Below, in pieces: positions 1 to 36,616 of a stretch of DNA of 36,616 nt (within the stretch, counting starts at the first letter, position 1; every line of letters starts with the position of its first letter). The DNA lies in contig JBKPAK010000254.1 of the NCBI GenBank assembly GCA_046726415.1, positions 1 to 36,616 on the forward strand, written 5' to 3'. A model generated the notes under the pieces. It worked only from the letters and a program-made list of their open reading frames with translations. It did no database searches and was not told where the DNA came from. The translations under genes were made by a program, and so were the position numbers. This DNA comes from Candidatus Methylomirabilota bacterium. GTDB lineage: Bacteria > Methylomirabilota > Methylomirabilia > Rokubacteriales > CSP1-6.

Positions 1-1
1 C

Positions 2-133
2 AGCTTTGCCGTGACGCCGGACCTCGTCGCGCGCGGCCTGACATGGGCCATGGTGCTCGGGCTCGTCGGCGGCCTGTTCCCGGCGATCCGCGCGGCGCGG
101 CGGCCGGTGGCCGAAGCGCTGCGCGCGGCCTAG
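2..133 (+). CDS. 3' end of ABC transporter permease (FtsX/MacB-like), partial at window edge
   Basis: Frame 2 reads SFAVTPDLVARGLTWAMVLGLVGGLFPAIRAARRPVAEALRAA*, matching the typical C-terminal G..PA.RAA...V.ALR signature; TAG at 131-133. Confidence 0.75.
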   Translation, partial: SFAVTPDLVARGLTWAMVLGLVGGLFPAIRAARRPVAEALRAA

Positions 134-137
134 CCCG

Positions 138-347
138 ATCAGGGCAATCCAGGAATCACTGGTCACCATGAAGGCCCGTAAGCCGGAGCCTTCGCGCATG
201 GGGGGCTTCTTCGGCGGCTTCCAACCCGCCGACGACGCGAAGTATCAGGTAATTCGCGATCTCAACGAGACGGCCAAGCGGCTGGTCGCCCAGAAGTTGG
301 GCAGCCGGGGGCCGGCGCGGCGCGCGATAGCGATGAGTCGATCCTGA
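138..347 (+). pseudogene. C-terminal remnant resembling a phosphate/phosphite/phosphonate ABC substrate-binding protein (PhnD-like)
   Basis: Reads IRAIQESLVTMKARKPEPSRMGGFFGGFQPADDAKYQVIRDLNETAKRLVAQK; F.PA.D..Y..IRDL resembles PhnD C-termini; the N-terminal part is absent. Confidence 0.45.
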
Positions 348-437
348 CCGGTGCAATCCTCACGCCGGGGAAGCGAGGTGCGACATGAGGTATCGGAGCC
401 GCAAGGGGTCATGGCCGGGGTCCCCATGCCGAGATAC

Positions 438-467
438 TTGACAAAGATGGTTTGAGCCGAATAGCGT
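438..467 (+). promoter_or_regulatory. Candidate sigma70 promoter
   Basis: TTGACA (438-443), 18-nt spacer, TAGCGT (462-467) in an AT-richer intergenic stretch. Confidence 0.35.
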
Positions 468-606
468 TTTCCCCACTTGTTTCACAATGGCTCTTTGGTG
501 GGGATTGATGGCCTTCCGAAGCGATCCCGTCCGGCTTCACGTATGGATGGGCCCACCGAGGGCGGCCCGCCCTTTGGTCCACCCACCTAGCGGCTCACAG
601 CCCTTC

Positions 607-621
607 TGGCACGCCCGTGGC
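607..621 (+). promoter_or_regulatory. Candidate sigma54 (-24/-12) promoter for the beta-propeller/di-heme gene
   Basis: TGGCACGCCCGTGGC: GG-N10-GC, perfect TGGCACG -24 box, one mismatch in TTGC. Confidence 0.4.
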
Positions 622-728
622 CCACCCGCGCTGATTCCAGGCGGGAACACGCTCGGCGGAGCTGAAACGATGGACGAAGCCTACGGGGAGAGAACAATGC
701 GAATCGCGATGTGGTTCAGGAGTACGCC

Positions 729-3293
729 ATGAATCGCCTCAAATCTCGGCTCATCACGTTGATGCGGACCTGGCCAATATATGGGGAGGAGGGGTGGGTG
801 GCGCCCCGCTCCCTCATGGTGCTCGCGGCCGTCTTGGTCCTGGTGGGTTTCAGCGCCGCGGCTCAGAGGACGGTTGACGCCGGCCTGTCCGCCACAGCGG
901 CAACACCGAGCCGCTCGACCACCATCGCTCTGACCTCAGACGAGCAACGCCTCGTCGTCGTCAATCGCGAGGCGAACAGTGTCTCGATCATCAGAGTCAA
1001 AAATGCCTTTGGCATCGATATCGGCAGGAAAGTCGCGGAGATCGGCGTTGGCGAAGAGCCGCGCTGCGTGGCCATCCACCCGAACGACCAGGTGGCGTAT
1101 GTCACCAATGGCATCAGCGGCACCGTCTCGGTCGTCGACCTCGGTCTGCGGAAGGTTGCGGCGACGATCCCCGTGGGCACCGAGCCGCGGGGCTGCGCCC
1201 TGACGCCGAACGGATCGCTGCTCTATGTGGCCAACCATACGGAAGGCACGGTGTCCATCATCAACACTGCTTCACGGACCGTCGTGGGAACGGTGGATGT
1301 TGGACGCAATCCCACCGCCCTGGCCATCACGAACGACGGTGACAGCGACGACGCAGACGAAACGGTCTTCGTCACCCAGATCTTCGCCGAGCTCAACCCC
1401 GACTTCGTCGACCCCAATTTCGACGGCAATGGTGAGGTGCGGGACCTCGGGAAACGAGGAGTCGTCCAGGCCTTCCCGGCGGGCAATGCCAATCCCCCGA
1501 TCACCAAAATTACCCTGGCCCCGCTGCGCAATTCCGGCTTTAACGCCAGCCGGACGGCCTTTTGCCCGAAAGCCGTCGACCCCCAACCCCACTCCTTGAT
1601 CTTCTGCCCTGACCCGAATGTACCTGGAACTGACCCGGTGAACGCGAACAACCCGCAGGGGGTGTTCCCCAACCAGCTCCTATCGGCATTGATTCGCGGC
1701 AACCGTCTGTATCTGCCGAACATCGGAGCCCAGCCCGAGCCACCGGAGACGGCAACTACGAACGTGCAGGCTCTCGTCAACCAGGTGAACACCACCACGC
1801 TGATGGAGGTGGGAGCTCAGAACCTGAACAGGCAGATCGACAGGGAGACGGCGGCGCCTCCCCCCAGCCTCGATAGGACGTTCGGCAACGACATCGTGGC
1901 CATCGATGCCAACCTCGCCGGCGACAGGTTCCTGATCGTCAGCCGGGGCGGCAACCAGGTGTTCCGTGCCAATCTCGACCAGGCGACCGGCCAGCTCAAC
2001 CTCCTGAACGCGGCGGCGGACAGAGTGGACTGCCGCGTCCAGACGGGCAACCTGCCGAGCGGCGTGGCCATGCGCCAGGACGGGACACGCGGCTACGCCA
2101 ACAACGAGGCGAACTTCTCGGTGACGTCCATGAATGTCGATGATGGTCTTTGCCTCATCCTCCAACTCGACATCGACTCCGCCGAACCTCCCGCCCCTGG
2201 CAGCTTCCAGCACGCCGTGCTGGTGGGCAAGCTCGCCTTCTTCACCGCCTTCGGTATCCCAGACAATGACATCTTCGGCACCCCGATCCGCCAGTTCGTC
2301 CCGCGGAATTTCAAGGGCAAGATGTCGAAGGACGCCTGGAGTAGCTGCGGGTCGTGCCATCCCGACGGACTCGCCGATGGCGTCACGTGGTCCTTCGGCA
2401 CCGGGTCGCGCCAGACCATTCCCCTGGACGGGATGTTCTCCAAACAATTCCCGGATGATCAGCGCGTCCTCAACTGGAGCGCCGTGCGCGGCAGCAACAC
2501 TGATTTCAACGCCAACTCCCGCGCCACCCAGGGGGGCTGCGGCTTCGCCAGCGATAATTTCGACCCCGGGCAATGTTTCGCCAAGGGAAACACGACCATC
2601 GCGAACCCGGCCGTCTACGACCACGGCATCGTGCACGGGGGCAGTGATGCCCTCGACGCCCAAACGCTGTGGATCTTCGCCGCCGTGCGGCCGCTGCACC
2701 AGCCGCAGGGGAATGCGGCGATGCGGCAGGCCGGTCAGGCGGTCTTTGCCGCCAATTGTGCCTCCTGCCACGGAGGGGCCAAGTGGACGAAGAGCGAGAT
2801 CTTCCACCGCGACAACCCCGCCGCCGTCGCGCAGAACGGGCCCACCTTGGACCCCGGCCTCCGCAGGACCCCGAGACTGGCGAACGAGTTAGAGTCGTTC
2901 GCTTGCAACGCTAGCCTCTTCCGCTACCTCGAGAGGGTGGGGACGTTCGATGTCACGAATCCCCTCGAGATCCGCGACAACGCCACGGCCAGCACGGCAT
3001 TCGGGGTCGATGGGTTCCAACCGCCGTCCTTGCTCAGCACGAACTATCACGCGCCGTACCTGCACCGTGGCCAAGCCCAGACCCTGGAGGATGTCTTCCC
3101 GCTGCACGGCCTGGGGCCCTTTGGGATGTTCTTCCCACCGGCGACCACGATTCAGACGCAGCTGAGCGCGCTCGAGCGGGCAAATCTGCTGGTGTTCCTG
3201 AAATCCATCGATGGCACCACCAACCACCTCCGCTCGGAGGGGGACGAGTTCAGGGATACCCTGAGGTTCCAGGGCGCTCCCTGTCCGCAGTAA
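729..3293 (+). CDS. Exported YVTN/YncE beta-propeller fused to a di-heme cytochrome c peroxidase/MauG-like domain
   Basis: ATG 729 after AGGAG; hydrophobic N-terminal segment; repeated YVTN/YVAN...GTVSVI...I.VG..P blades; two CxxCH (CGSCH 2346-2360, CASCH 2757-2771); CCP-type F..PSL....APYLH.G...TLEDV and terminal L..FL.SI motifs. Confidence 0.85.
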   Translation: MNRLKSRLITLMRTWPIYGEEGWVAPRSLMVLAAVLVLVGFSAAAQRTVDAGLSATAATPSRSTTIALTSDEQRLVVVNREANSVSIIRVKNAFGIDIGRKVAEIGVGEEPRCVAIHPNDQVAYVTNGISGTVSVVDLGLRKVAATIPVGTEPRGCALTPNGSLLYVANHTEGTVSIINTASRTVVGTVDVGRNPTALAITNDGDSDDADETVFVTQIFAELNPDFVDPNFDGNGEVRDLGKRGVVQAFPAGNANPPITKITLAPLRNSGFNASRTAFCPKAVDPQPHSLIFCPDPNVPGTDPVNANNPQGVFPNQLLSALIRGNRLYLPNIGAQPEPPETATTNVQALVNQVNTTTLMEVGAQNLNRQIDRETAAPPPSLDRTFGNDIVAIDANLAGDRFLIVSRGGNQVFRANLDQATGQLNLLNAAADRVDCRVQTGNLPSGVAMRQDGTRGYANNEANFSVTSMNVDDGLCLILQLDIDSAEPPAPGSFQHAVLVGKLAFFTAFGIPDNDIFGTPIRQFVPRNFKGKMSKDAWSSCGSCHPDGLADGVTWSFGTGSRQTIPLDGMFSKQFPDDQRVLNWSAVRGSNTDFNANSRATQGGCGFASDNFDPGQCFAKGNTTIANPAVYDHGIVHGGSDALDAQTLWIFAAVRPLHQPQGNAAMRQAGQAVFAANCASCHGGAKWTKSEIFHRDNPAAVAQNGPTLDPGLRRTPRLANELESFACNASLFRYLERVGTFDVTNPLEIRDNATASTAFGVDGFQPPSLLSTNYHAPYLHRGQAQTLEDVFPLHGLGPFGMFFPPATTIQTQLSALERANLLVFLKSIDGTTNHLRSEGDEFRDTLRFQGAPCPQ

Positions 3294-3301
3294 CACCCTG
3301 A

Positions 3302-3339
3302 GGCAACGTCGCCGTGGAACGCACCGCGGCGACGTTGCC
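3302..3339. terminator. 16-bp stem hairpin between convergent genes (possible bidirectional terminator)
   Basis: GGCAACGTCGCCGTGG-AACGCA-CCGCGGCGACGTTGCC; no U-tract. Confidence 0.55.
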
Positions 3340-3402
3340 ATACCGCCGAGGAAGGCGCAGAGGCCAGCTTACGGGCTGGCCCTGCCGGCATCGGTGATTA
3401 CC

Positions 3403-3777
3403 TCACTTCGCTGTCTTGGTCTTGGATTCAGCTTTGACTGGGCCGACGGCGATCACCTTTCCACCCTTCTCGAAGACTCTCACCTCGTTACCGACTTTGA
3501 CCTTTTCCAGCGCAGCTTTCGCGCCCTTCGACTCGGCGATCAGGTTGACCTCTTTGTCCTTTAACTTCACCGTCAGCGTGCCCGCCTTGGCGTCGACCGA
3601 CCTCACCTCACCCGTGAGAATGGTGGCCTGAGCCTGCTCTGATTTCGTTTCGGTTTTCTGCTCCACGGCCGGAGCAGCGGGAGTGGTGGGGCTGGCCGGT
3701 TTCGCTTGCGCGAAACTGACGCCGGTGAATGCAAAGCTCACCAAAGCAACGCTCAAACCCGTGATGGCGTTTTTCAC
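3403..3777 (-). CDS. Small exported Lys-rich beta-barrel (OB-fold-like) protein
   Basis: GTG 3777 after a GAGGGG RBS; signal peptide ending SFA-Q; Pro/Ala linker; G.V.SVD..AGTLTV...LEKVKVG..V.V pattern. Confidence 0.7.
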   Translation of the reverse strand: MKNAITGLSVALVSFAFTGVSFAQAKPASPTTPAAPAVEQKTETKSEQAQATILTGEVRSVDAKAGTLTVKLKDKEVNLIAESKGAKAALEKVKVGNEVRVFEKGGKVIAVGPVKAESKTKTAK

Positions 3778-3805
3778 AGTGTCACCCCCTCTCGCGAGGT
3801 GCTGC

Positions 3806-4912
3806 TCAGCGGAGACCCGGGCACGTGCTCCATACGACCGCCGTGTAACCACCCTCGCCGATACTCATGCCGGCGACCTTGCCCCCCGCGTTGATGGCAA
3901 ACGCCTGGCTCTCCGTGTCGCCACTGAGCGGTGGGAGCGCCGTGGGATGCCCGGTCTGGCTCCAGAACACTGCCGTTGATCCGTCGGATCCCGTGCTTCG
4001 GCCAGCCGCCACGCCATGATCGTTGACGGCGAATGCCTCGCTCTCCGTGTCGCCGGCCAGCGGCGAACGCAGTCTCGGTCGGCGAGCCCAGACGACCGCC
4101 GTATCGGGGCCGCCTCGACTGCTGTCGCCGGCGATCAGGCCGAAGATGTTGATGGCGTGCGCCTCGCTTCTCGTATCGCCCGGCGGGAGTGGCAGGGTCG
4201 TCGGCGTGCCGGCGAGGTCCCAGACGGTGGCTGAATCGACGTGGTCCGGCGTGGAGCTGAAGCCGACCACCCCGCCGAGCAGGTTGATGCCGAGCGCCGC
4301 GGCCTCGCTGGCTCCCTCCGCGGGCGGCAGAGGTGTGGGTCTCCCGCTCCGATCCCACACCACCGCCGTCAGCACCACCCCGCCGTGGGGTGCACCGAAT
4401 GCGCCGCGGCCCAGGCTGTACCCGGCGACCTGACCAAACGCGTTGATCGCGCGCGCAAAGCTCTCGGCGTCGCCGGACAAGGGGCGCAGAGGCGTGGCCA
4501 GGCCCTGCCGATCCCACACGACCGCTGTGGATCCTGCTCCCCGGCTGACCCCCGCGACTTCGCCGAACGCGTTGATCGCGTGCCCCTCGCTGGCGTAGTC
4601 GCTGGCCAGCGGCGGGAGCGCTTGAGGGAAGCCCAGAAAGCTCCATCTCACGGCCGTGGCGAAATTGCCATGGCTCGTGCCGGCCACCTCGCCGATGGGG
4701 CTGATCGCGCGAGCCTCGCTGTTAAGATGACCGGGCAGCGGCGAGAGCGGCACCGGAAGCTGAAGTCCCAAGAGCGACCAGGGCAGGCACCCAACTCCCA
4801 GCTCCGCGCCGGGCTCTGCGCGATCGGCAGCGAGAGCACCGACCCCGGGCACAACAACCGACAGAGCGAGAACCAGAGCCACAACCAGGAACGAGCAGCC
4901 TTGAGGAGTCAT
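3806..4912 (-). CDS. Exported HAF-like repeat protein (seven ~40-aa repeats, probable beta-propeller)
   Basis: ATG 4912 after GGAGG; signal peptide; 7 copies of LPPL.GD.ES.A.AIN..G.VAG.S...TAVVW. Confidence 0.8.
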   Translation of the reverse strand: MTPQGCSFLVVALVLALSVVVPGVGALAADRAEPGAELGVGCLPWSLLGLQLPVPLSPLPGHLNSEARAISPIGEVAGTSHGNFATAVRWSFLGFPQALPPLASDYASEGHAINAFGEVAGVSRGAGSTAVVWDRQGLATPLRPLSGDAESFARAINAFGQVAGYSLGRGAFGAPHGGVVLTAVVWDRSGRPTPLPPAEGASEAAALGINLLGGVVGFSSTPDHVDSATVWDLAGTPTTLPLPPGDTRSEAHAINIFGLIAGDSSRGGPDTAVVWARRPRLRSPLAGDTESEAFAVNDHGVAAGRSTGSDGSTAVFWSQTGHPTALPPLSGDTESQAFAINAGGKVAGMSIGEGGYTAVVWSTCPGLR

Positions 4913-4935
4913 CGCGTGCCTCCCGTGCATCCCGG

Positions 4936-5781
4936 CTATGGTGAGCAAAAGACCACCTCGAAGCTGGTGCCGGGCGGGCAGTCGTGCGAGCCGCCTTTGT
5001 CGTCGAACGAGTAGCTGTAGGCCGACGGGCACTGGCCGCGCACGAGCGCCACGTACTTCGTCTGCTCTATTGGTCCGGCCTGGCATTGACCAGGGGTCAC
5101 CGGTGGAAACGGGCAGCAGAGCTGCTCGCCGGGCTGCTGGCGCTCCGGCTTGCCCATCCCGTAGGGCGGAGGAGAGTTCCACTTCTTGCACGGCGACAGA
5201 CACTGCACAGTCTGGCTATTCTTGACGACGCGGAGGTCCCCGATTCCCAGGATCTCGTCCCTCGGGCAGGAGGCAAAGGCCATCGCGCAGCTCGTCGCCG
5301 TGCAGCGCCCGCCATCGCTCGTGCTCGGCGTGACCTTCGCGGACAGCGTATAGCCATCGACGAGCGAGATGTCGTAATAGGGCCGCGTCCCGGATCCCAG
5401 GGGAGCGTAGAAGAATTCGACCTTGGTGTCTCCCGGAGGCTCGCATCCCGTGGGCGGGCACGGCGGGACGGAGCTCCCGGCCAGACAGTTGTTGCCACTC
5501 TCGTCGCAACCGTTCTTCGGCCAGAAGCGGCCTCCCCATCCACCCTGGGGGATCGTATAGTTCGCCGTCTGCCCGGAATTGAGCTTCGCCGCGGGACTCG
5601 GATTGTCGCTGGAGAGCGGCGAAAAACCCGGGTTGGGGGTCTGGGCGACCCACACGGGGAACGCGCAACTGTTGTTGATGGAAATTCGGGGCGCTTGCGC
5701 GGCCCCGACCGCGGGATGGCCGACCACCACGAAAGCGACGAGCGCTGCCAAGGGCAAAGTTGATCTCGGATCGCGAATCAC
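4936..5781 (-). CDS. Thaumatin-like (PR-5 family) secreted protein
   Basis: GTG after GGAGG; signal peptide; N.C.FPVW, WGGRFW...GC, T..EF, YDISLVDGY, CLSPC, CPSAYSY..DD and terminal F.VVFC motifs; 16 Cys. Confidence 0.9.
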   Translation of the reverse strand: MIRDPRSTLPLAALVAFVVVGHPAVGAAQAPRISINNSCAFPVWVAQTPNPGFSPLSSDNPSPAAKLNSGQTANYTIPQGGWGGRFWPKNGCDESGNNCLAGSSVPPCPPTGCEPPGDTKVEFFYAPLGSGTRPYYDISLVDGYTLSAKVTPSTSDGGRCTATSCAMAFASCPRDEILGIGDLRVVKNSQTVQCLSPCKKWNSPPPYGMGKPERQQPGEQLCCPFPPVTPGQCQAGPIEQTKYVALVRGQCPSAYSYSFDDKGGSHDCPPGTSFEVVFCSP

Positions 5782-5989
5782 GTGCCGTCCTCCGCATTGG
5801 GAAGCGCGCAGCGGCGAGCAGCATAGATCAAGTCATGGGGAAAAGGCCAGCGCCAAGCGCGGTCGTGGCGACCCCCCCGACCGCTGAGCGGTACCTCGAG
5901 CAACTGCCAGGAATATGGCCATCTACTTGGTGCCCGGCGGCCGCCATTGTATGGTCGTGCGGCGGCCGGTCGAGGGACGCTGGGCGGCG

Positions 5990-6076
5990 TCGCACTCGCC
6001 ACTCTGCGCCATGAATCGCACTCGCCGCCTCGTGCCATGAATCGCACTCGCCACTTTGCGCCATGAATCGCACTCG
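5990..6076 (+). repeat. 26-bp tandem repeat, about 3.3 copies, spanning the SGNH gene start
   Basis: TCGCACTCGCC-N7-GCCATGAA at 5990, 6016 and 6042, plus partial copy at 6068. Confidence 0.9.
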
Positions 6077-7508
6077 GAACCTCGCGCCCAGCCCCACCCC
6101 GGATGCCCACCTCCTGGGCGCTCTCTACCTTTTGGAAGTGGCGGCACTCGTGGCCCACGTCGCCTTCACCGCGAAGGGCTCCCGCCCGGTGCCCAATTTT
6201 CTGTCGAGTCCGCCCGGCGCGGTCTTCCTCGCCGCGGTGGTCGCACTTGTGGCGGCCACCGCCGCCATAGTGCATCGCTATCGCACGCGAGCGCGCCACG
6301 ACCCGCGGCGCTTCGCCTTCACCGTCATGCTGAACCTCGTTCCGGTTCTGCTCCTGCTGGCCAGCGGCGAGCTGGCCGTTCGTCTGCTGGCCCGATCGAC
6401 GCCCCGCGGGCCCGCCTTCATGAACACGCCCTTGCTGCCCCGGCGGTGGTCTGACGTCGTCGCGCGCAATGAGGCGATCCTGGCGCGCGTTGCGGGCACG
6501 GGGTCCTATCTCGTCCCCGACGAGCGGCTGGGCTGGGTGGTTGGGCCCGATCGCCAGAGTGCTGACGGCCTGAAGTTCAGCAGCGCCGAGGGCATCCGGA
6601 GCGCGCGGCCGGGCGTGGTCTTCGCGGACCGCCCGAGCTCTCACCGCATTGCCCTGGTGGGTGATTCCTTCACCTTCGGCCTCGACGTCAGCTACGAGCA
6701 GTCGTGGGGACATCAGCTCGAGCGCGCCCTGGGTCCCGGCGTTCAGGTCCTCAACTTTGGCGTCGAGGCCTATGGGATCGACCAGGCATATCTGCGCTAT
6801 GAGCGCGACGTGCGGCCCTGGCGGCCCAACGTCGTGATCCTCGGTTTCATCGACCACGATCTGTGGCGGTCGATGGCCGTGTACTTCTTCGTCAGCTTTC
6901 CGAGCTGGGAGTACCCTTTCGCCAAGCCGCGCTTCGTGGCGGACGGCGACCGACTGGTGCTCTTGAACGTTCCCCTTCCCTCACCGCAAGCGATCCTGGC
7001 CGCCCGGTCGATTCGCGACCTTCCCTTCGTCGAGTACGATCCGGGGTACCGTGAACAGGACTGGCAGTGGCGGGCGCTCGACCGGTCCTTCCTCTATCGC
7101 TTCCTCGTTTCGGCGTCTGGCCGGTGGTGGTCCAATCCGCGCGCAGCGCAGCAGCGGGTGTTCGATCTCAACGGCGCCATCATCCGCGCCTTCATCCGGC
7201 AGGCGCACGCCGAAGGATCGATTCCCCTCGTCGTGTACTTTCCCTCCGATCGCGATTTCCGGGCACGCGCCAAGGACCCCGGCTGGCGGAGTCTCGCCCA
7301 GACCATGTTGCGGACGAACGACATCCCGCACATCGATCTGACGCCCTGCCTGGCGGCCCTCGACCCCGCCCAGCGATTCCCCGCCGACGGTCGCTCCCAC
7401 TACGCGCCGCGCGCCAACGCGAAGGTCGCCGAGTGCCTGCGCGATGGCATCGCGTCATCGCTCGCGCGGCGGCCGGCGCAGCCGCTGAGGCGCGCCCCGG
7501 AACGCTGA
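6063..7508 (+). CDS. Membrane-anchored SGNH/GDSL hydrolase family protein
   Basis: About three N-terminal TM segments; ALVGDSFTFG (block I), NFGVEAYG (block II), C-terminal DGRSHY. Confidence 0.8.
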   Translation: MNRTRNLAPSPTPDAHLLGALYLLEVAALVAHVAFTAKGSRPVPNFLSSPPGAVFLAAVVALVAATAAIVHRYRTRARHDPRRFAFTVMLNLVPVLLLLASGELAVRLLARSTPRGPAFMNTPLLPRRWSDVVARNEAILARVAGTGSYLVPDERLGWVVGPDRQSADGLKFSSAEGIRSARPGVVFADRPSSHRIALVGDSFTFGLDVSYEQSWGHQLERALGPGVQVLNFGVEAYGIDQAYLRYERDVRPWRPNVVILGFIDHDLWRSMAVYFFVSFPSWEYPFAKPRFVADGDRLVLLNVPLPSPQAILAARSIRDLPFVEYDPGYREQDWQWRALDRSFLYRFLVSASGRWWSNPRAAQQRVFDLNGAIIRAFIRQAHAEGSIPLVVYFPSDRDFRARAKDPGWRSLAQTMLRTNDIPHIDLTPCLAALDPAQRFPADGRSHYAPRANAKVAECLRDGIASSLARRPAQPLRRAPER

Positions 7509-7711
7509 TCATCGCGCGGCCCACTGTCTCGTGGCGAGCGGACCGATCGCGTTGCGCGGGATCGACGGCTGACGGAAGATCGCTACAGTGCTCAGTCAAC
7601 CGGGGCCGGTGTCGGCATGAAGCGCACGGGCCGCTCCCCCAGAGATGGGCTCGGCCTCATCGTCCTCGGTCGTGCGTCGCCGACGCGCCCAAGCCCGGAT
7701 GCGAGGTGGCC

Positions 7712-8371
7712 ATGACGCCCTCGCCCAGATTGGCGTTCGTCACCATCGTGGGGACTCTGGCCTTTTTCGGGCTCGCCGTCCTCGGCTGGGGCGGGTTTGC
7801 CGCCTTCTTCTCCCACCCGGCCCGGATTGCCCTGACGATCGCCCTCTTCGCGCTGTCTGGCGCAGCGCTTTTCAGCGGCGGAAACCTGAGCCCCGGCGTG
7901 CGCGAGGATCGCGCCAACCGCTGGGTCATCGTGGCCTTCTCCCTGATCGGGCTGCTGGCTGGCTATCTTCCGGCCTACACAGACCGAAAGGAGTTTTGGA
8001 CTCTCGACGGGGACTCCATTCGCTGGCTTGGCGTCGTTCTCTTCGCCGCCGGCGGTGCCCTGCGGCTGTGGCCCGTCTTTGTGCTCGGTCGTCGGTTTAG
8101 CGGGCTGGTCGCCATCCAGCCCGGGCATACGCTGGTCACCAGTGGCGTCTATGGCATCATTCGGCACCCGAGCTATCTGGGGCTGATCGTCAACTCACTG
8201 GGGTGGGCCCTCGCCTTTCGTTCGGGCGTCGGCGTCCTGCTCACGGCCCTCATGATCCCGCCACTGCTCGCGCGGATACGCGCCGAAGAGGCGCTGCTGC
8301 GCACGCAGTTCGGCAGCGAGTACGATGCCTACCGCCGCCGCACGCCGCGGTTGATCCCCGGGCTGTACTGA
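7712..8371 (+). CDS. Isoprenylcysteine carboxyl methyltransferase (ICMT/PEMT) family membrane protein
   Basis: ATG 7712 after GAGG; LGRRFS, H.LVTSG.Y..IRHPSY.G, RI.AEE..L..FG.EY..Y motifs. Confidence 0.9.
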   Translation: MTPSPRLAFVTIVGTLAFFGLAVLGWGGFAAFFSHPARIALTIALFALSGAALFSGGNLSPGVREDRANRWVIVAFSLIGLLAGYLPAYTDRKEFWTLDGDSIRWLGVVLFAAGGALRLWPVFVLGRRFSGLVAIQPGHTLVTSGVYGIIRHPSYLGLIVNSLGWALAFRSGVGVLLTALMIPPLLARIRAEEALLRTQFGSEYDAYRRRTPRLIPGLY

Positions 8372-8466
8372 GGCGAGCGGCCTAAAAGTCAGAGTGGAAG
8401 CGCCAGCTTCTGAGGGCGCGACTCCCTCGCGCCACACCTCTCACGCCAAGCGTCGGCCCCGCGGCC

Positions 8467-8970
8467 CTAGCAAAGACTGATGCAGATACTTATTGCCCCC
8501 AACCCCGGGGTGCCGCTGGCGCCGGTCTTGGTGATCTCGACATCGAGGTAGTAAGCATTGGCCGTGAAGTCGAAAAACGATCCGCTGGAGCACGGGGTGT
8601 TCACGAACTGAGTCTGCGCCCCAGCCGCTTGTGGAAACGCGTTGCTGTCGAAGGTCATTCTGAGGGTCGTGGCTCCCGTCTGAAGATTGACTTCCTTGAG
8701 ACGGACGACGACGCGCGCGTTCGGGCCATTGTCGGTGTACCGAACCCCCATGCCGATGCGATCGCCGCCAAACAACCCCTCCGTCGCCACGATGTTGTAG
8801 CGGATGTTCAGGGTGGTATTGCTCAGCGCGGGCCTAATGGTGACATTGTTCAGATCCAGCACCACGATGCTCGTATCGGCTTCGTCCACCGTTCCCGCCG
8901 ATCCGACGGTCGTCCAGCACCTGGTTTGGCCGACTGCCGGTGGCGTGTTGCCGAGCGCCAACGCGCCCAC
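8467..8970 (-). CDS. Hypothetical exported beta-rich protein; start uncertain
   Basis: Coding-like beta-strand-rich sequence with Cys residues; the open frame continues upstream of GTG 8970 through a signal-peptide-like stretch to about 9015. Confidence 0.6.
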   Translation of the reverse strand: MGALALGNTPPAVGQTRCWTTVGSAGTVDEADTSIVVLDLNNVTIRPALSNTTLNIRYNIVATEGLFGGDRIGMGVRYTDNGPNARVVVRLKEVNLQTGATTLRMTFDSNAFPQAAGAQTQFVNTPCSSGSFFDFTANAYYLDVEITKTGASGTPGLGAISICISLC

Positions 8971-9136
8971 GAGAGCGATCAGGGCAAGACCGGATAGGCC
9001 TGGAGTGCTTCGTTTGGTTGGATTCCTGGCAGTGTGGCCCTCGGTTTAGGTTAAGGGAGTTGGTGGAGGCGCGCGAGGTACGCCCCTGGCATGCGCGTAG
9101 AATTCAGTAGAATTCAGGGCCGTGGACGGACGTTCC

Positions 9137-10987
9137 ATGGAACGCAAGCTGGCCGCCATTCTGAGCGCCGACGTGGAAGGGTACAGCCGTCTCATGGGCG
9201 ACGACGAGGCGGCCACCGTTCGCACCCTCACCGAGTATCGGGAGGCGATCGCCTCGATCGTCGGCCGGCACGGCGGGCGGGTGGTGGACACCCCGGGCGA
9301 CAACGTGCTGGTGGAGTTTTCCAGCGTGGTCGACGCCGTTCAATGCGCCGTGGAGATCCAGCGCGAGCTCCGGTCCCGAAACGCCGCCCTTCCGGACTCC
9401 CGGCGGATGAAATTTCGCATGGGGATCAATCTGGGCGACGTGATCGTCGAGGGCCGGCGGCTCTATGGAGACGGCGTCAATATCGCCGCCCGCCTGGAGG
9501 CCCTGTCCGAGAGCGGCGGAGTCTGCCTCTCGGGCGCCGCCTACGATCAGGTGGAGGGAAAGCTTCCGCTCGGCTACGACTTCCTCGGCGAGCACACCGT
9601 CAAGAACATCGCCCGACCGGTGCGCGTGTATCGACTCCGTCTCGAGCCCGGCGCGGTACCCGCGCCTTCGCGCCCAAGACGGCGCACCGACCGACGGCTC
9701 GTGTCCAGGATCGTGGGGATGGTCGCCATCCTGATACTCCTCGGCGCCGTCGGGTGGGCTGGCTGGCGCTGGCTTAGGGGGCCGGCGTTCTCTGGGCCGG
9801 CCTTGCCCGACAAGCCATCGGTCGCCGTGCTGCCCTTCACGAACGTGAGCCAGGACCCGACCCAGGAGTACTTCAGCGACGGCGTCACCGAAGACCTGAT
9901 CACCGGTCTCTCGAAAGTCTCGGGGCTTTTCGTCATCGCCCGCAACTCCGTCTTCACCTACAAGGGCAAGGCGGTGAAGGTGGGCGAGGTGAGCCGGGAC
10001 CTTGGCGTACGCTACGTGCTCGAAGGAGGTGTGCAGCGGGCGGGCAGTCGCGTGCGGATCACCGCCCAGCTCGTGGACGCCACCACCGGATACCACATCT
10101 GGGCCGAGCGCTACGACCGGGAGGTCCGCGACATCTTCGCCCTGCAGGACGAGGTGACGCAGCAGATCATCCGAACCCTGGCCGTGAAGCTCACCGAGGC
10201 CGAGCGAGGGCGGATGGGCCGTGCGTCAACCGGCGACCCGGAAGCCTACGACCTCGTCCTCCGCGGGCAAGACGAGTACAGGCGGACGACCCGCGAGGCC
10301 AACGTCCAGGCGCGCCGGTTCTACGTCAAGGCCCTGGACCTGGATCCCGACTACGCGCGGGCCTACGTGGGGTTGAGCTGGGCTCATCTGCAGAGCTGGC
10401 AGTTCCTGTGGAGTACCGACCCGGAGGGCCTGGAGCGGGCGCGGGACCTGGCCGAGCGGGCCGTGGCGTTGGATGACACCCTGGCCAACGGTCACAGTCT
10501 CCTCGGCCAGATCTATCTGTGGAAGAAGGAGCACGACCGGGCGATCGCCGAGGCGGAGCGCGCTGTCGCGCTCGCCCCCAACGATGCCGACGGGTACGAG
10601 ACCCTTGCCGAGGTGCTCGGCTGGGCGGGCCGGGCGGAGGAGAGTATCAGGATCATCCGCCAGGCCATGCGCCTGAACCCACGCTATCCCTTCTTCTATC
10701 TGTGGACCCTGGGGCATGCCTACTACCTGACCGAGCGCCGGCCGGAGGCCCTGGACACGCTCAGCAGGATCGTGCAGCAGAACCCCAACTTCCTTCCGGC
10801 GCACGCCTATATGGCCGTGCTGTTCACCGAGATGGGCCGGGCGAAGGAAGCGCGGGAAGCGTGGGAAAAGGCGCGCCGGCTCAGCCCCGGGGCCTCCCTT
10901 TCGAATCTCAGGCAGCGCCTGCCCTACCGCCGGTCGGCCGACCTCGACCGCTTTCTCACCGCGGCGCACAAGACGGAAATGCCGTGA
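9137..10987 (+). CDS. Class III nucleotide cyclase - TM - TolB-like - TPR protein
   Basis: ERKLAAILSADVEGYS, GD, RMGINLGDV, YGDGVNIAARL; one TM helix; PDKPSVAVLPF.N...YFSDG.TEDLIT; TPR repeats. Confidence 0.92.
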   Translation: MERKLAAILSADVEGYSRLMGDDEAATVRTLTEYREAIASIVGRHGGRVVDTPGDNVLVEFSSVVDAVQCAVEIQRELRSRNAALPDSRRMKFRMGINLGDVIVEGRRLYGDGVNIAARLEALSESGGVCLSGAAYDQVEGKLPLGYDFLGEHTVKNIARPVRVYRLRLEPGAVPAPSRPRRRTDRRLVSRIVGMVAILILLGAVGWAGWRWLRGPAFSGPALPDKPSVAVLPFTNVSQDPTQEYFSDGVTEDLITGLSKVSGLFVIARNSVFTYKGKAVKVGEVSRDLGVRYVLEGGVQRAGSRVRITAQLVDATTGYHIWAERYDREVRDIFALQDEVTQQIIRTLAVKLTEAERGRMGRASTGDPEAYDLVLRGQDEYRRTTREANVQARRFYVKALDLDPDYARAYVGLSWAHLQSWQFLWSTDPEGLERARDLAERAVALDDTLANGHSLLGQIYLWKKEHDRAIAEAERAVALAPNDADGYETLAEVLGWAGRAEESIRIIRQAMRLNPRYPFFYLWTLGHAYYLTERRPEALDTLSRIVQQNPNFLPAHAYMAVLFTEMGRAKEAREAWEKARRLSPGASLSNLRQRLPYRRSADLDRFLTAAHKTEMP

Positions 10988-11060
10988 AGCCAGCGTCTCC
11001 GGCGATGAGCGCGACCCGGGGGGCGTCGCCACTCGATGAGCACCGCAGAGGACAAATGAA

Positions 11061-11417
11061 ATGGAGCTGTTCATCTTTGCGCGATTTCACGCGCGCCCCG
11101 GTCACGAGGGCGCGGTGGCCGAAGCGTTGCGAGACATCCTGGCTCCTTCGCGCGAGGAGCCGGGCTGCCTGAGCATTCACGCGTTTCGGTCGATTCGCGA
11201 GCCGCAACTGTTCTACATTCACTCGCGCTGGAAAGATGAAGCGGCGTTCGAGCATCACGCGGGCTTGCCGCATACGATACGCTTCCTGGAACGCGTGGGG
11301 CCGCTGATCGACCACCCGCTCGATGTCACCCGTGCGGAGCGAATCGGCCAGATGCCCGTCGACTCGTCTGCCAAATCGCGCGGGCGAACCCCGGCACCCG
11401 CGCATCCTCGCCACTGA
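11061..11417 (+). CDS. Antibiotic biosynthesis monooxygenase (ABM) / putative quinol monooxygenase
   Basis: SREEPGCL, W.DEAAFEHH...H motifs; size about 118 aa. Confidence 0.85.
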   Translation: MELFIFARFHARPGHEGAVAEALRDILAPSREEPGCLSIHAFRSIREPQLFYIHSRWKDEAAFEHHAGLPHTIRFLERVGPLIDHPLDVTRAERIGQMPVDSSAKSRGRTPAPAHPRH

Positions 11418-11426
11418 CGCAGTTCG

Positions 11427-11954
11427 TCAGAGGTGCTTGTAGAAGAAAGTCGTCGCGCAAGGCTCGCCGTCCGGCATCAGCGCGTACTTCGGGATCACCC
11501 CCACCCGCTGCCACCCCGCCCGTTCATAGAGCCGCTCGGCATCGCCTCCCGTCACCGTATCGAGCACCAGCACCGTCTTGCCCTCCTTGCGCGCCGCCTC
11601 GTCGATGGCGGTCATCAACCGCTGCGCGATGCCGCGCCGGCGGGCCTTTCGGTGGACCAGCATCTTGGCGATGTCGCCGCGGTGGGGCTGGTTGTCAGGC
11701 ATGGACATGATGAGCTGAACCGTCCCCACGATCTGGCCCTCGCCGTCTTCGGCGATCAGCAGCACGCGCTCGTTGCGCGCGACACCGTCGGCGACGTTGC
11801 GCCAGAAGCGCACGGCTTTCTCGCGCGACAGCGGCCGCATGAAGCTCACCGACGCGCCACCTTCGACGCAGTCGATCAGCACGTCGGCCAGGCCTTCCAC
11901 GCAGGCGGCGGCTTCGTTGCCGCACACTCGTCGCACGGTCACGTCCCCGGTCAT
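11427..11954 (-). CDS. GNAT family N-acetyltransferase (Ttr-like)
   Basis: DCV.GGASVSF, NQPHR.DIAKMLVH..ARRRGIA, LVLDT..G..AE.LY...GW; start overlaps the XRE stop (TGATG). Confidence 0.9.
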   Translation of the reverse strand: MTGDVTVRRVCGNEAAACVEGLADVLIDCVEGGASVSFMRPLSREKAVRFWRNVADGVARNERVLLIAEDGEGQIVGTVQLIMSMPDNQPHRGDIAKMLVHRKARRRGIAQRLMTAIDEAARKEGKTVLVLDTVTGGDAERLYERAGWQRVGVIPKYALMPDGEPCATTFFYKHL

Positions 11955-12541
11955 CAGGTTCTCCCCGGTGGGTTGAGGGGCTGGGTCGCCAGCGCCACGA
12001 GATAGCGGGCGGGCTTGCGGGTGGGGTTGCGGTAGACGATGGGGCCGTCCAGGCGCATCGCGAGGCAGTCGCCCCTTTTGAGGCGCCACTGCTCCCGGCC
12101 CACCGACACCTCCATCACGCCCTCGATGATCCAGACCTGCTGGTGAATCTCGACCTCGCGAGGACCGCTCTCATACGCCACGCGCTGGCCGGCGGGGAAG
12201 ACGACATCCACCAGCTGGATGGGCGACCGCGCGGCCGGCGACAGATTGCGGCGGACATAGCCGGAGGCCGGGTCGGTCCACACCGGCTGCTCGGCCAGGC
12301 GGGCCACGGGAGACGGCTCGGCGGCGGGCGACGCATCATCCTCGAAGAGGGACGCGAGCGTGACGCCCAAGCCTGCGGCGAGCTTGTCGAGCACGGCGGC
12401 CGTGGGGCTGCTCTGACCGCGCTCGATGAGCGAGATGTTGGAGCGGCTCACGCCGCTGCGCTCGGCCAGCGCGTCGAGGGTGAAGCCCTTGGCGTCGCGC
12501 AGCTCGCGGACGCGTCGGGCGAGGCGGCTGGTGATGTCCAC
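11954..12541 (-). CDS. XRE-family HTH plus cupin transcriptional regulator
   Basis: TLDALAERSGVSRSNISLIERGQSSPT HTH; C-terminal cupin (L..GDCL...Y.NP...ARYLV). Confidence 0.92.
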   Translation of the reverse strand: MDITSRLARRVRELRDAKGFTLDALAERSGVSRSNISLIERGQSSPTAAVLDKLAAGLGVTLASLFEDDASPAAEPSPVARLAEQPVWTDPASGYVRRNLSPAARSPIQLVDVVFPAGQRVAYESGPREVEIHQQVWIIEGVMEVSVGREQWRLKRGDCLAMRLDGPIVYRNPTRKPARYLVALATQPLNPPGRT

Positions 12542-12545
12542 GCCG

Positions 12546-12581
12546 TCCAGTTTACTGGAATTTTAGATCCAGTAAACTAGA
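12546..12581. promoter_or_regulatory. Twin palindromic operator flanking a -10 box upstream of the XRE gene
   Basis: TCCAGT-TT-ACTGGA (12546-12559) and TCCAGT-AA-ACTAGA (12568-12581), 22 bp apart; minus-strand TAAAAT at 12560-12565 lies between them. Confidence 0.75.
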
Positions 12582-12610
12582 TCAGCTATTTTCCCCGGCG
12601 GTCGGCTCGC

Positions 12611-13107
12611 TCACTCGTATTGCGGCGTGAGCCCTTCGTCTCCCTCGTCGGTCGCGTGACCGGCGATGACCGCGTCGAGCCTGGCGGCCAGCCCCGCGTC
12701 GAGCACAAGCAGCCGCGCATGGTCGGCGCGGGCACGGGCGAGATCGCCCAGCTGGGCGAACAGCATCCCACGGTACATATAGGCCCGGGCCAGATCGGGC
12801 TTGAGCTCCAGCGCGCGATCGTAGTGCCTCAGCGCGCGCCCGAAGTTGCCGGTGGCCTGCACGCGCAGGCTGAAGGCCAGGTTGTTGTGGGCCTCGGCGA
12901 GTCGCTCGTCGGCTGCGAGCGCTTCCTCGAACTTCTGCTGGGCCGCTGCGTAGCGCTTCTCGACCATCAGCTTCACGCCCTCGTTGTAGGCCGCCACGGC
13001 GCGCGCGCGCCGCCCTTGGGCACCGGCAGCGGATCGCTCTCCACCGCCGCCGCCGGTGCCGCGGCGACCGCCAGCAGCGCCGCGGCCGCGACCCGCGCCC
13101 AGGTCAT
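12611..13107 (-). pseudogene. Exported TPR protein, frameshifted within a (GC)6 tract
   Basis: Signal peptide MTWARVAAAALLAVAAAPAAA from ATG 13107 is in a different frame from the TPR body (AYNEGV..., AEAHNNLAFSLR, ALELKPD.ARAY.YRG); shift maps to 12999-13010. Confidence 0.75.
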
Positions 13108-13124
13108 GGCCGCCGGCCCCGGAT

Positions 13125-14753
13125 CTACTTGCCAAGCACCCGCCGCGCCTGCGCGATCTCTGGTCGCGCACTTTCCGCAGCCGCGGTCTGCTCGATGACG
13201 CGCGTGGCAAATACCGCGATCTTCTTCTTGTCGCCCGCCATCGCGGCCGCTTGCAGGGCACCAGCGACCGCGCGATAGCGGTTCGGCTCCTTGACGAGCA
13301 CCACCTCGAACTCGCGCAGCGCATCCCCGGACTTCCCGGCCTTCAACAGCACCCCGGCGAGGACCTCGCGCGCCGGCAGGATAGGACCGGGGGTCACGAC
13401 GTGCTTCTCGGTGGCATCCTCGCGATCGGCGGCCGCGCGGAGGATGGCCAGGCACTCGTCCGATTTTCCCTCGGCGCACGTAGCCAGCCCGCGCACCACC
13501 TCGGCTTGAATGTCGACCTGCTCCGCCCAGTACGCGATCTTCATACCCGTCGCGACATCGCGGAGAGCCTGCAGGCGGGCCACCTCCACCCGGGCGGCCG
13601 CCGCATCGCCGCTCATGGCTGCGCCCACCCCACGGGCGAAGGCATTGACCGCTTCCGACTGCGGGTACTTCTTCCATTGGTATGCGTCGGCGGCCGGCTC
13701 CAGCGGTAGCTTGGCCGCCTCCTGCCAGGCCGAGCGCTCGAGGGCCAGCCGGGCCGGCATCGCCGCGTAGGCATAGGCGGCGGCGATGTGGTCGGGCTTG
13801 GCCGCCACGCCGCGCGCGTGGGCGATCACCTGCTCGGCGGCGCGATCCTGACCGAGCTGCAGCATCGCGTACACCATGTAGTCGTACGCATGAGGGCTGT
13901 TGAGAGTCTTGTCGCCGTCCACCTTGGCCGAGTAGCGATTCGATTCCACCGAGTCCTTCCACTGCCCCACGCGCGTGAAGATGTGCGAGGGCATGTGCTG
14001 GGCATGGGTGGCGTCGGGCGCGATCTTCGCGTAGCGCCGCGCGGCATCCAGCCCCTGGGCGGCGATGGGCGGATAGTCGTAGCTGTGGATCAGATAGTGG
14101 GCGACCCCCGGGTGATCGGGTTGGCGCTGGAAGATCGGTTCCAGAATCTTCGCGGCGCGGAGCTGGTTGGTGTACTTCTTGTCGGTCGGATCGAAGTTCG
14201 CCGAGAGCACCAGGGCGTAGAGGATCGTGGCCTCGGTGTCCTCGGGGTAACGAGCGGCCACCCCCTGCTGGGCTTCCTCGAAGGCCTTGGCGCGCGTGCG
14301 GTGATTCAGCTTGTCCGCATCCTTGAAGAACATGGCCAGGGCCTCCACGTAGTCGCGTTCGCGCTGGCTCTTGAGCCCGGCCGCGCGCGCGGCGTCGAGT
14401 GCCGCCTGTCCGTCGGCCAGGACTTTCGGCGAGAGGCTACCCGGCCACAGGAACGGGTTATCGAGATACCCGAGCGCGCGGCCCCAGTGCGCCATGGCAC
14501 ATGTGGGATCCGCCTGGAGCACGCGGTCGAGGCTGGCCTTGAGCTGGGGCCACGCGAACGAATGATAGTACGCCATCGCGACCTCGAACTCCTTCTGCGC
14601 CGCCGCATTGCAGGACACGGGGAAGCGCACCTTGCCGAGCCGGGCCAGGCCGTGGTGGTCGTCGGACGACCAGGCGGTCGAGGGGAGCGCGATCCCCGCC
14701 GCCAGAGACAGCAAACCAATAGTGAGCGCAAAGAAGGTTCCTCGGATCTTCAT
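13125..14753 (-). CDS. Exported TPR-like all-helical hypothetical protein
   Basis: ATG 14753 after AGGAGG; signal peptide; G.V.FPVSC, DP.CAMAHWG.A, HPGVAHYLIH, HA.HMPSHIF.R.G.W motifs. Confidence 0.8.
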   Translation of the reverse strand: MKIRGTFFALTIGLLSLAAGIALPSTAWSSDDHHGLARLGKVRFPVSCNAAAQKEFEVAMAYYHSFAWPQLKASLDRVLQADPTCAMAHWGRALGYLDNPFLWPGSLSPKVLADGQAALDAARAAGLKSQRERDYVEALAMFFKDADKLNHRTRAKAFEEAQQGVAARYPEDTEATILYALVLSANFDPTDKKYTNQLRAAKILEPIFQRQPDHPGVAHYLIHSYDYPPIAAQGLDAARRYAKIAPDATHAQHMPSHIFTRVGQWKDSVESNRYSAKVDGDKTLNSPHAYDYMVYAMLQLGQDRAAEQVIAHARGVAAKPDHIAAAYAYAAMPARLALERSAWQEAAKLPLEPAADAYQWKKYPQSEAVNAFARGVGAAMSGDAAAARVEVARLQALRDVATGMKIAYWAEQVDIQAEVVRGLATCAEGKSDECLAILRAAADREDATEKHVVTPGPILPAREVLAGVLLKAGKSGDALREFEVVLVKEPNRYRAVAGALQAAAMAGDKKKIAVFATRVIEQTAAAESARPEIAQARRVLGK

Positions 14754-14876
14754 GACCAGTGCCCTCCTGTTGAGGTCAGCCGAATTTGTCATTCCGCAAG
14801 CGGCTTGGGGGTGGAACGGATCGGCAGTGTCCAAGGCAATCCCTCGAGCCGCCGAACGGTCTTGGGGCGCGCGCGG

Positions 14877-14906
14877 AGTCTATCGGCCCGCGGACAGGCG
14901 TGTCAA
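14877..14906 (-). promoter_or_regulatory. Candidate sigma70 promoter for the TPR genes
   Basis: Minus strand TTGACA-N18-TAGACT. Confidence 0.5.
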
Positions 14907-14934
14907 GCAAGGGGCTGGCGCCGCATCCAGAGTC

Positions 14935-15876
14935 CTACCGTCCGGCGAGGCGGGCCACGACGGGTGCGAAGGCGTCCACGTATGGCTCAAAGACGACGTA
15001 GTAGGAGATGTCCCAGCGCTCGCGGCGCCTCGTGAGGTCTTCGACGAGCTCGTCCACGGTCCCGATGAGCACGTAGGGGCTCTGGAGGATTTCGTCGATG
15101 CTCAGCTGCGTCCACCGGGCCGCCAGCTCCTCGGCGGCCCGGCGCCGATCGTCCGTCACGATCACCCGTTGCACGAGCGCATTGAGCTCGAGCGCGGCGT
15201 AGCGGGCGCCGGCCGCCTCGCGCACGAGCCGGAGACGCTCGTCGACGACCGCTCCCCGCCACGCCGAGAGATCCGGCTCTTTTCCGCTGCGCCGGAACGT
15301 GATCCCCGAGAGGCCGACGATATCGGCTTCCCTCGCAGCGAGGGTCAGGAGCTGGTGACCATTGCCACCGATGAGAATCGGCGGATGCGGCCGCCGGATA
15401 GGCAGTGGATGGATCGTGTGGTCCGTCACTCGATAGTACCGTCCGGCGAAGGTGACCGGCTGACCTTCGAGCAGCTTCTTGATGATGGCCACCGCCTCCC
15501 CGAGCCGCTCGACCCTGGTGCCTCCCCGATCGAAGGAGAGCCCCGCCTCGTCATACTCGGATTTCATGTGCCCGGCCCCCAGGCCGAGCTGAAGGCGACC
15601 GTCGGTCAGAAGGTCCACCGTCGCGGCCTCGCGGGCGATCAGCACAGGGTGGCGGAAGTCGTTGTTCAACACGTTGGTGCCGACCTGGAGGTGGGTCGTC
15701 GCGGCGGCGGCGGCGACGATCGCCGGGATAGGCGCGAAGATGTCGGCGAGGTGATCGGGCACGGTTAGCACGGAGTAGCCCAGATCCTCGATCTTGCGGG
15801 CCTTGTCTGCCCACTCGGCTCGCGAGCGCGCACTCCAAACGTTCACGCCGAACCGGAAGGGCTTCATGCGACTCAT
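14935..15876 (-). CDS. LLM-class, probably F420-dependent oxidoreductase (TIGR03621-like)
   Basis: KPFRFGV, E.LGYS.L..PDHL, V.NNDFRHP...AREAATVD.L.DGR..LGLGAG, P.PPILIGG, SPY.LIG motifs. Confidence 0.88.
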   Translation of the reverse strand: MSRMKPFRFGVNVWSARSRAEWADKARKIEDLGYSVLTVPDHLADIFAPIPAIVAAAAATTHLQVGTNVLNNDFRHPVLIAREAATVDLLTDGRLQLGLGAGHMKSEYDEAGLSFDRGGTRVERLGEAVAIIKKLLEGQPVTFAGRYYRVTDHTIHPLPIRRPHPPILIGGNGHQLLTLAAREADIVGLSGITFRRSGKEPDLSAWRGAVVDERLRLVREAAGARYAALELNALVQRVIVTDDRRRAAEELAARWTQLSIDEILQSPYVLIGTVDELVEDLTRRRERWDISYYVVFEPYVDAFAPVVARLAGR

Positions 15877-16066
15877 CGTGCCACGCCGGAGACGACCTCA
15901 GAAGAATAGTCGAGGGAGGCGACAGTTCCCGTGCTGCAACCAGCGCCGCCCTCCCCGTCTCGAAAGAGTGGATCAGCGGCTCGCGCTGAGGAGCGACGGC
16001 AGAAATGCCTACTATAAGGAGGTTCGAGACCCGAACCGTGACGGGGCGGAGATCTCGGACGTGTAA

Positions 16067-16450
16067 ATGACCATCTTGGAGCAGGCCAACCGCATCTACG
16101 GACAGAACCTCCTGCACCTCGGCATGGCCATGGCCTCCGCGCGATTCCCGCGCACGCGCTTCCTCCTGCTGGAACCCCCGGGCACCCGCACGCCGCTCTT
16201 CGGAGCCTCCATGAGCTTCGATGTGGCGCGCGACGCGCTCCGCTTCGGCTACAGCTCGACCAGGCAGTGGCTCGAGGTCCAGGGCGGGGAGCTCCTGCAC
16301 CATCTCTTGACTGGAGCCTCGTCCGCGACCGGCAGCTCGGACGTTTCTGCTGACGCCCGGCCCCGGTGGGGCGTGGCGCGCGGGTGGCGACAGCTCGTGC
16401 GACTCTTTGGGCAGCCTGGGCCTGCGGAGCTCGTCCACCGCTCGATCTGA
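16067..16450 (+). pseudogene. C-terminal fragment resembling a patatin-like phospholipase
   Basis: ILEQ..RI...N.LHLG......FP.....LLEP.....LF...MSF......L..GY pattern recalls patatin C-termini; no GxSxG or DGG catalytic part present. Confidence 0.4.
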
Positions 16451-16502
16451 GCTCCTCAGGCGCACCGCGAAACGCGCGCGCCTGCTTCGGTATCTAAAGA
16501 GC

Positions 16503-16733
16503 GTGATTGCCGGTGAGGTTCTCGACGGGTTAACGCAAGGCGCCGGGGTGGTGCTCTTCATCTGGGTTCTGGCGAATCAGGCCGGTGCGCCCGTTCCGGT
16601 CACCCCGTCGTTGCTCGCGGCCGGCGCCCTGGCCAATCGGGGAACACTGAGCTTCGACGTGATCCTCGCCGTCGTCGTCGGCGCGGCGCTCGCCGCGGAT
16701 CTCGTGTGGTACAGCCTCGGGCGCTGGCGCGGT
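16503..16733 (+). pseudogene. N-terminal fragment of a DedA-family membrane protein
   Basis: VLF.WVL.NQAG.PVP..P.LLAAGALA...ADLVWY.LGRWRG, then similarity stops abruptly. Confidence 0.8.
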
Positions 16734-16734
16734 G

Positions 16735-17073
16735 CCCTTCTACAGCTACAACCGGCCGGGCGCGAAGGTCTCGGAGGGTGTGCGCGAATCCTTCTGGCTC
16801 CAGGGCATGATGGCCGGCTTCCCCGCCTCATACTTCTGCATCAAGGCCTTTTCCGAGACGGATCTCACCGAGGATCTCAAGAAGATCGACGTGCCGACGC
16901 TCATCCTGCACGGGGACGATGACCAGATCGTGCCTATCGGAGCGTCGGCCATGCGTTCGTCCAAGCTGGTCAAGAACGCGACGCTCAAGGTCTACCCGGG
17001 CGCACCGCACGGCATGTGCACGACCCACAAAGACCAGGTCAACGCCGATCTGCTGGCCTTCCTCAAGACCTGA
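16735..17073 (+). pseudogene. C-terminal fragment of a non-heme chloroperoxidase-type alpha/beta hydrolase
   Basis: [13 protein letters not shown]...[38 protein letters not shown]; the catalytic Ser region is absent. Confidence 0.85.
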
Positions 17074-17143
17074 CCCGAGCACGAACTCTCAGGCCCTGAG
17101 GGGGAGGGGGCCGCGACCCTGGGACACCCATAACGCCTCGCGC

Positions 17144-20100
17144 TCAGCGGACACCCATAAGGTACTGGACCACCGCGCTGATGCCGGCCCCGCCGAACAT
17201 GACCGCGAGCGCGCCGAGGATGGGCTGGCGGGTGAGCGGCGCGAAGGCCCCCTCGTCGGCGCGTTCCACGTCGTCGATCATGAGCTTCACGCGATCGAGG
17301 TCGGCTGCGCCGGCGCCGGACCCTAGGAGACGGCGCAGTCGAGCCCGCAGATGGCGCAAGGCGTTGCGCCGCAGACGCGTCGCGCGAACCATCAGCGCCA
17401 CGACGCATCCGACAATATAGGCGAGGCTGAGACCGAAGCCGACGTACAGCCCCGGCGGGGTGTCCCAGTCGTCGAAGAATCGGTTGCGAGCCACCATCAT
17501 CAGGCAGATGACGGTGAACGGCAGGTAGACGAGCCAGCTCATCGCGGCCGTCCATTGAGCCGTGAAGCGGATGTCGAGCCAGTAGCTCACGTCGTCGTCC
17601 ACCGCGGTGGCGGTGGACGTCCCGGCCAGCGGCACCGCCGCCACGTCGGTCAGCGCCGAGCGGGACGGCGGGCCCCACGCCACGCGCGCGGGCTGTGATC
17701 CCTCGCCGCTCGCCGCATGTCCGTTGGTGGCCGGGGCCAGCCAGGACTGATCGCGCGCTCCCGGGGGCCAGAGCGTCGGGCGCTCGGCGGTCAGCCCCCT
17801 CGTGACCTTGTCGCACAGGCGGATCACGTCGACCGTGTACATCTGGAGCCAGAGCACGACGGGCATGCAAAGAAGGAAGAGCAGCCCGAAGTCCACGCGG
17901 CGGATGATGGTGCCTCGGGCGGGAAGATGAGGAAAGCCGAAGTACTGCATCAGGCAGAAGACCATTCCGAACGCGAGAAACATCGAGAGGACGACCCGGA
18001 CGTTCCGGCGCCAGCCCCGGCTCTGCTGGAGGTACTCGCCCCAGAGCTGCACGCTGTCGACCGGAAGGCGGCACGCGATGCGATCGAATCCCTGCAGGGT
18101 GACCGCCTCGTACAGCGTGAGCCACCGGCCGTGGCTGGCGCCGCGTGTCGGGGGTGGGGCCAGCGCGACCGGGAAAGGATCGAGACAGTACTGCTCGGTC
18201 ATGCTCCGGGCGGCCCCCCTGACTATCCGGGCGGCGAGGAACGAGAACGCCAGGGCCAAGAGTAGGGCGATCACCCGAACCAGCTCGGTGGGCCACATGC
18301 TGACCCCGCCGTCCCATGAGAAGGGTTCGGGCCGATCTTCCTCGAATCGCGCCGCTCCGCCCCCTACGAAGAAGAGGAAGATCGAGGCGGCGCACGCCAG
18401 AGCCGCGCCCCAGGCGAGAGGACCCCGCCATCCCCTGAATGAATGCACGAGGATGTCGCGGGCGCCGGAGCTGAAGGCGAGCACGGTTGCGATGACGAGA
18501 CCGGCGGCTGCCACCCACCATCCATCGAGCCGCGAGAGGGCCGGGCGAAGCTCGGGCGGCTTCGGCGTCACATCGGGGCAAGTGATAGCCGAGGCGCACT
18601 TGTCCGTCCCACCCTTCACGCTCAGATCGAACTCCTTCCGCCGGCCGATCTCGAACACGCGCGGCGTCCAGGACGCTCGAAAGCCCGGCGGAGCGACGTC
18701 GACGCCAGTCCGCAAGGCGTGGTCGACGGCGACGCGCGCCGAGAGGAAGTACGCCGTCTGATAGGAGTCCCGGAACGGCGGAATGCTCGCCTGGAGCTCG
18801 GGCCGCAGGCGAAGGCCGAGGGGCGCGAGGACGACGAGGTTTCGCGCCCAGTTGAACTCGTCGGCGTGCAACATGCGGGCGTCGAGGTCGAAGGTGAAGA
18901 ACGTGGCCTGGGGATGCCGTGGCCGCAGGGCTTGGAGGATGAGTAGCTTGTCGTACACGTCGCTCCCCAGGACTCCGACGACGAGAGACAGGCTCTGCCG
19001 CCCGGCGCTGGGCGACTCTCCGGAATCCTTCGCCAGCCGATCCAGCTCGTCGGCCAGCCGACGCACGTAGTCGAGCTGGGGCGCTCCTTCGGCCCGCTCG
19101 CGCGGGTCGGCCGCTCGCTGAAGGCCTTGCCCGGGAGACTTGTCGCCCGGATCGCCAGGCTTCCTGGCCTCACGGCCGGGGATGACCCCGTCGAGGCCGC
19201 GCTGATACTCGAACAGCCTCACTCGCCCGCCGCACCACCAATCATCCCGATGCAGCACACCATGGTCGGAGCGGCCCCGACGTTCGCCGCAGATGGCGTA
19301 GCTGACCAGCTCCACACCGCGCCGCCCGTACAGCGTGTCCCACTCCGACACCACGGCCACCCGAGTTTGCCGGCCCTCCAAATCGACGCTCCTGGCCCTG
19401 AGCTCCTGCTTCAGCTCATCGATCAGCCTGTCATCGGTCGGCAGGATCCGGATGAAATGCAGTCCGGCGCGAGCGAGCCACTGCTCCAGGCTGTCCGATC
19501 GCATGCTCTGGCGGACGGAGCCGGGGACGACCGGCGTGTCTGCCGAGCCCGGGATGACGTAGTCGTCGGGCAGAGTGGCCGTGGAGAGCACGTAGGTCGG
19601 CGAGACGCAGCTCACGTCGGCCGGCCTCCGTTGAACGACGTCATCGACGTCATCGACAAGAGCCCGCACGCTGCCGGACTCGGCCGGCCCCAGCATGACC
19701 AGGCGGGCGCCGATCGTCCGCCCTCCGCTGGAATCGCAAATACCCATCTCCGCCAGCAAGGCGGCGGTCTTCCGGACGGTGGCGCTGCCGAACACGCGCT
19801 CGTCGAGCCAGAGCAGCAGGACCTGATCGAGCCGCTCGCTCTTCCGGGACGTGACGACCTCCAGCCACTCGTACACCACCAGGGGAGGCAGGCCGACCTT
19901 TTGCGCACCGAGTCCGGTCTCGAAGTAGCCGACGTGCTCGGCGTCGACCGGCTTGAGCCCGGATGCTCGGAGACCGGAGAGGGTCGCATACCGGGTGCGA
20001 CGGCGGCTCTCTCCGTTTTCGGGGTACGGGCCTCCCGGGACGAAGGCGAACAGGACGAGCGGCGGCGCCGTTGAGGCGTCCGCCCTCCTCTGGAACTCCT

Positions 20101-20404
20101 CCTTCATGTAGGTGGCGCTGTGGCGCTCGCGCTGGAGCGCAGCGGCGGGGTGACTCCGGGCATCGCCGCTATCGGCAGTCCGGCGCCGCTCGCGTTCGGC
20201 GTCGACCGCCTCGAAAGGATCCTGCCATAGTCGGGCGTCCACATTCTGGGCACTGACAAAGCGGTTCTCGACCGGGGGAGCCACGTTCGGCCGCATCACC
20301 ACGAGCGGCAGCCGGGGCACGATGACGATCCCCACGACCGCCACGATGGAGAGGGCCAGCTTGGTGATCTGTTGCCAGGTCGTATGAGAATCGGCGTCTG
20401 CCAT
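17144..20404 (-). CDS. Large uncharacterised membrane protein (N-terminal anchor, ~600-aa soluble alpha/beta domain, about 8 C-terminal TM segments)
   Basis: 1086-aa ORF; ATG after GGAGG; motif-like blocks ARLWQDPF, SEWDTLYGR, GVLGSDVYDKLLIL, DLDAR, PPFRDSYQTA; hydrophobic C-terminal third. Confidence 0.8.
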   Translation of the reverse strand: MADADSHTTWQQITKLALSIVAVVGIVIVPRLPLVVMRPNVAPPVENRFVSAQNVDARLWQDPFEAVDAERERRRTADSGDARSHPAAALQRERHSATYMKEEFQRRADASTAPPLVLFAFVPGGPYPENGESRRRTRYATLSGLRASGLKPVDAEHVGYFETGLGAQKVGLPPLVVYEWLEVVTSRKSERLDQVLLLWLDERVFGSATVRKTAALLAEMGICDSSGGRTIGARLVMLGPAESGSVRALVDDVDDVVQRRPADVSCVSPTYVLSTATLPDDYVIPGSADTPVVPGSVRQSMRSDSLEQWLARAGLHFIRILPTDDRLIDELKQELRARSVDLEGRQTRVAVVSEWDTLYGRRGVELVSYAICGERRGRSDHGVLHRDDWWCGGRVRLFEYQRGLDGVIPGREARKPGDPGDKSPGQGLQRAADPRERAEGAPQLDYVRRLADELDRLAKDSGESPSAGRQSLSLVVGVLGSDVYDKLLILQALRPRHPQATFFTFDLDARMLHADEFNWARNLVVLAPLGLRLRPELQASIPPFRDSYQTAYFLSARVAVDHALRTGVDVAPPGFRASWTPRVFEIGRRKEFDLSVKGGTDKCASAITCPDVTPKPPELRPALSRLDGWWVAAAGLVIATVLAFSSGARDILVHSFRGWRGPLAWGAALACAASIFLFFVGGGAARFEEDRPEPFSWDGGVSMWPTELVRVIALLLALAFSFLAARIVRGAARSMTEQYCLDPFPVALAPPPTRGASHGRWLTLYEAVTLQGFDRIACRLPVDSVQLWGEYLQQSRGWRRNVRVVLSMFLAFGMVFCLMQYFGFPHLPARGTIIRRVDFGLLFLLCMPVVLWLQMYTVDVIRLCDKVTRGLTAERPTLWPPGARDQSWLAPATNGHAASGEGSQPARVAWGPPSRSALTDVAAVPLAGTSTATAVDDDVSYWLDIRFTAQWTAAMSWLVYLPFTVICLMMVARNRFFDDWDTPPGLYVGFGLSLAYIVGCVVALMVRATRLRRNALRHLRARLRRLLGSGAGAADLDRVKLMIDDVERADEGAFAPLTRQPILGALAVMFGGAGISAVVQYLMGVR

Positions 20405-20461
20405 CGCCGCCCCTCCCGTGCCAAACGATGGCCGTGCGACTGCCGGCCGATGAGGTACACG

Positions 20462-20476
20462 GCAAGGGGGATGCCA
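20462..20476 (-). promoter_or_regulatory. Sigma54 (-24/-12) promoter upstream of the 1086-aa gene
   Basis: Minus strand TGGCAT-CCCCC-TTGC, 58 nt before the ATG; AT-rich IHF-like segment at about 20490-20507. Confidence 0.7.
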
Positions 20477-20796
20477 GGTGACGAGAACGTTAAATTACAT
20501 ACTTATGAGCGGCGTCGCCGCTGGCTACCAGGTGGTTGACCAGGGACCCACCACCAGATGCCGATTATCTGACTGCCGAAAAGCCCGCAGCTAACCCGGA
20601 CTTCTGCCTCTCGTCGCCAGCCCGACCTCCAGCTGTCGCCTCAACCGGCCGCGGACTGATGAACGGCGCACGCACAGCCCGCCTGGTGGTAGACGACTAT
20701 TTAATTGGGCCCAACCAACCCTGGGGAGAAACCGTGGTGACCACATTCCAAGCCGCGGACGTCGCTCAGCGCTCTCGGCATCGCCCGCGCCGACGA

Positions 20797-20860
20797 CGAC
20801 CGCGGCCTGGAACGCTCCTGCACTACTGCGACCGCGGCCTGGAACGCTCCTGCACTACTG
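20797..20860. repeat. Perfect 32-bp tandem duplication covering the ligase stop codon
   Basis: CGACCGCGGCCTGGAACGCTCCTGCACTACTG at 20797-20828 and 20829-20860. Confidence 0.95.
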
Positions 20861-22528
20861 CGCGTACTTCTGGCGCAGAACCTTTTTGTCGAGCTTGCCC
20901 ACGCTGGTCTTGTCGAGCGCCGAAACGGACCGCACCCGGCTCGGGACCGCCCACTTGGAGACCACGCCCTTGTCGGCATACCGCTGGACATGGACCTTGA
21001 TGTCATCCTCGGTGATCGTGTTCGCGCAGTCCGCCTTGGCGACGATCAGCGCCAGGGGGCGCTCCCCCCACCGCTCGTCCGGCACACCGATGACGGCGGC
21101 CTCGCTGACCCCCGGATGCTGGGAAAGGATGTCCTCGATCTCCAGCGAGGAGATCCACTCGCCACCCGACTTGATCACGTCTTTGAGGCGATCGGTGATC
21201 CCGACATAGTCGTCGGCGTCGATGCTCGCGATGTCGTTGGTGTGCAGATAGCCGCCCCGCCAGAGCTGCTCGGAGCTCCGAGCATCGCCGAGGTAGCCCT
21301 GGGTCAGCCATGGAGCCCGCACCACCACCTCACCGGCGGCTTTGCCGTCGCGGGGTACGTCGCGCATCTCCTCGTCGACGATTCGCAAATCCACGAGGGG
21401 CACCGGCCGGCCCGCCTTCGCTCGGATCTCCATCTGCCCGTTCGCATCGCGCCCGGCAATCTCGGGCGTGAGCTGCGCGATGGTGAGGATCGGGCACGTC
21501 TCGGACATCCCGTAGCCGGCGAAGACATCGATGCCTCGCGCCAGGGCCGCCCGGGCCAGCCCCTTCGACAGCGCCGAGCCTCCGATGATCATCTTGAAGC
21601 CGCTGAGGTCGACATCCTGGCTGCCCGGGCAGTTCAGGAGCATGTGCAGGATGGTCGGCACGCAGTGGGAGAAGGTCACCTTTTCGGTCTGGATCAGGCG
21701 GAGCAGCACGTCGGGCGCATAGCGGCCCGGGTAGACCTGCTTGACGCCCATGACGGTGGCCATATACGGGATGCCCCACGCGTGGACGTGGAACATCGGC
21801 GTGATCGGCATGTACACGTCTCCCCGATGGAAGCGCTGGCCCGCCGCCGCGGTCCCCAGGGCGGCCAGCCCGGCCAGGGTGTGCAGCACGAGCTGCCGAT
21901 GGCTGAAGTACACGCCCTTGGGAAGCCCCGTCGTCCCCGTCGTGTAGAAGGTCGTGGCGCGCGTGTTCTCGTCGACGTCACCGAACTCGTAGCCGGCTGA
22001 GCCCGACGCCAACAGCTCCTCGTACTCGGCCGCGATGGCCAGCGCGGTCGTCGGCCGATCGACCGCGTCGGTGAGGAGGACGTACGTCTTCACGGGCTCG
22101 ATCCGGTCCTTGATCTCCTCGAGCACCTGGAGAAAGTCGGCGTGGACCAGGACGACCGTGGGTCTGGCGTGGTTCAGCGTGTAGAGGATCTGCTCTGGCG
22201 AGAGTCGGACGTTCACCGTCTGGAGCACCGCCCCCATCATGGGCACCGCGAAGTAGCACTCGAGGTACCGGTGGCTGTCCCAGTCCAGCACGGCCACGGT
22301 GTCGCCAGGCTCGACGCCCAGGAGCGCGAGCGCGCTGGCCAGCTTGCCGATCCGCTGGCGCAGGGCCCGGTAGTCGTATCGCGTCAGATCCCGATAGACG
22401 ATCTCCCGGTTCGGCTCGGTGGCCAGCGCGGTGTGGAGCAGGTGCTTGACAAGCAGCGGATAGCCGTAGGCCGAGGGCGTCCGCTCGATGAGGTTCGCGG
22501 GCAGGCGGGTGTCGAGATCCGTCAGCAT
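20855..22528 (-). CDS. Medium/long-chain fatty acid--CoA ligase (AlkK/FadD-like)
   Basis: YTTGTTGLPKGV AMP-binding loop, PMFHVHAWG, GYGMSET, DRLKDVIKSGGEWISS, KTSVGK. Confidence 0.95.
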   Translation of the reverse strand: MLTDLDTRLPANLIERTPSAYGYPLLVKHLLHTALATEPNREIVYRDLTRYDYRALRQRIGKLASALALLGVEPGDTVAVLDWDSHRYLECYFAVPMMGAVLQTVNVRLSPEQILYTLNHARPTVVLVHADFLQVLEEIKDRIEPVKTYVLLTDAVDRPTTALAIAAEYEELLASGSAGYEFGDVDENTRATTFYTTGTTGLPKGVYFSHRQLVLHTLAGLAALGTAAAGQRFHRGDVYMPITPMFHVHAWGIPYMATVMGVKQVYPGRYAPDVLLRLIQTEKVTFSHCVPTILHMLLNCPGSQDVDLSGFKMIIGGSALSKGLARAALARGIDVFAGYGMSETCPILTIAQLTPEIAGRDANGQMEIRAKAGRPVPLVDLRIVDEEMRDVPRDGKAAGEVVVRAPWLTQGYLGDARSSEQLWRGGYLHTNDIASIDADDYVGITDRLKDVIKSGGEWISSLEIEDILSQHPGVSEAAVIGVPDERWGERPLALIVAKADCANTITEDDIKVHVQRYADKGVVSKWAVPSRVRSVSALDKTSVGKLDKKVLRQKYAQ

Positions 22529-23394
22529 GTCGTGTTCTCCTTCTCTTTGCGTCCGAGACCGTTCGTCCTTCGTCCGCCGCTGAGAAACGCCCGGACGATT
22601 GGAGCCAGCTCCTCGGCGGAGGTCACCAGGCCGAGATGCCCGTCATCGAAAATGTGGAGTCGGGAATGCGGGATGAGCCAGGCCAGGATTCTTCCGTTGA
22701 GACAGGGGACGATCGGGTCGTCCCGGCCCGTCAGGATCAACGTGGGCTGAGGCAGCCTGTGCAGCCAGTGGATGCTCGTCCAGCCGACACCGGCCAGGAG
22801 CTGCCGGTAGTATCCAGACGGATCACCCGCGCGTACTTCGCGCGCCAGTCTCGCCGCGAGCGCGGGGTTTGCGCGAAGGCGGCCACCATAGAGCCGCCCG
22901 GCGATCGCCGCCATGTAGGACGGGTCCTGATAACGCCGGGGGCTGGCCAGCGCGAGAAGTGCCGACAAGCGGCCGGGCACCATGATGGCGCCGGTCCCGG
23001 TGGAAACCAGGATCAGCCGGCGGCAGCGGTCTCGATGCTGGTGGGCGAACTGCTGAGCGAGGGCGCCGCCCCAGGACACGCCGAGGACATCGACCGTGCG
23101 GTAGCCGAGCTGATCGAGCATGCCGGCGATCAGCTGCGCGAGCCCGGGAAAGCGCACAGGGATTGGCGGCGCCGGCGACTCCCCGGCGCCCGGTAGGTCC
23201 ACCCGGATCGTCTCGATCCCCGCCCCGAGCGCATCGACGAAGGGCTGGAACAACTCGAGGTTGGCCCCGATGCCGTTGAGGAGCAGCAATGGCCGTCCAT
23301 CGCCGTCACCCCGCTGGATCACCACGCGGAGACGCTGCCCGTCGACGTCGATCGCGCTGATCCGCGCCCCTGTCGCCCGACGCGCTGACGGCAT
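22522..23394 (-). CDS. phaZ: Intracellular poly(3-hydroxyalkanoate) depolymerase, Pseudomonas PhaZ type
   Basis: LL.NGIGANLEL..PFV.AL, GVSWGGALAQQFA, MVPG, G.DDPIVP..N, DDGHL; start overlaps the phaC stop (TGATG). Confidence 0.9.
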   Translation of the reverse strand: MPSARRATGARISAIDVDGQRLRVVIQRGDGDGRPLLLLNGIGANLELFQPFVDALGAGIETIRVDLPGAGESPAPPIPVRFPGLAQLIAGMLDQLGYRTVDVLGVSWGGALAQQFAHQHRDRCRRLILVSTGTGAIMVPGRLSALLALASPRRYQDPSYMAAIAGRLYGGRLRANPALAARLAREVRAGDPSGYYRQLLAGVGWTSIHWLHRLPQPTLILTGRDDPIVPCLNGRILAWLIPHSRLHIFDDGHLGLVTSAEELAPIVRAFLSGGRRTNGLGRKEKENTTC

Positions 23395-25109
23395 CACCGC
23401 TCCGTCGAGGCGCCGAGGACGTAGGTCCCCGGGGCCTGGCGCCCGGCCGGGTGGCGCCGGCTCCCGAGCGCCTTCGGCGCCGGCCGGCGCGGGCCGGAAC
23501 GGGCGATGCTCCAGTCGCGCCAGTGGTCCCACCAGCTACCCGACTGCGCCTGGGCGCCGGCCAGCCATTCGTCAGCATTGCCCGGACAGTGAGGCCCCGT
23601 GAAGAACTTCGCTTTGGTGTTGGTGGGCGGGCTCACGATGCTCTGGACGTGGCCGCTGCCGTTGAGCACGAACTCCCGCTGGCCGCCCAGCATCTGCGTG
23701 GTGGCGTAGCACGCTTTCCAGGGGACGATGTGATCGGTGATGCCGGCCAGGATGTAGGCGTCGCAGGTGACGTTGGACAGATCGATTGGTGTTCCCAGGA
23801 TCGAGAGGGCGCCGGGATTCCTGAACGGATTCGTGGCGACCATGTCCAGGAACTCCCCGTGCAGCCGAGCGGGCAGGGACGTCGAGTCGTTGTTCCAGTA
23901 GAGGACGTCGAAGGCCGGCGGATCGTTGCCGAGCAGGTAGTTGTTGACCCAGTAGTTCCACACCAGGTCGTTCGGGCGCAGCCACGCGAAGGCCCGCCCG
24001 ATTTCGTTCGCCGGGAGCACGCCTTTGACGGATGAGTTGAGCCTGGCCAGGGCGAGGGCTTCTCGGGTGGCGAACGAGCCGACGAGAGACTCGGCCTGGG
24101 TATCGAGCAGCGCCACCAGCAGACTCACGGCATTGATGCGGCGCTCGCCCTTGGCGGCCAGGTGGGCCAGGAGCGCCATGGTGGTGATTCCGCCCGCACA
24201 GGCGCCCAGCATGTTGACGTCCGGGCTGCCCGTGATCTCAGACGCCGCGTCCATGGCCTGCAGGATGGCGGTCACATAGGTCTCGAGGCCCCACTCGCGT
24301 TGCGACGGGGTGGGATTGCGCCAGCTGATGGCGAACACCTGCACCCCGCTCTTCACGGCGTACTCGAAGAGGCTCCGGTCGGGCGCCAGATCGAACAGAT
24401 AGAACTTGTTGATCTGAGGCGGCACGACGAGGAGAGGCCGCTCGTAGACTTCCTCGCTGGCCGGCGCGTATTGGACCAGCTCCAGCACCTCGTTCTTGAA
24501 CACGACGGCCCCCGGCGAAACGGCCAGGTTCTTACCGACCTGAAAGGCCGACTTGTCGACCTGGGCCGGCATCGCGCCGTTGGTCGCGATATCGCGGAGC
24601 AGGTTGACGAGGCCGCACCCGAGGCTGGCCCCTCCGGTCTCTAACGCCTTCTTCAGCGCCGCCGGATTGCCCAGCACGAAGTTGGTGGGGGCGGCCGCCT
24701 CGGTCAGTAGCGACACTGCGAAGTGGGCCCGTGCCGTATTCGCGGCCGGCAGCCCGAGCGCGTCCACCAGAGCGTGGAGGCTCTGGCGGCACGCCAGATA
24801 GCTCTGCAGCCAGGCCCGATAGAAGGGGTTTTCACTCCATGTCGGATCCTGGAAGCGCCGGTCGCCCGGATCGGGCGCGCGCGTCGATCGGCCGGCGAGC
24901 ACGCCGATCAACTCGCGCACCAGCGCGGCCTGCTGTTCCAGCACGACCCCCGGCTGCTTCACGGCGTGCTCGCCGATTCCCTGGATGACTCGGAAGACAT
25001 CCGGGCCGGTGAGGCCCACGAAGGGGTTGGGGCCGAGAAGGGCGCCCACCACACCTTCGGCGAAGCTCTCGGGCTTGACTCCCTGCTCGGCGCTCTCAAC
25101 GGGCGGCAT
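23394..25109 (-). CDS. phaC: Poly(3-hydroxyalkanoate) synthase, class II-like
   Basis: LGPNP..G N-terminus, DRRF.DP.W..NP.Y, PPQINKFY..DL.P, GAC.GG box, W.RPNDL.WNYWVNNYL.G, DHI.PW, SGH.QSI..PP, GSWW.HW. Confidence 0.93.
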   Translation of the reverse strand: MPPVESAEQGVKPESFAEGVVGALLGPNPFVGLTGPDVFRVIQGIGEHAVKQPGVVLEQQAALVRELIGVLAGRSTRAPDPGDRRFQDPTWSENPFYRAWLQSYLACRQSLHALVDALGLPAANTARAHFAVSLLTEAAAPTNFVLGNPAALKKALETGGASLGCGLVNLLRDIATNGAMPAQVDKSAFQVGKNLAVSPGAVVFKNEVLELVQYAPASEEVYERPLLVVPPQINKFYLFDLAPDRSLFEYAVKSGVQVFAISWRNPTPSQREWGLETYVTAILQAMDAASEITGSPDVNMLGACAGGITTMALLAHLAAKGERRINAVSLLVALLDTQAESLVGSFATREALALARLNSSVKGVLPANEIGRAFAWLRPNDLVWNYWVNNYLLGNDPPAFDVLYWNNDSTSLPARLHGEFLDMVATNPFRNPGALSILGTPIDLSNVTCDAYILAGITDHIVPWKACYATTQMLGGQREFVLNGSGHVQSIVSPPTNTKAKFFTGPHCPGNADEWLAGAQAQSGSWWDHWRDWSIARSGPRRPAPKALGSRRHPAGRQAPGTYVLGASTER

Positions 25110-25590
25110 GGTTCTCCTCCGCTCTGCCGGCGACCAGCATCGCGAGAGCTTCCGCGACCATGGCCGGCTTGTCCTCGCCTTCGATCTCGATCGTGTGCTG
25201 CGCCTTGACCAGCACGCGTCCCGGGCCCTTGTCCTCTACCGCCAGGAGGGTGACGCGGTCGCGGATGCGCGCGCCCGCCTTCACCGGGGTCATGAAGCGC
25301 ACGCGGTCCAGGCCGTAGTTGAATGCCTGATCCGCATCGGCAGGGACGAGGCCGACCTCGTAGGTGAAGCGCGCGAGCAGGGCCAAGGTCAGGTAGCCGT
25401 GAGCCACCGTGGAGCCGAACACGCTCTCCCGACCCGCGCGCTCGACGTCGACGTGAATCCATTGATGATCGTCCGTGCAGTCCGCGAATTGATCGATGCG
25501 CTTCTGGTCGATGGCCACCCACTCGGTAACCCCGAGCGAGCGCCCGACGAACTGCGGGAGCGTTCGCAGCCAGTAGCCTTCAAGCGCCAT
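25096..25590 (-). CDS. MaoC/NodN-family dehydratase, probable (R)-specific enoyl-CoA hydratase (PhaJ-like)
   Basis: Q.RI..FA..T.DHQWIH.D.ERA (Asp-x4-His dyad), T.AHGYLTL, NYGLD.VRF..PV; directly upstream of and overlapping phaC. Confidence 0.88.
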   Translation of the reverse strand: MALEGYWLRTLPQFVGRSLGVTEWVAIDQKRIDQFADCTDDHQWIHVDVERAGRESVFGSTVAHGYLTLALLARFTYEVGLVPADADQAFNYGLDRVRFMTPVKAGARIRDRVTLLAVEDKGPGRVLVKAQHTIEIEGEDKPAMVAEALAMLVAGRAEENHAAR

Positions 25591-27514
25591 GATCTGCTCT
25601 CGGGATGGGGTGGGCATCGCCCCCGGCGAGGCGGCGGCTGGCCAGCAGCGAGCGGGGCTGGAACGCGTCGGGCCCGCGGCCGAGCTCGACCGTACCCTCG
25701 TCCAACAGACCGCGGTCGCCCGCCATCACCGTGGCGGCGAGGCGGTTCTTGCGCGCGTCGTCGTTGTCCCAGAGCTCGGCGAAGAGTCTCTGCACCTTGC
25801 GCCGGGCGTTTCGGCAGAACAGGTCCGCCAGCTCCCCCGCCCGCTCGGCGTCCGGATGGCCCTCGGCGAGCAGGGCGCGCGCATGGCTGATCGAGGCCGC
25901 CATCGCAAAGAGCTCCATCGCGATGTCGACGCAGCGGAAGAGGAACCCTTGCTTGCGCTCCATCGCCGCCCGGTAGGCCGCGATCCCGTGGAAGCTCTCG
26001 CGCGCGAGCTTGCGGCACCGGCGCTCGATGAAGCGCACGTGGGTGGCCAGCCGGCCGAAGTCGCCATAGCGGAGCGGCGTGGCCAATCCGGCGAGCCAGA
26101 GCGGCGGGTACCAGGCCGCGTAGAACCGCGCGATCCGGGGCAAGGCGGCCAGGCGCGCACCCGCGCCCTTTCTCGGGTCGGCCATAGCGCCGGCGATCTG
26201 CAGATGCGCGTCCACCGCCTCCCGGGCCATGAACAGATGCATGATCTCGCTCGAGCCCTCGAAGATCAGATTGATCCGGCAGTCGCGCAGCATCCGCTCG
26301 ACGCCGATGGGCGCTTCGCCCCGTCCGCGCAGCGAGCTCTCCGTTTCGTAGCCCCGCCCACCGCGAATCTGCAGGGTGCGGTCCACCAGCTCCCACGCCC
26401 GCACGGTGTTCCACTCCTTGGCCGCCGCCGCCTCCAGCCGGATGTCGTAGCCGCCCCGGTCCGCCATCTGACTGACCAGCCGCCACACCGAGTCCATGGC
26501 GAAGGCCGTGGCCGCGAGGTCGGCGATCTGATGCGAGATCGCTTCGTGCTTCCAGATCGGCACGCCCCATTGCTGGCGAACGGCGGTCCACCCGCGGCAG
26601 ATCTGAAGACAATGCTTGGCCAGCCCGGCCGCCCCCGCCGGCAAGGTCAGCCGGCCCGTGTTCAGGGTGGTCAGCGCGATCTTCAGGCCCTTGCCTTCCT
26701 CGGCGATCAGGTTCTCGCGCGGCACTCGAACCTGACGGAAGCCGATCACGGCGTTGCCCAGGGCCCGGAGCCCCATGAAGCGCGAGCGGTACTCGACGCT
26801 GACGCCGGGCCAGGCGGTCTCCACGACGAAGGCGCTGATCTTCTTCGTCTTGGGATCGCGCGCCATCACCACCAGCAGCTCGGCCAGGGTGCCGTTGGTG
26901 CACCAGAGCTTCTCGCCATCGAGCACCCACGCCTCTCCGTCCCACGTCGCCGTTGTGGTCAGGCTCGCCGGATCGGAACCCACGTGCGGCTCGGTGAGGG
27001 CGAAGGCCGAGATGGCGCCGGCCGCGCAGCGCGGCAGGTACTTCTTCTTCTGGGCCGGCGTGCCGAAGAGCTTGAGCGGCTGGGGCACGCCGATGGATTG
27101 ATGGGCCGACAACAGGGCCAGCACGTTGCTGTCGTAGCTCCCGATCATCTCCATCACCGCGCAGTACTCCGCCACCGTGAGCCCGAGGCCGCCGTACTCC
27201 TCGGGGATCTTCATCCCGAAGGCGCCGAGCTTGCGGAGACCGTCGATGACGTGCGGTGGGTACTCGCCCGTCTCGTCGATGGCGGCGGGATCGACGTGGT
27301 CGACGAGGAACCGCCTCAGCTCGCCGGCGAACTTCTGAAACGCTGGCCGTTCCTCCCTGGGGCGCGGGAAGGGGTGAATGAGATCGAGCTGAAGCTTGCC
27401 GAGAAAGAGGTCGCGCAGGAACCCCTTCCCCTCCCATTCGGCCTGGCGCGCCTGCTCGGCAACCTCACGGGACTCCGCCTCGGTGCTGACGTAGGTCTCA
27501 GTGGTCGTCGTCAT
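25580..27514 (-). CDS. Acyl-CoA dehydrogenase (long, VLCAD-like form)
   Basis: ATG 27514 after GAGG; AHQSIG, AFALTEP.VGSD, G.KLW.TNG, R.QWG..I, Q..GG.GY, RD.RI..IFEG..EI; C-terminal extension. Confidence 0.93.
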   Translation of the reverse strand: MTTTTETYVSTEAESREVAEQARQAEWEGKGFLRDLFLGKLQLDLIHPFPRPREERPAFQKFAGELRRFLVDHVDPAAIDETGEYPPHVIDGLRKLGAFGMKIPEEYGGLGLTVAEYCAVMEMIGSYDSNVLALLSAHQSIGVPQPLKLFGTPAQKKKYLPRCAAGAISAFALTEPHVGSDPASLTTTATWDGEAWVLDGEKLWCTNGTLAELLVVMARDPKTKKISAFVVETAWPGVSVEYRSRFMGLRALGNAVIGFRQVRVPRENLIAEEGKGLKIALTTLNTGRLTLPAGAAGLAKHCLQICRGWTAVRQQWGVPIWKHEAISHQIADLAATAFAMDSVWRLVSQMADRGGYDIRLEAAAAKEWNTVRAWELVDRTLQIRGGRGYETESSLRGRGEAPIGVERMLRDCRINLIFEGSSEIMHLFMAREAVDAHLQIAGAMADPRKGAGARLAALPRIARFYAAWYPPLWLAGLATPLRYGDFGRLATHVRFIERRCRKLARESFHGIAAYRAAMERKQGFLFRCVDIAMELFAMAASISHARALLAEGHPDAERAGELADLFCRNARRKVQRLFAELWDNDDARKNRLAATVMAGDRGLLDEGTVELGRGPDAFQPRSLLASRRLAGGDAHPIPRADHGA

Positions 27515-27545
27515 GATCGCCTCGATCTCCTCGATCGTTGCGTTG

Positions 27546-27561
27546 TGCACCGCACGTGCCA
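27546..27561 (-). promoter_or_regulatory. Sigma54 promoter of the acyl-CoA dehydrogenase-pha operon
   Basis: Minus strand TGGCACGTGCGGTGCA (GG-N10-GC), 32 nt before the ATG. Confidence 0.7.
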
Positions 27562-27633
27562 GCCCTCGCGATGAAGGAAAACCAAGCAAAAGCCGCCCGG
27601 CCCTCATCCGTCCGGCCTCGAGGATCGGGCGGC

Positions 27634-27677
27634 GACACCCGCGCTTCGGGTGTCACCACCCGACGGTCAGACGGGTG
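27634..27677. promoter_or_regulatory. Candidate upstream activator sequences (alternating CACCCG/CGGGTG half-sites)
   Basis: GACACCCG-N5-CGGGTGTC (27634-27654), CACCCG (27657-27662), CGGGTG (27672-27677). Confidence 0.45.
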
Positions 27678-27782
27678 CGCTTGTTTCGGACGCGAGTTAC
27701 GACGGACAATCCAGGTGAGGCGGACATCGCCCCGCCGGATGCAGTCCGGCACGGAACTGGCAGGCACCAGCCAGGAGGCGCG

Positions 27783-29177
27783 ATGAGGCATCGGATCCTG
27801 ATCGTCGACGACGACGCGGTCTTCGTGCGGCCGCTGCAGCGGACGCTCGAGTCCGAGGGCTACGAAGTGCGCGCGGTGACCAGCGGGGAGACCGCGCTGG
27901 AACGGCTTCGCCACGAGGATTTCGACCTCGTCATCACCGACAAGCGGCTACCCAAGATGGACGGCATCGAGGTCGTCCGGCAGATCAAGGGCGGTCATCC
28001 GGACATCGCGGTGGTCGTGATGACGGCCCACGCCACGGTCGAATCTGCGGTCGAGGCGCTCCGCCTGGGCGCCGTCGACTATCTCCTCAAGCCCTTCGAT
28101 CTGGCCGAGGCCGTCCTGGTCATCCGCCACGCCATGGAGCTGCAGGAGCTGCGCCTGGCCAAGGGCGCGCGCGTGCGGCGGAACCAGGAGCAGTTCAGCT
28201 TCGACCGGATCGTGGCCCAGAGCCAGAGCATGCGAGAGGTCTTTGAGCTCGCCCAGTCCGTCGTCGACCTCGACACCACCGTGCTGATCGACGGGGAGAC
28301 CGGCGTCGGCAAGGAGCTCCTGGCACGGGCCATCCACTTCTCGGGTAGTCGCCGCGACAAGCCGTTCCTGGCGGTGAACTGTGCGGCGGTGCCCGCCGAG
28401 CTCTTCGAGTCCGAGCTGTTCGGGTTCAGGAAAGGCGCCTTCACCGGCGCCACCGAGTCGCGGCGGGGCGTCTTCCAGCACGCCAATGGGGGCACCTTGC
28501 TCCTGGACGAGATCGGCGAGATGCCGCTGCACCTGCAGTCAAAGCTCTTGCGGGTCATCGAGGAGCGTCGCGTGATGCCGCTGGGGGCGGGCCAGCCCGT
28601 CGAGATCGACGTGCGAATCCTGGCCAGCACCAATCGAACCCTGCGGGTCGAGGTGGAGTTGGGGCGTTTCCGCGCCGACCTCTATTATCGGCTCGCCGTC
28701 ATGCCCATCCGCGTGCCGCCCTTGCGCGAACGGCCCGGCGATATCCCCCTGCTCGCCCAGCACTGTCTGGAATCGAGCGCGCGGCGCTGTAAGAAGCCCG
28801 TGCGCGCGATCGCGCCTGCCGCCATGCAGGCCCTGTGTCGCTACGCCTGGCCCGGCAACGTGCGGGAGCTGGAGAACGTCATCGAGCGCGCGGTCATCGT
28901 GGCCAAGGGGGACACGCTCATCGACGTCGACCGGTTCCTCTCCGGAAGCGCCGAACGCTCCCGCGTGGACGTCTCGCTCCAGTTCCACGAGGCCAAGGCG
29001 CGGGTAGTCGAGGAATTCGAGCGCGCCTACGTCGCCGGCGTGCTCGAAGCGCACGGCGACAAAGTGGGGCTGGCCGCGAAGCACGCCGGCCTGGACCCCA
29101 AGAACCTTTCCGCCAAGGCAGCGCGCTACGGATTGCGCAAGGGCACGGGGCACCGGAGCCCTGAGGCGGTTCGCTAG
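27783..29177 (+). CDS. Sigma54-dependent response regulator (NtrC/AtoC family: REC-AAA+-HTH)
   Basis: ATG 27783 after AGGAGG; ILIVDDD/D/K receiver residues; GETGVGKE; intact GAFTGA; LDEIGE; WPGNVREL.N. Confidence 0.95.
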   Translation: MRHRILIVDDDAVFVRPLQRTLESEGYEVRAVTSGETALERLRHEDFDLVITDKRLPKMDGIEVVRQIKGGHPDIAVVVMTAHATVESAVEALRLGAVDYLLKPFDLAEAVLVIRHAMELQELRLAKGARVRRNQEQFSFDRIVAQSQSMREVFELAQSVVDLDTTVLIDGETGVGKELLARAIHFSGSRRDKPFLAVNCAAVPAELFESELFGFRKGAFTGATESRRGVFQHANGGTLLLDEIGEMPLHLQSKLLRVIEERRVMPLGAGQPVEIDVRILASTNRTLRVEVELGRFRADLYYRLAVMPIRVPPLRERPGDIPLLAQHCLESSARRCKKPVRAIAPAAMQALCRYAWPGNVRELENVIERAVIVAKGDTLIDVDRFLSGSAERSRVDVSLQFHEAKARVVEEFERAYVAGVLEAHGDKVGLAAKHAGLDPKNLSAKAARYGLRKGTGHRSPEAVR

Positions 29178-30703
29178 CGCCCACCGCCCGCGGCGGGAAT
29201 CACCAGGCGGACCGACGTGCCCCGTCCGGGTGTGGAATCGATCTCGATCTGGCCGCCATGCAGATCCATGATCTTCTTCACGATCACCAAACCCAGGCCG
29301 GTGCCGGTGGCTTTGGTGGTGAAGAACGGCTGGAAGATCATCCCGCGCGCCGCCCCGCTGATCCCCTCGCCGGTGTCCGTGACCTCCACGACCGCGTGCC
29401 CTTCGCGGGGGTAGAGCGCCACCTCGACTCGCGCGTCGGGCAGCTGCTCGGTGGCCTCGAGGGCGTTCCGGATTACGTTGGTGAACGCGCGCCGCAGACG
29501 CTGCCCGTCCACGGTGACGCCGACGTCGCTGTCCAGCCCGCGCGTGACCAGCGCCACGCCTCGCTCCCGGGCCTTCTCGGCGTACGCCTCCACCGCGGGA
29601 CCGACGATCTCCCCGAGGCGGTACTCCTGGCGATCGAGGGGCATCCCCCGGGCATAGTCCACGAGATCGGTCACGATGGACTCGATCTCGGTCACCCCCG
29701 ACAGGATGGAGGCCGTCATCTCCTCGGTGATCCCGCTGTGGCCGTGGGACCGCGAGGGCAGGAATTGGGCCGCCATCTTGATGGCCCCGAGCGGGTTCCG
29801 GAGCTCGTGGGCCACCACGGCCGCCATCTCCCCGAGGGATGCAAGCTTGTCGCGTTCCATCAGCCGCTGCTGGGTGGCGACCAGCTCGGTCAGATCCCGG
29901 AGAGCGCCGACCGTTCCCAGCATCCCGCCGTCGGTCTCGAAGATGCACGACAGCGCCAGGTGCGCCGGGAAGCCTTCACCGTCGCGCGTGATCGCGGTGA
30001 CGCTGCCCCGCCAGGATCGCCCGGCCGCCACCGCCCCTTGGATCTCCGGCCCGACCCGGCGGCGATCGCCCTCGTCGAGGACATCCAGGTAATTCATCGG
30101 ATGAGCGGGCGCCTCGTAGCCCAGCCGCCGCCGCCCGGCTTGGTTCAGGGTCACGATCCGGCCATCGGGGTCACTGGTGAAGATGCAGTCCTCGGTGCTC
30201 TCGACCACCGAGGCCAGCAAGCGCTCGGCTCGGCCGAGCGAGCGCTGAAGCGCTTCCTGCGCCTGCCTGACGGCGCTGCGGTCCTCGGCGATCCAGATCG
30301 TCCCTTCGCCCGGGTCGCCGAGGTTCAGCACGTACCCGATGAGATTGACCCAGATGTCGGAGCCGTCCCAGCGACGCATGTAGAGCTCGGTCTGGAACGG
30401 CTTGCCCTGCGACAGCAGCGGTGCGGCCAGGCGGCCCAGGGCGTCGTATTCCTCATCGGACCGGTAGAGCACCCGGGCCGGCAAGCCGATGATGTCGTGG
30501 CCGACGTAGCCGTACATGTCGGCGAACTTCGGGTTGTAGCGGGTGATGCGGCGGTCGCGCGTGAAGACCATGCCGACGGAGGCGTTGCGCATGATCGCCT
30601 CCATCTCGCGCACGGTCTCGCGCAGTGACCGTTCGGCACGGCGGGACCGTCGGGTCCTTCGGGCCGCGTCGCCCACCGACTTCTTCGACGGCCGCCCAGC
30701 CAT
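29174..30703 (-). CDS. Soluble PAS-PAS sensor histidine kinase; start uncertain
   Basis: Two PAS/PAC-like units; LASLGEMAA.VAHELRNPL H-box; N, D.G.G, F.PFFTTK and GTGLGL boxes; no TM; stop overlaps the regulator stop (CTAG 29174-29177). Confidence 0.92.
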   Translation of the reverse strand: MAGRPSKKSVGDAARRTRRSRRAERSLRETVREMEAIMRNASVGMVFTRDRRITRYNPKFADMYGYVGHDIIGLPARVLYRSDEEYDALGRLAAPLLSQGKPFQTELYMRRWDGSDIWVNLIGYVLNLGDPGEGTIWIAEDRSAVRQAQEALQRSLGRAERLLASVVESTEDCIFTSDPDGRIVTLNQAGRRRLGYEAPAHPMNYLDVLDEGDRRRVGPEIQGAVAAGRSWRGSVTAITRDGEGFPAHLALSCIFETDGGMLGTVGALRDLTELVATQQRLMERDKLASLGEMAAVVAHELRNPLGAIKMAAQFLPSRSHGHSGITEEMTASILSGVTEIESIVTDLVDYARGMPLDRQEYRLGEIVGPAVEAYAEKARERGVALVTRGLDSDVGVTVDGQRLRRAFTNVIRNALEATEQLPDARVEVALYPREGHAVVEVTDTGEGISGAARGMIFQPFFTTKATGTGLGLVIVKKIMDLHGGQIEIDSTPGRGTSVRLVIPAAGGGR

Positions 30704-30911
30704 GGTCGCCGTCGAGCGTATGGCCACCCGCGTTTGGTTGTCAAAGCGCCGGCCGACGCTCGAGCGCCGCCGCCCATTGTCACCCCGACGATCGCGTGGA
30801 TAGAATGGCCCGACCCCCGAACGCCGCGCCGTCATAGTGAAGCTGGTGCGTGCCTGCTGATTGGTTTCGCGGTGGAGCCTCAGGACATCACGCAGCATAG
30901 TGTAGTAGTTT

Positions 30912-31242
30912 ATGAACATCGACTACCGCCTCTTCTGGCTGTGGCCCGCGCGGCTCTGGACGAGCTGGCGGTCGAGCCTCGTCATTGTCCAGCCTGCGAC
31001 AGTTCTCGCGTGGCACCGCTAAGGCTTCCAGTTCTCCTGGCGTTGGCAGTCCAGGCCGAACGCGGTCGGCCGCCCGCGCCTCGCCTCGGAGCTTCGCCAC
31101 CTGAGCCGCCAGATGGCTCGCGACAATCCAAGGTGGGGCCGCCGGCACATCCAGGCGGAACTCGCCCTCCTCGGCTACCACGTCGCCGCATTGACCATCG
31201 CCAAGATTACATGCAGCGGCCGTCGCCCACGTGGCGCGCCTT
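30912..31242 (+). mobile_element. Degenerate transposase fragment (HTH region of an integrase-core/DDE type IS)
   Basis: RLFW.W..RLW..W.SSL.IVQP.TV..WHR*GF...W...SR...GRP...MARDNPRWG...IQ.EL..LG; in-frame TAA at 31020-31022, frameshift before YM...PSPTWRA, truncated before the DDE core. Confidence 0.8.
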
Positions 31243-31362
31243 ATACTCAGTCCGGTCCGAGTAGCGCAGGAGAGAGTAACCCTCTGAGCACACCGGTGCA
31301 GAAAATATGGGGGTCAGCGACTGAGCAGAAACAGCATGGAATTACAGGCAAAAGTTTGCCGA

Positions 31363-31409
31363 GGCTCATAACCCAAAGGTCGCTGTTTCAAATCCAGCCC
31401 CCGCAACCA
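31363..31409 (+). other. 3' half of an initiator tRNA-fMet(CAT) gene; att-site remnant, not an intact tRNA
   Basis: GGCTCATAACCCAAAGGTCGCTGTTTCAAATCCAGCCCCCGCAACCA: CAT anticodon loop, T-arm with one mismatch, CCA end; no 5' acceptor or D-arm upstream. Confidence 0.88.
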
Positions 31410-31418
31410 TTGACGACG

Positions 31419-31458
31419 AGGGGTTAGCGGACGCAGCATCCGCTAGCCCCTTTCGTTT
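31419..31458 (+). terminator. Intrinsic terminator-like hairpin after the tRNA fragment
   Basis: AGGGGTTAGCGGA-CGCAGCA-TCCGCTAGCCCCT followed by TTCGTTT. Confidence 0.7.
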
Positions 31459-31478
31459 ACCCAGACTTCACCCAGGAA
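31459..31478 (+). repeat. 20-bp direct repeat, copy 1 (arm-type site candidate)
   Basis: ACCCAGACTTCACCCAGGAA; ACCCAG units 11 bp apart. Confidence 0.85.
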
Positions 31479-31615
31479 GCGGCCGAAGCGAACGTGATCA
31501 GCGACGAGCCGCCGGCGATCGCGGTCACGATGCCACTGGCGATCCCGGCCCGAACATCAGCGCCACAGCCGCCCCGTCCATGAGCCCCCAGCCTACCGGC
31601 TTGCCCGCGGGTGTT

Positions 31616-32863
31616 CTACGCCGGCCGCCGGCCCACGGTCTGACGGGCCGAGGGCCGCCCTGGCCCGAGCACAACCAGGGCGGCCGCGACCGCCTGAAGC
31701 GCCGCGCACGCGCCGAGGGCGGTCCCGTAGCCTCCGCTCCAGTCGCGCACGACGCCGACCAGCGATGGCCCGAAGGCGAACGTGAACTGATTGATGCCGA
31801 CCACGAGCCCGACGAGGGCCGCGAATCCCTCGCGCGGCCACTCGACGGCCAGGATCAGTCCCGGCAGCGTCGTCAAGTTGCCGACGCCTAGCCCGAACAG
31901 CGCGCAGCCGGCATAGGCGATCGCCGGCGACGGCGCCGACGCCAGCAGTCCCACACCGACGATCTGGACGGCGAGCGTCGCGCACGAGACCAGCCGGCGA
32001 TCGAGCCGGTCGACCACGACGCCCACTGCCAGCCGACCGAGCAGCGCGGCGGCGGTTGTCGCGCTCACAGCGCGCGCCCCTCCACCCGGCCCGAGCGTGG
32101 GGGAGACGAGCGCCACGAGGTGCGTGAGCACCCCGACCTGCGCTGCGAGGCCCAGCGCGAACGGCGCCGACACGCTCCAGAACCGCCACGTCCGCACCGC
32201 CGCGGCGCGCCAGCCTTTCGGGAGGCTCGCCGGCGGCGTGGCCGGTTGTGATCTCATCGGATCGCCGTCGGGGCCGAGCCCGAGATCTTCGGGACCGCGG
32301 CGCATCACGCCGATCGCGACCGGGACGAGCACGATCACTAGGGCGAGCGCGGCGGCACCGAGCGCGGGCGTGAAGCTTGTCAACCCGATGAGCACGATCA
32401 GCCCCGGCGCGACGATCACGCCGCCGAGCGTCGCGCCGTTGAACGCCAGGCTGACGGCGAGGCCGCGACGCCGCTGAAACCACGGCGCGAGCACGATGTT
32501 GATCGCGGCACCGCTCATCGCGCCCCAGCCCACCGACATCACCAGAAATGCGGGATAGAGCTGCCATGGCCTGCCCACGACACCGAGCAGTGCGACACCG
32601 ATCGCCATCGCGACGGTGCCGACCGTCACGACGAGGCGCGGCCCGAGCCGCGCGTAGAGGTCGCCGGCGACGGTGCTCAGCAGCGCGCCGGCGACGTAGT
32701 ACACCGTGACCGGCGCCGAGACGGTAGACGCGGACCACCCGTGCAGGCGCTGCAGCGCCGCGACGTAGACGCTGAGGCCGTAGAAGCCCAGGCCGAAGCT
32801 AAGCAGCGCCATCACGAACGTCGCGCCCACGACGTTCCATCCGTAGAAATATCGCGCGCCCAT
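31616..32863 (-). CDS. MFS transporter
   Basis: YGW.VV N-terminus, about 12 hydrophobic segments, WF.RRRGLA.SLA..G, G...DR..RR. Confidence 0.9.
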   Translation of the reverse strand: MGARYFYGWNVVGATFVMALLSFGLGFYGLSVYVAALQRLHGWSASTVSAPVTVYYVAGALLSTVAGDLYARLGPRLVVTVGTVAMAIGVALLGVVGRPWQLYPAFLVMSVGWGAMSGAAINIVLAPWFQRRRGLAVSLAFNGATLGGVIVAPGLIVLIGLTSFTPALGAAALALVIVLVPVAIGVMRRGPEDLGLGPDGDPMRSQPATPPASLPKGWRAAAVRTWRFWSVSAPFALGLAAQVGVLTHLVALVSPTLGPGGGARAVSATTAAALLGRLAVGVVVDRLDRRLVSCATLAVQIVGVGLLASAPSPAIAYAGCALFGLGVGNLTTLPGLILAVEWPREGFAALVGLVVGINQFTFAFGPSLVGVVRDWSGGYGTALGACAALQAVAAALVVLGPGRPSARQTVGRRPA

Positions 32864-32972
32864 CCGCGACGTCGACGCTACGCGAGGCGCCCACGCGCGT
32901 CTCGCCGTTTTCGGACCTCATCGTCCGGGCGCCCGAGCGTTCGAGCGCGCGCGTGCTACGCTCGGCGTTGCC

Positions 32973-33563
32973 ATGAGCACGAGCCTCGCACTCGACCGAG
33001 CCCGCTGCGACCGCGCCCGGCGCGCAAGAGATCCGAAGTTCGACGGCCGATTCTTCACCGGCGTCCTGACGACGCGGATCTATTGTCGGCCGACCTGCCC
33101 GGTGAAGCCCGCCAAGTCCCGCAACGTCGTGTTCTTCGCGACGGCGGCCGCCGCCGAGCGGGCGGGGTTCCGTCCCTGCCTGCGCTGTCGCCCCGAAGCG
33201 GCGCCGGGAACGCCAGCCTGGCGCGGCGCCGCGGCGACGGTGACGCGCGCGTTCAGGCTGATCGAGGGCGGCTTTCTCGACGACGGCAAGCGCGTGGGAG
33301 ATCTGGCCGAGACACTCGGCATGACGAGCCGACATCTGAGCCGCCTCTTTGCCGAGCACGCGGGCGCGTCACCGTCGGCGGTCGCGGCGACCCGTCGCGT
33401 ACAGCGCGCGAAGCGGCTGGTCGACGAGTCGGCGCTGCCGATGGCGGCGATCGCCTTCGCGGCCGGCTTTCGCAGCATCCGCCGCTTCAACGCGGCGTTT
33501 CGCGCCGTGTACCGACGGCCGCCGAGCGCGCTCCGCGGCGCGAAGCGGTCCGCGCGCCCGTAG
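32973..33563 (+). CDS. AdaA-like methylphosphotriester repair/AraC-type regulator (Ada Zn domain plus HTH)
   Basis: RD..FDG.FF.GV.TT.IYCRP.C, GFRPC.RC.P; AraC HTH (S.RHL.RLF, AFAAGF.S.RRFN..F). Confidence 0.9.
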   Translation: MSTSLALDRARCDRARRARDPKFDGRFFTGVLTTRIYCRPTCPVKPAKSRNVVFFATAAAAERAGFRPCLRCRPEAAPGTPAWRGAAATVTRAFRLIEGGFLDDGKRVGDLAETLGMTSRHLSRLFAEHAGASPSAVAATRRVQRAKRLVDESALPMAAIAFAAGFRSIRRFNAAFRAVYRRPPSALRGAKRSARP

Positions 33564-33745
33564 CGTCCTCGCGCTCGCGCTGGCGGGACAGCGTGAACGC
33601 GAAGGGCCCGGCCGTTAATTCCCTTGCAGTAGGGCCGGCCAGGTACGTCAGCTGGCGAGGGTGCGCGACGAAGCGCGTTCGAGCCAATTTGCGCGGCGGC
33701 ATCACCGGCAGTAGATTGTCGTCGTGATCACGATGGTGACCCGTC

Positions 33746-34399
33746 GTGTCAGCACACCGGCGGACACCCCGGGACGAACGACGCCGCCGTCTCGGTCAGA
33801 ACTTCCTTCGTCCTGAGTTCGCTGATCGCCTGGTCGCCGAGGCCGACTTCCGGCCGGGTGAGCTGGTCGTGGAGATCGGCGCAGGACTCGGAGCGATCAC
33901 GATCGCGCTCGCCCACCGAGGGATCGACGTAGTGGCGGTCGAGGTTGATCCGATCTGTGTTCAGCGGCTCCGCGCCAGCATCCGTTGGGTGGGACATGTG
34001 CGGGTCGTGGAGGCTGATTTCCTAACATTCGCCCTGCCGACGCGACCGTTTCGGGTGATCGGGTCTCTTCCTTTCGGAGCGACGACGGAGATCCTGCGCC
34101 GCCTCCTCGACGACCCGAGGGTACCGCTCAAGCGGGCCCACGTCATCGTCCAGTGGGAAGTGGCCTGTAAGCGGGCAGCCGTACCCCCATCCACGCTGCT
34201 CTCGACCGTCTGGGCGCCGTGGTGGGAGTTCCAGCTCGGCCGCAGGATTCCAGCGGCGCAGTTCCGACCAGTCCCACAGGTCGATGCTGGCGTGCTGGTC
34301 GTGACCCGTCGGGGCCGCCCGATACTGCCGCCGGATATGGCCACCCCGTGGGCCGCCTTTGTACGATCGCATTGGCCCTTCGATCGAGCATCAGTTTGA
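33746..34399 (+). CDS. rRNA adenine-N6 methyltransferase, Erm/KsgA family, Erm-like short form
   Basis: RRRLGQNFL, VVEIGAG.G.IT, AVE.D, .DFL, V.GSLPF, Q.EVA.KR, F.P.P.VDAGVL; 217 aa. Confidence 0.85.
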   Translation: MSAHRRTPRDERRRRLGQNFLRPEFADRLVAEADFRPGELVVEIGAGLGAITIALAHRGIDVVAVEVDPICVQRLRASIRWVGHVRVVEADFLTFALPTRPFRVIGSLPFGATTEILRRLLDDPRVPLKRAHVIVQWEVACKRAAVPPSTLLSTVWAPWWEFQLGRRIPAAQFRPVPQVDAGVLVVTRRGRPILPPDMATPWAAFVRSHWPFDRASV

Positions 34400-34548
34400 T
34401 GACGAGCCTCACGCTGCCGCCGAACAACCCGCCGGCGCGGGTCCCGGTCTCGGTCAGCCGGCGACCGCGCGCGAGGACACCTCATCAGGCCCGCGGTGTT
34501 GACGAGAGATCTCGGCTAACTTTCTGAAGGACTTATACTTCCCTCGCC

Positions 34549-35610
34549 GTGGCCGAAGCCGCTCTCGCGAAATTCTCTGCTGACTTTCTCACCGAGCGCC
34601 TGCGTGCGAGTGGAGTGCTCCCGCGCGGGCGTGTGATCGCCGTCGACGCCGTCGAGCGTCGCTCCACGCTCGTTTCCACGATTGCGCCACTCCGGGTGGA
34701 ATACTCATCCGATGCGCCGGAAGAGACGCCCACACGCCTGTTCCTGAAAGCCACGCGAGGCGGCCTCGATCCCGGTTTGCAGTCAGTCGGCGAACGTGAG
34801 GTGGCCTTCTATCGGCACGCCGCGCCGCTGATGCCCGGCGGCCCAATTCCTCGCTGTTACGACGCGGAGTTCATCGACGGAAACTTCCATCTCCTGCTGG
34901 ACGATCTCTCGCAGACCCACACTACGATCACCCCCTGGCCGCTCCCGCCGAGCGACGAGGCGTGCGAGCGCATCATCGACACGTGGGCGAGCTTTCACGC
35001 GTTCTGGTGGCTTCACCCGAGCCTCGGCCGTGACGTGGGCACATTTCTCGACGAGGCCGCGCTGGCAAAGATCACGGCCGAGTATCGCGAGCGTTACGCG
35101 CGCTTTGCCAGAACGCTCGATGACCGACTGTGGCCGGCGGCCCGAGCGATCTACGCGCGTGTGCACGATGCGCGCGAGCGGCTGATCACTCCCGTGCGTC
35201 TCTATGCGACTTACACGATCGGCCACGGTGATGCGCACGTGTGGAACTTACTCTATCCGCGCGACGGTGTTACCGCCGCTGGCATTCTTCTGATCGACTG
35301 GGACAACTGGCGGATCGGACGTGCCGCCGCAGATCTCGCGTACATGATGGCGGTGCACTGGTATCCCGAGCGGCGCGCGCGGCTTGAAGCTCGACTCCTG
35401 GAGCGTTACCACGCCGGCCTCTGCACTCACGGCGTGACCGACTACAGTCTCGAGCGCCTGTGGGAGGATTACCGGCTGTCGGTTATCGGTCACCTGGCGA
35501 TCCCGATTTGGCAGCAGACGCTCGGGCTACCTCCCGCGATCTGGTGGTCCCATCTTCACCGCATCATCGCCGCTTTCGAGGATCTGGACTGCGCCACGTT
35601 TCTCGCGTGA
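34549..35610 (+). CDS. APH/ecdysteroid-kinase-like phosphotransferase
   Basis: LFLK, REV.FY, P.CY, LLLDDL, HGDAH.WN (Brenner motif), LIDW, DLAY. Confidence 0.88.
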   Translation: MAEAALAKFSADFLTERLRASGVLPRGRVIAVDAVERRSTLVSTIAPLRVEYSSDAPEETPTRLFLKATRGGLDPGLQSVGEREVAFYRHAAPLMPGGPIPRCYDAEFIDGNFHLLLDDLSQTHTTITPWPLPPSDEACERIIDTWASFHAFWWLHPSLGRDVGTFLDEAALAKITAEYRERYARFARTLDDRLWPAARAIYARVHDARERLITPVRLYATYTIGHGDAHVWNLLYPRDGVTAAGILLIDWDNWRIGRAAADLAYMMAVHWYPERRARLEARLLERYHAGLCTHGVTDYSLERLWEDYRLSVIGHLAIPIWQQTLGLPPAIWWSHLHRIIAAFEDLDCATFLA

Positions 35611-35661
35611 CACCTTTACCGTGGCCGCGCCAGCCAGGAGTTTGGAAGCCGTCGCCGTGAC

Positions 35662-35691
35662 ACCCAGACTTCACCCAGGAATTACCCAGGA
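35662..35691 (+). repeat. 20-bp direct repeat, copy 2, plus a third ACCCAG unit (arm-type site candidate)
   Basis: ACCCAGACTTCACCCAGGAATTACCCAGGA; units at 35662, 35673 and 35684. Confidence 0.85.
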
Positions 35692-35787
35692 AGTTGCGAG
35701 CCAAAGAGCCCCAAAGCTTCCTGCGGGAAAAGCGCTAATTTACGAGGCGTTGTTTGTGGCGCGTTGGCTCCAGTCCTGGTTTGGAAA

Positions 35788-35816
35788 GGGCTCATAACCC
35801 ACTGTACCGGGGTTCG
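35788..35816 (+). other. Second tRNA(CAT) anticodon-arm remnant (att core candidate)
   Basis: GGGCTCATAACCC followed by a diverged tRNA-like ...CCGGGGTTCG. Confidence 0.65.
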
Positions 35817-35868
35817 CAGCGGACGACAGCTAGCATGCAAAATTAAGCGGTTGCGATGCACGTCGCAC

Positions 35869-35902
35869 GGCTCATCGGGTTTTCAACCCAAAGGTCGGCG
35901 GT
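35869..35902 (+). other. Third tRNA-fMet remnant split by a 9-bp insertion
   Basis: GGCTCAT-[CGGGTTTTC]-AACCCAAAGGTCGGCGGT versus GGCTCAT-AACCCAAAGGTCG at 31363. Confidence 0.6.
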
Positions 35903-36079
35903 GAGACTCGCCCGCCACTGCCGAACGAAGCGCTCCACCTGGGAGTCGTCGGTGTAGCGGTGCACCTGGCGCGAACGAGCGCGTCGACTCCGCTCTCGGG
36001 GCAGATTCACAAGCGACAAGTGGGCCCGTGCTGACGCGCTCGGTCTTCCCAGGGCCCGGATGGCGGAGAACCGGTGGTG

Positions 36080-36442
36080 TCACGCCAGGAACTCAGTACA
36101 GCCGAGGTCGTCGATCGCGAGCATCACTCGCTCCAGGCCAGGCCACCAGATCCACGCACCGAGCTTGTGGGCGGCCTGCCACACAGGTGTAGCCATCTGC
36201 CAGAGCACCGAGAGACGATAGTCCTGCCATAACGCGTCGAAGGTGTAGCCACGCACGCCGTGAGTCACCAGCGTGGCGTGATAGCGCTCTAGGGATTGCC
36301 GCTCAAGCCGGCATCGGCGCTCCGGGGACCAGTACAACGCGATCATGTAGGCGAGATCATCGGTGGCCACGTCCACCCGCCAGCCGTCCCAGTCGATGAG
36401 TCGCACGTCCGCGTTGCCGGTATCGCGGGGGAACAAAACAAT
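36080..36442 (-). pseudogene. C-terminal fragment of a second phosphotransferase, paralog of 34549-35610
   Basis: LFPRD...RLIDWD.WR...A..DLAYM.A..W.PERR.RLE...LERYH...GV..Y....LW.DYRLSV aligns with the upstream gene; similarity ends just short of the HGDAH motif. Confidence 0.8.
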
Positions 36443-36616
36443 CGACTCGGTCCGGCTTCCGACTCGGACGCAACTGTCCGAGGTGGCGCAAGACGCGGGG
36501 CTGAGTCTGATCCGACACCGGACAGTGAGCTATCCGGTGGCGCCGAACCTTAGCACCTATGCCGAACACGTGGCGACGCGAACCTTCTCAACGCTGCAGC
36601 TTGTCTCCGACGAGGA

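Follow-up and report, generated by a model that had tools for sequence, protein, structure and literature searches.

Soil Rokubacteria build long arrays of cassettes next to their initiator tRNA gene. On balance, and with modest confidence, we read positions 31363-35800 of the 36,616-nucleotide stretch analysed here (the window) as one unit of such an array: a non-autonomous, CIME-like cassette in a tandem-accretion array that targets the tRNA-fMet anticodon loop in Rokubacteria. The window is contig C254 of the source genome G000, a MAG of 352 contigs with 4.66% contamination. A first-pass annotation had interpreted the region as a cassette that may be moved in trans. Of that interpretation the att-like ends, the arm units, the joined modules, the lack of a recombinase and the array stand; a cognate integrase, a circle and an empty site were not found.

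Features of the cassette and its flanks are listed in Table 1. The 12-mer GGCTCATAACCC brackets the cassette far above chance: allowing at most one mismatch, two matches are found against 0.08 expected, and none of 100 shuffles reaches two. Just inside each end lies an exact copy of the 20-mer ACCCAGACTTCACCCAGGAA (at 31459 and 35662; 0 expected), the right copy being followed by a third 11-bp unit at 35684. The left tRNA half is 98% identical to a variant tRNA-fMet copy on contig C77 of G000 and 89% identical to the intact tRNA-fMet on contig C164. Its T stem carries a mismatch (GCTGT/CCAGC), the other copies having GCTGG/CCAGC. It continues into a hairpin of -30.5 kcal/mol (z -6.39, equalled by none of 200 shuffles) with the tail UUUCGUUU; the hairpin is absent from the listing of a simple consensus terminator scan. 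ARAGORN and Rfam find no tRNA gene in the whole window, so both tRNA-fMet copies are fragments. Behind the right 12-mer comes not random DNA but a diverged tRNA-like 3' half, which recurs in other genomes; the same P-core-ACTGTAC... junction is present in G041 (reverse complement, 48202-48400), L075 and L029. Arm repeats flank the core on both sides, and their distances from the core start are conserved (127 nt on the upstream and 96 nt on the downstream side). The window P arm lacks 9 nt that are present in all four other aligned P arms. The structure of both ends is thus as first annotated, and supports att-like, tRNA-fMet-derived ends with a breakpoint in the anticodon loop.

Table 1. Coordinates of the cassette, its ends, its cargo and the adjoining regions in the window
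Feature	Position	Strand	Basis or remark
Multi-copy repeat, probably IS (transposase) remnant, between chromosomal genes and cassette	30925..31242	+	Copy number
Unique spacer X abutting the left core, in place of tRNA 5' half or P arm	31243..31362	.	No matches
Left core (anticodon stem-loop) and tRNA-fMet 3' half to CCA	31363..31409	+	Core 31363-31374; sequence match
Terminator-like hairpin with U-rich tail, part of conserved module	31412..31457	+	Folding energy; retained in other modules
P' arm: two ACCCAG units, 11-bp spacing; putative arm-type integrase sites	31459..31478	+	Module outer edge
Cargo 1: MFS transporter	31616..32863	-	PF07690 (MFS_1)
Cargo 2: Ada N-terminal zinc domain and AraC-type HTH regulator	32973..33563	+	PF02805 + PF12833 (Ada_Zn_binding+HTH_18)
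Cargo 3: Erm-like rRNA adenine methyltransferase	33746..34399	+	PF00398 (RrnaAD)
Cargo 4: APH/EcKL-family kinase	34549..35610	+	PF01636 + PF02958
P arm, distal: three ACCCAG units, 11-bp spacing	35662..35694	+	Module outer edge
P arm, core-proximal block GTTGC...AAGCGCTAATTT...GTGGCGCGTTGGC...GGAAAG, with 9-nt deletion	35695..35788	+	Alignments
Right core, anticodon stem-loop 12-mer	35789..35800	+	Repeat match
Start of next unit: diverged tRNA-like 3' half ('type-2' P' side)	35801..35920	+	Recurring junction
APH-like fragment in next unit, inverted relative to cargo 4	36080..36436	-	Nucleotide similarity

The two ends of the cassette are halves of a module of about 245 bp, which consists of two or three ACCCAGGAA units at 11-bp spacing, a conserved P arm (about 95 bp), the anticodon-loop core, the tRNA 3' half, the terminator hairpin and two further ACCCAGGAA units. 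The arm-core-arm attP that had been predicted from the window exists in contiguous form. Contig C345 of G000 carries P arm, core, 3' half, terminator and P' without interruption, with 91% (P' side) and 79% (P side) identity to the window ends; a second, more diverged module lies on C32, and contiguous modules are also seen in many Rokubacteria MAGs (13 complete modules outside these two contigs). The core-proximal P block of the window shows 79% nucleotide identity to C345 and 74% to C32. When 14 modules are aligned, the conserved stretch extends from the first ACCCAG unit to about 6 nt past the last. Contigs from four soil-metagenome runs diverge from the window at 31363/31365, 31478 and 35661, and their summed depth amounts to 48-1838 in module bins against 0-29 in cargo bins. 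The terminator hairpin is retained in other modules, with visible compensating changes. These limits of conservation support arm-site behaviour of the 11-bp ACCCAG units as putative integrase-binding sites. The position of ACCCAGGAA fits arm sites. Other units of tRNA-fMet 3' half plus terminator have direct repeats of their own there, about one helical turn apart, and a convergent integrase gene lies immediately behind these; the repeats are two copies of GTATCCGA in C164 and three of TGCACCC in G019:C60.

Exact copies of the 20-mer number 89 in 80 loci of the genome_contigs set, which represent many species (91 stretches by program count); 52 of these loci are titled Rokubacteria or Methylomirabilota. 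The first-pass annotation had named a dispersed 20-mer unlinked to tRNA fragments as evidence against its reading; instead, the linkage to tRNA-fMet-derived modules is seen in 76 of the 80 loci, with 92 module matches. A census of these 92 gives 13 cases of intact tRNA-fMet with terminator and P', 13 complete and 8 partial P-core-P' modules, and 13 anticodon-loop and 17 T-loop-side junctions at which other element families abut this P' side. The partial pieces comprise 8 P fragments, 8 with P' only and 9 without P'.

The suggestion that the cassette is one unit of a tandem array is borne out by other genomes, where the module architecture and arrays are found on contigs of 0.26-3.28 Mb. The 3.28-Mb contig G041:C2 has all of its 24 matches on one strand, spread over about 165 kb downstream of an intact tRNA-fMet; they correspond to the tRNA gene and 23 module pieces. 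Likewise, six of six matches lie on one strand both in G042:C1 and in G043:C29. All nine P-arm repeat pairs in G041 fall inside its array, against 0 for a reversed-pattern control. LeuRS and Lon, 'housekeeping-looking' genes in the array, are extra paralogs. Array cargo appears more alike between lineages than core genes, which suggests horizontal exchange on the strength of a handful of segments: between G000 and G041 cargo is 83-93% identical at the nucleotide level against 72-80% for core flanks, and between G041 and G043 the cargo LeuRS paralog reaches 96.3% against 76.9% for the flank upstream of the tRNA.

As first reported, none of the four ORFs enclosed by the ends matches a recombinase family in Pfam, and Pfam and NCBIfam together detect no integration or transfer genes in the cassette. 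The MFS gene shows weak, sub-cut-off NCBIfam matches to the monocarboxylate/oxalate-formate type and is divergent from the regulator gene. The Erm-like gene is short, covering model positions 1-192 of 244 (NF000499, 187.6 bits with a cut-off of 212), and cargo 4 matches no NCBIfam family. The MFS+Ada pair recurs in other contexts, at 73-83% nucleotide identity, in some 30 family genomes, and the APH gene has relatives of 89-94% in G167 and G170. The four genes were not found elsewhere as one travelling set, the pair and the APH gene occurring apart, and no module lies within about 9 kb of either elsewhere. The other counter-evidence named at the outset, relatives without the repeats in which the four genes are syntenic with their flanks, was not encountered; none of the loci of 10 relatives has flanks syntenic with the window.

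Positions 1-30919 hold ordinary chromosomal genes. The repeat that follows has nucleotide matches of 72-80% on C27 (twice), C326, C348, C59, C225, C11, C8, C73 and C207; the ORF over it (30734-31264) belongs to no Pfam or NCBIfam family, and its copy number and a reading of the translation suggest that it is probably an IS remnant. Spacer X has no match in any locus examined and was present in one of 159 family genomes searched, G000 itself. The APH-like fragment in the next unit is 71% identical to 35290-35514 on the opposite strand and 70% identical to C133, and has no Pfam family.

The tyrosine integrase that was expected beside an intact tRNA-fMet, with the same arm repeats, did not turn up. 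G000 has 29 PF00589 matches, all of them outside C254, C345, C32, C131 and C77. The integrase beside the intact tRNA-fMet on C164, the only one of tRNA-fMet type in the G000 assembly, is accompanied by different repeats and misses about 127 N-terminal residues. Six of the 80 loci contain integrase-like ORFs, none of which takes the canonical position beside P'. Near such a P', a single tRNA-fMet-type integrase of full length was seen (locus L087); it is 4.4 kb away and has no adjoining tRNA fragment. Searches of G000, five long-contig genomes, 16 loci of L087-integrase relatives and viral contigs yielded neither an integrase with ACCCAGGAA-type arm repeats nor an autonomous ICE or IME with ACCCAGGAA arms. 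The recombinase remnants at the array head belong to a tRNA-targeting integrase clade.

We infer that the cassettes move in trans. A lambda-type tyrosine integrase, supplied in trans, would bind the repeats through its arm-binding domain and carry out strand exchange in the anticodon loop; the tRNA-fMet-specific clade found at C164, at L087 and at the G041 array head is the best candidate. If two cores recombined, they would release a circle of one module plus cargo (4426 bp for the window unit), which could re-enter any core or the tRNA gene. Checks for joined ends or a circle (metagenome contigs of four soil runs) and for an empty site (the spacer X search in 159 family genomes) found none specific to the window cassette; where metagenome contigs show 'goes back' joints, the P-arm letters are those of other module copies. 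The cassette is probably immobile in G000 now, because of its P-arm deletion and T-stem mismatch, because its left partner is neither a tRNA nor a P arm, and because the only tRNA-fMet-type integrase there is N-terminally truncated.

It might be argued that the arrays are graveyards of once-autonomous tRNA-fMet islands whose integrases were lost by deletion, the units being fixed and the att modules functionless leftovers. We regard this as possible, though distinctly less probable than movement of non-autonomous cassettes. A frameshifted or truncated integrase lies beside tRNA-fMet in G041, G000 (C164), G001, G011 and G040. The only integrase traces in the G041 array are a frameshifted pseudogene beside the tRNA and two N-terminal fragments (49 and 65 aa) within the array; the fragments show that some units, at least, formerly carried an integrase of their own. 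The many partial module pieces, an IS copy that interrupts the arms (L080), rve_3 genes in arrays and the two defects of the window copy are in line with decay as well, and the published account of CIMEs describes their origin as decay of ICEs or IMEs (PMC5704250). However, 165 kb of the G041 array hold 23 module pieces and three integrase traces, whereas neutral decay acting on 1.2-kb genes and 0.25-kb sites predicts the reverse. Also, the 20-mer recurs letter-perfect 89 times across many species, modules are 80-93% alike between genomes with core flanks 72-80% alike, conservation ends at the outer repeats, and diverged lineages have cargo in common at 90-96% nucleotide identity. The att module looks selectively maintained across genera.

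Two further explanations are much less probable. The module itself could be the unit, a MITE-like mobile repeat or a structured-RNA gene (a tRNA-like 3' end plus terminator) that is scattered among ordinary genes, the cassettes being intervening DNA. Only the module is conserved, no gene is conserved beside either of its edges, cargo abuts it at nearly the same nucleotide in unrelated units, and a strong terminator closes it; among 12 sequences, some compensating changes are seen in one P-arm hairpin. Yet the variable pair of this hairpin is paired in only 15 of 25 distinct P arms and its other predicted pairs are invariant, no Rfam family matches, and 31000-36616 has no promoter-like site. 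Moreover, copies are not scattered but lie in one orientation in a single region downstream of tRNA-fMet. Half-modules are broken precisely at the anticodon loop, and the P' half is found on intact tRNA-fMet genes, which is the signature of site-specific recombination in a tRNA; we hold this explanation to be improbable. Least probable of all, and very unlikely in our view, is a contig chimeric at repeats, in which the bracketed cassette would not exist as such. Apart from the fragmentation and contamination of the MAG, this is suggested by the left junction: it follows a multi-copy repeat, no metagenome contig from the four soil runs bridges 31163-31363, and one contig diverges after 31205. 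The link of the left end to the chromosomal flank is thus given by the assembly only. Against a chimera, independent metagenome contigs cover the cargo (e.g. 32690-34713, 4 differences) and bridge the right junction (35746-36291, 0 differences), and long contigs of other genomes show the same architecture and arrays.

Among published descriptions, the closest precedent for the cassette arrays is formed by the ssrA islands of Dehalococcoides (McMurdie et al. 2011, PMC3146451). As described there, these islands stack co-oriented in the 100 kb or so downstream of a small-RNA gene, carry strain-variable accessory cargo and are each bounded by a direct repeat of the ssrA 3' end. An integration module is present in 16 of 31; the rest may, according to the authors, be cis-mobilizable elements moved by accretion. 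Orientation, location downstream of a small-RNA gene, target-gene 3'-end repeats and accessory cargo are thus common to both systems. The Dehalococcoides islands target tmRNA with a 20-bp repeat and have the serine integrase DsiB in about half of the units, whereas the Rokubacteria arrays target the tRNA-fMet anticodon loop with a module of about 245 bp and 11-bp repeats; they are expected to use a tyrosine integrase, which hardly any unit encodes.

CIMEs were defined for islands related to ICESt1/ICESt3 of Streptococcus thermophilus as elements with attL and attR and no integration or transfer genes (PMC5704250). They are described as standing next to other elements, in tandem, at target-gene 3' ends, where a related integrase could excise them alone or with a neighbour. 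The window cassette likewise has an attL-type left end (core, 3' half, terminator, P') and an attR-type right end (P, core), and no integration or transfer genes. The CIMEs of that account occur singly, each being the decayed relative of a co-resident ICE or IME that is known, whereas in Rokubacteria up to about 20 units follow each other and an autonomous relative that shares their arm repeats is not known.

In the Islander description (Hudson et al. 2015, PMC4383910), integration splits a tRNA in the anticodon region, the element supplying the 3' part and the displaced fragment ending up at the other end; this much the window cassette has in common. The published table holds 2083 islands with an anticodon-centred attP site and, among 3919 islands, 125 tandems of two or more, only four of these being of three or more. 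An integrase gene is required for each island, so that integrase-free units are uncalled by design. As an Islander-type island the window cassette was rejected, since it has no integrase inside (Pfam; none of the PF00589 matches on C254) and no intact tDNA at either end, with a 3' half on the left and a 12-nt core plus diverged half on the right.

Phage lambda-type attP sites have arm-type sites on both sides of the core, which are bound by the N-terminal domain of the integrase. The module, about 240 bp long with direct repeats roughly one helical turn apart at both outer edges, would suit such binding by analogy; it differs in having one repeat orientation on both arms and a tRNA anticodon stem-loop as core. 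Chromosomal integrons are long co-oriented arrays of recombinase-free cassettes with a recurrent recombination site and serve as accessory-gene reservoirs. The likeness of the Rokubacteria arrays to these, in orientation, lack of recombinases and recurrent site, may be taken as an analogy only. An integron cassette was rejected for the window unit: the array head is a tRNA-fMet gene with no intI or attI, the module of about 245 bp includes a tRNA 3' half and there is no hairpin-type attC (a short imperfect palindrome) and no common promoter, and the unit has four genes on both strands including a regulator, not a single promoterless co-oriented ORF.

The cassette on contig C254, a complete 36.6-kb contig from a 7.6-Mb source genome in 352 contigs (G000), has the parts that the first-pass annotation described. 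The pair of 12-mer cores GGCTCATAACCC from the anticodon stem-loop, the tRNA 3' half with its terminator, the pair of 20-mers ACCCAGACTTCACCCAGGAA made of ACCCAG-type units and the recombinase-free interior are all found where it had placed them (see the table). With up to one mismatch the core matches twice against 0.08 expected, and two or more matches were seen in 0 of 100 shuffles; for the 20-mer 0 copies are expected. At the right end a third 11-bp unit follows the 20-mer. The hairpin after the tRNA 3' half is absent from the output of a simple consensus terminator scan, and its assignment is therefore based on the fold. Since neither ARAGORN nor Rfam (E up to 1) calls a tRNA gene in the window, both tRNA copies are fragments. 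The right core runs into a diverged tRNA-like 3' half; because an identical junction type recurs in the relative genome G041 and in two of the fetched loci (L075 and L029), the cassette here meets a unit whose att type is different. To the left, the core is preceded by a 120-nt unique spacer (spacer X), before that by a multi-copy repeat, and further left by ordinary genes. Relatives of these left-flank genes in G041 lie at approximately 0.49 Mb on its contig C2, far from the array on the same contig (2.07-2.23 Mb).

Four ORFs are enclosed by the repeats: an MFS transporter, an Ada-N/AraC regulator, an Erm-like methyltransferase (under the NCBIfam cut-off, with model positions 1-192 of 244 covered) and an APH/EcKL-type kinase. 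None of them matches a recombinase family. The kinase gene has an inverted, truncated counterpart in the next unit, and recombination between these segments could flip the junction. Other repeats in the window include a tandem duplication that lies immediately upstream of the end of an AMP-binding enzyme gene or overlaps it, as well as repeats between a thaumatin-family gene and a GDSL-lipase-like gene. A 465-aa ORF with six internal units and no Pfam family looks like a repeat protein.

Positions of the features discussed (contig C254 of G000 unless another contig is named)
Feature	Position	Strand	Details
Core GGCTCATAACCC, left copy	31363
Core GGCTCATAACCC, right copy	35789
20-mer ACCCAGACTTCACCCAGGAA, left copy	31459
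20-mer ACCCAGACTTCACCCAGGAA, right copy	35662
tRNA-fMet 3' half	from 31363		through CCA
Hairpin after tRNA 3' half	31412-31457		-30.5 kcal/mol, z -6.4; then U-rich tail
Spacer X	31236-31362
P-arm hairpin	35741-35771		9-bp stem CGAGGCGTT / GGCGCGTTG; also at other loci
Inverted APH-like pair	35290-35514 and 36176-36400		71% nt identity
32-bp tandem duplication	20797-20860		perfect; second copy directly follows the first
AMP-binding enzyme gene	20855-22528	minus
47-nt repeat	5990-6088		three copies, 26-bp-spaced, 81-89% alike
~70-nt unit	3858-4737		six copies, ~129-nt spacing
465-aa ORF	3806-5203	minus
tRNA-Gly(ACC)	rc 147309-147377 (G041 array region, reverse-complement coordinates)		directly after amidohydrolase gene
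Amidohydrolase gene	8128-9740 (G000 C131)		89.6% nt to the one before tRNA-Gly(ACC)

G000 as a whole has four copies of the 12-mer. Two are those of the window, a third belongs to the single intact tRNA-fMet (contig C164) and the fourth is on contig C345. On C345 the sequences of the window's right and left ends are contiguous, forming one piece in the order arm repeats, conserved block of ~95 bp, core, tRNA 3' half, hairpin and arm repeats. We refer to the repeats upstream of the core as the P arm, to those downstream as the P' arm and to the entire piece as the module. A second, more diverged module is found on contig C32 together with a solitary P arm 4 kb off, and the genes in between are of GNAT, M20-peptidase and AadA-like types. 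The arm-core-arm site that had been predicted for an excised circle thus exists, as the junction between adjacent units. Within the P arm a hairpin can be drawn, for which a structured-RNA reading was tried and rejected: some compensating changes occur at one pair among 12 modules, yet covariation failed in 25 distinct sequences, where the same variable pair is paired in only 15, so that no firm structure can be assigned.

Excision of this particular cassette was sought in contigs from four soil metagenome runs. These contain joints that go back from the right to the left end (35770>31369, 35751>31363, 35697>31373 and 35801>31387), but they carry letters of other module copies and therefore represent other complete modules, not assignable to this cassette. 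The proposed search for empty-site alleles yielded none: spacer X is confined to G000 among 159 family genomes and has no match in the fetched loci. Synteny of the four genes with their flanks in relatives, which the first-pass annotation named as evidence against a cassette, is not observed either. Ten loci of relatives have the MFS and Ada pair or the APH gene; read to ~10 kb, none of them contains a further gene of the window or a module.

Longer arrays are seen in relatives. On the 3.28-Mb contig C2 of G041, all 24 matches lie on one strand over ~165 kb: an intact tRNA-fMet comes first, and the other 23 are module pieces (3 complete). Matches are co-oriented likewise on G042:C1 (6/6) and G043:C29 (6/6), and 3 of 4 share a strand on G045:C15. 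P-arm repeat pairs in G041 fall within the array in 9 of 9 cases, against 0 for a reversed-pattern control. A Pfam analysis of 157 ORFs in a 190-kb G041 stretch shows an accessory mix including GNAT, SnoaL, DinB and methyltransferases, along with three rve_3 transposases and proteins of adenylate-cyclase/AAA/TPR type; an intact tyrosine recombinase was not detected there. Traces of integrase in this array amount to a frameshifted gene next to the tRNA and two N-terminal fragments (49 and 65 aa). The array (loci L119-L128, about 2.06-2.23 Mb) also encodes an isoaspartyl-methyltransferase-like domain fused to an erythromycin esterase, and its LeuRS and Lon genes are extra paralogs with other copies elsewhere in the genome. 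Isoleucyl/valyl-type tRNA synthetase paralogs are present as well. A tRNA-Gly(ACC) called in the array region may be a further island target or a carried tRNA.

The exact 20-mer was found 89 times (91 stretches by the tool's count) across 80 loci drawn from one-genome-per-species contigs, and 52 of these loci are titled Rokubacteria or Methylomirabilota; viral contigs gave 0 matches. The remaining 28 come from MAGs that bear the labels Acidobacteriota, Gemmatimonadota, Actinobacteria or Chloroflexi, among others (e.g. L029, L030, L039, L052, L087 and L092), which could reflect mis-binned Rokubacteria contigs or inter-phylum transfer; the L092 match, inside a gene, is apparently due to chance. 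A module census returned 92 matches in 76 of the 80 loci: an intact tRNA-fMet with hairpin and P' (13), complete (13) and partial (8) P-core-P' modules, another element family adjoining the core at the anticodon loop (13) or adjoining on the T-loop side (17), and assorted fragments for the remainder. At least three other element families with conserved right ends adjoin the same tRNA-fMet, two of these families breaking on the T-loop or acceptor side and another within the anticodon loop (L036, L050, L042, L061, L079; L093, L067, L052, L048, L037, L097; L082, L057, L056, L100 and G000 contig C77). This makes tRNA-fMet a hotspot common to several integrase specificities.

Conservation is sharply bounded. 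In an alignment of 14 modules it extends from the first ACCCAG unit to ~6 nt past the last, and the sequence beyond the P' repeats differs in each locus read. Contigs from the four soil runs diverge exactly at these limits (31363/31365, 31478 and 35661), with summed contig depths of 48-1838 in module bins and 0-29 in cargo bins.

Regarding the enzyme, an integrase with the same arm repeats had been expected beside the intact tRNA-fMet. Contig C164 does carry an integrase gene there, convergent with the tRNA, but it has repeats of another sequence (GTATCCGA, two copies at 11-bp spacing, instead of the arm unit ACCCAGGAA). Its alignment starts only at residue 128 of a 406-aa relative, and the N-terminal part is therefore missing. 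Relatives beside tRNA-fMet pieces are likewise broken or truncated in G001, G011, G040 and G041 (G011 is an unpublished genome whose truncated integrase is citable in print only with the depositors' permission; no other claim depends on it). A home-made integrase HMM matched ORFs in 6 of the 80 loci, none adjoining P'. In L080 the candidate turned out to be an insertion of IS3 type inside a P arm. L087 is the sole locus with tRNA-fMet, P' and a full-length integrase; this integrase is separated from P' by 4.4 kb, and no tRNA fragment adjoins it. Relatives of the L087 integrase in 15 other loci reside beside tRNA-Met, Arg, Leu, Gly or Val, and no ACCCAGGAA pairs were found near them. The closest full-length integrase relatives adjoin tRNA-Met in Acidobacteria MAGs and remoter ones adjoin other tRNAs; a full-length relative on G000 contig C197 adjoins tRNA-Arg. 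A clade of tRNA-fMet-specific integrases thus exists in these bacteria, and none of the members found could be assigned to this module as its enzyme; the G000 assembly contains no intact cognate integrase.

Comparison of G000 with G041 shows 83-93% nt identity for array cargo, against 74-80% for the flank upstream of the tRNA and 72-75% for the window's sensor/regulator pair. Between G041 and G043 the cargo LeuRS paralog reaches 96.3% compared to 76.9% for the tRNA-upstream flank. Exchange of cargo between lineages is suggested, and only suggested because few segments were compared. Genes common to arrays hold different positions (two that are adjacent on C32 are 90 kb apart in G041). The four window genes do not travel together: the MFS and Ada pair occurs in ~30 family genomes (73-83% nt) and the APH gene in other genomes (89-94% nt). 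In G170, homology past the APH gene reaches the first arm unit and ends there.

In its anatomy the module corresponds to a ~245-bp site for an arm-dependent tyrosine integrase, with the anticodon loop at its centre. Elements that retain att sites while integration genes are absent are defined as cis-mobilizable (PMC5704250), and the cassette fits this definition within a tandem accretion. We lean slightly towards non-autonomous cassettes that spread and stack via an integrase supplied in trans. The arrays might alternatively be inert fossils, which we consider rather unlikely: the module has been preserved much better than the integrase genes, conservation is confined to its functional limits and the cargo looks exchanged. 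The window cassette itself is probably stuck at present, given its 9-nt deletion in the P arm, a T-stem mismatch, the non-att partner on its left and the lack of an assembled intact cognate integrase. Identity as an integron gene cassette was rejected in a membership test. A Xer/dif (IMEX) reading, considered by eye against the dif consensus, was dropped as well; similarity to the anticodon arm is limited to a single half-site.

The closest precedent comes from Dehalococcoides, whose ssrA islands are stacked; 16 of 31 units there hold an integration module and the rest are proposed to be cis-mobilizable (PMC3146451). The Rokubacteria arrays differ in their tRNA-fMet target, in the long arm-core-arm module retained at each junction, in scale and in the almost complete lack of integrases. 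Islander requires one integrase per unit and lists tandems of three or more in only 4 cases among 3919 islands; integrase-requiring finders would overlook such arrays by design (PMC4383910). Within the literature searched, nothing relevant appeared on integrases, tRNA sites, genomic islands or integrons of Rokubacteria/Methylomirabilota, though island lists in the supplements of the Islander, IME and Dehalococcoides papers could hold comparable arrays; on integrase-less or trans-mobilised tRNA islands only known ICE, IME and SGI1 work was retrieved. The 20-mer and the module provide a simple marker for finding arrays in metagenomes. If an integrase using the module is found, the enzyme and its defined 245-bp site would make up a compact recombination system that depends on arm sites.

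Rokubacteria, an abundant and uncultured group of soil bacteria, have large genomes; to our knowledge, their acquisition of genes has been little studied. The length of the arrays is comparable to that of the largest chromosomal integrons. The initiator-tRNA gene emerges as one hotspot where recombinase-free cassettes accumulate into long arrays, with cargo that apparently moves between lineages and includes antibiotic-modifying or target-protecting types (Erm-like, APH-like, ANT-like and erythromycin esterase) and extra tRNA synthetases. It might be argued, as a speculative extension that we regard as doubtful, that Rokubacteria possess a phylum-wide, integron-like platform for gene capture. 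Here tRNA-fMet would act like attI and the selectively maintained ~245-bp attP-like module like attC, and a tyrosine integrase acting in trans would stack, shuffle and exchange multi-gene cassettes, giving arrays of at least 165 kb that serve as a shared accessory pool, including resistance-like genes and spare aminoacyl-tRNA synthetases.

Follow-up and report, generated by a model that had tools for sequence, protein, structure and literature searches.

A candidate cargo cassette without an integrase, bounded by tRNA-fMet-derived half-sites, in a Methylomirabilota genome

Introduction

Integron cassettes are small recombinase-free units, with one recombination site each, which lie beside a fixed entry point and on which the integrase IntI acts in trans. 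The pdif modules of Acinetobacter plasmids also hold recombinase-free cargo, in their case between 28-bp XerC/D sites of alternating orientation. For islands integrated into tRNA genes, the available text of the Islander study describes an attP of about 250 bp that holds a fragment of the tDNA, counts the anticodon loop among the frequent places of crossover, accepts no island that lacks an integrase and reports four tandems of at least three among 3919 islands (PMC4383910). The accessible part of the work on streptococcal accretions presents CIMEs as decayed ICEs/IMEs that a functional neighbour sharing their att sites mobilises in cis (PMC5704250), and the tycheposons of Prochlorococcus are defined, in the available portion of their description, by their own tyrosine recombinase and often by a replication module (10.1101/2020.12.28.424599).

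In this work we analyse a stretch of 36,616 nucleotides (the window, contig JBKPAK010000254.1 of assembly GCA_046726415.1) from a Candidatus Methylomirabilota bacterium. We consider, with a probability of roughly 0.55, that positions 31363-35800 are a cargo unit without an integrase, with a single attP-type site (about 265 bp) split between its two ends. This site would be that of elements targeting the initiator tRNA-Met gene at its anticodon loop, and in our reading the cassette is a single member of a tandem array of such elements that has since decayed.

Results

Two exact copies of the 12-mer GGCTCATAACCC, both on the + strand (31363-31374 and 35789-35800; shuffle expectation 0.08, with two or more matches in 0 of 100 shuffles), bracket four genes at a core-to-core distance of 35789 - 31363 = 4426 bp. 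Just inside each core lies a copy of the 20-mer ACCCAGACTTCACCCAGGAA (31459-31478 and 35662-35681; shuffle expectation 0.00), the two 20-mers being identical, as are the two cores. The left core, in which the anticodon loop CTCATAA stands between GG and CCC, runs on the + strand into the 3' half of tRNA-fMet (31375-31409: variable loop, T arm, acceptor 3' strand and CCA), and the 47 nt from 31363 to 31409 are 89.4% identical to the last 47 nt of the intact initiator tRNA-Met gene of the same genome (contig C164, complement 2716-2792) and 97.8% identical, over 45 nt, to a tRNA fragment on contig C77. The T stem of this half has one mismatch, and ARAGORN finds 0 tRNA genes in the window. A strong terminator-like hairpin follows (31412-31457, + strand; 5+14 bp, -30.5 kcal/mol, z = -6.2 from 200 shuffles), which is conserved in all modules and was missed by a simple terminator scan. 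After it, the P' arm (31459-31478, + strand), with two ACCCAG units spaced 11 bp apart, forms the right edge of the module: likeness to other copies stops here and soil contigs diverge past 31478. At the other end, the P arm (35662-35692, + strand) has three such units with the same spacing (a further unit like the 20-mer, at 35673-35692, is shifted by 11 bp and 80% identical) and forms the left edge, soil contigs diverging before 35661. It is joined to the right core by a spacer (35693-35788, + strand) with the conserved blocks GTTGC..GAGCCAAAGAG, GCGCTAATTTACGA and TTTGTGGCGCGTTGGC. Rfam gave no match over 31200-36100 at E up to 1.

The cargo consists of an MFS transporter (31616-32863, - strand; Pfam MFS_1, E = 2.8e-22), a regulator that combines an Ada zinc-binding domain with an AraC HTH (32973-33563, + strand; Pfam Ada_Zn_binding, E = 7.4e-28; HTH_18), an Erm/KsgA-like rRNA adenine methyltransferase (33746-34399, + strand; Pfam RrnaAD, model positions 3-209 of 263) and an APH/EcKL-family kinase (34549-35610, + strand; Pfam APH, E = 1.5e-13; EcKL). 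The methyltransferase has a short C-terminus relative to the family models and reaches 187.6 bits against NCBIfam Erm23S_rRNA_broad, below the cut-off of 212 (model positions 1-192 of 244). A domain search found no recombinase domain in the four ORFs, and a custom tyrosine-recombinase HMM had no match in the six frames of C254:29979-36616. An earlier note, made from the sequence alone, had described the exact core pair around four genes, the left core continuing as tRNA 3' half and terminator, the identical 20-mer inside each end and the lack of a recombinase between them; all of this is confirmed here. The same note would have taken synteny of the four genes with their flanks, in relatives without the repeats, as evidence against a cassette; the four genes form a syntenic block in 0 of 60 relatives. 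The MFS and AraC genes do occur as a pair in four relatives (75-78% identity) and the kinase gene alone in two (77-81%), with no module within 1.5 kb in any of these.

The neighbours of the unit are unlike cassettes. On the left stands the remnant of an rve_3-type IS transposase (30909-31240, + strand), a frameshifted N-terminal part with the HTH kept and the DDE domain missing, which is 73-80% identical to multi-copy IS sequences of the genome; a full-length version on C164 carries HTH_32 and rve_3. Between this remnant and the left core there are about 120 bp of unique DNA (31241-31362), which match nothing in the genome or the fetched loci except through their first bases (26 nt, 31217-31242, matching an IS copy on C27). 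They correspond to no tRNA 5' half and to no known P arm, and may represent either a secondary target or the P arm of a different type of element. On the right, the core is followed by a variant tail (35801-35898, + strand), i.e. a degenerate tRNA 3' half starting with ACTGTACC and then a second hairpin resembling an anticodon arm (GGCTCAT, 9 nt, then AACCCAAAGGTCG), so that the ends of the unit are not a textbook attL/attR pair. The combination of P arm, core and variant tail recurs in six other records (G061, L037, L043, L113, L130 and L209). Further right are the 3' remnant of a gene that, from a reading of its peptide, we take to be a class-V aminotransferase (35906-36006, - strand; 78-80% identical to C133:16579-16684 and C179:5143-5234, the contigs with full copies) and an APH-like 3' fragment (36080-36436, - strand), a paralogue of the cassette's kinase that is 71% identical to window positions 35290-35514.

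Joining the right end of the window unit to its left end gives a sequence that exists elsewhere. In the whole genome (7.6 Mb) the 12-mer occurs four times (twice in the window, in the intact tRNA-fMet gene on C164 and on C345) and the 20-mer three times (twice in the window and on C345), and on C345 both belong to an intact arm-core-arm module (reverse complement of 509-753) which matches the joined ends with 90.5% identity over 116 nt and, on the P-arm side, 78.9% over 142 nt; a second copy, on C32, is degenerate. The attP that the earlier note had predicted is therefore a real, conserved sequence, found in this genome, in relatives and in metagenomes. Its order is three ACCCAG units, a spacer of about 95 nt, GG-CTCATAA-CCC, the tRNA 3' half, the terminator hairpin and two ACCCAG units, the P-arm repeats lying some 105-125 nt upstream of the core. 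Eight distinct full modules, seven of them outside this genome and from at least four records, align over about 265 nt, and likeness is lost abruptly beyond the ACCCAG repeats; across genomes, full modules and the C345 copy share 83-91% identity. The exact P-arm 31-mer is present in at least 123 metagenome contigs, and 32 full modules are among the soil metagenome loci listed. Beside 73 module instances in 58 loci, no family of flanking genes recurs in more than four loci.

The partial copies break at the anticodon-loop core. Of 23 distinct core-to-P' units, seven follow an intact tRNA 5' half, seven an ACCCAG-type P arm and nine other DNA, with divergence in these nine setting in no more than 2 nt from where CTCATAA begins. 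The breakpoint maxima lie at junction-query positions 35-44, 165-179, 210-219 and 280-299, and breakpoints cluster at this core. The T stem is found in two variants, GTCGG/CCGAC and GCTGG/CCAGC, which both stay paired through double changes, a pattern to be expected should the 3' half that is carried along make up, from time to time, part of a functional tRNA. Numerous module copies are cut short at seemingly random points, a sign of decay.

One co-oriented array was found in G061, a well-assembled relative, where 22 of 22 module matches fall at 2,065,032-2,229,511 of one 3.28-Mb contig, that is, within 164 kb of a 6.2-Mb genome, directly downstream of the tRNA-fMet gene (2,229,435-511) and all on the strand of this intact gene. 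Long co-oriented arrays of such modules downstream of tRNA-fMet support the tandem-array idea of the earlier note, and the 20-mer is tied to tRNA-fMet fragments and is not the unlinked dispersed repeat that would have spoken against that note. The G061 copies differ from each other about as much as copies between genomes do, the window's cargo is not common to G061, and the integrase genes in this array are all broken. Units measure 4.4 kb in the window, 6.1-6.8 kb in G061 and about 4.1 kb in a twin unit without an integrase (G007:C59), and modules are spaced 1.9-5.5 kb apart in other loci. The hosts are soil MAGs, and the relatives are labelled Rokubacteria/Methylomirabilota. In G019 (two loci) and G008 an intact, promoter-bearing tRNA-fMet gene leads straight into the hairpin and the 20-mer, and in G010 into the hairpin, interrupted there by the contig end; after the intact genes of G000, G014, G029, G033, G052 and G061 come other sequences.

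Neither an intact integrase nor transfer genes were found beside any module in the flanks fetched, which extend to 8 kb at most, and a more distant partner is possible. The custom HMM detected only fragments (L209, L201, L185, L075, a frameshifted gene beside the G061 tRNA-fMet and, inside the G061 array, C2:2117371-2117583). The only tRNA-fMet-adjacent integrase of the genome under study, on C164 (28.6 bits against a cut-off of 220, XerA/integron-integrase model), is truncated by an IS and has other sequences in place of ACCCAG repeats in its P' arm, so the expectation of an integrase with the same arm repeats beside the intact gene did not hold. Related tRNA-fMet elements that do have an integrase follow the same plan with another repeat, CTCCCATTTTGC, on both arms (G019:C60, G014:C64 and C77). 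The circle of the window cassette was not seen in the soil-run contigs, and the joints there that seem to go back from one end to the other trace to paralogous full modules.

Discussion

As far as the available text of the Islander study goes, the locus shares with tRNA islands the tRNA target, the anticodon-loop crossover and an attP of about 250 bp with a gene-regenerating 3' fragment (here on C345 and in the seven other full copies), and shares with their tandem arrays the displaced fragments co-oriented with the gene, newer elements presumably pushing older ones outward; it differs in that the units are 2-7 kb long and carry no integrase, and that G061 packs 22 site remnants into 164 kb (PMC4383910). 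The window unit has the tRNA 3' fragment at one end (31363-31409), and no intact co-oriented tRNA gene stands at its other end, the intact gene being on a separate contig (C164). From its sequence, the unit resembles a CIME in that it has no integration or transfer genes. Its two cores, each with its set of arm repeats, may represent attL and attR, though the left core lacks a tRNA 5' half and the right one leads into a variant tail. In the accessible description, CIMEs keep att sites without integration and transfer genes and lie in tandem with other elements behind a target gene, at its 3' end, but their hosts are Firmicutes, and here no functional ICE/IME with the same att sites adjoins the fetched loci (flanks of at most 8 kb) and the units look like a recurrent cassette format, not like single decay products (PMC5704250). 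Prochlorococcus islands are also tRNA-anchored, with successive integrations, scattered partial tRNAs, integrase fragments and plug-in cassette cargo, according to the available part of that work, whereas the units described here have neither the recombinase nor the replication module of a tycheposon (10.1101/2020.12.28.424599). The common features are those of the island level, i.e. partial tRNAs and arrays.

Integron cassettes are similar as arrays of recombinase-free cargo units with one recombination site each beside a fixed entry point, and perhaps in being served by a single recombinase in trans, but the site here is a 265-bp double-stranded attP type with arm repeats and a tRNA fragment, not an attC hairpin, and the cargo lies on both strands and includes a regulator gene; no integrase was found in the window, nor an intI-type gene beside an attI, and Rfam gave no match. 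With pdif modules the units share recombinase-free cargo bounded by what would be sites for a host-supplied tyrosine recombinase, and they differ in having tRNA-derived, directly repeated, chromosomal sites.

It is possible, if doubtful, that the locus is an inert relic, with half-sites from two dead islands that once had their own integrases, the 4.4 kb between them being the leftover of deletions and IS activity, never mobile as a unit and immobile now. The IS remnant at the left end, the gene fragments throughout the right flank, the T-stem mismatch, the scattered truncation of many modules and the integrase fragments inside arrays (G061, L185, L201 and L209) all fit this explanation, and in the available text on tycheposon islands fragmented integrases and scattered partial tRNAs are the traces of old integrations (10.1101/2020.12.28.424599). 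Nevertheless, dozens of units would each have had to lose the integrase and keep both arms in a highly conserved form, with full modules still 83-91% identical to C345; the G061 copies, as divergent as copies from different genomes, fit separate acquisitions better than decay in place; and the two 20-mers and two cores of the window unit are identical.

Two further explanations are very improbable. According to one, the module is a small self-copying dispersed repeat (MITE, REP or tRNA-derived) and the cassette is simply the DNA between partial copies, which would agree with the high copy number, the sharp module edges, the lack of a nearby recombinase and module bins 5-200x deeper than cargo bins in the soil-run contigs, although tRNA-fMet genes from other organisms inflate the left bin's depth. 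The ends are, however, direct and not inverted, the eight full copies show no target duplication, half-copies break at the anticodon-loop core, and the G061 matches are clustered and co-oriented with tRNA-fMet. According to the other, the terminator and 20-mer are the native 3' flank of tRNA-fMet (for instance a regulator-binding site), copied to the window by segmental duplication. Direct repeats spaced 11 bp apart are indeed typical of OmpR/PhoB-type sites, and the G019, G008 and G010 genes have this flank; against it, ACCCAG units also stand on the P-arm side and in modules between unrelated genes far from the tRNA gene, and six intact tRNA-fMet genes are followed by something else. Finally, a chimeric MAG contig joined through repeated modules, conceivable in a draft genome of 352 contigs with multi-copy modules, is scarcely credible given the right-end architecture shared with six other records, a 546-nt soil-run contig identical over 35746-36291 and a 61-nt one spanning 31351-31411 with one difference, even if soil run X1 may be the source sample and its contigs no independent support of the assembly.

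We therefore return to the integrase-less cargo unit as the preferred reading. In the mechanism we envisage, a heterobivalent tyrosine integrase would bind the 11-bp-spaced ACCCAG units through its arm-binding domain, as their position and spacing suggest, and strands would be exchanged across the 7-nt anticodon loop. A circular cassette with one full site could then integrate into the tRNA gene or into any core already in place, each new entry pushing older units outward, and recombination between the two cores of the window would excise a circle of 4426 bp that carries a complete site. Because the units carry no such enzyme, the cassette would depend for any movement on an integrase provided in trans. 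The window copy itself lies in a decayed patch and may no longer be active, given the IS remnant, the unique DNA, the variant tail, the gene fragments and the T-stem mismatch. Taken more broadly, the strings of nearly integrase-free blocks suggest gene cassettes moved by an enzyme encoded elsewhere.

Results

Ends, cargo and flanks of the cassette

The draft genome (7.6 Mb in 352 contigs, about 67% G+C), of which the window is the entire contig C254 (36,616 bp), offers a cassette whose two ends are marked by exact repeats. The core, GGCTCATAACCC, has two exact copies in the window, at 31363 and 35789 (shuffle expectation 0.08), and so has the 20-mer ACCCAGACTTCACCCAGGAA, at 31459 and 35662 (shuffle expectation 0.00), with a third unit, shifted 11 bp, at 35673. 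While ARAGORN detects no tRNA gene in the window, positions 31363-31409 correspond to the last 47 nt of the initiator tRNA-Met, with 89.4% identity to the intact gene on contig C164 of the same draft and 97.8% identity to a tRNA fragment on C77. A hairpin follows at 31412-31457 (-30.5 kcal/mol, z = -6.2), which is not flagged by a simple terminator scan, and an Rfam search over 31200-36100 gave no match at E up to 1. Between the cores lie an MFS transporter (minus strand), an Ada-Zn/AraC regulator, an Erm/KsgA-like methyltransferase (below the Erm model cut-off and length) and an APH/EcKL kinase, none of which contains a recombinase domain. The repeat-bracketed, recombinase-free four-gene cassette of the earlier note is thus confirmed, by the exact core and 20-mer copies, the tRNA-fMet 3' half and the domain search.

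The same note had named synteny of the cargo with its flanks in repeat-less relatives as evidence against a cassette, and no such synteny was seen, the four genes forming a block in none of the 60 relatives searched (the relative tallies, including this one, take in the unpublished genomes G011 and G025, on which no specific claim rests). The MFS and AraC pair was found in four relatives (75-78% identity) and the kinase in two (77-81% identity), with no module inside the 1.5 kb fetched around these copies.

The flanks depart from a textbook attL/attR pair, since the left core is preceded by unrelated DNA and the right core is followed by a variant tail. On the left, 120 bp (31241-31362) have no relative in the genome or in the fetched loci, except that their first bases take part in a single 26-nt match to an insertion sequence (IS) copy on C27, and beyond them lies an N-terminal, frameshifted remnant of a multi-copy rve_3 IS. 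On the right, the tail starts ACTGTACC in place of the ordinary tRNA 3' half and comprises a degenerate T arm and a second hairpin resembling an anticodon arm; genome G061 and five other records likewise have this tail behind a P arm and core. Past it come the 3' remnant of a gene that C133 and C179 also carry and an APH-like 3' fragment. Another right-flank gene fragment is an open frame running off the contig end (36363-36616), whose later part resembles, by eye, the C-terminal part of a methyltransferase.

Elsewhere in the window there are six diverged copies of a 70-nt segment (3858-4737, spaced by about 126-132 nt with one gap of 294 nt), which probably belong to a gene for a repeat-domain protein, three 26-nt tandem units (5990-6088) and a perfect 32-nt tandem duplication (20797-20860).

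Copies of the attachment module

Across the draft genome the 12-mer core has four copies (two in the window, one in the intact tRNA-fMet gene on C164 and one on C345) and the 20-mer has three (two in the window and one on C345). The C345 copy (509-753, reverse strand) is the right end of the window cassette joined to its left end, in the order ACCCAG repeats (P arm), a spacer of about 95 nt, core, tRNA 3' half, hairpin and ACCCAG repeats (P' arm), with 78.9% identity over 142 nt and 90.5% over 116 nt to the window ends. The arm-core-arm attP that had been predicted for the recombined cassette therefore exists, as this module. Further copies or parts of it occur on C32 (a degenerate full module and one P-arm-only copy), on C131 (P' only) and on C77 (a tRNA 3' half preceded by a different arm).

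Eight distinct full modules, namely the C345 one and copies from at least four records of other genomes, align over about 265 nt in nearly invariant blocks, and similarity drops abruptly beyond the repeats on both sides. The 31-mer of the P arm is present exactly in at least 123 soil metagenome contigs, in whose loci we found 32 full modules; the related public records are, by their titles, mostly soil MAGs labelled Rokubacteria/Methylomirabilota, and none of ten pattern matches in viral contigs contained the module. Among 73 module instances in 58 loci, no flanking-gene family is common to more than four loci. That the 20-mer might be a dispersed repeat, unlinked to tRNA fragments, is contradicted by its copies in the draft genome, by the units that run from core to P' arm and by the clustering in G061.

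Several side observations concern these sites. The tRNA 3' half and hairpin of the C345 module (locus L001, 528-615, minus strand) show a sub-threshold resemblance to Rfam BjrC68, a Bradyrhizobiaceae sRNA (18.4 bits against a gathering score of 39, E = 0.027). Next to this module, C345:1-455 contains the 3' end of a gene for an O6-methylguanine methyltransferase, together with a small ORF of 87 aa that is Ada-like by eye and to which Pfam and NCBIfam assign no family; an Ada-type regulator is also present in the window cassette. A second pair of module remnants in the draft genome (C32:20426-24681; locus L023, 6427-10674) surrounds an AadA-like nucleotidyltransferase, an M20 peptidase and a GNAT acetyltransferase, and there, as in the window, an APH fragment lies immediately upstream of the P arm. 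The 31-36 nt directly 5' of the core (GTGGCGCGTTGGCTCCAGTC..GATTTGAAAAG; window 35693-35788, G033 and G046) are conserved across element types with different distal arms; their length is about that of the tRNA 5' part, with a faint resemblance by eye, ARAGORN finds no tRNA in them and D and anticodon stems could not be drawn. They may represent a degenerate half of a tRNA or a protein site near the core. Additionally, a conserved sequence of about 45 nt (..CCAGTAGGT.TCCGG.GCCGTGTAGYATT.TG) substitutes for the module as far as the T loop in four copies (C131:5540-5587, and near 2,155,063, 2,135,899 and 2,124,521 on C2 of G061), adjoining in every copy the 5' end of a minus-strand gene, and it may represent an arm belonging to elements whose crossover is in the T loop instead of the anticodon loop.

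Evidence for recombination at the core and arrays of units

What precedes the core differs among 23 distinct core-to-P' units: an intact tRNA 5' half with promoter in seven, an ACCCAG-type P arm in another seven and other DNA in the remaining nine, where the divergence begins no more than 2 nt from the 5' edge of CTCATAA, the anticodon loop, and where arms of other element types are included. Over 241 distinct matches, breakpoints concentrate at the module edges, the core and the tRNA 3' end, the remainder being scattered. Integrase-bearing elements of the same neighbourhood (e.g. G019:C60, and G029:C14 with a full 410-aa enzyme at 2617-3849) share this plan, and both of their arms carry other repeats.

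In G061, all 22 module matches lie on one 3.28-Mb contig, within 2,065,032-2,229,511 and on the strand of the intact tRNA-fMet gene (2,229,435-511), immediately after which lies a frameshifted tyrosine integrase; an N-terminal integrase fragment is found near the far end of the array. Apart from the broken integrase genes, the 130 kb that were annotated (C2:2,115,001-2,245,000) show no recombinase; they contain cargo of diverse kinds, three rve_3 IS copies and numerous gene fragments. Cores are spaced by 6.1-6.8 kb in G061, and repeats by 1.9-5.5 kb in other records. A twin of the window unit (G007:C59) consists of a P' arm, a single GAF histidine-kinase gene, the P-proximal motif and a core, in about 4.1 kb without integrase. 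The G061 cargo includes an erythromycin-esterase/PCMT fusion, an EryCIII-like glycosyltransferase, SnoaL, DinB and GNAT proteins, extra class-I tRNA-synthetase genes and fragments, and other gene fragments, a list that seems to have a resistance or detoxification flavour.

Search for circles, empty sites and a cognate integrase

Five soil runs contained at least half of the sampled words, and four of them were compared with the cassette through their contigs, from which rare forms drop out. Joints going back from the right to the left end of the cassette (35769 to 31363, 35770 to 31369, 35783 to 31370 and 35697 to 31373, with sides of 37-40 nt) were rejected as its circle and assigned to paralogous full modules, because the letters between, where given, match other modules (e.g. 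the C32-type P-proximal sequence). A single joint skips 4972, with a side of 20 nt. The soil-run contigs do show many different sequences adjoining the module edges, 35661 and 31478, and the right junction (35746-36291) is present as assembled in one run, possibly the source sample. For the empty site, two genomes of the same genus (G001 and G002) gave only paralogous matches of 64-74% to window 17000-30920.

Using tblastn (with four and then eleven queries, two of the latter being overlapping frames of one locus) and a tyrosine-integrase HMM built for this analysis from 27 domain sequences, the latter applied to six frames of all loci, we found integrase fragments only, and no intact integrase, in the flanks fetched around the modules. 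Of the 29 PF00589 matches in the draft genome, none lies on a module-bearing contig, and a genome-wide scan for ACCCRG-N5-ACCCRG returned the modules and eight unrelated matches. An integrase beside the intact tRNA-fMet gene with the same arm repeats, as the earlier note proposed to look for, did not emerge: the only one adjoining that gene, on C164, has lost its first ~100 residues to an IS, and its arm is without ACCCAG repeats. Other integrases of the draft genome adjoin tRNA-Thr, Ser/Arg, Asp, Arg and Val genes. On C114 (35300-35850) a decayed tyrosine-integrase gene, in two frames split by a stop, precedes GGCGCCCAG repeats and the 5' portion of a different tRNA gene; a 10-mer there was discarded as a cognate site, belonging to that other tRNA fragment.

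Discussion

The reading we favour, with a probability of roughly 0.55, takes the segment as one cargo unit in a tandem array, produced by an integrase recombining in the anticodon loop of tRNA-fMet. Such a unit would be a real format, a cassette with one attP that would depend on an integrase acting in trans.

The main rival, to which we give a clearly smaller though serious chance, reads the half-sites as dead scars left by larger islands. The IS remnant, the unique DNA, the variant tail, the gene fragments and one T-stem mismatch in the window tRNA half indicate that the unit sits in a decayed patch. The modules carry two T-stem variants that are both fully paired, as expected if the carried 3' half at times completes a working tRNA gene. 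The minor alternatives that the module is a self-copying repeat, that its end is a native tRNA flank, or that the contig is misassembled are opposed by how the modules cluster and are oriented, by the P-arm copies and by the bridging contigs.

An array of cargo units formed at the anticodon loop can be compared with known systems. In the part of the Islander account cited here (PMC4383910), the plan of tRNA-gene islands matches the window unit, an integrase is demanded in every island and tandems of three or more number only four among 3919 islands. The unit also agrees with the CIME definition, as given in the cited portion of PMC5704250, in lacking integration genes. As to the att sites that a CIME keeps, both cores and both arm sets are present, the left core being without a tRNA 5' half and the right one followed by the variant tail. 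No partner element was found in the fetched loci. The tycheposon islands share the stacking and the scattered partial tRNAs; unlike the window unit, they carry their own recombinase, going by the cited passages of bioRxiv 10.1101/2020.12.28.424599. A word search of the open-access literature, which is not proof of absence, found no account of the module or of arrays of this kind in Rokubacteria. Integron cassettes and pdif modules are only functional analogues of the window unit.

More speculatively, and with less confidence than we give even to the main rival, soil Rokubacteria-like bacteria might run an integron-like gene-cassette platform on their initiator tRNA gene, in which integrase-less cassettes, with one 265-bp tRNA-fMet-derived attP each, would be captured at the anticodon loop, stacked into arrays of more than 100 kb and shuffled by a single integrase, encoded elsewhere, that reads the ACCCAG arm repeats. 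The cassettes observed span about 2-7 kb, and their cargo often resembles genes for defence against antibiotics or xenobiotics (Erm-like, APH, ANT, GNAT, MFS, erythromycin-esterase-like and Ada/MGMT genes).

Should the units be mobile, they would represent a second, independently evolved route to cassette arrays, in which a classical arm-plus-core attP and a tRNA gene would take the place of attC and attI. The host lineage of the module is abundant, uncultured and soil-dwelling, its cargo includes resistance-gene-like genes, and the P-arm 31-mer, given its exact occurrence in so many soil contigs, could be used as a probe for the flexible gene pool of the lineage. Island finders that require an integrase per island would overlook such arrays entirely. 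Even if they are relics, 22 site remnants in 164 kb at one tRNA gene constitute an unusually complete record of repeated integration.
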